Origin: Comamonadaceae bacterium | Lineage (GTDB): Bacteria > Pseudomonadota > Gammaproteobacteria > Burkholderiales > Burkholderiaceae_C | Reading direction: 5' to 3' | NCBI GenBank assembly: GCA_947372005.1 | Contig: CANBRV010000001.1 | Location: 1 to 24,273, forward strand | Length of the DNA stretch: 24,273 nt | Part shown: positions 1-24,273 of the stretch, piece by piece | Position numbering within the stretch: the stretch's first letter is position 1 | Layout of the letters: each line of letters opens with the position of its first letter | Notes under the pieces: generated by a model | The model's input: only the letters and a program-made list of their open reading frames with translations | The model's database searches: none | Told to the model about the DNA's origin: nothing | Position numbers and translations under genes: made by a program

Positions 1-1971
1 GTGAAGGCAAGTCACATTCTGCTGCGCTTTGAGAAGCCCGAGCCTGCTGCTTTGCTAGCCGCGAGCGGTGCATTAGTGCCAGAGATTGACTTGGCTATGG
101 CGTGGGAATTTGCGCCCGAAGATGAGTTTGGTTTTGCCGAGGTGGCGCGAGATTACTACTCTAACCAAGCGACGCTTGCAGAGCAAGCTGCCATGTTGTT
201 TGCCCTGCACGGCGCGCCGCATTACTTTAGACGTGGCGGTACAAAAGGGCGTTTTAAAAAAGCCGATGCGGCCACGCTGGCTTTGGCATTGAATGCCATC
301 GAAAAAAAGAAAGAGTTACTCGCACAAATCGATGCATGGGCACTAGAGCTGACGGCCGGGCGTTGCCCCGACTCGATCAAAACGCAGCTCTACAAAATCT
401 TATTCAAACCAGATAAAAACGCAGCCGAATACAAGGCCGTTGTGCAGGCTGCTCGAAGCACGCAAACGCCGCCGCTTGTGCTTTTGCAAGCGGCAGGCGC
501 GATTAGCAGCGCCTATCAATTCCATTGGCAGCGATTCTTGTTTGAGGCATTGGCTGTAGGCCAATTGAGCAAAGGCTCGCCAGAGGTGTCGTCTCGCAAG
601 CCAGATACAGCAATGCTTGCCAAGATGCCGCTTGCGCCAGTCCGAGCCTTCTCAATTGATGACTCGGCGACCACCGAGATTGATGATGCGCTTTCGGTAC
701 AAGGCTTTGGCACGGCTGAGGTCGTTTTGGGGATTCATATTGCCGCGCCAAGTCTTGGTATATCGGTGGATGACGCCGTGGACAAGCTGGCTCGCTCGCG
801 GCTATCGACCATTTACATGCCAGGCCAAAAAATCACGATGCTGCCAGATGCTTTGGTGCAGCCGTTCACCTTGCAAGCAAGCGCTAACTTGGAAGATGCT
901 CGGCCGGCAGTATCGCTGTATGTGACATACGACGCGGCGACGCTCGCGGTCAAAAATTTCGAGACCAAAATTGAGCGCGTGCCTGTTGTTGCCAATTTAC
1001 GCTACGACCAAATTGACCACATCGTGACCGCCGATTGGCTTGGTAACCCAGCGATGACGGCCACCGATACCCCGTCCGAGGTGACCCAATTGCGTCCAGA
1101 GCTGTCATGGTTATTTGTGCTTGCTCAAACCTTGAAGGCGCAGCGCGAATTGGTACGCGGCAAACCGGAAACTTTTAATCGCCCCGATTACAGCTTCAAG
1201 CTGGACAAGCCTGAAGGCGCGGATATTCAAGGTGACGAGCGTGTAGAAATCGTCCCTCGCGTGCGCGGCGCACCGCTTGATCTCATCGTGGCGGAAGCCA
1301 TGATTGTGGCAAATAGCACATGGGGCGCATGGCTTGCTACGCTTGGCGTACCAGCCATTTATCGCTCGCAAGCATCGCTGGGCTTCGGTGTCAAGGTTCG
1401 TATGGGTACCAAAGCTTTGCCTCACGCGGGTATTGGTGTACCTGCGTATGCGTGGAGCACCTCACCGCTGCGCCGTTACACCGACCTCGTGAACCAGTGG
1501 CAAATTATTGCTGCCGCCCAGCACGGCGCAACTGCCGCGCTGGCGGCGCCCTTTAAACCTAAAGATGCCGCGTTGTTTGCCATCATTGCCAGCTTTGACG
1601 ATACGTACAGCAACTACAACCAATTTCAAAATACCATGGAGCGCTATTGGACGCTCCAATATGTTCAGCAACGCGCTATCACTGAGCTCACGGCCGTGGT
1701 GATGAAAGAAGGCTTGGCTCGCGCCGATGACTTGCCCTTGGTGCTGCCTGTGCTGGGCGCAAAAGAGCTGCCACGCGGGGCGCATATCCGTGTAAGGCTA
1801 GGCGAGATCGATTTCATTGGCTTAGAGCTTGCGGGTACGCTGATCGAACGATTGGATGTTGATGTGCGAGATCCAGATGCCAAACCAGTCATGGAGGAAG
1901 ACGGTGAGGATGAAGCGCCACTGGCGACTGTGTCAATAGTTATGGATGTGAACGAAGAGCAAGCGCCTTGA
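1..1971 (+). CDS. rnb: RNB-domain exoribonuclease (RNase II/R family), 5'-truncated by the window edge
   Basis: Catalytic SIDDSATTEIDD motif, IHIAAP, TIYMPGQKITMLP and TSPLRRYTDLVNQ. The GTG at position 1 is probably an internal Val, since the ORF is open at the edge. Confidence 0.9.
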   Translation: MKASHILLRFEKPEPAALLAASGALVPEIDLAMAWEFAPEDEFGFAEVARDYYSNQATLAEQAAMLFALHGAPHYFRRGGTKGRFKKADAATLALALNAIEKKKELLAQIDAWALELTAGRCPDSIKTQLYKILFKPDKNAAEYKAVVQAARSTQTPPLVLLQAAGAISSAYQFHWQRFLFEALAVGQLSKGSPEVSSRKPDTAMLAKMPLAPVRAFSIDDSATTEIDDALSVQGFGTAEVVLGIHIAAPSLGISVDDAVDKLARSRLSTIYMPGQKITMLPDALVQPFTLQASANLEDARPAVSLYVTYDAATLAVKNFETKIERVPVVANLRYDQIDHIVTADWLGNPAMTATDTPSEVTQLRPELSWLFVLAQTLKAQRELVRGKPETFNRPDYSFKLDKPEGADIQGDERVEIVPRVRGAPLDLIVAEAMIVANSTWGAWLATLGVPAIYRSQASLGFGVKVRMGTKALPHAGIGVPAYAWSTSPLRRYTDLVNQWQIIAAAQHGATAALAAPFKPKDAALFAIIASFDDTYSNYNQFQNTMERYWTLQYVQQRAITELTAVVMKEGLARADDLPLVLPVLGAKELPRGAHIRVRLGEIDFIGLELAGTLIERLDVDVRDPDAKPVMEEDGEDEAPLATVSIVMDVNEEQAP

Positions 1972-2837
1972 AATATTTGAAGCGACTCTCCACTTTGCAA
2001 ATTGCCATCTTGGTGTCGGCCTTGATTCATGTGCTGCTCATCACCGTGCGGTTTGTCAATCCGGAAGGCTTTAATCGCGTGTTTAAAGATACGCCGCTCG
2101 AGGTCATTTTGGTCAACGCCAAAACAAGCGAAAAACTGGATGATTTAAAGGCACAAGCGCAGGCTATTGCGCAGTACCGATTAAACGGCGGAGGTGAGGC
2201 AGCTAAAGGGCTGGCGGGTAGTCCTATGCCTACCAGTCAAATCACAGATATGGGGGTTGCCGCCGATGAAGCCCAGGCACAGGTCGAGCAATTACAAGCG
2301 CAGCAAATGCGTATGCTGGCGGAGATTAAAGAACAAGTCGCTCGGCTACCTAAACCTGATCCCAAAGTGGTGAAGACGACTGACCAAGCGGAGCAAGAAA
2401 AGAAACGTCGGCAGCTGCTCAAGTTATTGGCAGCGATTGAGAAACGCATCAACGAAGAAAACGCGAAACCCAAAAAACGATACATCAGTCCTGCCACGCG
2501 GCAAGAGGCTTATGCGCTTTACTATGACGATTTGCGTCGCAAGATTGAGCGTGTGGGAACCGATAACTTTCCAACAGCTGCTGGGCGCAAGCTGTACGGA
2601 GAGCTCACTATGCTCATGACGGTGAACTACGATGGTCAGATTTTGAGTACGGAGATTGTGAACGGCGGCTCGGGCGACAAGCAGCTGGATCGGCGTGCCC
2701 AAGCGATTGCCCGCCAGGCCTCACCGTTTGGCTCTTTCACGCAGGCGATGCGCCGCACGGCTGATCAATTGGTGGTGGTGTCACGGTTTCAGTTTACGAA
2801 GGAACAAGTGTTAGAGACAACACTTGCTGCGCAATGA
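1968..2837 (+). CDS. tonB: TonB-family energy transducer (N-terminal TM anchor, coiled coil, TonB C-terminal domain)
   Basis: Hydrophobic anchor LQIAILVSALIHVLLITV, and C-terminal YGELTMLMTVNYDGQI...SGDKQLDRRAQAIARQASPF. TTGA overlap with the RNB stop. Confidence 0.8.
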   Translation: MKYLKRLSTLQIAILVSALIHVLLITVRFVNPEGFNRVFKDTPLEVILVNAKTSEKLDDLKAQAQAIAQYRLNGGGEAAKGLAGSPMPTSQITDMGVAADEAQAQVEQLQAQQMRMLAEIKEQVARLPKPDPKVVKTTDQAEQEKKRRQLLKLLAAIEKRINEENAKPKKRYISPATRQEAYALYYDDLRRKIERVGTDNFPTAAGRKLYGELTMLMTVNYDGQILSTEIVNGGSGDKQLDRRAQAIARQASPFGSFTQAMRRTADQLVVVSRFQFTKEQVLETTLAAQ

Positions 2838-3622
2838 TAAAAAAATTGCTCATCCGCTTGAGTGTTTTGATTTTGCTGGGCGTGCTGGCGTTGCAAGTTT
2901 TTTTTCTAGCGCGTATCTTGATGATGCGCTGGATAGCGCCCGAATCGACGAGCTTTGAGCGCAGCAGCGCTTATCAAATAGCAACTACAAAACCACAACC
3001 TTGGACATTTGGTTGGCGGCAAACGTGGGTGCCTTACGAGCAAATTAGCAAGAACCTCAAGCGCGCCATCATTGCCTCTGAAGATGCCAGCTTTACTGAC
3101 CACGACGGCGTGGACTGGGCAGCCATCGAAAAAGCGTGGGATAAAAATAAAAAAGCGGAAAAGCTAGCCGAAAAAAATAAGCCTAAATTCAGCTTGTTTG
3201 GCAAGAAGCCAGCGGCTAAGCCTGCACAAGCCGCACAAACAAAGCCTCCTAAGACAGTAGGCGGCTCTACCATTACGCAGCAACTGGCTAAAAACCTATT
3301 TTTAAGCGGCGAGCGAACCTATCTGCGTAAGGCGCAGGAATACGTATTGGTTGTCATGCTGGAGGCACTGCTCTCCAAAGAGCGTATCTTTGAAATTTAC
3401 CTTAACCATGTCGAGTGGGGTGAGGGCGTATTTGGCGCTGAAGCCGCGTCGCAGTACTACTTTCACAAAAGTGCAGCTAAGCTAGACGCATATCAGGCAT
3501 CGCTTTTGGCCGTGATGCTGCCGCGTCCTAAATATTTCGAACGCCGTATCCATACGTCTGAGTATTTACAAAACCAAGCAGGTACAGTGCAAGCCCGCAT
3601 GGGTGGCGTGGATATCCCTTAA
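2834..3622 (+). CDS. mtgA: Monofunctional biosynthetic peptidoglycan transglycosylase (GT51)
   Basis: GT51 motifs EDASF, GGSTITQQLAKNLFL, RKAQE, YLNHVEWG, FGAEAASQYYF and LAVMLPRP. ATGA overlap with the tonB stop. Confidence 0.95.
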   Translation: MIKKLLIRLSVLILLGVLALQVFFLARILMMRWIAPESTSFERSSAYQIATTKPQPWTFGWRQTWVPYEQISKNLKRAIIASEDASFTDHDGVDWAAIEKAWDKNKKAEKLAEKNKPKFSLFGKKPAAKPAQAAQTKPPKTVGGSTITQQLAKNLFLSGERTYLRKAQEYVLVVMLEALLSKERIFEIYLNHVEWGEGVFGAEAASQYYFHKSAAKLDAYQASLLAVMLPRPKYFERRIHTSEYLQNQAGTVQARMGGVDIP

Positions 3623-3629
3623 AAAATTT

Positions 3630-4376
3630 ATGAACATCATTCCAGACCCGTGGTTTTACGCTGCCGCCATTCCAGCGGCTATTTTGATGGGGCTTGGCAA
3701 GAGCGGCTTTGGCGGCGGACTTGGCTCTTTGGCTGTGCCGTTTATGGCGCTCACTATTACGGTGCCGCAAGCTGCCGCCATCATGATGCCACTGCTCCTT
3801 TTGGCTGACGTGATTGGTTTGCGTGTTTTTAGACGTGAGTACGATAAAAAATTACTGCGCTTTATGCTGCCCTTTGGATTGCTTGGCATTGCCATTGGCA
3901 CATTTCTATTTAAGCTCTTATCAAAAAATATGGTGGCTGGCTGCGTAGGCGCTTTTACGTTGTTATTTTTGGCGCAGCAGTTGTTGATAAAGCCGAAGGT
4001 GGGCGGTGCGCCGCCTCCGCGCTGGTTGGGCGCGATTTTGATCACAACCTCAGGTTTTACTAGCTTTATTTCTCATGCAGGAGCGCCGCCGTTTAATGCT
4101 TACGCCATCCCGCTCAAATTGAAGCCTGTGATCTTTGCTGCGACGGCTTCATACTTTTTCTTCTTTATCAATTTTGCTAAATGGGTGCCTTACGCCTACC
4201 TAGGTTTGTTAGATATGCAAAATTTTTGGACCTCTATGGTGTTGATGCCGTTTGCTGGTCTTGGTGTTTGGATTGGTCAACATGTGGCACGCAAAATTAA
4301 TACGGTGATGTTCTATCGATTGGTTTACTTAGGTATGTTTTTGAGCGGTAGCAAGCTTTTGTGGGATGCGTTTTAA
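3630..4376 (+). CDS. TauE/SafE-family sulfite exporter-like membrane protein (248 aa)
   Basis: GLGKSGFGGGLG, AAAIMMPLL, SGFTSFISHAGAPP and K-x-x-F-AATASYFFFFIN patterns with about 8 hydrophobic segments. ATG 3630 is preferred over 3603, which lies inside mtgA. Confidence 0.85.
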   Translation: MNIIPDPWFYAAAIPAAILMGLGKSGFGGGLGSLAVPFMALTITVPQAAAIMMPLLLLADVIGLRVFRREYDKKLLRFMLPFGLLGIAIGTFLFKLLSKNMVAGCVGAFTLLFLAQQLLIKPKVGGAPPPRWLGAILITTSGFTSFISHAGAPPFNAYAIPLKLKPVIFAATASYFFFFINFAKWVPYAYLGLLDMQNFWTSMVLMPFAGLGVWIGQHVARKINTVMFYRLVYLGMFLSGSKLLWDAF

Positions 4377-4394
4377 GCTGACAATGCAAGAGTC

Positions 4395-6437
4395 ATGATT
4401 GAGCTGAGCTACCTCCAACAAAATTACGAAGTACTAGCGAATACCTTCGCACAAAACCCATCGGCCTTTGCTATAGGGTTTTTTGCGGTGTACGTGCTCG
4501 TGACGGCGTTGTCACTTCCGCTTGCCACGCTGCTTACGCTCTTGGCTGGCGCTTTGTTTGGTTTCTTACCAGGCATGCTGTTGGTGTCATTTGCGTCGGC
4601 CATTGGTGCAACAGCTGCGATGCTAATTGCGCGTTTTGTTTTTTCGCGTTTGATTTTGCAAAGATTTGGCTCTTACCTAGAGACGATTAATCAAGGCATA
4701 GAAAAAGACGGTGCGTTTTATTTATTTGCCCTGCGGCTGACACCTGTTGCCCCGTTTTTTATAGTCAATCTGTTGATGGGGTTGACGAAGATTCACGCCT
4801 TCACTTTTTATTGGGTCAGTCAGATCGGCATGCTTGCTCTCAGCGCTGTGTATGTCAATGCTGGCACTCAGCTGAAGACGTTGACATCGCTGTCAGGCAT
4901 CGCTAGCCCCATGCTTTTAGGCTCATTGGCGCTGGCTGGCATTGCACCGTTGTTGCTTAAAAAAATGATGGCCTGGATGATGGCTGCACGAGCTAAGGCC
5001 AATATCTATAAGCCTTGGCAAGAGGCGCGCCCTAGATCTTTTGACCGCAACTTGATTGTGATTGGCGGCGGTGCTGGCGGTCTTGTGTCTGCCTATATTG
5101 CCGCCGCAGTTAAAGCCAAAGTGACGCTGATTGAGGCGCACAAAATGGGTGGCGATTGTTTGAACTACGGCTGCGTGCCTAGCAAGGCGCTCATTAAAAG
5201 CGCCAAGGTCGCGCATCAAATGCGCCACGCGTCTCGCTATGGTTTGCAAAATACGGAGACAGCGCTTAGCTTCAAAGCAGTGATGGCGCGTGTACATCGT
5301 GTGATTGCCGAGATTGAACCGCACGACAGCATTGAACGCTACACAAACTTGGGTGTAGAGGTGTTGCAAGGCTACGCAAAAATAGTGAATCCGTGGACGG
5401 TTGAGGTCGCACTAAGCAACGGAGGCAAGCAAACATTGACGGCACGTTCAATTGTGATTGCCACGGGGGCATCCCCTTTTGTACCGCCGCTTGCAGGCAT
5501 AGAAGCTTCAGGGTATTTGACCAGCGATACGTTGTGGGATGCGTTTGCGAAACTGGACGCAATCCCCAAGCGAATCACGATTCTTGGTGGTGGTCCGATC
5601 GGGTGCGAGCTCGCGCAAGCCTTGCAGCGCTTGGGCGCCACTGTGACACTCATCGAGCAAGGGGACCGCTTGTTAATCCGCGAGGACGCGGATGTGTCTA
5701 ACTTTGCAAAGGCGGCGTTAGAAGCGGACGGCGTGCGTGTACTCACCAATCACACCATTGATCTTGGTCACCCAGACTATGACGCGCTCATCGTCGCAGT
5801 GGGTCGCTCGGCAAGACTGGACGGCTATGGCTTAGAGGCGCTTGGCATACCTGTCCACAAGACAATTGAAACGAATGAGTACTTGCAAACCATCTACCCC
5901 AATATTTATGCCGCAGGCGATGTGGCGGGGCCATATCAGTTTACCCACGTGGCTGCACATCAGGCTTGGTACGCGGCAGTCAATAGCTTGTTTGGCGGCT
6001 TCAAAAAGTTCAAAGTTGATTACTCGGTTATTCCAAGCGCTACGTTTATTGACCCCGAGATTGCACGCGTGGGTTTGAGTGAGCAGGACGCAAAGGCGCA
6101 AGGCGTGGCTTACGAAGTCACCAAATATGGCATAGATGATTTAGATCGCGCGATTGCTGATAGCGCTGCCGAGGGCTTTGTCAAAGTGCTCACGGCGCCT
6201 GGTAAAGACAAAATTTTGGGCGTGACGATTGTGGGCAGCAACGCCGCAGAGTTACTCGCCGAATACGTGCTGGCCATGAAGTATGGCCTCGGTTTAAACA
6301 AAATTTTAGGCACGATTCACACCTACCCCACCTTCTCAGAAGCCAATAAATACGCGGCTGGCGAGTGGAAGCGGACGCATCAACCGACTCGCCTTTTAGC
6401 GTGGGTTAAACGCTTTCACGATTGGCGGCGGGGTTAG
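4395..6437 (+). CDS. Fusion of a DedA/VTT (TVP38/TMEM64, SNARE-associated) membrane domain with a class-I flavin disulfide oxidoreductase (LpdA/MerA-like)
   Basis: About the first 190 aa are hydrophobic, with LFALRLTPVAPFFIVNLLMGLT. These are followed by GGGAGG (FAD), redox CLNYGC (5157-5174), GGGPIGCE (NAD(P)H), IYAAGDVAGPYQFTH and HTYPTFSE. There is no MerA C-terminal Cys-Cys pair. Confidence 0.88.
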   Translation: MIELSYLQQNYEVLANTFAQNPSAFAIGFFAVYVLVTALSLPLATLLTLLAGALFGFLPGMLLVSFASAIGATAAMLIARFVFSRLILQRFGSYLETINQGIEKDGAFYLFALRLTPVAPFFIVNLLMGLTKIHAFTFYWVSQIGMLALSAVYVNAGTQLKTLTSLSGIASPMLLGSLALAGIAPLLLKKMMAWMMAARAKANIYKPWQEARPRSFDRNLIVIGGGAGGLVSAYIAAAVKAKVTLIEAHKMGGDCLNYGCVPSKALIKSAKVAHQMRHASRYGLQNTETALSFKAVMARVHRVIAEIEPHDSIERYTNLGVEVLQGYAKIVNPWTVEVALSNGGKQTLTARSIVIATGASPFVPPLAGIEASGYLTSDTLWDAFAKLDAIPKRITILGGGPIGCELAQALQRLGATVTLIEQGDRLLIREDADVSNFAKAALEADGVRVLTNHTIDLGHPDYDALIVAVGRSARLDGYGLEALGIPVHKTIETNEYLQTIYPNIYAAGDVAGPYQFTHVAAHQAWYAAVNSLFGGFKKFKVDYSVIPSATFIDPEIARVGLSEQDAKAQGVAYEVTKYGIDDLDRAIADSAAEGFVKVLTAPGKDKILGVTIVGSNAAELLAEYVLAMKYGLGLNKILGTIHTYPTFSEANKYAAGEWKRTHQPTRLLAWVKRFHDWRRG

Positions 6438-7264
6438 CCTAAGATGCGCCGAATCCAGTAACTCAGCGCATCCACCAGCACAACGAGTGCGAGCATTGCC
6501 AAGAGCACCGAGCTGGTCTCTGCCATTTGAAACAGGCTCATGTGGAACGACAGCATCGCGCCTAGCCCCCCTGCGCCGACTACGCCCAGCACAGCGGCTG
6601 CGCGGATATTGTTTTCCCAGCGGTAGAGCGTGTAGCTAATGAGCTGAGGCATGATTTGCGGCAGCGTAGCGTAGAAAAAAATCTTGAGTTCGCCGACGCC
6701 ACTCGTCCGCAAAGCCATAGCGGGTGAGCCCTCCGCGTTTTCTATTGCCTCAGCAAACAAGCGCCCGAGCACGCCACTGGTATGTAGCGCCAGCGCCAAC
6801 GTGCCCGCCATGGGCCCTAGTCCCGCTGCAATCAAAAGCAAGGTTGCCCATATCAATTCGGGAATGCTACGCAGCGCATTGAGCACCGCACGTGTGATGG
6901 TGCGAACTGCACCTCGGCCACTGGCAGGAAGTGCCAGCAACAGTCCGAGCACCACCGCAAGTAAGGTACCAAGTGCCGACATGGCGAGTGTCTCTAGAGT
7001 TGCCCACGACAGCTTGCTTAAAAAAGAACCTTCAAAATTTGGCGTTAGCAGTTCAGCGACAAAGCGCCCCATTTTTTGCATGGCATCGACTGACAAGAAC
7101 TTGCCCCACTGTAAATCTAGCGACCAAAAGCTAGCGATAGTGAGTAGCGCAATGAAGAGGACATACCAGCATGCTTTGCAGCGTGCACTCCAAAGCGGTG
7201 GAGGTAACTGAGCAGGCAATTGAGCAGCTAAGCGCTTGCGGGTCATGTCTGGTGTAGCTTTCAA
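6434..7264 (-). CDS. ABC transporter permease, PhnE/PtxC-like (second permease)
   Basis: LRSIPELIWA, GLGPMAGTLALALHTSGVLGRLFAEAIE (EAA loop) and YRWENNIRAAAVLGVVGAGGLG. Start is TTG 7264 (overlapping the upstream stop) or ATG 7246. Confidence 0.9.
   Translation of the reverse strand: MKATPDMTRKRLAAQLPAQLPPPLWSARCKACWYVLFIALLTIASFWSLDLQWGKFLSVDAMQKMGRFVAELLTPNFEGSFLSKLSWATLETLAMSALGTLLAVVLGLLLALPASGRGAVRTITRAVLNALRSIPELIWATLLLIAAGLGPMAGTLALALHTSGVLGRLFAEAIENAEGSPAMALRTSGVGELKIFFYATLPQIMPQLISYTLYRWENNIRAAAVLGVVGAGGLGAMLSFHMSLFQMAETSSVLLAMLALVVLVDALSYWIRRILG
7202..7225. repeat. 12-bp imperfect tandem duplication encoding AQLP-AQLP
   Basis: AGGTAACTGAGC (7202-7213) and AGGCAATTGAGC (7214-7225), 10 of 12 identical. 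Confidence 0.7.
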
Positions 7265-8109
7265 GACAGCCCCTCCCGAAAGCGGCTACTGGCGCGGTCT
7301 GCCAGCCACACTAAAAGCATAAATATGAGCAACATCGTGCTGACTTCAGAGCCATTAAACATCTTCATCGAGGCATCCATTTGTTGCCCAAGTCCGCCCG
7401 CGCCCACAAAGCCCAGCACAGCGGACGAACGAATCGCGCACTCCCAGCGGTAAACGGTGTAGCTCGTCAGTTCCGCCGCGCTTTGCGGGAGTAAGCCATA
7501 AAAAAATGCTTGCAAGCGACCTGTGCCATTGCGTAGCAAGCTGTGCGTGACGGTAGGATCGCTGGATTCCAAAATCTCGCCGTAAACCTTGCCCAGCATG
7601 CCCGTATAAGTGAGCGCAATTGCCAGCACGCCAGCCGTGGGCCCTAGCCCGACGACACGAACAAAGATCAGCGCCCAAATGAGTTCGGGCACGCTACGCA
7701 GCACAATCAGTAGCCAGCGTGTCGCAGTGCGAATCGCGCCTGAGCCAATTCCCATATGGCCTGCAAGCCCGCTGACGGATAGCACGCGTGCCGTAATGAG
7801 TGAAAGCGGAATTGCAACAATGAGCGCGAGCGCAATGCCCGCCGTTGCCATGGCGACCGTGCGCCAAGTCTCGCGTGCCACCATCAGCAAAAACTCAGGC
7901 TCTAATTTGGGTGGAAAAAAATCAGCTAAAAATTTGAGCGTGGGTTTCAAGCTCTCTGCGGAAAACAGCGTCCAAATTTTGAATTCCGTTAGCACCAGCA
8001 TCGGCCACAGCAGCACGGCGGCGACGGCGATCCAAAAGACGCGACCCAAAAAAGCAGGATCACGCACTGGCGCGTGAGCAGGATCACGGAGGGCCTTAGG
8101 TAAGCTCAT
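7261..8109 (-). CDS. ABC transporter permease, PhnE/PtxC-like (first permease, 282 aa)
   Basis: LRSVPELIWA, GLGPTAGVLAIALTYTGMLGKVYGEILE and YRWECAIRSSAVLGFVGAGGLG. ATG 8109 is preferred because residues 1-26 of the track ORF lie within the ATPase gene. Confidence 0.9.
   Translation of the reverse strand: MSLPKALRDPAHAPVRDPAFLGRVFWIAVAAVLLWPMLVLTEFKIWTLFSAESLKPTLKFLADFFPPKLEPEFLLMVARETWRTVAMATAGIALALIVAIPLSLITARVLSVSGLAGHMGIGSGAIRTATRWLLIVLRSVPELIWALIFVRVVGLGPTAGVLAIALTYTGMLGKVYGEILESSDPTVTHSLLRNGTGRLQAFFYGLLPQSAAELTSYTVYRWECAIRSSAVLGFVGAGGLGQQMDASMKMFNGSEVSTMLLIFMLLVWLADRASSRFREGLS
8053..8088. repeat. 12-bp perfect direct repeat (AGCAGGATCACG) with 24-bp period, encoding RDPA-HAPV-RDPA in the permease N-terminus
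   Basis: Copies at 8053-8064 and 8077-8088, read directly from the sequence. Confidence 0.85.
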
Positions 8110-8860
8110 CGAGATGCTGGGCATACAAATCTTGGAGCCGCTCGGGCGTGACCTGGCTTGTCGGCAAATCAAACGCCAGCTCGCCATTCTTCAATCCGAT
8201 GATGCGCGGAAAATGCGCAAGCGCCATCTGCACGTGATGTAGTGTTGCGACCAGTGTCACGCCGCGCGCCCTTGCGTTGCCTGTCAAAGTCTCGATGGCT
8301 TGAACAGCACGCGCTGGGTCAAGTGCAGACAGCGGCTCGTCAATTAACCACAGCTTGCTATCAGATACCAATCCTCTTGCAAGCCCCACCCGCTGGCGTT
8401 CACCGCCCGATAGTCTATCCACGCGCTCAAACAATTTATCGGCTAAATCAAATTGCGCTAGCGCCTGCTGCGCCGTTGGAATATCGACTGGATAAAACAA
8501 ACTGCGGAGGCTCGTCCAAAACCCCATGCGCGGCAATTGCCCCGCCAGCACGCTGGTGACGACGCGCTGTCGCGGCGGCAGGGGCGGTACTTGCGGCGCC
8601 AAAAATAAATCACCGCGAAGGCGTTGCAAATCATTTTTTGCAAGTTGCCACGGGTCGTGCTCATCCAACTTCAATGAGCCTGTCGCTGGAATCAAGGCAC
8701 ACGCCAGTAAGGAAAGCAGAGTCGTCTTGCCCGCACCAGAAGGGCCAATGACCGCAACTTTTTCGCCCGCATTTATGGTCAGCGTGATCGGCTGCAAAGC
8801 CAAGCTGGCTGAGGCTGCAGCGGGATGTCTGCCTGCTGCGGCGAGCAGTTCAATCTTCAT
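8096..8860 (-). CDS. ABC transporter ATP-binding subunit, PhnC-like
   Basis: Walker A GPSGAGKT, signature LSGGERQRV, Walker B/D-loop WLIDEPLSALD and H-loop LHH. Confidence 0.93.
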   Translation of the reverse strand: MKIELLAAAGRHPAAASASLALQPITLTINAGEKVAVIGPSGAGKTTLLSLLACALIPATGSLKLDEHDPWQLAKNDLQRLRGDLFLAPQVPPLPPRQRVVTSVLAGQLPRMGFWTSLRSLFYPVDIPTAQQALAQFDLADKLFERVDRLSGGERQRVGLARGLVSDSKLWLIDEPLSALDPARAVQAIETLTGNARARGVTLVATLHHVQMALAHFPRIIGLKNGELAFDLPTSQVTPERLQDLYAQHLDELT

Positions 8861-8868
8861 TTTGAACG

Positions 8869-9711
8869 TTACTTAATCAAACCCGCGCTACGGCCAGCTG
8901 CTTCAATGCCTTTGTAGTTGTCCGCCTTGGTGGGAATAAACCGCGTCGCACGTTGCAAGTCCAAAATCGATTTTCCTTCAGACGTATTCGCGTTTAAATC
9001 CAAAAATGCTTTGGTCAGTTTCTCGCGCAGGGCGGCGGGCATGTCGGCGTGGACTGTCCAGTTGTAATCAAAGTAGGCGGGCGTGGTGTAGAACACGTTA
9101 ACTTTGCTTGCATCCACTTTTTTGTCTGCCACAAACTTATCCCACACAGAGATATTGAGCGCACCCGCATCGACCTTGCCTGCGGCTACGGCTGCAATAG
9201 TGGCATCGTGTGCGCCCGAAAACGCCACGCGTTTGAGGTCAGTATCAGGATTGATTTTTGCATCCAACAAAAACTTGCGCGGCATCAAATGCCCCGAGGT
9301 GCTGGAGGCCGAACCGAAGGACAGCGTATGGCCTTTGAGGTCAGCGAGTGTTTTGATCGTGGGGTCGCTGGTGATAAATACAGAGCGAAATTTCTCGTCT
9401 TCTTCGCGCTGCACAAGCGGAATCATCTTGCCACCCGAGCGGATATTGGCTTGCACAAAAGTAAAACCGCCAAACCATGCTAAATCGATTTGCTTGTTGG
9501 CAAGCGCCTCGACTGATGCAGCGTAGTCGGACACGGGCGTGAACTCGACCTTCATTCCTAATTTAGTTTCAAGATATTTCACCAGCGGCGCGGCCTTACG
9601 GGCGAGTTCGGTGGGCGACTCGTCGGGGATGGCGGTGACTTTAAAAACAGCTTGCGCTGATACACCGAAAGCACAGAGAGAGAGAAGCAGTGCAGATAAA
9701 AATTTCAACAT
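8869..9711 (-). CDS. Periplasmic substrate-binding protein of the PhnD/PtxB superfamily, resembling the SelD-linked 'putative selenate ABC transporter' clade
   Basis: Sec signal peptide MLKFLSALLLSLCAFGVSA, AIPDESPTEL, DLAWFGGFTFVQA, oxyanion-binding SSTSGHLMP, SGAHDA and YFDYNW. SD-like AAGGGA lies upstream. The clade is assigned from recalled family sequence and gene context. Confidence 0.85.
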   Translation of the reverse strand: MLKFLSALLLSLCAFGVSAQAVFKVTAIPDESPTELARKAAPLVKYLETKLGMKVEFTPVSDYAASVEALANKQIDLAWFGGFTFVQANIRSGGKMIPLVQREEDEKFRSVFITSDPTIKTLADLKGHTLSFGSASSTSGHLMPRKFLLDAKINPDTDLKRVAFSGAHDATIAAVAAGKVDAGALNISVWDKFVADKKVDASKVNVFYTTPAYFDYNWTVHADMPAALREKLTKAFLDLNANTSEGKSILDLQRATRFIPTKADNYKGIEAAGRSAGLIK

Positions 9712-9735
9712 GAAAAATCCCTTAAAAATAACAGT

Positions 9736-10788
9736 CTATTTTCCACAACTTCTAAACCCTGCAAAAATATCTGTCCGATCGGGCGTAAAAAAGTTTCGAT
9801 ACTTGGGATGCACCATACGCGCCGACGTAGCAATCGATGCGCCGCGTAAGACTTTGCGCGAGCCAAACCATGGCTCAGAATAGTCTTTATACGCATGTGC
9901 CGTAAAGCTAGGGTACGGCTCGAATGTGCTGTCTGTCCACTCCCACACCTCGCCCCACTTGAAATTTGAGTTAGACATTGCGGAGCATTCCCACTCAGCC
10001 TCACTGGGCAATCGCCTGTCAGCCCAATCGCACCAAGCCTTAGCATCAAACCAATTGATGTGAACAGCTGCATCGTTTGGGTTCCCCACGAGACGCGGCA
10101 TCTCGCGGCCCGTCGCCCGTGCAAACGGCAAATACTCGGCCCACGTGACGACTCGCGAATCAATCTCAAAAGCAGGTAATGCGACTTCGTGCTGCGAGAG
10201 TTCGTTGTCGAACGCAAAGCCCTCATTTGTGGAACCCAACCACCACTTGCCCTCTGGCATAGATAGGCTGGACTTCGTCGGCTGCTTTGACTTGGAAGCC
10301 ATACGTAGCAAGGTTTGCGGGACAGGCACATTTAAAAACTCTGCTGAATAAATGGCCGCTTCCGCGTGCATGTCTTCGTGAAAAAGCACGAGGCGATAAA
10401 AGTACAGCGTTTCGTCAGAATCCGTTTTTTCTGCTGCAAGTTTGGTGAGAATGTCGTCCAGACTGACTTGCATCAGCGCCTTGGTTTGCTCAAAGGTTGG
10501 CAGCGGTAAATCCCAGCGCGTGTCGTGCGGGACGTGGCTTGAGTCATATAGCACGTCGTATGCAAGTAAATCATGAAAGCCGCGCCAAGTTTGTGGACAT
10601 AGCCAGTGATCGGCAAACCACGCGATGTGTCCGAGTTCCCATAGCGGCGGGTTGAGCGTTGCAAGCCTTGGCACGGTGAGCGACTCGCCAAGCGCTGCTG
10701 CGTAAGCATCTGCCAGTGTCATCGTACGAGCACGCGCTTGGCGTAGCATGTGGGCAAGTTCGGCGGCACTGGCGGTTCGGGCATTCAT
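9736..10788 (-). CDS. senA: Selenoneine synthase SenA-like non-heme iron enzyme (DinB-2 plus FGE-sulfatase domains, 350 aa)
   Basis: LNPPLWELGHIAWF, YDSSHVPHDTRWDLPLP, iron motif FHEDMHAE and C-terminal WGEVWEWT...DYSEPWFG...YRNFFTPDRTDIFAGFRSC match my recollection of Variovorax SenA rather than EgtB. senB and selD are in the same locus. Start is ATG 10788 or GTG 10797. Confidence 0.85.
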   Translation of the reverse strand: MNARTASAAELAHMLRQARARTMTLADAYAAALGESLTVPRLATLNPPLWELGHIAWFADHWLCPQTWRGFHDLLAYDVLYDSSHVPHDTRWDLPLPTFEQTKALMQVSLDDILTKLAAEKTDSDETLYFYRLVLFHEDMHAEAAIYSAEFLNVPVPQTLLRMASKSKQPTKSSLSMPEGKWWLGSTNEGFAFDNELSQHEVALPAFEIDSRVVTWAEYLPFARATGREMPRLVGNPNDAAVHINWFDAKAWCDWADRRLPSEAEWECSAMSNSNFKWGEVWEWTDSTFEPYPSFTAHAYKDYSEPWFGSRKVLRGASIATSARMVHPKYRNFFTPDRTDIFAGFRSCGK

Positions 10789-10800
10789 GCCGTGCACTGT

Positions 10801-10838
10801 AATGTATGGGCCAATTGTGCGACGAAGATGTGTACATT
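10801..10838. promoter_or_regulatory. Candidate divergent promoter region with mirrored TACATT (-10-like) hexamers
   Basis: AATGTA at 10801-10806 (TACATT on the minus strand, facing senA) and TACATT at 10833-10838 (plus strand, facing egtB). No convincing -35 element. Confidence 0.3.
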
Positions 10839-10861
10839 CATTTTTATTCAGGAAATTCCCC

Positions 10862-12163
10862 TTGAGTCCTACCGAATTTGTTAGCGTTTACCGCGCCGTC
10901 AGAGCGCAAAGCCTAGAGCTCACAGCGCACCTAAGCCTCGAAGACATGGCCTTGCAATCCATGCCCGACGCCAGCCCGACCAAATGGCATTTGGCGCACA
11001 CGACTTGGTTTTTTGAAGTCGTGGCGCTTAAAAAATGGCATGCAGACTATGAAGGCTTTAATATCGCCTATGCGTATTTGTTTAACTCGTACTACGAAGC
11101 GCTAGGCGATCGTCAACCGCGTCCGCTACGCGGCATATTGTCGCGCCCCGCCTTGATGGACGTGTTGGCGTATCGCGAACGAGTCGATAACGCCTTGCAG
11201 GACTGGCTACAAAAGGTGAGCCCATCCGATTGGATACAAGCGCAGCCCTTGCTGGTGCTGGGCTTACACCACGAGCAGCAGCACCAAGAACTCATCGTCA
11301 CAGATATGCTGCATCTCTTGGCGCAAAACCCGCTCTTGCCAACATGGTCGCCGCCCTCTATCAGGCGTGCACAACAGTCGTCTGTGCCACTTTCATCTGC
11401 ACCGCTTGCGTGGCTAGAGCACGCTGGTGGCGTGCAGATGGTAGGTACGAACGAGCAGGCGGGCGTCTTTGCATTTGACAACGAGTGTCCCAATCACCCC
11501 GTATGGATTGAGCCGTTTGCCATAGCGAATCGCTTAGTTAATTGCGGCGAATACCTCACCTTTATGGAGGACGGCGGTTATGAGCGGCCAGAATTTTGGT
11601 TATCGGAAGGCTGGGCACGTGTGCAGCAGGACGACTGGCATGCGCCGCTCTATTGGGTGAGTGCGAGTGATAAACGTCTTGATTTTTGCACCGAGACAAG
11701 CCAAGCGCAGCAAGGCTTAGCAAGCGATTGGTCTGTGTATGGCGTGCACGGTTTGCAGACTTTACAAGCGCATGAAGCCGTAACGCATCTGAGCTTTTAT
11801 GAAGCCAGTGCCTACGCGGCTTGGGCGGGTGCTAGGCTGCCAACCGAATTTGAGTGGGAAGTGCTAGCCCAAGCGCAGCAAGGCGCAGCGAGCAGCGACA
11901 GCCTGCAAGATTTATACGGAGTGGCTTGGCAGTGGACACGCTCGTCATACGATCCCTATCCGCACTTCAAGCCCATGACGGGCGAGGTTGCCGAGTACAA
12001 CGGCAAGTTCATGGTCGGGCAATTGGTGCTGCGTGGGTCGAGCGCTTTCACGCCGCTTGAACCCTTCGCGCATACCAGGGCGACTTATCGCAATTTCTTT
12101 CCACCTGCTGCGCGATGGCAATGCACAGGACTTCGTTTGGCCAAGGACAAGAGCACGTTATGA
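10862..12163 (+). CDS. egtB: Ergothioneine sulfoxide synthase EgtB, type-II-like (433 aa)
   Basis: QSMPDASPTKWHLAHTTWFFE, LFNSYY loop (11081-11095), iron motif HHEQQHQE, FAFDNE, YNGKFM and RATYRNFF...RWQCTGLRLA. TTG 10862 has AGGAAA 6 nt upstream. The track start at 10748 overlaps senA and is unlikely. Confidence 0.9.
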   Translation: MSPTEFVSVYRAVRAQSLELTAHLSLEDMALQSMPDASPTKWHLAHTTWFFEVVALKKWHADYEGFNIAYAYLFNSYYEALGDRQPRPLRGILSRPALMDVLAYRERVDNALQDWLQKVSPSDWIQAQPLLVLGLHHEQQHQELIVTDMLHLLAQNPLLPTWSPPSIRRAQQSSVPLSSAPLAWLEHAGGVQMVGTNEQAGVFAFDNECPNHPVWIEPFAIANRLVNCGEYLTFMEDGGYERPEFWLSEGWARVQQDDWHAPLYWVSASDKRLDFCTETSQAQQGLASDWSVYGVHGLQTLQAHEAVTHLSFYEASAYAAWAGARLPTEFEWEVLAQAQQGAASSDSLQDLYGVAWQWTRSSYDPYPHFKPMTGEVAEYNGKFMVGQLVLRGSSAFTPLEPFAHTRATYRNFFPPAARWQCTGLRLAKDKSTL

Positions 12164-13125
12164 ACCCCACGATCGATATAGAAGTACAGGCCCACAATTT
12201 CGCGACCGACATGCAGGCGGCGCTTGCAAGCGCTAGCAAACAAATCTCACCCAAGTATTTTTATGACGCCAAGGGTTCGCTGCTGTTCGATCAAATTTGT
12301 GAACTGCCCGAGTACTACCCCACGCGCACCGAATGGGCGGTGCTTGAGCAATACGCGCCGCAGATGGCTGAGTGTTTGGGGGCAGATATTGATTTAATTG
12401 AGTTTGGCGCAGGTTCGCTGCGCAAAGTGCGGTTGTTGTTGGATGCTTTAATGGCGCAAAAAACGCCACCTAAAAGCTATGTGCCCATCGACATTTCGGG
12501 CGCGCATTTGGCCGAATCCAGCTTGCAATTGCAAAAGCAATATCCAGCGCTGGGCGTCACGACGTGGGTGTCGGATTATTCGCAGGCCTTAGTGCTGCCG
12601 CCCGCACTAATGCAGGCCAATCGTCGCCGCATGGGATTCTTCCCAGGATCGAGCTTGGGCAACTTTGCACCCGGCGAGGCGCTTGCTTTTATGACCCAAG
12701 CTGCGCAGATGCTTGGCGGCGGCGGTCTGCTGGTGGGCGTCGATTTGGTGAAAGATCCACAAGTACTGCATGCCGCTTACAACGACCAACAAGGCATCAC
12801 GGCTGCGTTCAATTTGAACTTGCTTGCCCGTGCCAATCGCGAGTTAGGTGCTGACTTTGATCTGAATGCATTTGCGCATTACGCTTTTTATGAGCCGCGG
12901 CACCAGCGAATCGAAATGCATTTGCAAAGTCTTCGCGCACAGCACGTGCGGCTGCTCGGGCAGACTTATTCGTTTCGTGAGGGCGAGACCTTGCATACCG
13001 AAAACTCCTACAAATACACGCTGGACAGCTTGCACCAATTAGCCAAGCAGGCAGGCTTTGAGGTGGGTATACATTGGACGGACAGCCAGCAACAGTTTTG
13101 TGTGCAGTGGCTTATCGCTCCCTAG
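12160..13125 (+). CDS. egtD: L-histidine N-alpha-trimethyltransferase EgtD (321 aa)
   Basis: ISPKYFYDAKGSLLFDQICELPEYYPTRTE, IEFGAGS, FFPGSSLGNF, GVDLVKD, AYND..GITAAFNLNLL and HTENSYKYT. ATGA overlap with the egtB stop fixes the start at 12160. Confidence 0.95.
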   Translation: MNPTIDIEVQAHNFATDMQAALASASKQISPKYFYDAKGSLLFDQICELPEYYPTRTEWAVLEQYAPQMAECLGADIDLIEFGAGSLRKVRLLLDALMAQKTPPKSYVPIDISGAHLAESSLQLQKQYPALGVTTWVSDYSQALVLPPALMQANRRRMGFFPGSSLGNFAPGEALAFMTQAAQMLGGGGLLVGVDLVKDPQVLHAAYNDQQGITAAFNLNLLARANRELGADFDLNAFAHYAFYEPRHQRIEMHLQSLRAQHVRLLGQTYSFREGETLHTENSYKYTLDSLHQLAKQAGFEVGIHWTDSQQQFCVQWLIAP

Positions 13126-13157
13126 CACGGTCATTTTTAAATTTTTTGGAGAACAAC

Positions 13158-14594
13158 ATGACAACTCATCGCTGTGACGCACTCATCATTGGCGCGGGAC
13201 AAGCCGCTCCCGCTTTAGCTGTAGCCTTGGCAGGCAGGGGTGAAAAAGTTATTTTGGTGGAAGGCAACCAACTGGGCGGCACGTGCGTGAATGTAGGCTG
13301 CACGCCCACCAAGACGCTGCGTAAAAGTGCGCGCGTGGCTTACATGGCAAGACGCGGCGCAGAGTTTGGCGTCAACACCGGCGCAGTCACGATTGATTTT
13401 GCCAAGGCGATGGACAGGATGCATGAGCGAGTGAACGCTTCGCGCACAGGGCTAGAAGGCTGGCTTGCTAATACCCCTAATGTCACCGTGCTACGCGGCT
13501 GGGGGTCTCTTGCAGGCCATACAGGACAAGGTTTTCAGGCCGTTGTTGATGGCAAGGGTGAGCAGCAGCACATTATGGCAGCTCGTGTGTATTTGAATAC
13601 AGGCACTCGCCCCCTCATGCCACCGATTGAAGGATTGGACAAGCCCGACGCACGCATCTTGAACAACGAGAGCTTGCTGCAATTGCGCGAATGCCCCAAG
13701 CATTTATGCATTTTGGGCGGCAGCTACATTGGCTTAGAGTTTGCGCAAATTTTTAGGCGCTTGGGCGCCGAGGTCACGGTGATTGAACCCAGCCACCGCA
13801 TCGCCATGCGCGAAGACGAAATCGTCACGAATGCCATTACCGATTTTCTGCGGGAAGAAGGCGTGCAGATTTTGACCAGCACCACGCTTGAGAGGGTCGA
13901 TGGCGCTGGCAGCGATTTGCAGCTGCACGTACAAACCAAAAATGCGGACTACAGCTTGCAGACCAACATTCATAAGGCTTCCCACTTACTGGTGGCGACG
14001 GGGCGCTTGCCCAATACAGAGCGATTAAACCTTGCTTCCATTGGTTTGCCAGTCGATGCTCGCGGCTATTTGGATGTGAATGGCCAATTGGAAACGGCCG
14101 TGGCGGGCGTGTGGGCGCTGGGCGATATCAACAAACGCGGTGCGTTTACGCACACCAGCTATCACGACTTTGAAATCGTGCGGGACAACTTAAAAGAGCC
14201 GAACGCCTTGCGCAGTGCCGATGACCGTGTCACGGCGTACGCCATGTTTACCGATCCGCCGCTAGGTCGCGTGGGGCTCAGCCGCTCCGCAGCCAAGGCC
14301 GAGAGCGACAAGTCGGGCAGGCAGTTTTTAATTGCCGAGCACCACATGCGCTTTGTCAGCCGCGCTAAAGAGGAAAGCGAAACGCATGGTGTGATTCAGT
14401 TTATTGTGGACGCGAAGACGGAAAGCTTTGTGGGTGCAACGGTGCTGGGCATCAATGGCGACGAGATCATTCAAGTGGTGAGCAACTACATGGCCACGGG
14501 CGCAAGCTACAAGCTGATGCGCAATTGCTTACCTGTGCATCCGACGGTGACCGAATTCTTCCCCACGATATTGGATAAGCTAGCGGCACTATGA
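13158..14594 (+). CDS. Soluble class-I flavin disulfide oxidoreductase (MerA/LpdA/RclA-like, 478 aa), substrate unknown
   Basis: IIGAGQA (FAD), redox CVNVGC (13284-13301), GGSYIGLE, VWALGD..FTHTS and HPTVTE. GGAG SD lies before ATG 13158. There is no MerA N-terminal metal domain or C-terminal Cys-Cys pair. Confidence 0.88.
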   Translation: MTTHRCDALIIGAGQAAPALAVALAGRGEKVILVEGNQLGGTCVNVGCTPTKTLRKSARVAYMARRGAEFGVNTGAVTIDFAKAMDRMHERVNASRTGLEGWLANTPNVTVLRGWGSLAGHTGQGFQAVVDGKGEQQHIMAARVYLNTGTRPLMPPIEGLDKPDARILNNESLLQLRECPKHLCILGGSYIGLEFAQIFRRLGAEVTVIEPSHRIAMREDEIVTNAITDFLREEGVQILTSTTLERVDGAGSDLQLHVQTKNADYSLQTNIHKASHLLVATGRLPNTERLNLASIGLPVDARGYLDVNGQLETAVAGVWALGDINKRGAFTHTSYHDFEIVRDNLKEPNALRSADDRVTAYAMFTDPPLGRVGLSRSAAKAESDKSGRQFLIAEHHMRFVSRAKEESETHGVIQFIVDAKTESFVGATVLGINGDEIIQVVSNYMATGASYKLMRNCLPVHPTVTEFFPTILDKLAAL

Positions 14595-15586
14595 ATCCAC
14601 CGCGTCCGCACATCGTTATCGTCAGTCCCGCGCTTTCGGACGCGAACAATGGCAATTGGCAAACCGCGAATCGCTGGCGGCAAATGCTGGCCAAAAATTT
14701 CCACTGCCGTATTGTTCAAACATGGCCGGATAAATTTGCCAATCAAGACAACGTAATGATCGCGCTGCATGCCCGCAAGTCGGCTGATTCGATCGCGGCT
14801 TGGCACGCGGCGCATGGCGGCTCGCGCCTCGTGCTGGCGCTGACGGGAACGGATCTCTATCGCGATATTCAAACGAACGCCGCCCCCAAGGCCTCATTGG
14901 CTATGGCTTCGCGTCTCATCGTGCTGCAAGAGCTTGCACCGCTTGGCTTGCCAGAGGTGTGCCGCGCGAAGGCCGAAGTGATCTTTCAATCGACCACAAA
15001 CCAGCCCACACATCTGAAACCAGCGGCGCATTTGAGAGCCGTAATGGTGGGGCATTTGCGAAGCGAGAAATCACCCGAGACTTTGTTTGCTGCGGCCAAA
15101 CTTTTAAATGCGGATGACCCTATCTTCATTGATCACATCGGCGCAGGGCTGGATGCTGATTTGGCAAAGGCGGCCGAAGCGACGGCCAGCGCCTGTCCGC
15201 ATTACCGCTGGCTGGATTCGATGCCGCATGAAACCACGCGCCGAGCCATCCAACGTGCGCATGTGCTGGTACACGCCAGCAAGATGGAAGGCGGTGCGCA
15301 TGTGCTCATGGAGGCGGTGTGCTCGGGCACGCCTGTGCTGGCGTCGCGCATCGACGGCAATGTGGGCATGCTCGGCGCAGATTACGCGGGCTATTTTGAT
15401 TGGGGTGATGCGGCAGGATTGGCGCGGTTATTGCGCGAGTGCCGAGCTAGTCAAAATGACGAAAACGGTCTACTGGCAAGACTTGGCGAGCAATGCACAC
15501 TGCGTGCACCGCTGTTTGCACCAGAGGCTGAGAGTGCTAAATTAAATGCTCTTGTAAATTCCCTAGTTATTGCGCTGTTAGAGTAG
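14591..15586 (+). CDS. senB: Selenosugar synthase SenB (GT-B glycosyltransferase, TIGR04348-like)
   Basis: IVIVSPALSDANNGNWQTANRW, ALHARKSA, LTGTDLYRDI, VMVGHLRSEKSP, SKMEGGAHVLMEA and SRIDGNVGMLG closely match my recollection of Variovorax SenB. Directly upstream of selD. Confidence 0.92.
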   Translation: MNPPRPHIVIVSPALSDANNGNWQTANRWRQMLAKNFHCRIVQTWPDKFANQDNVMIALHARKSADSIAAWHAAHGGSRLVLALTGTDLYRDIQTNAAPKASLAMASRLIVLQELAPLGLPEVCRAKAEVIFQSTTNQPTHLKPAAHLRAVMVGHLRSEKSPETLFAAAKLLNADDPIFIDHIGAGLDADLAKAAEATASACPHYRWLDSMPHETTRRAIQRAHVLVHASKMEGGAHVLMEAVCSGTPVLASRIDGNVGMLGADYAGYFDWGDAAGLARLLRECRASQNDENGLLARLGEQCTLRAPLFAPEAESAKLNALVNSLVIALLE

Positions 15587-15590
15587 ATGG

Positions 15591-17915
15591 ATGCAAGCAT
15601 CTGATCAACCTATTCTTCGAGACATTGTCTTAGTTGGCGGCGGACACAGTCACGTGGTCGCGCTAAAAAGCTTTGCCATGAAACCCATGGTTGGCGTGCG
15701 TCTCACCGTGATTTGCACCGACACGCACACGCCCTACTCGGGTATGTTGCCCGGCTATGTGGCGGGACATTACGACTACGACGCTGTGCATATTGATCTT
15801 GGCAAGCTTTGCGCTTTTGCGGGCGCGCGGCTTTACACGGCGCAAGTGACGGGCATTGACCGCGTGGCAAAAAAGGTGATGTGCAAAGGCCGCCCTGATG
15901 TGGCTTACGACGTGCTGTCCATCAACATTGGATCGAGCCCGCAAGTGCACAGCGTGCCGGGAGCCAATGAATACGCAATCCCCGTCAAACCCATCGCGCA
16001 ATTTAACGAGCGCTGGCTCGCATTACTCGCGCGTAGTGAATCGCCTCTGAGCGTTGCCGTGGTAGGTGGCGGCGCGGGTGGCATAGAGCTTTTGCTAGCA
16101 ATGCAGCACCGAATCAAAAACGCGAGCTTCAGTTTGTTTACCGAAGGCACGGCGATACTGCCAACGCACCATCAGGCTGTGCAAAAACGGTTCATGCAGG
16201 TGCTGGCCGATCGCGACGTGTCGGTTCATTTGAATACACCTGTGACCCAGCTGACGATGCAAGGAAGTCGTCATCAACTCCATAGCAAAACCGAGCAGTT
16301 TTCGTTCGAGGAAGTAATGTGGGTCACGCAAGCGGGCGGTGCTGCGTGGCTTGCGGATACTGGGCTAGCGCTCGATCCTCGCGGTTTTATTGAAGTGAAC
16401 GATTGCCTTCAATCGACAGCGGATGCAAACATTTTTGCCGCAGGTGATATCGCGAACATGGTGAATCACAAGCTGGAGAAGGCGGGTGTGTTTGCGGTGC
16501 GGCAAGGCATGCCGCTGGCGGAGAATTTGCAGCGTAGCGTGCAAGGTGTGGCGCTGAAACCGTATCGTCCACAAAGGCGTTGGCTGGCTTTGATTAGCAC
16601 GGGCGACAAGCAAGCGGTAGCTTCACGCGGCGCGCTTTGGGGATCCGCAACGAAGCTTGGCATGGGCGGCGCAAATGCAAGCGGTGCACTCCTTTGGCGC
16701 TGGAAAGATTGGATCGATCAGCGATTTATGCGTCGCTTCTCCGAGTTTCCTGCGATGGATGAATTAGCCCGTAAGCCACACCCTATAAGGCTTGCAGCAG
16801 GGGCATCTATCAAGCTCACTTCCGAAGAATCACTGCAAGCCATCTCCGCCATTGCCATGCGCTGCGGCGGCTGCGGCGCAAAAGTGGGCGCGACGGTGCT
16901 CTCGCGGGCGCTGGGCAGCCTGTCACCGATTGAACGAGATGATGTGCTGATTGGCTTGCACGCACCCGACGACGCGGCGGTGGTGCGCGTTCCTGCTGGC
17001 AAGGCGATGGTGCACACCGTCGATTTTTTCCGCGCCTTTATCGACGACCCCTACATCTTTGGTCGCGTCGCGGCTAATCATGCACTCGGTGACATCTTTG
17101 CGATGGGTGGCACGGCGCAGTCTGCGACCGCCATTGCCACCGTGCCGCCTGGGCTGGAAGCCAAGGTGGAAGCTACTTTGCGCGACATGATGGCGGGCGC
17201 GGTGGAAGTGCTGAACGCCGCGGGCTGTGCGCTGGTGGGCGGTCACACGGGCGAAGGCAAAGAGTTGGCGTTAGGCTTTGCGATCAATGGACTCGTCGAT
17301 ATTGCGAGTGACGGAATCACACTGCCGCGCACCATGACCAAGGGCGCAATGAAGGCGGGCGATGTGCTCCTCCTCACTAAACCCATGGGCACGGGCACGC
17401 TGTTTGCGGCGCTGCCAAAAGGCAAAGCGAAAGGGCGCTGGATTGATGCGGCGCTTGCCTCGATGCAGCAATCGAACCAAGCGGGAGCCGTATGTTTGTT
17501 GGCTCACGGGGCCACGGCGTGTACCGACCTCACGGGCTTTGGCTTACTCGGGCACTTGGTTGAAATGACGAAGCCATCAGGTGTAGATGCTGAAATTAAT
17601 CTCGCTGCTTTGCCGCTTTTGGATGGTGCGGAAGAGTGCGTTAAAGCAGGGATTACCAGCTCGTTGCAAAGCGCCAATGTGCGGTTGCGCCGAGCGATCA
17701 AAAATCAAGAGGCATTTATCAATCACCCCAGATACCCACTCATTTTTGATCCACAAACGGCGGGTGGTTTGCTAGCGAGTGTGCCCGTAAGCCATGTGGA
17801 TGCTTGCGTGGCGGAGTTGAAAGCGCTGGGCTATACGCACACGGCGATCATTGGGCGCATCTTACCGATGGGTGATGCGGTGGAAGCGATTACTTTAATA
17901 GGAGAGACACCATGA
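15591..17915 (+). CDS. selD: Selenophosphate synthetase SelD/SenC fused to an N-terminal pyridine nucleotide-disulfide/NADH-dehydrogenase-like flavoprotein domain
   Basis: N-terminal LVGGGHSHV, PYSGMLPG, VVGGGAGGIE, IFAAGD and KAGVFAVRQG. The SelD part has MRCGGCGAKVG (16857-16889), PDDAAV, HTVDFF, NHALGDIFAMGG, LVGGHT, TDLTGFGLLGHL and DPQTAGGLL. Confidence 0.95.
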   Translation: MQASDQPILRDIVLVGGGHSHVVALKSFAMKPMVGVRLTVICTDTHTPYSGMLPGYVAGHYDYDAVHIDLGKLCAFAGARLYTAQVTGIDRVAKKVMCKGRPDVAYDVLSINIGSSPQVHSVPGANEYAIPVKPIAQFNERWLALLARSESPLSVAVVGGGAGGIELLLAMQHRIKNASFSLFTEGTAILPTHHQAVQKRFMQVLADRDVSVHLNTPVTQLTMQGSRHQLHSKTEQFSFEEVMWVTQAGGAAWLADTGLALDPRGFIEVNDCLQSTADANIFAAGDIANMVNHKLEKAGVFAVRQGMPLAENLQRSVQGVALKPYRPQRRWLALISTGDKQAVASRGALWGSATKLGMGGANASGALLWRWKDWIDQRFMRRFSEFPAMDELARKPHPIRLAAGASIKLTSEESLQAISAIAMRCGGCGAKVGATVLSRALGSLSPIERDDVLIGLHAPDDAAVVRVPAGKAMVHTVDFFRAFIDDPYIFGRVAANHALGDIFAMGGTAQSATAIATVPPGLEAKVEATLRDMMAGAVEVLNAAGCALVGGHTGEGKELALGFAINGLVDIASDGITLPRTMTKGAMKAGDVLLLTKPMGTGTLFAALPKGKAKGRWIDAALASMQQSNQAGAVCLLAHGATACTDLTGFGLLGHLVEMTKPSGVDAEINLAALPLLDGAEECVKAGITSSLQSANVRLRRAIKNQEAFINHPRYPLIFDPQTAGGLLASVPVSHVDACVAELKALGYTHTAIIGRILPMGDAVEAITLIGETP

Positions 17916-18373
17916 CTAAAAAAACGTTCGAAAATCTATCCGATCTCACAGCTTTTGTCGGCCAAGAAATTGCGGGCGGCGATTGGCTCACCATTACGCA
18001 AGAGCAGGTGAATCTATTTGCCGACGCGACGGGCGATCACCAGTGGATTCACGTCAACCCCGAGTTAGCTGCCAAGGGGCCGTTTAAGACCACCATTGCA
18101 CATGGTTTTTTAACGCTGTCGCTGCTGCCGACATTTTTTGAATCCAGCTTTTCTATTACCAACTCGCGCATGGGCGTGAACTATGGTTTGAACAAAGTGC
18201 GCTTCACCTCGCCCGTGCCTGTGGGCTCGCGTCTGCGTGCTGCAATGAAACTGCTCGCGCTCGACCCTATCGACAACAGCGGCGTGCAGATGACGTGGCT
18301 GGTGACGGTTGAGCGCGAGGGCTCGGACAAGCCCGTGTGCATTGCGGAGTCGTTGGTGAGGCGCTATCCTTAA
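17912..18373 (+). CDS. MaoC/NodN-like hot-dog-fold dehydratase
   Basis: FADATGDHQWIHV, TTIAHGFLTLSLL and NYGLNKVRFTSPVPVGSRLR. ATGA overlap with the selD stop. Confidence 0.9.
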   Translation: MTKKTFENLSDLTAFVGQEIAGGDWLTITQEQVNLFADATGDHQWIHVNPELAAKGPFKTTIAHGFLTLSLLPTFFESSFSITNSRMGVNYGLNKVRFTSPVPVGSRLRAAMKLLALDPIDNSGVQMTWLVTVEREGSDKPVCIAESLVRRYP

Positions 18374-18841
18374 TCATGCGGTTTTAAACCCGCACTGTCG
18401 CCAAGCCTCAAACACCGTCACGGCGACGGCGTTGGATAAATTGAGGCTGCGCTGTCCCTCAATCATCGGCAGTCTGAGGCGCTGCTCGGGCGCAAACGAT
18501 TCACGTAAATCTAGAGGCAAGCCTTGTGTTTCGGAACCAAAGACAAACCAGTCGCCTGCTTGGAAGGCTTGCTGGTAGGGGCTTGCCAAGCCTTTGGTCG
18601 TGAAGGCAAACATGCGCTTAGCCTGCGGGGCAGCAGTCTCTAGAAAGGCTTGCCAATTGGCGTAGCGCGAAACAGGCGAGTACTCGTGATAGTCCAGTCC
18701 CGCGCGGCGCATCTGTTTGTCGCTCATGTCAAAACCCAGCGGCTCAATCAAGTGCAATCGCGAACCCGTGTTGGCGCACAAACGGATGATGTTGCCCGTG
18801 TTGGGCGGAATTTCGGGGGTGACGAGAACGACGTTAAACAT
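18374..18841 (-). CDS. trmL: tRNA (cytidine/uridine-34 2'-O)-methyltransferase TrmL (SPOUT family, 155 aa)
   Basis: PEIPPNTGNIIRLCANTG, RRAGLDYHE, FVFGSETQGLP and RSLNLSNAVAV. ATG 18841 (MFNVVL) is preferred. Confidence 0.93.
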   Translation of the reverse strand: MFNVVLVTPEIPPNTGNIIRLCANTGSRLHLIEPLGFDMSDKQMRRAGLDYHEYSPVSRYANWQAFLETAAPQAKRMFAFTTKGLASPYQQAFQAGDWFVFGSETQGLPLDLRESFAPEQRLRLPMIEGQRSLNLSNAVAVTVFEAWRQCGFKTA

Positions 18842-18848
18842 GTGGTGA

Positions 18849-19553
18849 TTATCTTGGCTCTGATGAGTCATTGCTCTGTTCTAGAGGTGTTCTCGCTATT
18901 ACCAAGCCACCAATCCGCGCAGCACCTGCCCTATAGAGTGGCTCGGCAGCAGCGACTAAGGTCGCACCCGTGGTCATCACGTCGTCAATCAGCAAGATGT
19001 GTTTCCCCACAAGTGACGCGACCTTGCTGCTGTGAGCCCTATCGGACGTGGCTTGCAGAGCAAAGGCGTTGGCGACGTTGCGCACCCGCGCTTCGCGATC
19101 CAGCAGACGCTGGGGCGCCGTGTTGCGGGTGCGAATGAGCGAGGACGCATCAATTTTGTGTTTAACCAAATGCTTGGCGAGCACGTGTGCTTGATTGAAG
19201 CCGCGCTCCTCTAGGCGCTCAGGAGCCAGCGGCAAAGGCATCACGATATCAGCGCCAGCAAGCAAATCACGAATGTGCTCTTCGCGCTCCATCAGTCCTG
19301 CAAACAACCCTGCAAGCCCTGGTTCGGGTGCGAACTTGTATCTGGCGATGAGCGCTGCCCATGGCGCGTCAAAGCTTACGGCTGCGATGCAATCATCAAG
19401 GCCATGTGGCACGGGAAACTGGGGTGCCTTGGCATGTGTTTGAATGCAGGTTCTGCAAACGCCCGTTACCCGTTCAAAAGAAGCGGAGGGCCATTTTTTG
19501 CAGATGGCGCATTCAAAGGGGATGGCTTGCAGAAGCCCTGAAAAAAGAGACAT
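18849..19553 (-). CDS. comF: ComF-family protein (zinc ribbon plus phosphoribosyltransferase domain)
   Basis: CAIC...CRTC, ARYKF, PLPLAPERLEERGFNQA, R.RNVANAF and PRT motif ILLIDDVMTTGATL. Confidence 0.9.
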   Translation of the reverse strand: MSLFSGLLQAIPFECAICKKWPSASFERVTGVCRTCIQTHAKAPQFPVPHGLDDCIAAVSFDAPWAALIARYKFAPEPGLAGLFAGLMEREEHIRDLLAGADIVMPLPLAPERLEERGFNQAHVLAKHLVKHKIDASSLIRTRNTAPQRLLDREARVRNVANAFALQATSDRAHSSKVASLVGKHILLIDDVMTTGATLVAAAEPLYRAGAARIGGLVIARTPLEQSNDSSEPR

Positions 19554-19566
19554 GCCTCAATATACT
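19538..19566 (+). promoter_or_regulatory. Candidate sigma70 promoter for the bioC-like gene, with an overlapping opposite-strand -10 for comF
   Basis: CTGAAA (19538-19543), a 17-bp spacer and TATACT (19561-19566), 6 nt before ATG 19573. The minus strand has TATATT (19559-19564), 5 nt before the comF ATG at 19553. Confidence 0.4.
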
Positions 19567-19572
19567 CGCGTG

Positions 19573-20394
19573 ATGACTGCTGATTCGCCCTCCGACTTCG
19601 ACCCTCACATTGACCCCATTGCTGCTGCACGCTGGGCTGGTATGCCTGCGGCGCGTGCGCCTTGGCTGCACGAGGAAGTGGGACGGCGTATGGCCGAGCG
19701 GCTGGACTACATCAAGCTGCCGACCAAGGAGTGGACGAATTGGTCTTGGCGGCGAGGTGGGAAACCTCAGCATTCCGCTCTGCGAACGAGTTTGTGGCAA
19801 AAGATGACGGCGAAATCGATCAAGCAACCCTCCGAGTTATCGCAAGACATGATTTGGTCGAACATGCAATTGAATATGGAGGCTGCACCAAAGCGGATGA
19901 TTGAAGCGTGGCATGCAGCGCTGAAAACCGACGGGTTTGTGCTCTTTTCATGTCTCGGGCCTGATACTTTGATGGAGCTTCGCGCGGCCTATGAGCGCCG
20001 TGCTTGGCCTGCGCCGCTGCATCAGCTTACCGATATGCACGACTGGGGTGATCGATTAGTCGGACAAGGTTTTGCCGAACCCGTGATGGATATGGAGCGT
20101 CTTGTTTTGACGTTTGCCTCGCCTGAGCGTGCACTTGCCGAGCTGCGCGAATTGGGACGCAATTTGCACCCTGCACGCGCTACTGGTCGACAGGGCTTGT
20201 CTAGCAAGGCTTGGCGAGCATCCCTCTTAGAGGCTTTGGATGAGTCTAGAGGCGCGGATGGACAAATCGCTCTCACGTTTGAGTTGATTTATGGTCACGC
20301 GATCAAGCCCAAACCGAGGGTTAAGTTGTCGTCGCATAGCGCGATTAGCCTTCAGACCATGCGAGAAATGCTACATAAGCCGCCACTTATATAA
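19573..20394 (+). CDS. BioC-like methyltransferase-fold protein (Comamonadaceae type, divergent from comF)
   Basis: PWLHEEVGRRMAERLDYIK, IWSNMQL, GFVLFSCLGPDTLMELR, DMHDWGDRLV..GFAEPVMDME and LTFELIYGHA. A canonical SAM motif I is not evident, so no gene symbol is given. Start is ATG 19573, or 19552/19570. Confidence 0.75.
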   Translation: MTADSPSDFDPHIDPIAAARWAGMPAARAPWLHEEVGRRMAERLDYIKLPTKEWTNWSWRRGGKPQHSALRTSLWQKMTAKSIKQPSELSQDMIWSNMQLNMEAAPKRMIEAWHAALKTDGFVLFSCLGPDTLMELRAAYERRAWPAPLHQLTDMHDWGDRLVGQGFAEPVMDMERLVLTFASPERALAELRELGRNLHPARATGRQGLSSKAWRASLLEALDESRGADGQIALTFELIYGHAIKPKPRVKLSSHSAISLQTMREMLHKPPLI

Positions 20395-20429
20395 GGAAAC
20401 CCGCTAAAATCCGAAGTTGCTAAAAAATT

Positions 20430-20455
20430 ATGAAGAATTTATCGATGAAGAATTT
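20430..20455 (+). repeat. 11-bp direct repeat ATGAAGAATTT duplicating the coxB start (MKNLS-MKNFL)
   Basis: Copies at 20430-20440 and 20445-20455. Confidence 0.85.
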
Positions 20456-21596
20456 CCTCTATCTACTCAGTATGCTTCTTGCAACCAGTGCTCATGCCGT
20501 CAATGATTTGCCTGGCGGGCCTGCGGTCAATCAACTCAACTTCCATCCGGCAGTGACACAACTTAGTGTCGATCAACATATGCTTCACAACGGCATGATG
20601 ATTGCCTGTATTGTGATTTTTATCGCTGTGTTTGGCGTGATGTTTTATTCCATCCTCAAGCATCGCAAATCGCTTGGCCACAAGGCGGCGAATTTTCACG
20701 AGTCAGTCACGGTGGAAATTATTTGGACGATTGTTCCGTTTTTGATCGTGGTTGCGATGGGCTTGGCAGCTACTAAAACTTTGGTGTACTCCAAGGACAC
20801 GAGTAATGCCGACTTGACTATTAAAGCTACGGGTTACCAGTGGAAATGGGGCTATGACTACATTAAGGGTGAGGGCGAGGGTATTGGATTTATCTCGACG
20901 CTAGATAGCTCACACCGAGCTTTGTCGGAATCTGGTTTGCCAAAAGGTACGGTCATTCCTGATGACTACCTCTTCAAGGTGGATAACGCGATGGTTGTGC
21001 CTGTGGGCAAGAAAATTCGCATTATTACCACCGCAAATGATGTGATTCATGCATTCGCAGTGCCATCATTTGGTATCAAGCAAGACGCTATTCCTGGTTT
21101 CGTGCGTGACACATGGTTTAGAACCGACAAGATTGGCTCATACTATGGTCAGTGCCAAGAGCTGTGCGGCAAAGAGCACGCATACATGCCAATTCATATA
21201 AAGGTGGTCAGTGCTGCTGATTACACCGCATGGGTAGCTATTGAGCAGAAAAAAGCTGCTGCCAAGCTGGATGATCCAACGAAGGTGTGGGCGCTCGACG
21301 ACATCTTGAAGCGTGGTGAAAAAGTTTACGCCAGCAACTGTGCTGCTTGCCATCAGGCAAATGGCAAAGGCGCAGGCCCAATCAAGCCACTTGATGGAGC
21401 TGCTGTGGTGCTAGATGCCGACAAAACCAAGCAAATTAAGGTTTTGCTCAATGGTCAAAACAATGGTGCGATGCCATCATGGAAGGCTCTGTCCGATACA
21501 GATATCGCCGCCGTTATTTCCTATACCAAGAACAACTGGTCAAACAAGACGGGGCAGCTGGTTCAGCCATCCGACGTGCTTGCTGCACGTAAATAA
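20430..21596 (+). CDS. coxB: Cytochrome c oxidase subunit II with fused C-terminal cytochrome c
   Basis: VEIIWTIVP, GYQWKWGY, DVIHAF, CuA motif CQELCGKEHAYM and heme motif CAACH. Start is ATG 20430 or 20445. Confidence 0.96.
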   Translation: MKNLSMKNFLYLLSMLLATSAHAVNDLPGGPAVNQLNFHPAVTQLSVDQHMLHNGMMIACIVIFIAVFGVMFYSILKHRKSLGHKAANFHESVTVEIIWTIVPFLIVVAMGLAATKTLVYSKDTSNADLTIKATGYQWKWGYDYIKGEGEGIGFISTLDSSHRALSESGLPKGTVIPDDYLFKVDNAMVVPVGKKIRIITTANDVIHAFAVPSFGIKQDAIPGFVRDTWFRTDKIGSYYGQCQELCGKEHAYMPIHIKVVSAADYTAWVAIEQKKAAAKLDDPTKVWALDDILKRGEKVYASNCAACHQANGKGAGPIKPLDGAAVVLDADKTKQIKVLLNGQNNGAMPSWKALSDTDIAAVISYTKNNWSNKTGQLVQPSDVLAARK

Positions 21597-21623
21597 GCCA
21601 AGACATAAGCGAGAGATAACACT

Positions 21624-23258
21624 ATGAGCACATCACACGACATGGCACACGCTGCGAACGCAGATCACGGACACGACGATCACCACGACCACAAGCCAGA
21701 AGGTTGGCGTCGTTGGGTCTACGCGACTAACCATAAAGACATTGGCACGCTGTATTTATTGTTTGCATTCACCATGCTGATGATTGGCGGCGTTTTGGCG
21801 CTACTGATTCGCTTGGAGCTCTTCCAGCCTGGTTTGCAATTTGTAAACCCCGAACTGTTTAATCAGTTCACCACCATGCACGGGCTCATCATGGTGTTCG
21901 GCGCCATCATGCCCGCGTTTGTGGGTTTTGCTAACTGGATGATTCCATTGCAAATTGGCGCAGCCGATATGGCTTTTGCGCGCATGAATAACTTTAGCTT
22001 TTGGTTGATGATTCCTGCTGCTATTACCTTGGTGATGAGCTTCTTTATGCCTGGTGGTGCACCTGCTGCCGGTTGGACGCTCTATGCGCCCCTAACCTTG
22101 CAAATGGGTCCTTCGATGGATGCGGGTATTTTTGCCATGCACGTGCTGGGCGCTTCGTCCATCATGGGTTCGATCAATATCGTCGTCACGATCTTGAACA
22201 TGCGCGCACCAGGTATGACAATGATGAAGATGCCGATGTTCGTGTGGACATGGCTGATTACTGCCTACTTGCTGATTGCTGTGATGCCTGTTTTGGCTGG
22301 CGCAATCACTATGACGCTCACCGATCGTCATTTTGGTACGACTTTCTTTAACCCTGCTGGCGGCGGCGACCCTGTGATGTATCAACACATCTTCTGGTTC
22401 TTCGGTCACCCTGAGGTGTACATCATGATCTTGCCAGCGTTTGGCATCATTAGTCATGTGGTTCCGACCTTTGCACGTAAGAAGTTGTTTGGTTATGCGT
22501 CCATGGTGTACGCAACATCTTCTATTGCTATTTTGTCTTTCATTGTGTGGGCGCATCACATGTACTCCACGGGTATGCCAGTGACTGGCCAGTTGTTTTT
22601 CATGTACGCCACGATGTTGATTTCTGTGCCAACAGGCGTGAAAGTGTTTAACTGGGTTGCCACGATGTGGAAGGGCTCGATGACGTTTGAGACGCCGATG
22701 CTGTTTGCCGTAGGCTTTATCTTTGTGTTCACCATCGGTGGTTTCACGGGACTTATTTTGTCGATTGCACCCATTGACTTGCAAATGCAAGACACCTACT
22801 ACGTGGTGGCGCACTTCCACTACGTGCTGGTGGCGGGTTCGCTCTATGCTATGTTTGCTGGTTATTACTTCTGGTGTCCAAAGTGGACGGGCGTGATGTA
22901 TAACGAAACGCGCGGCAAGATCCATTTTTGGTGGTCGCTGATTTCTTTCAATATTACTTTTTTCCCGATGCACTTTTTGGGCTTGGCAGGTATGCCACGT
23001 CGCTATGCTGATTACCCAGCGCAGTTCACCGATTTCAACCAATGGGCCACCATCGGTGCCTTTGGATTTGGTCTGGCGCAGGTCTACTTCTTCTTCTTTG
23101 TTGTGCTGCCTACGATGCGCGGCAAAGGCGAAAAAGCTGTGCAGCGTCCATGGGAAGCGGCTGAGGGCTTAGAGTGGGAAGTTGCGTCACCAGCGCCATT
23201 CCATACGTTTGAAACACCACCTAAGTTAGACGCGACAGCGACTAAAGTGATTGGCTAA
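21624..23258 (+). CDS. ctaD: Cytochrome c oxidase subunit I (aa3, A1 type)
   Basis: NHKDIG, TMHGLIM, WFFGHPEVY, WAHHM, VAHFHY and GMPRRY, with a His-rich N-terminus. Confidence 0.98.
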   Translation: MSTSHDMAHAANADHGHDDHHDHKPEGWRRWVYATNHKDIGTLYLLFAFTMLMIGGVLALLIRLELFQPGLQFVNPELFNQFTTMHGLIMVFGAIMPAFVGFANWMIPLQIGAADMAFARMNNFSFWLMIPAAITLVMSFFMPGGAPAAGWTLYAPLTLQMGPSMDAGIFAMHVLGASSIMGSINIVVTILNMRAPGMTMMKMPMFVWTWLITAYLLIAVMPVLAGAITMTLTDRHFGTTFFNPAGGGDPVMYQHIFWFFGHPEVYIMILPAFGIISHVVPTFARKKLFGYASMVYATSSIAILSFIVWAHHMYSTGMPVTGQLFFMYATMLISVPTGVKVFNWVATMWKGSMTFETPMLFAVGFIFVFTIGGFTGLILSIAPIDLQMQDTYYVVAHFHYVLVAGSLYAMFAGYYFWCPKWTGVMYNETRGKIHFWWSLISFNITFFPMHFLGLAGMPRRYADYPAQFTDFNQWATIGAFGFGLAQVYFFFFVVLPTMRGKGEKAVQRPWEAAEGLEWEVASPAPFHTFETPPKLDATATKVIG

Positions 23259-23268
23259 TTGATCTTTG

Positions 23269-23385
23269 ATGATGGCGACTCCTGAGCAATCAAAAAAAAA
23301 TATCCGACTGGCACTGATCCTTGCATCGGTGGCGTTGGTGTTTGCGCTGGGTTTTGTTTTTAAGCTGATAGTGCTAGGTCGATGA
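23269..23385 (+). CDS. Small single-TM cytochrome oxidase assembly-type protein (38 aa), below the ORF-track cutoff
   Basis: Hand translation gives MMATPEQSKKNIRLALILASVALVFALGFVFKLIVLGR*. It fills the ctaD-ctaG gap, and its TGA overlaps the ctaG ATG. A similar small protein is recalled at this position in betaproteobacterial cox operons. Confidence 0.75.
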   Translation: MMATPEQSKKNIRLALILASVALVFALGFVFKLIVLGR

Positions 23386-24011
23386 AGTTGCCGCACGTGA
23401 AACTTCCAACTTTTAGGCTCCATACCAAACTTTGCGTGATTGTGGTCGCCATGTTTGGCTTTGGCTATGCCTTGGTGCCGCTTTACTACGCGATTTGCGA
23501 AGCGACGGGTATTAATGTGCTGGCATTGGCTGAGCTTGAGGTGCCAGGTCAAAAAGCCAAAGTGCCGAGCAATTCACAAATTGACTTAAGCCGTACGATT
23601 ACAGTGGAATTTGATGCCAATACACGCGGAACAAGGCCTAGCGGCCAAGATAGCGCTGGTACACAAGCAGGCGGCGTGTGGGATTTCAAACCAGCCGTGC
23701 GGTCGATGCAAGTGCATCCAGGCGAGCTGGCAACTGTGGTTTATGAGTTTCAAAATACGCAGAATCGCCGTATGGCCGCGCAAGCTATTCCTAGTTATGC
23801 GCCTCAGCAAGCGATGCCGTATTTCAATAAGGTTGAATGCTTTTGCTTTCAACAGTACACATTAGATGCAGGCGAGAAAAAATCTTGGCCTGTAGCCTTT
23901 GTGATTGACCCTAAGCTGTCGAAAGATGTGACGACAATTACGCTGTCTTATACGTTTTTTGAAATACCCGGTAAAAGTATGGCTGTAGCGGCACGTGCGA
24001 GCAAAGTATGA
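23382..24011 (+). CDS. ctaG: Cytochrome c oxidase assembly copper chaperone CtaG/Cox11
   Basis: MFGFGYALVPLY..ICEATG, VHPGE, PSYAP, copper motif KVECFCF and ITLSYTFF. Confidence 0.95.
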   Translation: MKLPHVKLPTFRLHTKLCVIVVAMFGFGYALVPLYYAICEATGINVLALAELEVPGQKAKVPSNSQIDLSRTITVEFDANTRGTRPSGQDSAGTQAGGVWDFKPAVRSMQVHPGELATVVYEFQNTQNRRMAAQAIPSYAPQQAMPYFNKVECFCFQQYTLDAGEKKSWPVAFVIDPKLSKDVTTITLSYTFFEIPGKSMAVAARASKV

Positions 24012-24202
24012 AGGCCGTCATCAAATTTTTGAAAACGATTCGAGCTGTGCTTTGGTCATTTTTGGGTATTCGCAAAGGTACAGGGTTTGAAGACGATATC
24101 GTTACCATTACGCCTTTCCACCTTATTGGGGTGGGTATTGGATTGTGTTTTTTATTTGTGTTTAGCCTGATATTGCTGGTGCAATGGATGGTCAAAATTT
24201 AA
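24008..24202 (+). CDS. DUF2970-like small membrane protein of cox operons
   Basis: AVLWSFLGIRKG, a P-x-H-L-I..G hydrophobic tail, position after ctaG, and ATGA overlap. Confidence 0.8.
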   Translation: MKAVIKFLKTIRAVLWSFLGIRKGTGFEDDIVTITPFHLIGVGIGLCFLFVFSLILLVQWMVKI

Positions 24203-24243
24203 TTGAATGTATTTGAAATTGATCGAAAGAAGCGGAGAAAACT

Positions 24244-24273
24244 ATGAGTGCAGCTAGTCACGATACACATGCA
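24244..24273 (+). CDS. Probable start of cytochrome c oxidase subunit III (MSAASHDTHA..., truncated by the window edge)
   Basis: GGAG at 24234-24237 precedes ATG 24244, the frame is open to the edge, and this is the expected operon position. Only 10 codons are visible. Confidence 0.55.
   Translation, partial: MSAASHDTHA

Follow-up and report, generated by a model that had tools for sequence, protein, structure and literature searches.

Closest described systems and layout of the locus

Among the closest described counterparts of the locus is the senABC cluster of Variovorax paradoxus (Kayrouz et al. 2022, 10.1101/2022.04.13.486033), and the occurrence of an importer and of egtD beside sen clusters was already noted in that work. 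Fusions of an NADH-dehydrogenase-like domain to SelD are the commonest and most widely scattered of the SelD fusions (Zhang 2008; Mariotti 2015, PMC4561486). Moreover, Table 1 of JACS 2026 gives, with no interpretation, 4.0% as the share of NHISS genes (EgtB/SenA/OvoA-type) that have 'Lpd/PRK06370' within 5 kb. The core of the locus presented here (senA, senB, a SelD-type senC, egtD, egtB and the TIGR04553 importer) is already-known biology.

The window (the whole stretch of 24,273 nt that was analyzed) derives from a freshwater-type Comamonadaceae genome, in which genes for selenoneine, for ergothioneine and for a putative selenium importer lie together. An earlier note had read the locus at 3630-17915 as one self-contained system for selenium uptake, reduction and activation. 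All genes named there were found in place, with profile matches and intact, open reading frames. They form two divergent operons with likely starts ~65-75 bp apart. The leftward operon has the order senA-SBP-phnC-phnE-phnE, SBP being the binding protein, and the rightward one egtB-egtD-FDR-senB-senC-maoC, with FDR a stand-alone flavoprotein disulfide reductase and with ATGA overlaps at the FDR/senB and senC/maoC junctions. Direct reading of the sequence showed that the divergent control region at 10798..10861, which separates senA from egtB, is AT-rich. The Rfam scan of the window, this intergenic region included, gave no match, and promoter and terminator scans of the window gave fewer matches than were obtained with shuffled sequence. 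Within the locus there was neither a C-S lyase (EgtE) nor a regulator, so that 'self-contained' is too strong a term; also in comparison with two-gene egtB-egtD operons, no C-S lyase is in view here. The genome is a MAG, 78% complete, and single-copy counts (SelD, EgtD) are provisional.

Selenoneine core and importer

The SenA product (9736..10797, minus strand; likely start ATG at 10788) exceeds the cut-off of the selenoneine synthase model NF041186 by a small margin (421.1 bits vs. 420). It matches the V. paradoxus SenA structures 8ryz/8k5i at 1e-90, and in the alignment to 8ryz the equivalents of His71/His167/His171, Tyr363 and Asn395, i.e., the three-His iron triad and the catalytic Tyr and Asn, are retained, while a stretch of ~36 residues of VpSenA is missing. 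The short, two-piece model match raised the possibility of a pseudogene, which we rejected since the catalytic residues are intact and the relatives are equally long. The selenosugar synthase SenB (14591..15586, plus strand), whose ATG overlaps the FDR stop codon, belongs to TIGR04348 (415.5 bits vs. cut-off 300, model positions 1-309 of 310).

The third core gene, senC (15591..17915, plus strand), encodes a fusion of a TIGR03169 flavoprotein domain (~15621-16739; 475 bits vs. 310) with SelD (~16857-17789; TIGR00476, 282 bits vs. 125), the latter carrying the CGGCGAK catalytic motif and a predicted selenophosphate synthetase. The fusion probably acts as SenC. No other SelD was found in the 78% complete MAG and, because selU is also present elsewhere in the genome, the fused SelD is the general selenophosphate synthetase of the cell. 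In comparison with the V. paradoxus senABC cluster (Kayrouz et al. 2022), three differences are apparent: SenC is a flavoprotein::SelD fusion and the only SelD found, an egtB-egtD-reductase cassette is placed between senA and senB, and the sen-type egtD of relatives is absent.

The leftward operon continues from senA into a periplasmic binding protein with a signal peptide (8869..9711), a member of the 'putative selenate ABC transporter' family TIGR04553 (413.9 bits vs. cut-off 250), its ligand being predicted. Further along the same minus strand lie a PhnC-type ATPase (8096..8860; PF00005; TIGR02315 181 bits, under the cut-off of 266) and two PhnE-type permeases of TIGR01097, the first (7261..8187; 203 bits) with an ORF that overlaps phnC and a true start probably downstream of 8187, the second at 6434..7264 (252 bits). 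Of the 41 SenB loci that span 18 kb or more, 26 had the binding protein and 22 the full importer. The importer therefore travels with sen as had been proposed, an association known before (Kayrouz 2022; NCBIfam name). A literature search for a characterized TIGR04553 ligand found none.

The egtB-egtD-reductase cassette

EgtB (10862..12163, plus strand; ORF open from 10748) is a TIGR03440 sulfoxide synthase (470.8 bits vs. cut-off 360) with a likely TTG start at 10862, preceded by AGGAA. The histidine trimethylase EgtD (12115..13125, plus strand) belongs to TIGR03438 (401.7 bits vs. 290.9). Each was the only one found in the MAG (78% complete), in agreement with the proposal that a single EgtD serves both EgtB and SenA. 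The EgtD shares 55-60% identity with Ramlibacter/Caenimonas-type EgtD vs. 39-46% with sen-type EgtD. Indeed, the closest match for all three cassette proteins (51-62%) was found in the Ramlibacter/Caenimonas egtB-egtD-DUF427-reductase operons, with 51-53% identity for EgtB and 58-62% for FDR; the gene order is shared, and this operon was present in 5/5 sampled homologues. These relationships suggest that FDR arrived with egtB-egtD as one cassette. The DUF427 gene and the downstream 2OG-Fe oxygenase gene of those operons are absent here, and the cassette is fused to senB-senC.

The cassette usually includes DUF427, and its lack here counts against the model proposed below. A literature search for DUF427 in connection with ergothioneine found nothing.

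FDR itself (13158..14594, plus strand) is an RclA/Har-like class-I flavoprotein disulfide reductase of the PRK06370 type, with Pfam Pyr_redox_2, Pyr_redox and Pyr_redox_dim matches, a CxxxxC pair (CVNVGC) and a His-Glu dyad (HPTVTE). A C-terminal cysteine pair is absent from it, as from the DedA-fused reductase of the locus (DedA::FDR, see below). The nearest solved structures were 6kgy/6kod (1e-69), with 8ajj/8ajk also among the best; we take these to be RclA and Har-type enzymes. With RclA and Har ('MerA-like') FDR has in common the class-I fold, the single CxxxxC and the C-terminal His-Glu with no extra cysteine pair. In contrast to them, it lies within thio/selenohistidine operons and scores below every NCBIfam equivalog cut-off, far below in the case of RclA (305.8 vs. 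740) and Har (275.9 vs. 650), with the mercuric reductase MerA at 282 vs. 454. A conserved extra cysteine was considered and rejected, Cys485 being confined to the closest relatives.

Close homologues of FDR occur beside egtB/egtD or senA/senB in five gene orders, all in Comamonadaceae: egtB-egtD-DUF427-FDR; FDR-Mo-oxidoreductase-FNR-like-egtB-egtD; FDR-egtB-egtD; senA/FDR-senB-senC with unrelated flanks; and the arrangement of the window itself. Adjacency of FDR to sen is confined to close relatives (4 loci, at least 79% identity). G588 and L084 have kept it with sen and have no egtB. The wider link is with egtB-egtD, in loci without sen genes. Thus, of the proposal that FDR is a sen accessory, the linkage to thio/selenohistidine genes stands, but that to sen in particular does not extend beyond close relatives. 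The egt/sen-linked clade was detected in 8/300 family genomes, in part of the Comamonadaceae only. Some clade members have no egt/sen neighbor (L110/L086, L114, L115, L117, L089, L142), and a separate clade in the tree, of 40-46% identity, is never egt- or sen-linked. Linked and unlinked clades differ at fixed positions, e.g., at 113 and 116, where methionines replace two lysines. None of the order-level (42-56% identity, 22 genomes) or phylum-level (40-57%, 17 places) homologues lay beside egt/sen, except for one that has a sen cluster 5 kb away; the link is therefore limited and not a trait of the wider family.

Within these bounds FDR is genuinely linked to thio/selenohistidine genes, for which Table 1 of JACS 2026 is independent support; the same table makes the statement that the extra genes had no prior record partly outdated. 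Since the wider link is with egtB-egtD, it points to product redox chemistry, and FDR is more likely a product-side reductase for oxidized ergothioneine/selenoneine than a selenite reductase. A literature search for an ergothioneine or selenoneine reductase found nothing beyond the JACS 2026 table.

In published reconstitution in vitro, the final reduction to thione/selone is reportedly done by DTT. We know of no bacterial route that regenerates oxidized ergothioneine/selenoneine, nor of any enzyme that stands in for DTT after SenA or EgtE.

Flanking genes and the DedA::FDR/TIGR03169 pair

DedA::FDR (4395..6437, plus strand) combines a DedA/VTT membrane domain with a class-I disulfide reductase (Pfam VTT_dom, Pyr_redox_2, Pyr_redox_dim; CLNYGC motif) and is under all NCBIfam equivalog cut-offs (MerA 346 vs. 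454). The SelD-fused domain is a member of TIGR03169 ('N-terminal to SelD') with no CxxxxC motif, and none of its cysteines is invariant among 21 homologues, fused or stand-alone. We therefore rejected it as a class-I disulfide reductase. With the known NADH-dehydrogenase-like::SelD fusions (Zhang 2008; Mariotti 2015) the fusion here shares the domain order, and its SelD is of the Cys type. Our analysis goes beyond those reports in that stand-alone homologues of the N-domain, with no conserved cysteine, are co-inherited with DedA::FDR and occur in ArsS-type clusters.

As for the co-inheritance, 82 of 300 genomes had both DedA::FDR and TIGR03169, 10 only the former, 17 only the latter and 191 neither (odds ratio ~92, in statistics that ignore kinship between genomes), and in 38/82 the two genes were within 10 kb. 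The usual neighbors of DedA::FDR are ArsS, GT2, DUF2064 and DUF3047; TIGR04283/TIGR04282 'arsenosugar' glycosyltransferases and/or DUF3047 flanked it in 14/20 sampled loci, and ArsS was within 4 kb in 5/5 genomes checked. DedA::FDR and TIGR03169-type flavoproteins are regular members of the ArsS (TIGR04167) 'arsenosugar' cluster; here, by contrast, the pair lies on either side of sen genes, with a tie to SelD. The ArsS and glycosyltransferase genes of that cluster were not found in the host genus, and no account of the ArsS/DedA cluster turned up in the literature searched.

In the sen-less genome G484 of the same genus the order is mtgA-dedA::FDR-selD, the latter two directly adjacent, and in another, G336, it is tauE-dedA::FDR-selD-maoC, with genes for an unrelated ROK kinase and a dcm methylase before selD. 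Because they lie side by side in sen-less genomes of the same genus, DedA::FDR and TIGR03169::selD are, on gene order, backbone genes and not sen-specific, and the view that they are dedicated to sen is not upheld. The sister genome G588 has kept sen, but the reductase domain of its DedA::FDR is deleted.

The two outermost genes behave likewise. The TauE/SafE-family (TSUP) anion permease (3603..4376, plus strand; PF01925, 100 bits) was present in 1/80 SenB loci, that of the sister genome, and at the same backbone position in G336. It was rejected as a member of the sen system on synteny, and its designation as an exporter merely repeats a Pfam family name. The MaoC-like hydratase (17912..18373, plus strand; PF01575), which overlaps the senC stop codon, is 91-99% identical in relatives, G336 included, and was found in 2/80 SenB loci; it too was rejected, as a backbone gene. 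Neither TauE nor DedA::FDR nor FDR combines recurrence with sen beyond close relatives with absence where sen is absent, as a dedicated sen accessory gene would. Across the SenB loci, the importer was found in full in 22/41, TauE in 1/80, DedA::FDR in 7/80 (within 6 kb of SenB) and FDR in close relatives only.

Alternative explanations

Were the locus one dedicated selenium system, selenite or selenate would enter by the importer and be reduced to selenide for SelD by both class-I reductases together with the flavoprotein fused to SelD, and TauE would export or detoxify. Glutathione and thioredoxin reductases are known to reduce selenite adducts. Linkage of the importer to sen speaks for such a system, as does the position of the DedA::FDR/TIGR03169 pair, which in the host genus is either fused to SelD or next to it. 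The 7/80 loci with DedA::FDR near SenB show several arrangements; in the order sample, odds ratios with SenB were ~4 for DedA::FDR and ~7 for FDR-like proteins, kinship ignored. Yet DedA::FDR also occurred in 39/194 SenB-negative genomes of that sample, normally in ArsS/GT2/DUF2064/DUF3047 clusters, and G588 retains sen with the reductase domain lost. Taken together with the wider link of FDR to egtB-egtD in sen-free loci and with TauE, which is unlinked and occurs without sen, this makes a single dedicated system very unlikely. For DedA::FDR alone, a chance leftover of an ArsS-type arsenic cluster beside selD, with no role in selenium metabolism, would fit its arsenosugar-type neighbors, the missing remainder of the cluster in the host genus and the deletion in G588. 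Against this stand the fusion of its co-inherited partner domain to SelD, its direct contact with selD in G484 and its recurrence beside sen clusters in several Comamonadaceae genera, and we hold a leftover to be possible but rather doubtful.

FDR could instead serve in general defense against oxidants, as an RclA/Har-type enzyme (reactive chlorine, hypothiocyanite, copper) that is co-regulated with antioxidant biosynthesis genes but has no action on ergothioneine/selenoneine. Its best solved relatives are of this kind, RclA and hypothiocyanous acid reductase are among its higher NCBIfam scores, several clade members have no egt/sen neighbor, and the JACS 2026 authors did not highlight the family among the co-encoded ones. 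However, the same scores fall far short of the cut-offs, five gene orders hold FDR within egt/sen operons, here with an overlap with senB, and the linked clade shows fixed differences from the unlinked one. We consider a role of this type unlikely.

Proposed model and implications

We favor, with moderate confidence, a mosaic of three layers over one self-contained system. In the first layer, senA, senB and the SelD-type senC would make selenoneine from hercynine, UDP-sugar and selenophosphate, and the PhnDCEE-type importer, presumably co-transcribed with senA, probably imports a Se oxyanion, as suggested by family co-occurrence. The second layer would be the egtB-egtD-reductase cassette inserted between senA and senB; as it carries the single EgtD, the hercynine supply would be common to EgtB (sulfur) and SenA (selenium). 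FDR, predicted to be an NAD(P)H flavoprotein whose single cysteine pair is redox-active, would reduce oxidized products to thione/selone, its targets being possibly the sulfenic/selenenic acid after C-S/C-Se cleavage, or the disulfide/diselenide. In the third layer, the sen-egt block would lie between the backbone genes dedA::FDR and TIGR03169::selD, whose flavoprotein pair may handle reduced metalloid upstream of SelD, with TauE and MaoC as neighbors only. The sen block may have been inserted into the backbone, or lost from sen-less relatives.

More tentatively, and as a proposal that we put forward with low confidence, the FDR clade could be the missing dedicated NAD(P)H ergothioneine/selenoneine reductase, acting on sulfenic/selenenic acid or disulfide/diselenide, and DedA::FDR with TIGR03169 could separately form a membrane-associated module handing reduced metalloid to SelD (Se) or ArsS-type enzymes (As). 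The FDR clade thus provides one concrete, testable enzyme candidate for recycling or finishing ergothioneine/selenoneine. Two genes previously regarded as selenium accessories, DedA::FDR and the N-domain of SelD, are reassigned to a wider, tightly co-inherited flavoprotein pair common to arsenic-type clusters, and their pairing offers a way into the SelD fusion, which has long lacked an explanation.

Gene content and organization of the locus

Listing of open reading frames together with Pfam and NCBIfam scans of the window recovered all genes named in the earlier note, which had read 3630-17915 as one self-contained locus for selenium uptake, reduction, activation and export. The minus strand carries senA (9736-10797; NF041186, 421 bits vs. 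a cut-off of 420), the gene for a PhnD-type binding protein (8869-9711; TIGR04553, 'putative selenate ABC transporter', 414 bits vs. 250), phnC (8096-8860) and two phnE genes (7261-8187 and 6434-7264). On the plus strand we found egtB (ORF open from 10748, the TTG at 10862 being the likely start), egtD (12115-13125), a stand-alone class-I flavoprotein disulfide reductase with CVNVGC and HPTVTE motifs (FDR, 13158-14594), senB (14591-15586), a TIGR03169-flavoprotein::SelD fusion serving as senC (15591-17915, the TIGR03169 part spanning ~15591-16860) and maoC (17912-18373). The same strand also encodes, upstream of this main block, TauE (3603-4376) and a DedA/VTT::reductase fusion (DedA::FDR, 4395-6437). 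ATGA overlaps occur at two junctions, FDR/senB and senC/maoC, and the likely starts of senA and egtB are separated by ~65-75 bp of AT-rich DNA. The window is an entire contig of a 2.1-Mb, 78%-complete MAG whose nearest relatives are Comamonadaceae.

The selenoneine core and its importer

Aligned with the V. paradoxus SenA structures (1e-90), the SenA protein retains the iron triad, Tyr363 and Asn395. The usual gene order among 80 SenB loci, all from Betaproteobacteria, was phnE-phnE-phnC-binding protein (leftward), egtD (rightward), senA (leftward) and senB-senC (rightward). Gene counts were taken from the 41 loci that span 18 kb or more: EgtD was present in 30, SenA in 29, the binding protein and a fused SenC in 26 each, the full importer in 22, EgtB in 8, DedA::FDR in 5, and FDR and TauE in one each. 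The frequencies of the binding protein and of the full importer therefore make the link between importer and sen genes solid, though it was already known. Nine loci (L015, L022, L028, L036, L051, L057, L069, L071 and L078) have the order egtD-senB-senC, and no SenA homologue could be detected up to 10 kb away; in some of them DedA::FDR lies directly upstream. These may represent a sen variant in which another enzyme forms the C-Se bond, or senA may be encoded outside these regions.

The commonest SelD fusion is NADH-dehydrogenase-like::SelD (PMC4561486). As the TIGR03169::SelD fusion is the sole SelD found in the 78%-complete MAG and selU is present, 'SenC' is here also the housekeeping SelD; selA was not found in this MAG.

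Backbone genes in related genomes

Two same-genus genomes without SenB, EgtB and EgtD keep the backbone of the locus. The order is rnb-tonB-mtgA-dedA::FDR-selD(fused) in G484, with dedA::FDR directly adjoining selD, and mtgA-tauE-dedA::FDR-(ROK kinase, cytosine methylase, unknown)-selD(fused)-maoC-trmL-comF-bioC, downstream of further genes, in G336. Positions 6434-15586 of the window thus form a block between two backbone genes, either inserted here or lost from the relatives. In G336 a ROK-family kinase, a DNA cytosine methyltransferase and an unknown ORF (locus L160, 9374-12471) replace the sen block between dedA::FDR and selD, which suggests that this site is an insertion hot spot. The sister genome G588 (L001/L109) keeps tauE, the importer, a sen-type egtD, senA, FDR and senB. 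Its fused SenC is gone (the senB-maoC gap is only ~1 kb), as is the DedA::FDR reductase domain, and a plain SelD lies on a different contig.

The idea of a single uptake-to-export system is only partly supported: the importer is linked to sen, and TauE, DedA::FDR, the fused SelD and MaoC are present whether or not sen genes are. TauE as a sen accessory is contradicted by its single occurrence among the long SenB loci and its presence in sen-less G336, and DedA::FDR, kept in both sen-less genomes, is not a sen accessory either.

The DedA::FDR and TIGR03169 pair

In a sample of 300 Burkholderiales genomes, DedA::FDR was present in 92. Counted without regard to relatedness, 82 genomes had both DedA::FDR and TIGR03169, 10 only the former, 17 only the latter and 191 neither; the two are co-inherited across these genomes, and lie within 10 kb of each other in 38 of the 82. 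The TIGR03169 domain has no invariant cysteine and is not a disulfide reductase.

Among 20 sampled DedA::FDR loci, 14 were flanked by TIGR04283/TIGR04282 'arsenosugar' glycosyltransferases and/or DUF3047, and 7 had a stand-alone TIGR03169-type flavoprotein. ArsS (TIGR04167) lay within 4 kb of DedA::FDR in all five genomes checked. The usual home of the pair (loci L118-L137) is an ArsS radical-SAM-DedA::FDR-GT2-DUF2064-DUF3047 cluster, for which our literature search found no describing paper; neither ArsS nor the glycosyltransferase was detected in the genus of the window. In 7 of the 80 loci the distance between DedA::FDR and SenB is under 6 kb, and, given its tight pairing with the SelD-fused domain, DedA::FDR may still take part in selenium handling. 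In L054, L066 and L137, SenC is an unfused, divergent SelD (~35% identity), with a stand-alone TIGR03169 flavoprotein a few kb downstream adjoining DedA::FDR, an arrangement that may be a precursor state of the SelD fusion.

The embedded reductase and its neighbours

The closest solved structures to FDR are 6kgy/6kod and 8ajj/8ajk, which we take to be RclA and Har-type enzymes. FDR scores far under all NCBIfam equivalog cut-offs, those of the RclA and hypothiocyanous acid reductase models included, and the MerA-type C-terminal cysteines are absent from it. In a family-level sample of 300 genomes, homologues of at least 51% identity occurred in 8 genomes at nine places, four of these with the order FDR-(Mo-oxidoreductase-FNR-like)-egtB-egtD or FDR-egtB-egtD. 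All five sampled homologues of 55-62% identity stand in an egtB-egtD-DUF427-FDR operon. A 79% homologue has the order senA/FDR-senB-senC, again overlapping senB, within unrelated flanks. The tree separates the egt/sen-linked group from a clade of 40-46% identity with support of 100/100, and no member of the latter stood beside egt or sen genes in either the order or the phylum sample.

Several neighbours of these homologues were also recorded. In L111, L113 and L116 (~9400-10800 in each), FDR, a small molybdopterin oxidoreductase of the sulfoxide-reductase kind (Oxidored_molyb) and an FNR-like flavin reductase precede egtB-egtD, placing three redox enzymes within a single ergothioneine operon. 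A PF10014 2OG-Fe(II) oxygenase follows FDR in several egtB-egtD-DUF427-FDR operons (L088, L138-L140), and in L141 (1-2329) such an operon is divergent from an OpuAC-type ABC transporter resembling the ergothioneine importer EgtUV.

EgtB, EgtD and FDR of the window are each closest to a Ramlibacter/Caenimonas-type operon, and EgtD shares only 39-46% identity with the sen-type EgtD, which in relatives sits between the binding protein and senA. We therefore consider egtB-egtD-FDR one cassette, now joined to senB. The window SenA and its counterpart in the sister genome share only 70% identity, vs. 85-96% for the flanking genes; this low identity and the replaced egtD hint at recombination around senA-egtB.

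Kayrouz 2022 (10.1101/2022.04.13.486033) does not mention reductases, and reports that in vitro the final selenoxide-derived species of SenA chemistry requires a reductant. A 2026 JACS table of families within 5 kb of EgtB/SenA/OvoA genes lists EgtD (69.9%), SenB (8.1%), DUF427 (5.7%), 'Lpd/PRK06370 (pyruvate dehydrogenase E3)' (4.0%), ABC_peri_selen (3.1%) and PhnE (3.1%), the flavoprotein Lpd/PRK06370 being tabulated without interpretation. No paper on a reductase for ergothioneine or selenoneine turned up in our literature search.

The expectation that FDR co-occurs with sen genes beyond close relatives was not borne out, the link being confined to four closely related loci. FDR is retained with the selenium branch too, since G588 and locus L084 keep it with sen and lack EgtB. 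Its broader link, within Comamonadaceae, is to thio/selenohistidine genes, and because of this a putative role on the product side fits better than one in the reduction of selenite. EgtE-type cleavage yields a sulfenic acid, and RclA/Har-type enzymes act as reductases on small oxidised sulfur species.

Taken together, these results describe a mosaic locus, made up of an already known sen cluster and importer, an egtB-egtD-reductase cassette and backbone genes. The DedA::reductase/TIGR03169 pair is a second lead. The most valuable one is the egt/sen-tied reductase clade, already in a published table and uncharacterised, and with this locus the existence of an 'ergothioneine/selenoneine reductase' becomes open to direct testing.

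Follow-up and report, generated by a model that had tools for sequence, protein, structure and literature searches.

Which substrate is carried by an ABC importer whose genes follow directly behind senA, the gene for selenoneine synthase? The question is raised by a locus of a Comamonadaceae bacterium, and the window referred to below is the whole stretch of 24,273 nucleotides that was analysed (contig CANBRV010000001.1, assembly GCA_947372005.1). According to a 2022 review, selenite uptake in bacteria is known only via carriers that are not specific for it (PitA, sulfate permease, and acetate permease), and no dedicated bacterial selenite importer has been biochemically defined (PMC8981825). 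Entry of selenite via phosphate carriers has been described for plants, yeast, Daphnia, and E. coli. The prediction of a selenium transporter is not new: a 'putative selenate transporter' beside sen clusters appears in the selenoneine discovery paper (Kayrouz et al. 2022, preprint 10.1101/2022.04.13.486033), and NCBIfam also uses the word putative. The original prediction, that the importer takes up selenite, stands as far as its SelD-linked protein family and the complete sen/egt locus are concerned, while the substrate itself is deduced and the idea has these precedents. Judged from sequence and gene context, the importer most likely takes up inorganic selenium, probably selenite, with a chance put slightly above even.

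Organization of the locus

In the ORF list of the window, senA, the binding-protein gene, the ATPase gene, and the genes of permeases 1 and 2 follow each other head to tail on the minus strand (Table 1), as had been described, with a gap of 24 nt behind senA, one of 8 nt between the binding-protein stop and the ATPase ATG, and a 4-nt overlap of the permease genes. The senA reading frame spans 9736-10797, with its ATG at 10788 and its TAG stop at 9736-9738. Neither a promoter-like nor a terminator-like site was found in the 24-nt spacer (9712..9735). The HMM match of permease 1 begins at residue 50 of its ORF, which leaves the start uncertain, and the junction with the ATPase gene varies accordingly: the ATG candidates give an overlap of 17-92 nt, a later GTG a short gap. 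All four parts of a type I ABC importer are present, including a binding protein with a signal peptide, and they are spaced by at most 8 nt or overlap. This spacing suggests that the importer is most likely co-transcribed with senA; metatranscriptome data were uninformative on this point, with only one contig, of 151 nt, inside the binding-protein gene.

The senA-importer genes diverge from an egtB-egtD-reductase-senB-senC cluster. The likely egtB start is the TTG at 10862, preceded by AGGAAA and in frame with an ORF beginning at 10748; the EgtB HMM match begins at ORF residue 46. Neither a Pho box nor a sigma-70 consensus was found in the 73-bp control region (10789..10861). At the other end, the stop of permease 2 is interlocked with the convergent DedA-reductase gene.

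Table 1. Features of the senA-importer locus and its surroundings (positions in the window)
Feature	Position	Strand	Remarks
senA, selenoneine synthase	9736..10788	-	350 aa from ATG 10788; heads the putative operon
senA-to-binding-protein spacer	9712..9735	-	24 nt; ribosome-binding site AAGGGA
Periplasmic substrate-binding protein	8869..9711	-	280 aa; ATG 9711; TIGR04553/PhnD1-type pocket
ABC ATPase, PhnC-like	8096..8860	-	254 aa; TIGR02315, Pfam ABC_tran
Permease 1, PhnE-like	7261..8187	-	TIGR01097, BPD_transp_1; true start uncertain
Permease 2, PhnE-like	6434..7264	-	TIGR01097, 252 bits
Divergent control region senA/egtB	10789..10861	.	73 bp
Divergent operon egtB, egtD, FAD disulfide reductase, senB, senC	10862..17915	+	HMM matches
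VTT/DedA-type membrane N-terminus fused to FAD disulfide reductase	4395..6437	+	convergent; PRK06370.1-3, 454 bits

Protein families

The SenA assignment is marginal by profile score (NF041186, 421.1 bits at a cut-off of 420), and the best PDB match is SenA of V. paradoxus (8K5I/8RYZ, E 2e-90), against only 1e-31 for EgtB. The protein keeps the His and HxxxH iron motifs and is without about 36 residues (260-295 in V. paradoxus). SenB scores 415.5 bits with TIGR04348 (cut-off 300), and SenC is an oxidoreductase-SelD fusion matching TIGR03169 (475 bits, cut-off 310) and TIGR00476 (282 bits, cut-off 125). With SenA, SenB, and SenC together, the sen gene cluster is complete. EgtB (TIGR03440, 471 bits), EgtD (TIGR03438, 402 bits), and a PRK06370-type FAD disulfide reductase (506 bits) complete the divergent operon; in the convergent fusion protein, the reductase match starts at residue 207. 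SenC is the sole SelD of the genome and is encoded 6 kb from the binding protein in the same locus. SelU is encoded elsewhere in the genome.

A comparison of profiles, proposed together with the original prediction, places the binding protein clearly in TIGR04553 (413.9 bits) over TIGR01098 (228.6 bits). It also matches Pfam Phosphonate-bd and stays under the cut-off of the PhnD equivalog TIGR03431 (158.9 versus 261.1 bits). Its PDB matches include 7S6G (E 1e-57) and 5LQ5 (E 3e-47). TIGR04553 is the NCBIfam family ABC_peri_selen, 'putative selenate ABC transporter substrate-binding protein', with a curated cut-off of 250 bits; its status is 'hypothetical equivalog' and its name derives from context only, as had been stated earlier. 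The ATPase scores 181 bits with TIGR02315, under the cut-off of 266, and the permeases match TIGR01097 with 203 bits (permease 1) and above the cut-off of 217 (permease 2).

The binding pocket

The binding protein has a Sec signal peptide that ends in AQA and is cut after residue 21. The oxyanion motifs attributed to it were all located (S137-T138-S139-G140, H168-D169, Y63, and Y216), and the pocket residues D30, Y63, T84, F108, S136-S139, H168, N186, D215, and Y216 are identical to those of PhnD1, whose contact set comprises Y44, S123-S126, H156, D203, Y204, D11, N174, and T65 in MITS9220 numbering and F90 in MIT9301 numbering. Selenite carries three oxygens and, at pH 7-8, exists largely as HSeO3-; selenate is unprotonated and carries four oxygens. 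A PhnD1-type pocket holds three oxygens, offers an Asp acceptor to a protonated anion, and hinders a fourth oxygen by a Tyr cap, and hydrogen selenite would thus be favoured over selenate.

The sole characterised members of TIGR04553 are picocyanobacterial PhnD1 proteins, among them Prochlorococcus MIT9301 PhnD (PDB 5LQ5, 302.6 bits). The latter binds phosphite with a Kd of 0.051 uM and phosphate with one of 182 uM, takes the mono-anion via D205, and is sterically capped at the fourth position by Tyr206 (PMC5700983); Synechococcus PhnD1 has the same order of preference, phosphite over phosphate (PMC10284923). Together, PhnD1 proteins favour three-oxygen phosphite over four-oxygen phosphate 10 to 3500-fold, and the measured ligands of family members comprise only phosphite, phosphate, and methyl- or ethylphosphonate (PMC5700983, PMC10284923). 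The argument that selenite resembles phosphite thereby gains genuine, if indirect, support from the shared contact residues. The binding protein described here is very likely to bind phosphite tightly in vitro too. Its affinity for selenite is not predictable, because selenite somewhat exceeds phosphite in size and has a lone pair in place of the P-H...pi contact.

Association with selenium genes

A survey of 401 Pseudomonadota genomes comprised 30 TIGR04553 carriers and 371 non-carriers, and the scores were bimodal, at least 326 or at most 171 bits with none between. SelD was present in 26 of the 30 carriers versus 78 of the 371 non-carriers. Among Cyanobacteriota, a SelD-type gene accompanied all 12 carriers versus 16 of 119 non-carriers, and where SelD was fused to an oxidoreductase, 11 of 13 genomes had TIGR04553, versus 1 of 15 with a stand-alone SelD. 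In 8 of 121 picocyanobacteria, the binding-protein gene is immediately preceded by the fusion gene; 10 Pseudomonadota carriers, belonging to two divergent subclades, have their binding-protein gene at most 15 kb away from selD or sen genes. Of 29 related loci, 26 keep the ATPase gene next to that of the binding protein. The senA-importer operon was found again in one locus, L154, and the importer of other genomes stands next to selD, next to egtD, or alone. A fusion of VTT_dom and Pyr_redox recurs about 4 kb from the operon in L154 and was absent from the 29 other related loci searched.

Most carrier loci of the Pseudomonadota survey do not adjoin selenium genes, and about 20 Pseudomonadota genomes have a fusion-type SelD without TIGR04553. 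Four of the 30 carriers have no SelD match (three incomplete MAGs and the complete genome G230). The association is partly phylogenetic, since the bacterial families concerned commonly have SelD.

Candidate substrates

It is rather unlikely that the importer carries a phosphorus oxyanion (phosphite, or phosphate with medium affinity), as proposed for cyanobacterial PhnD1, with its position beside sen irrelevant to the substrate. Every ligand measured for the family is a phosphorus compound, the contact residues are those of PhnD1, and a constitutive role in phosphate uptake has been proposed for PhnD1 by Shah et al. Against this stands the strong link to SelD-type genes, which recurs in two phyla and extends to importer genes directly adjacent to, or fused into one operon with, sen and selD genes. 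Phosphite does not support growth of picocyanobacteria that have PhnD1 alone, and phnD1 is not under phosphate regulation (PMC5700983, PMC10284923). In the Comamonadaceae genome, phosphate uptake is already served by two PstS genes, PhnJ was not found in a search of the whole genome (78% complete, so that absences are weak evidence), and no Pho box precedes the operon in the control region, all of which argues that the importer is not needed for phosphorus. No ORF of the window matches a C-P lyase or PtxD-type family, as had been noted earlier.

Transport of selenate, followed by activation by ATP sulfurylase or reduction elsewhere before SenC, agrees with the curated family name and the identical wording of Kayrouz et al., yet it appears improbable. 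Selenate lacks the proton required by the Asp acceptor D215, and the pocket is that of PhnD1, in which a fourth oxygen is penalised to the extent given above. The classical rule for phosphate- versus sulfate-binding proteins (Luecke and Quiocho 1990, as cited in PMC10284923) holds that such a pocket carboxylate rejects sulfate-like dianions. ArrX demonstrates that the fold is able to bind a tetrahedral oxyanion, in crystals even sulfate. The genome encodes a sulfate-binding protein (Sbp/CysP) and a CysD-like sulfate adenylyltransferase, which could handle selenate; activation is thus possible without a molybdoenzyme, and a sulfate/selenate route is already present. The earlier argument from a missing molybdoenzyme selenate reductase is weak, being confined to the window and overlooking this assimilatory route. 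The word selenate in the name of TIGR04553 is probably wrong and should presumably read selenite.

Another selenium or chalcogen/pnictogen species, a broad specificity, or transport of both selenite and phosphite has an equally small chance. Candidates of this kind include tellurite, arsenite, selenosulfate, and small oxyacids of organoselenium, for example methylseleninate. In favour, the fourth position of PhnD1 accepts H, OH, CH3, and C2H5 (PMC5700983), and arsenite and arsenate are ligands of the homologues AioX and ArrX. Against it, nothing among the context genes suggests arsenic or tellurium, the tightness and capping of the pocket speak for a ligand of very small size, and of the selenium species that would fit, selenite is the simplest.

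Proposed route and wider meaning

The secreted binding protein, the single ATPase, and the two PhnE-type permeases form a binding-protein-dependent ABC importer. In fresh water it would scavenge traces of inorganic selenium, with hydrogen selenite (HSeO3-) as the most probable form. Cytoplasmic thiols and the flavoprotein disulfide reductases of the locus, including the N-terminal domain of SenC, may then reduce selenite to selenide, with the VTT/DedA-type membrane-reductase fusion as a possible partner. The SelD domain of SenC would form selenophosphate, from which SenB and SenA would produce selenoneine, using EgtD-derived hercynine, and SelU would draw on the same pool for tRNA 2-selenouridine. 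This would give the organism a pathway complete in itself, leading from environmental selenium to both selenoneine and selenouridine.

The locus adds a further example of a widespread selenite-importer candidate. The PhnD1-C-E system is near-universal in Prochlorococcus and marine or freshwater Synechococcus. A tentative extension, rated somewhat below an even chance, is that the whole TIGR04553 family, including PhnD1-C-E of these cyanobacteria, represents the long-missing dedicated high-affinity selenite importer of bacteria. Nanomolar phosphite binding would then be mimicry, and TIGR04369, named 'fusion_not_SelD', would be a working selenophosphate synthetase feeding SelU. The published paradox of a phosphite-binding transporter kept by cells unable to use phosphite would be resolved, and picocyanobacteria would be major specific consumers of oceanic selenite. 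The substrate question is cheaply testable, because purified and crystallised family members (PhnD1) exist. A defined substrate could correct a database name carried to thousands of genomes, and could account for the PhnD1 system, so far unexplained, of the most abundant phototrophs in the ocean.

Comparison with known systems

Nothing essential separates the importer from the transporter of TIGR04553 and Kayrouz et al.: it scores 414 bits at a cut-off of 250, stands in a senA/senB/senC locus, and has PhnC/PhnE-type partners. Unlike in other TIGR04553 loci, senA is directly upstream of the binding-protein gene here and in L154. The closest characterised relatives are Prochlorococcus MIT9301 PhnD (5LQ5/5LQ8), a 303-bit member of TIGR04553 with 37% identity to the binding protein (5LQ5) and identical contact residues, and Synechococcus MITS9220 PhnD1 (7S6G, E 1e-57). 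As at the locus described here, picocyanobacterial PhnD1-C-E is without phosphite or phosphonate catabolic genes and co-occurs with a SelD-type fusion and SelU. It differs in being described as a binder of phosphorus compounds only, in having one fused PhnE instead of two separate permeases, and in its partner, TIGR04369 instead of a TIGR03169-type SenC in a selenoneine cluster; SenB was not found in 131 cyanobacterial genomes.

PtxB (P. stutzeri 5O2J, Trichodesmium 5JVB) shares the fold and the STS/His/Tyr-cap oxyanion site, and high affinity for phosphite is expected here as well. The match is only 1e-31 to 1e-29, no ptxD is adjacent, and PtxB uses a Tyr donor (Y100 of Te_PtxB) where the binding protein has F108 and the Asp acceptor D215, like PhnD1. 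A PtxABC phosphite importer was rejected on this pocket type and on the lack of a PtxD-type dehydrogenase among the window ORFs. E. coli PhnCDE has the same architecture and the Pfam Phosphonate-bd domain, but the pocket of PhnD is much larger and accommodates 2-aminoethylphosphonate, a ligand that PhnD1-type proteins do not bind. Assignment as a PhnD phosphonate-binding protein was rejected on the TIGR03431 score, the failure to find PhnJ in the 78%-complete genome, and the lack of C-P lyase in the window. AioX and ArrX are distant (E 1e-17 to 1e-11) and act as sensors of two-component systems, not as transporter subunits; they belong to the same superfamily and were recruited to a non-phosphorus oxyanion, which shows that such a switch happens.

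Gene content and organization of the locus

The window contains a complete selenium/sulfur-histidine locus. A unit of five minus-strand genes, which encode SenA and an ABC importer (see table), is divergent from egtB, egtD, an FAD disulfide reductase gene, senB and senC, the last encoding an oxidoreductase-SelD fusion. The senA/binding-protein gap of 24 nt carries a ribosome site, the binding-protein and ATPase genes lie 8 nt apart, and the permease genes overlap by 4 nt; the exact form of the ATPase/permease-1 junction varies with the chosen start codon. The last permease gene faces a convergent gene for a membrane-anchored FAD disulfide reductase (DedA-reductase, 4395-6437). The original prediction of a senA-headed operon with a phosphite/phosphonate-type importer was right about the locus in every detail that could be checked. 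For the binding protein, TIGR04553 wins clearly over TIGR01098. SenA clears its NCBIfam cut-off by 1 bit only, and no EgtB comes near its match to the solved SenA of V. paradoxus (E 2e-90). Some 36 residues between its DinB-like and FGE-like domains, equivalent to 260-295 of V. paradoxus SenA, are missing, and its iron-binding His motifs are intact.

Features of the locus and of related loci, with family matches
Feature	Position	Strand	Family match, bits (cut-off)	Remarks
senA	9736-10788	-	NF041186, 421.1 (420)	First of five minus-strand genes
Binding protein	8869-9711	-	TIGR04553, 413.9 (250); TIGR01098, 228.6 (112); PhnD TIGR03431, 158.9 (261)	Sec signal peptide ending AQA
ABC ATPase	8096-8860	-	PhnC TIGR02315, 181 (266)	PhnC-like
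Permease 1	7261-8187	-	PhnE TIGR01097, 203 (217)	PhnE-like
Permease 2	6434-7264	-	PhnE TIGR01097, 252 (217)	PhnE-like
senA-egtB spacer	10789-10861			73 bp between divergent units
MFS transporter	L154:13483-14715			After last permease
VTT(DedA)-Pyr_redox fusion	L154:17436-19598			
TIGR04369 fusion	L151:1094-3265		TIGR04369, 971	G447
TIGR04369 fusion	L145:5041-7251			
TIGR04369 fusion	L148:5100-7553			G497

The spacing argues for co-transcription of senA and the importer genes. Between 6200 and 11100, a promoter scan found no sigma-70-like promoter, and terminator-like sites were at chance level (8 against 7.5 expected), with none in the intergenic gaps. The public sequence data retrieved for the locus are DNA-like metagenome contigs and a single metatranscriptome contig of 151 nt, which lies within the binding-protein gene; none crosses the senA junction. 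Two TGAAT motifs, 10 nt apart on the minus strand at 10836-10850, could represent a regulator site or have arisen by chance; a repeat search of the senA-egtB spacer returned nothing at the thresholds used, this pair included. An ORF for a MaoC-like dehydratase (17912-18373) has a 4-nt overlap with the senC stop and may be part of the egtB-senC operon; it has no evident function in making selenoneine. A 257-aa ORF without an NCBIfam match (3603-4376) separates mtgA from the DedA-reductase gene.

Recurrence and association with selenium genes

The same arrangement, with senA followed by the genes for the binding protein, the ATPase and both permeases and with senB-senC divergent, is repeated in a relative (locus L154), with 86% identity between the two binding proteins. 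Some 4 kb from the L154 operon, a VTT(DedA)-Pyr_redox fusion encoded on the opposite strand echoes 4395-6437 of the window. The DedA-reductase was rejected as a conserved importer partner: it is absent near the importer in 29 loci and was seen in one close relative, L154. The importer stands alone in a Rhodoferax with an 82%-identical binding protein, and in other genomes it adjoins selD, egtD or senB. Three genomes of one genus (G107, G229 and G259; loci L059-L061) hold a senC fusion, senB and the TIGR04553 importer together. No SenA/EgtB match was found within the 20-kb stretches of these loci, and the pathway there may be limited to selenosugar or be another one.

Among 401 Pseudomonadota genomes, TIGR04553 scores are cleanly bimodal and 30 genomes exceed the cut-off (carriers); SelD was found in 104 and SenB in 11. 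SelD is present in 26/30 of these carriers against 78/371 non-carriers, and among 131 Cyanobacteriota a SelD-type gene is present in 12/12 carriers against 16/119 non-carriers, counts that overstate the statistical strength because kin are not independent. Of the four Pseudomonadota carriers that lack SelD, three are incomplete MAGs and one is a complete genome. SenB is present in only 7 of the 30, so the importer tracks general selenium use and not selenoneine as such. In 10 Pseudomonadota carriers, which span two subclades with a mutual identity of only about 35%, selD or sen genes are found at most 15 kb from the TIGR04553 gene.

Of the Cyanobacteriota genomes, 13 have a long oxidoreductase-SelD fusion frame and 15 a stand-alone, Sec-containing SelD; the importer occurs in 11 of the former and 1 of the latter. 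No SenB was found in the 131 genomes, the top 15 glycosyltransferase candidates being scored in each. Among 121 picocyanobacteria, 110 have the TIGR04553 protein and 114 the oxidoreductase-SelD fusion, whose gene is directly upstream of the binding-protein gene on the same strand in eight; the fusion is also missing in three of the five without any TIGR04553 match. Adjacency across several lineages and two phyla holds regardless of kinship among the genomes. In a 4.7-Mb cyanobacterial genome, a fusion-type SelD directly adjoins SelU, the tRNA 2-selenouridine synthase (G569:C1:4204563-4206571), and the TIGR04553 gene lies elsewhere.

Cyanobacterial relatives

Solved structures with at least 37% identity to the binding protein exist, the best relatives being the picocyanobacterial phosphite-binding proteins Synechococcus MITS9220 PhnD1 (7S6G, E 1e-57) and Prochlorococcus MIT9301 PhnD (5LQ5, E 3e-47). 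The MIT9301-type genome G447 encodes a protein with 100% identity to the 5LQ5 chain across 273 residues; its TIGR04553 score is 302.6 bits. Freshwater Cyanobium homologues, named 'putative selenate' binding proteins by NCBI, score 260-345 bits. As these proteins are over the cut-off, the family has biochemically studied members. All tree clades, cyanobacterial PhnD1 included, pass this same HMM cut-off; nesting of PhnD1 between selenium-linked clades is not claimed, the deep nodes being weak (0.58-0.69) and the midpoint root arbitrary.

G447 also encodes SelU (326 bits) and a TIGR04369 oxidoreductase/SelD-related fusion, and therefore has a selenium-using trait and a need for selenium. The three TIGR04369 fusions in the table have 720-820 aa and score 866-971 bits. 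Curators named this family 'not SelD'. For picocyanobacteria with TIGR04369, no other SelD-type match is listed, although SelU is present, and the name may be wrong. In G497 (L148:3715-9601), one strand carries, in succession, genes for a SulP-family permease (426 bits) and the SelD-like fusion, then an unannotated ORF of 324 aa and the gene for the TIGR04553 binding protein.

Binding pocket and substrate

In the PhnD1 structures, the ligand is held trigonally by three oxygens, an Asp is the hydrogen-bond acceptor, hence a mono-protonated anion is bound, and a Tyr caps the fourth position, penalizing anything bulkier than H (PMC5700983, PMC10284923). The contact residues are all identical in the binding protein (D30, Y63, T84, F108, S136-S139, H168, N186, D215 and Y216), and the same 15-column pocket signature occurs in 16/30 proteobacterial and 75/86 cyanobacterial members. 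F108/D215/Y216 was ruled out as a family-specific signature, as most of the more distant representatives also have these residues. With its three oxygens, and being mostly HSeO3- around neutral pH, selenite would fit the pocket rules. It is slightly larger than phosphite and has a lone pair in place of P-H, so its affinity for the binding protein is not predictable. Phosphate carriers admit selenite in plants, yeast, Daphnia and E. coli. The importer is a candidate selenite importer, an assignment that we consider somewhat better than even.

That the importer serves phosphorus purely is unlikely. MIT9301 PhnD binds phosphite with a Kd of 0.051 uM (phosphate 182 uM, methylphosphonate 109 uM; PMC5700983), and Synechococcus PhnD1 proteins show 0.67-2.8 uM for phosphite and 7-88 uM for phosphate (PMC10284923). 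According to both papers, the cells bearing these proteins are unable to grow on phosphite and the cellular role is unknown; a selenium ligand is named in neither (PMC5700983, PMC10284923). A search of supplements of the PhnD1 paper returned no selenium terms. The source genome, a 2.12-Mb MAG that is 78% complete, has two PstS genes, so phosphate uptake is covered outside the senA-linked importer. No Pho box was matched in the window with up to three mismatches allowed. SenC is the only SelD in this 78%-complete MAG and SelU is present; neither SelA nor PhnJ was found in it. A fragment of a second PhnD-type binding protein is encoded at the edge of a contig in this MAG (G000:C89:10-240; 70 bits on TIGR01098).

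With four oxygens and no proton, selenate would break the PhnD1 pocket rules, and its uptake by the importer is very unlikely. NCBIfam, which ranks TIGR04553 as a hypothetical equivalog, has this ion in the family name: 'putative selenate ABC transporter substrate-binding protein'. The MAG has one sulfate-binding protein and one CysD-like gene, and a selenate route via the sulfate system is therefore available. The original prediction had also argued for selenite from the absence of a molybdoenzyme; this route weakens that argument, and the preference for selenite stands. Another or a broader ligand is quite improbable.

Comparison with known systems

A putative selenate transporter gene near many sen clusters was noted in the selenoneine discovery preprint (10.1101/2022.04.13.486033). 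No tested substrate for a selenium-linked transporter of the TIGR04553 type was found reported in the literature searched. The family, and with it the question of substrate, extends to PhnD1 in marine picocyanobacteria. The locus is genuine and unexceptional for its type: one more selenium-linked PhnD1-type importer, of a class already predicted in databases and noted in the literature.

Follow-up and report, generated by a model that had tools for sequence, protein, structure and literature searches.

The window, that is, the whole stretch of 24,273 nucleotides of Comamonadaceae DNA that was analysed, contains a gene for a class-I flavoprotein disulfide reductase (FDR) between egtD and senB (Table 1). 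This position, and the CVNVGC and HPTVTE motifs of the protein, formed part of the original prediction and were borne out by the motifs themselves and by the TIGR03438 and TIGR04348 matches of the two neighbours. The FDR stop was also said to overlap the senB start as ATGA. The overlap is present, and the same junction, CTATGAA, is kept in four orthologous loci (L068, L070, L072, and L086). The egtB/egtD junction is probably an ATGA overlap too (12160–12163), the gaps from egtD to the FDR gene and from senB to senC are 32 and 4 nt, respectively, and senC overlaps maoC by ATGA. From the sequence, egtB-egtD-FDR-senB-senC-maoC is predicted to be one tightly packed expression unit.

Table 1. Features of the egt/sen locus and of the reductase gene, in window coordinates.
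Feature	Position	Strand	Evidence
senA, divergent from the egtB operon; heads putative selenate ABC importer genes (6434–9711)	9736–10797	−	NF041186
egtB	10862–12163	+	TIGR03440, 470.8 bits (cut-off 360); likely start TTG 10862
egtD	12160–13125	+	TIGR03438, 401.7 bits (cut-off 290.9); longest ORF from 12115
FDR (class-I flavoprotein disulfide reductase, 478 aa)	13158–14594	+	Pfam, NCBIfam, RclA structure match
Redox-active CVNVGC (C43, C48)	13284–13301	+	Letters read directly
NAD(P)H-binding Rossmann motif (GGSYIG … VTVIE; beta-2 ends with Glu210)	13716–13790	+	Alignment
HPTVTE, His461/Glu466 dyad	14538–14555	+	Sequence and alignment
ATGA overlap, FDR stop/senB start (ATG 14591–14593)	14591–14594	+	Sequence
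senB, selenosugar synthase	14591–15586	+	TIGR04348, 415.5 bits (cut-off 300)
senC, pyridine-nucleotide oxidoreductase domain fused to SelD	15591–17915	+	TIGR03169, 475 bits; TIGR00476, 282 bits

The egtB start was placed at the TTG because the longest open reading frame (from 10748) would overlap senA. EgtB scores only 291.5 bits against the SenA model NF041186 (cut-off 420), and SenA itself scores 421.1 bits. The binding protein of the putative selenate importer matches TIGR04553 with 413.9 bits, and a second, DedA-fused reductase is encoded beside this importer. A promoter and terminator scan of 10600–18950 returned fewer matches than shuffled sequence. The senA/FDR intergenic motif of the congeners had no match within three mismatches in a pattern search; by eye, the senA/egtB spacer of the window looks like a diverged copy of the congeners' senA/FDR spacer. 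No EgtE (TIGR04343) was found above cut-off in the window's own genome, which is 78% complete.

The FDR frame of 478 codons opens with ATG at 13158, preceded by GGAG 7 nt upstream, and closes with TGA at 14592–14594. An upstream TTG at 13074 was rejected as the start: a frame begun there would overlap egtD, and the alignments with homologues begin at residues 2–7. Three Pfam domains, Pyr_redox_2 (PF07992), Pyr_redox (PF00070), and Pyr_redox_dim (PF02852), span residues 7–468 and leave no room for a membrane domain. The FAD motif is G12-A-G-Q-A-A and the NAD motif is G187-G-S-Y-I-G192. The residues C43 and C48 are invariant in an alignment of 15 clade members and align with C43 and C48 of RclA; H461 and E466 are likewise invariant across the clade. 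The protein has all the features of a class-I FDR, namely a FAD fold, a CxxxxC pair, a NAD(P)H motif, and a dimerisation domain with HPxxxE. The C-terminus, …HPTVTEFFPTILDKLAAL (…FPTILDKLAAL), lacks a Cys pair, and the sole cysteine near it, C457, is not conserved in relatives. In the alignment, Glu210 falls on the Glu of dihydrolipoyl dehydrogenase (Lpd; VVE) and RclA (ILE) rather than on the Arg/Lys of glutathione reductase (Gor). Therefore, the FDR probably prefers NADH over NADPH. Where Gor has FVRKH, the FDR has VTVIE-PSHR, so that the NADPH-binding Arg pair is absent. The nearest solved structure is that of E. coli RclA (6KGY; 239 bits, 33% identity). An AlphaFold monomer built from a 15-sequence alignment reached a pLDDT of 77, with residues 328–368 below 50, and Foldseek with this model gave RclA as the top match (E 1e-40), the RclA, Lpd, and MerA matches lying between E 1e-35 and 1e-40. 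The model is of moderate quality and confirms the predicted fold only. By its motifs, the FDR is predicted to be a catalytically complete, dimeric class-I flavoprotein disulfide reductase.

Relatives of the FDR are publicly annotated as 'mercuric reductase' or 'dihydrolipoamide dehydrogenase E3', and Table 1 of a 2026 JACS paper labels the Lpd/PRK06370 family 'pyruvate dehydrogenase E3' without proposing a function (PMC13674229). These labels would suit a housekeeping enzyme with no link to the cluster, be it lipoamide dehydrogenase E3, glutathione reductase or a true mercuric reductase. Such an enzyme is very improbable here, and the reading is already contradicted by the family scores of the predicted protein, which fall below every curated cut-off: 300.3 bits against 408.8 for Lpd (TIGR01350), 282.1 against 454.45 for MerA (TIGR02053), 245 against 480 for Gor (NF004776), and 249 against 501 for mycothione reductase (Mtr, NF005884). 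The MerA C-terminal Cys pair is absent and no merR/T/P-like genes were seen among the window ORFs scanned, so that the 'mercuric reductase' label is unjustified, as the original prediction had held. Genes for the E1/E2 partners of Lpd are absent from the window. The same genome has a separate Lpd on contig C47 (TIGR01350, 464.6 bits), and a second Lpd-like gene, cut by the end of contig C56, stays below the cut-off. The conserved neighbourhood of the FDR also argues against a housekeeping role.

The models for RclA (NF040477, 306.1 bits against 740) and Har (NF041853, 276.3 against 650) were missed as well. The best NCBIfam match is NF004992, with 505.9 bits against a cut-off of 629. The window protein and eight tested clade members score 480–553 bits with this model, all under 629, and the outer-clade sequences L116, L132, and L149 score 786–832 bits. 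In the tree, RclA is the sister group of the FDR family and the FDR is not nested within it. By these sequence comparisons the FDR is assigned to an uncharacterised, unmodelled clade beside NF004992, in a family sister to RclA. In the main rival explanation, the FDR would be an RclA/Har-like oxidant reductase acting on HOSCN, chloramines, HOCl-derived species or Cu(II), which would share one oxidative-stress regulon with the egt/sen genes and have no thio- or seleno-imidazole substrate. The sister position to E. coli RclA has an SH-aLRT of 99 against Lpd/Gor, and RclA tops the PDB matches both by sequence and by fold. However, proven HOSCN-reducing homologues are 47–49% identical to RclA (PMC9335216), well above the 33% of the FDR; the NF040477 score is far below cut-off; and rclB, rclC, and rclR are absent.

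The gene neighbourhoods bear on the same question. The clade was defined as 25 rows at 51% identity or more (SH-aLRT 98), and a locus was called linked when egtB/egtD or sen genes lay within 6 kb of the FDR gene. Sixteen of the 25 loci are linked, usually in the order egtB-egtD-DUF427-FDR, and all four homologues found on further contigs (57–60% identity) lie downstream of egtB-egtD. Cultivable carriers of an orthologue include Caenimonas soli, Ramlibacter albus, and Comamonas testosteroni (plasmid NZ_CP043574). The clade is thus a supported monophyletic group whose loci are in the majority egt/sen-linked. In the whole family tree, linkage is seen in 23 of 91 rows and takes at least nine changes of state to explain; these 23 rows represent Betaproteobacteria, Gammaproteobacteria, Gemmatimonadota, Myxococcota, and Acidobacteriota and show at least six gene orders. 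The JACS 2026 table places Lpd/PRK06370 within 5 kb of 4.0%, and DUF427 within 5 kb of 5.7%, of NHISS (EgtB/SenA-type) genes (PMC13674229); it is the only paper in the literature searched that ties DUF427 to ergothioneine. The expectation that orthologues would be enriched beside egt/sen genes was confirmed by the clade loci, the further contigs, and this table, and the enrichment is strong. The linkage is not universal among homologues in the order. In an order-wide control of 400 evenly drawn genomes, only two had a clade member at 51% identity or more, and egt/sen genes were missing from the 1.5-kb flanks of all 29 homologues in this sample (41–56% identity).

Nine of the 25 clade loci do not adjoin egt/sen genes. 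Some clade members lie in MsrA/MsrB/SelO/OsmC oxidative-stress islands, also with a redoxin, and a Phaeobacter plasmid island carries the FDR with msrA/msrB/SelO and no egtBD. Among five tested genomes with a non-adjacent clade FDR, egtD was above cut-off in two and in none of the other three; ergothioneine can be imported. The FDR can thus be of use where ergothioneine is not made locally. These islands, some without egtBD, and the three carriers without egtD favour the RclA-like oxidant reductase, and the neighbourhood with egt/sen genes could reflect shared regulation only. On the other hand, the coupled position between egtD and senB and the recurrent egtB-egtD-DUF427-FDR order in several phyla are tighter than a regulon needs, and HOSCN would not be an obvious stress for the carriers, free-living bacteria of freshwater and soil. 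Taken on both sides, we consider an oxidant reductase of this kind less likely than the function favoured below, but a serious rival to it.

In the window's genus, FDR orthologues (87–90% identity) lie upstream of senB in four genomes, directly before it in G001, G004, and G008 and with one gene intervening in G007, and none was found in the three species without a sen/egt locus. A 79%-identical metagenomic contig (L086) has the FDR upstream of senB, then senC. These observations, with senC next in the genus except in G008, would suit a role in selenium assimilation, in which the FDR reduces selenite, selenodiglutathione or elemental/persulfide-type selenium to selenide for SelD (SenC). Glutathione and thioredoxin reductases can reduce selenite and GS-Se-SG. 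Nevertheless, the senB/SelD linkage of the clade is limited to this genus and the one metagenomic relative. Outside this lineage about 14 clade loci are linked to egtB/egtD without selenium genes, and SelD occurs within 8 kb at only one (L156) of 80 genome-collection loci (L092–L171). SenC already includes a fused oxidoreductase domain of its own (TIGR03169, 475 bits), the DedA-fused reductase stands beside the selenium importer, and G008 keeps the FDR-senB pair though senC has left the cluster. The proposal that the FDR makes HSe- for SelD was not borne out, and a role in selenium assimilation is improbable. The FDR is lacking from one congener, G002, and from 12 other sen clusters of the order, so that the enzyme is dispensable for selenoneine synthesis.

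We favour another function, in which the FDR is a NADH-dependent reductase of oxidised ergothioneine and selenoneine (the sulfenic or selenenic acid, the disulfide or the diselenide). This is a tentative preference, held at a little under even chances. Slightly more tentative still is its extension to the whole clade as the dedicated bacterial 2-thio/2-seleno-imidazole reductase, which would close the ergothioneine cycle and perform the last step of selenoneine synthesis with DUF427 as a frequent partner. The recycling function is supported by the intact motifs, the conserved ATGA with senB, the pattern in the genus, the enrichment in the clade, the breadth of phyla, and the JACS tabulation, as well as by a biochemical gap, the chemistry of RclA, and a precedent in Halobacterium. 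Against it count the nine unlinked clade loci, the Phaeobacter island, the carriers without egtD, the order-wide control, the sen clusters that lack the FDR, and the chance that the neighbourhood reflects shared regulation. Dedicated reductases exist for glutathione, mycothiol, trypanothione, and coenzyme A. Ergothioneine is mostly present as the thione and is hard to oxidise, and for this reason a dedicated ergothioneine reductase may not be needed.

The gap in the chemistry, which the original prediction had pointed out, is real. In the selenoneine pathway, 'reduction or disproportionation' of the selenenic acid is required; the in vitro work relied on DTT and named no reductase (bioRxiv 10.1101/2022.04.13.486033). 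Unreduced ergothioneine disulfide and sulfenic acid decay to hercynine and sulfite (PMC5790434), a loss that is irreversible. The literature searched contained no ergothioneine reductase or ergothioneine disulfide reductase, no bacterial recycling enzyme, and no work joining ergothioneine with RclA. Suitable chemistry is known from RclA, which reduces HOSCN, a sulfenic-acid-type S-OH electrophile, with NADH via the same Cys pair and requires C43/C48 for catalysis (PMC9335216). A Halobacterium gene annotated as 'MerA' proved to encode a low-molecular-weight-thiol disulfide reductase (PMC7278568).

In the proposed mechanism, electrons would pass from NADH to FAD, to the C43/C48 dithiol, and then to the oxidised thio- or seleno-imidazole. 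Candidate substrates are the sulfenic acid or disulfide of ergothioneine and the selenenic acid or diselenide of selenoneine. The steps would be those of glutathione reductase and RclA: attack of the interchange thiolate on S or Se would give an enzyme-S-S(e)-imidazole intermediate, which the second Cys would resolve, with His461/Glu466 from the partner subunit serving as acid/base. The enzyme may have two roles in the operon: finishing selenoneine after SenA (selenoxide to selenenic acid to selenol) and recycling both antioxidants after oxidant scavenging.

The presence of the clade inside egt/sen clusters of several phyla and in mobile stress islands makes the FDR a concrete candidate enzyme. 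If the proposed function is confirmed, the missing redox-cycling step of ergothioneine and selenoneine would be supplied, thousands of genes now annotated as 'mercuric reductase' or 'E3' would receive a corrected label, and engineered selenoneine production without chemical reductants would be aided.

Known systems that most resemble the FDR include RclA, S. pneumoniae Har, and S. aureus 'MerA' (6KGY, 8UUB, 8AJJ), FDRs that act on HOSCN and reactive chlorine. They have in common with the window FDR the class-I fold, the position of the CxxxxC pair followed by a TPTKTL-type segment, the beta-2 Glu (RclA prefers NADH), the HPxxxE dyad, and the lack of a C-terminal redox centre; the attack on a R-S-OH or R-S-S-R electrophile is likely analogous. 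However, the window FDR has an extra stretch of about 19 residues behind the active-site helix (residues 58–78) that is absent from RclA, motifs particular to its clade (GDINKRGAFTHTSYHD, SRAKEESETHG, and a PTILxKLxxL tail), and egt/sen genes rather than rclBC/rclR as neighbours. The 'FAD-containing oxidoreductases' of NF004992 (PRK06370.1-4) form the neighbouring clade of the same RclA-sister family and have no assigned function. They are 42–48% identical to the window clade, and the true members L116 and L149 (Acidobacteriota; 786–810 bits) also adjoin egtB/egtD. Gor, Mtr, trypanothione reductase, and the Halobacterium bis-gamma-glutamylcystine reductase have the same fold and catalytic apparatus and follow the principle, also proposed here, that each cellular thiol has a reductase of its own. 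The window FDR differs in having Glu instead of an Arg pair at the 2'-phosphate site, with NADH expected rather than NADPH, and the substrate proposed for it belongs to the thione/selone-type imidazoles, a group without a described reductase in the literature searched. Some sen clusters have a co-localised egtD (bioRxiv 10.1101/2022.04.13.486033). Compared with the Variovorax paradoxus sen cluster of Kayrouz et al., SenA, SenB, and SenC are all present in the window. The canonical cluster consists of three genes and no reductase, whereas the window has the FDR coupled to senB, a flavoprotein-fusion form of SenC, and a paralogue of EgtB in the same operon.

The reductase gene comprises 478 codons, from an ATG with GGAG 7 nt upstream to a TGA at 14592-14594. 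A TTG at 13074 was rejected as an alternative start because its frame overlaps egtD and the homologue alignments begin at residues 2-7; the start was therefore set at 13158. The CVNVGC and HPTVTE motifs of the class-I reductase that the original prediction placed inside the operon were read from the ORF, and the catalytic apparatus of a flavoprotein disulfide reductase (FDR) is complete. The C-terminus (…FPTILDKLAAL) has no vicinal Cys pair of the MerA type, and the lone Cys near it, Cys457, is not conserved among the aligned relatives. Glu210, at the end of the NAD beta-2 strand, is aligned with the Glu of Lpd and RclA and not with the Arg/Lys of Gor, which suggests a preference for NADH. RclA prefers NADH (PMC9335216).

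Genes of the window and motifs of the reductase protein (window positions unless residues are given)
Feature	Position	Strand	Model or motif
TauE-family exporter	3603-4376	+	
DedA(VTT)-fused disulfide reductase	4395-6437	+	
PhnE/PhnE/PhnC and 'putative selenate' binding protein	6434-9711	-	TIGR04553 (binding protein)
senA	9736-10797	-	NF041186, 421 bits
egtB	10862-12163	+	TIGR03440, 471 bits; SenA model 291 only
egtD	12160-13125	+	
Reductase	13158-14594	+	
FAD motif	residues 12-17		GAGQAA
Redox pair	C43, C48		C-VNVG-C
NAD(P)H motif	residues 187-192		GGSYIG
C-terminal dyad	H461, E466		H-PTVT-E
senB	14591-15586	+	TIGR04348
senC (oxidoreductase-SelD fusion)	15591-17915	+	TIGR03169
MaoC-type dehydratase	17912-18373	+	

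The gene map was obtained from NCBIfam and Pfam scans. From egtB to maoC, the + strand genes are closely spaced: egtB and egtD probably overlap as ATGA, 32 nt separate egtD from the reductase, the reductase and senB share ATGA, 4 nt lie between senB and senC, and senC and maoC again share ATGA. The overlap of the reductase stop with the senB start (14591-14594) agrees with the original prediction, and its CTATGAA junction is common to four orthologous loci. A scan of 10600-18950 revealed no terminator-like sites above chance between the packed genes, the matches being fewer than in shuffles. The reductase is predicted from the sequence to be co-expressed with the egt and sen genes. On this gene map, the organism appears to be capable of both ergothioneine and selenoneine synthesis, with the reductase mid-way in the shared operon. 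The MaoC-type dehydratase, whose start is coupled to senC by ATGA, shows 97-99% identity among congeners against 82-89% for the sen genes; it may be a housekeeping gene merely on the same transcript. A second complete class-I disulfide reductase, fused to a DedA/VTT membrane domain, adjoins the genes of the putative selenate ABC importer. Its best match is NF004991 (454 bits, below the cut-off of 620), and the arrangement is kept in congeners G001 and G004 (L068, L070) at 76-81% identity. A TauE/SafE 'sulfite exporter' family gene borders the Se/egt locus in the window and congeners, and another is present in a Phaeobacter oxidative-stress island (L176:11597-12346). A link to sulfite or selenite export is conceivable, because ergothioneine disulfide breaks down to hercynine and sulfite by way of the sulfenic and then the sulfinic acid (review of microbial ergothioneine, PMC5790434).

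The reductase was compared against the curated NCBIfam cut-offs and fell below every one for a named enzyme: RclA (306 bits, cut-off 740), Lpd (300, 409), MerA (282, 454), HOSCN reductase (276, 650), Mtr (249, 501) and Gor (245, 480). Its best match, NF004992 (PRK06370, 'FAD-containing oxidoreductase'), gave 506 bits against a cut-off of 629. The caution that a 'mercuric reductase' label would be unsupported was well placed, given the MerA score and the missing Cys pair. Both the family scores and the motifs contradict a housekeeping E3, GR or MerA, which is very improbable. The same genome encodes a separate lipoamide dehydrogenase (contig C47, 465 bits); a second, contig-truncated Lpd-like gene on C56 scores under the cut-off. 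Among solved structures, E. coli RclA comes closest (239 bits, 33% identity), and it was also the first match of the AlphaFold model (pLDDT 77).

A motif scan of one genome per species gave at least 80 loci with the clade motifs, and their neighbours were mapped by tblastn. In a tree built by maximum likelihood from 91 family members, for which E. coli RclA, Lpd, Gor and the DedA-fused reductase of the window served as references, the family is sister to RclA (its separation from Lpd/Gor has an SH-aLRT of 99). The window protein belongs to a clade of 25 rows with support of 98, whose members are at least 51% identical to it. The expected adjacency of orthologues to egt/sen genes was seen in 16 of the 25 clade loci (within 6 kb of egtB/egtD or sen genes), with msr/SelO genes only in 3 and neither in 6, among the matches listed; the rows are not independent, six being the window's own lineage and two one mobile island. 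The other rows, comprising the true NF004992 clade and its neighbours, are egt-linked in 7 of 66 cases among the matches listed (Acidobacteriota, Halieaceae and an Aminicenantes genome). The linked/unlinked label changes at least nine times on the tree, and linked loci have at least six distinct gene orders across five phylum- or class-level groups. Judged from genome size, well under 1% of genomes would be expected to have a random gene 8 kb or less from egtD. No egt/sen genes were found within 1.5 kb of 29 homologues (41-56% identity) from an evenly drawn 400-genome sample of the order, and of five genomes whose clade member is not adjacent to such genes, three have no egtD above the cut-off. 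The reductase is associated, at the level of the clade, with ergothioneine genes and oxidative-stress genes. All eight window-clade members tested score 480-553 bits with NF004992, under its cut-off, while outer-clade members score 786-832 bits. Therefore, the egt/sen-linked clade has no curated model.

Orthologues at 87-90% identity are found in four of eight other species of the genus (G001, G004, G007 and G008), always upstream of senB and directly so in all but G007, where a 524-aa Glu_synthase-domain (FMN) protein is inserted (L071:4192-5766). In G008, senC is gone from the cluster and an opposite-strand ROK-family gene takes its place (L072:6643-7632). G002 has a sen cluster without the reductase, and three species without a sen/egt locus also lack it. 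A 79%-identical metagenomic homologue (L086) precedes senB-senC, divergent from senA. No such reductase gene was seen in twelve sen clusters from other genera of the order. The proposal that the enzyme supplies HSe- to SelD fared poorly and is improbable: SelD linkage is limited to one lineage, SenC has its own flavoprotein domain, the DedA-fused reductase adjoins the importer, and G008 keeps the FDR-senB pair without senC in the cluster.

The window EgtD shares only 42-44% identity with its counterparts in congeners and 55-59% with the Caenimonas type. The congeners' egtD genes (L068:7880-8800, L069:2182-3120, L070:2786-3649, L072:11200-12108) lie beside senA on the importer side, and G001 EgtB is only 55% identical to that of the window. 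One genus thus has two lineages of EgtD/EgtB in circulation. Between senA and the + strand operon, the spacer (10797-10862) reads by eye as a diverged copy of the congeners' senA/FDR spacer (…CATG…ACTGTAATG…ATTCATT…AGGA…; compared at L070:1618-1717, L072:10028-10106 and L086:7929-8001). It precedes egtB in the window (probable TTG start) and the reductase in G004, G008 and L086; therefore the egtB-egtD pair was gained or lost exactly between leader and reductase.

Homologues at 57-62% identity occur in Caenimonas soli, Ramlibacter albus and several Burkholderiales metagenome-assembled genomes, in egtB-egtD-DUF427-FDR(-2OG-Fe_Oxy_2) or egtB-egtD-thiolase-FDR operons; no selenium genes were seen near them. 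In most egt-linked loci the gene directly 5' of the reductase is DUF427 (PF04248), and the one after it is often a 2OG-Fe_Oxy_2 (PF10014) gene (L091:7711-7992 and 9417-10154; L175:6642-6923; L206-L208). The window has neither. DUF427 and the FDR look like a conserved pair with a putative joint function. An OpuAC/permease fusion and an ABC ATPase (L208:1-2329, a betaine-type importer) are divergent from egtB in one of the egtB-egtD-DUF427-FDR loci; they may serve to take up ergothioneine next to the genes for its synthesis and the reductase. A Comamonas testosteroni plasmid (L175, NZ_CP043574.1 91525-106823) carries a copy at 53% identity in the order msrA-redoxin-SelO-msrB-OsmC-DUF427-FDR-Mo-oxidoreductase-FAD-oxidoreductase-egtB-egtD, beside an IS1071 transposase; the OsmC gene encodes an OsmC-hydrolase, and a MOSC gene is also in the island. 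A Thauera contig (L101) has an identical FDR and unchanged gene order. Ergothioneine synthesis appears to be carried on a mobile oxidative-stress island. The Phaeobacter plasmid has a comparable island without egtBD, its FDR in the 53% identity class. Such islands and genomes without egtBD would fit an RclA-like oxidant or Cu(II) reductase that is merely co-regulated with antioxidant genes; its distance from RclA in sequence identity, its close packing in the operon and the recurring egtB-egtD-DUF427-FDR order count against this main rival, which is less likely than the reading favoured below and more likely than selenide supply.

We tentatively favour, at somewhat below even chances, an NADH-dependent reductase of oxidised 2-thio/2-seleno-imidazoles that finishes selenoneine synthesis and recycles both antioxidants. 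NADH would reduce FAD, which would reduce the C43-C48 disulfide; the interchange thiolate would attack S or Se of the substrate (a sulfenic/selenenic acid, disulfide/diselenide or mixed disulfide), and the second Cys would resolve the adduct to free the thione or selone. A single enzyme of the window operon could thus complete selenoneine formation and recycle ergothioneine and selenoneine. According to the selenoneine pathway paper, the SenA selenoxide eliminates to a selenenic acid that needs reduction or disproportionation, and the in vitro reactions contained DTT with no reductase mentioned (bioRxiv 10.1101/2022.04.13.486033). Literature searches for 'ergothioneine reductase', 'ergothioneine disulfide reductase', ergothioneine with RclA and DUF427 with ergothioneine returned no such enzyme. 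This kind of protein is well known, and its neighbourhood was previously one row of a published table: a 2026 JACS paper tabulated what lies up to 5 kb from every EgtB/SenA/OvoA-type gene, with 'Lpd/PRK06370, pyruvate dehydrogenase E3' near 4.0% of them, DUF427 near 5.7% and no comment on function (PMC13674229). Therefore, the co-localisation was independently recorded but left unexplained. The new element is an RclA-sister clade, here delineated as distinct and unmodelled, most of whose members lie within clusters for ergothioneine or selenoneine; a concrete role in an unfilled redox step is proposed for it and can be tested. There is a precedent in the Halobacterium 'MerA', which turned out to be a bis-gamma-glutamylcystine reductase (PMC7278568), and RclA performs equivalent chemistry on HOSCN, itself an R-S-OH species.
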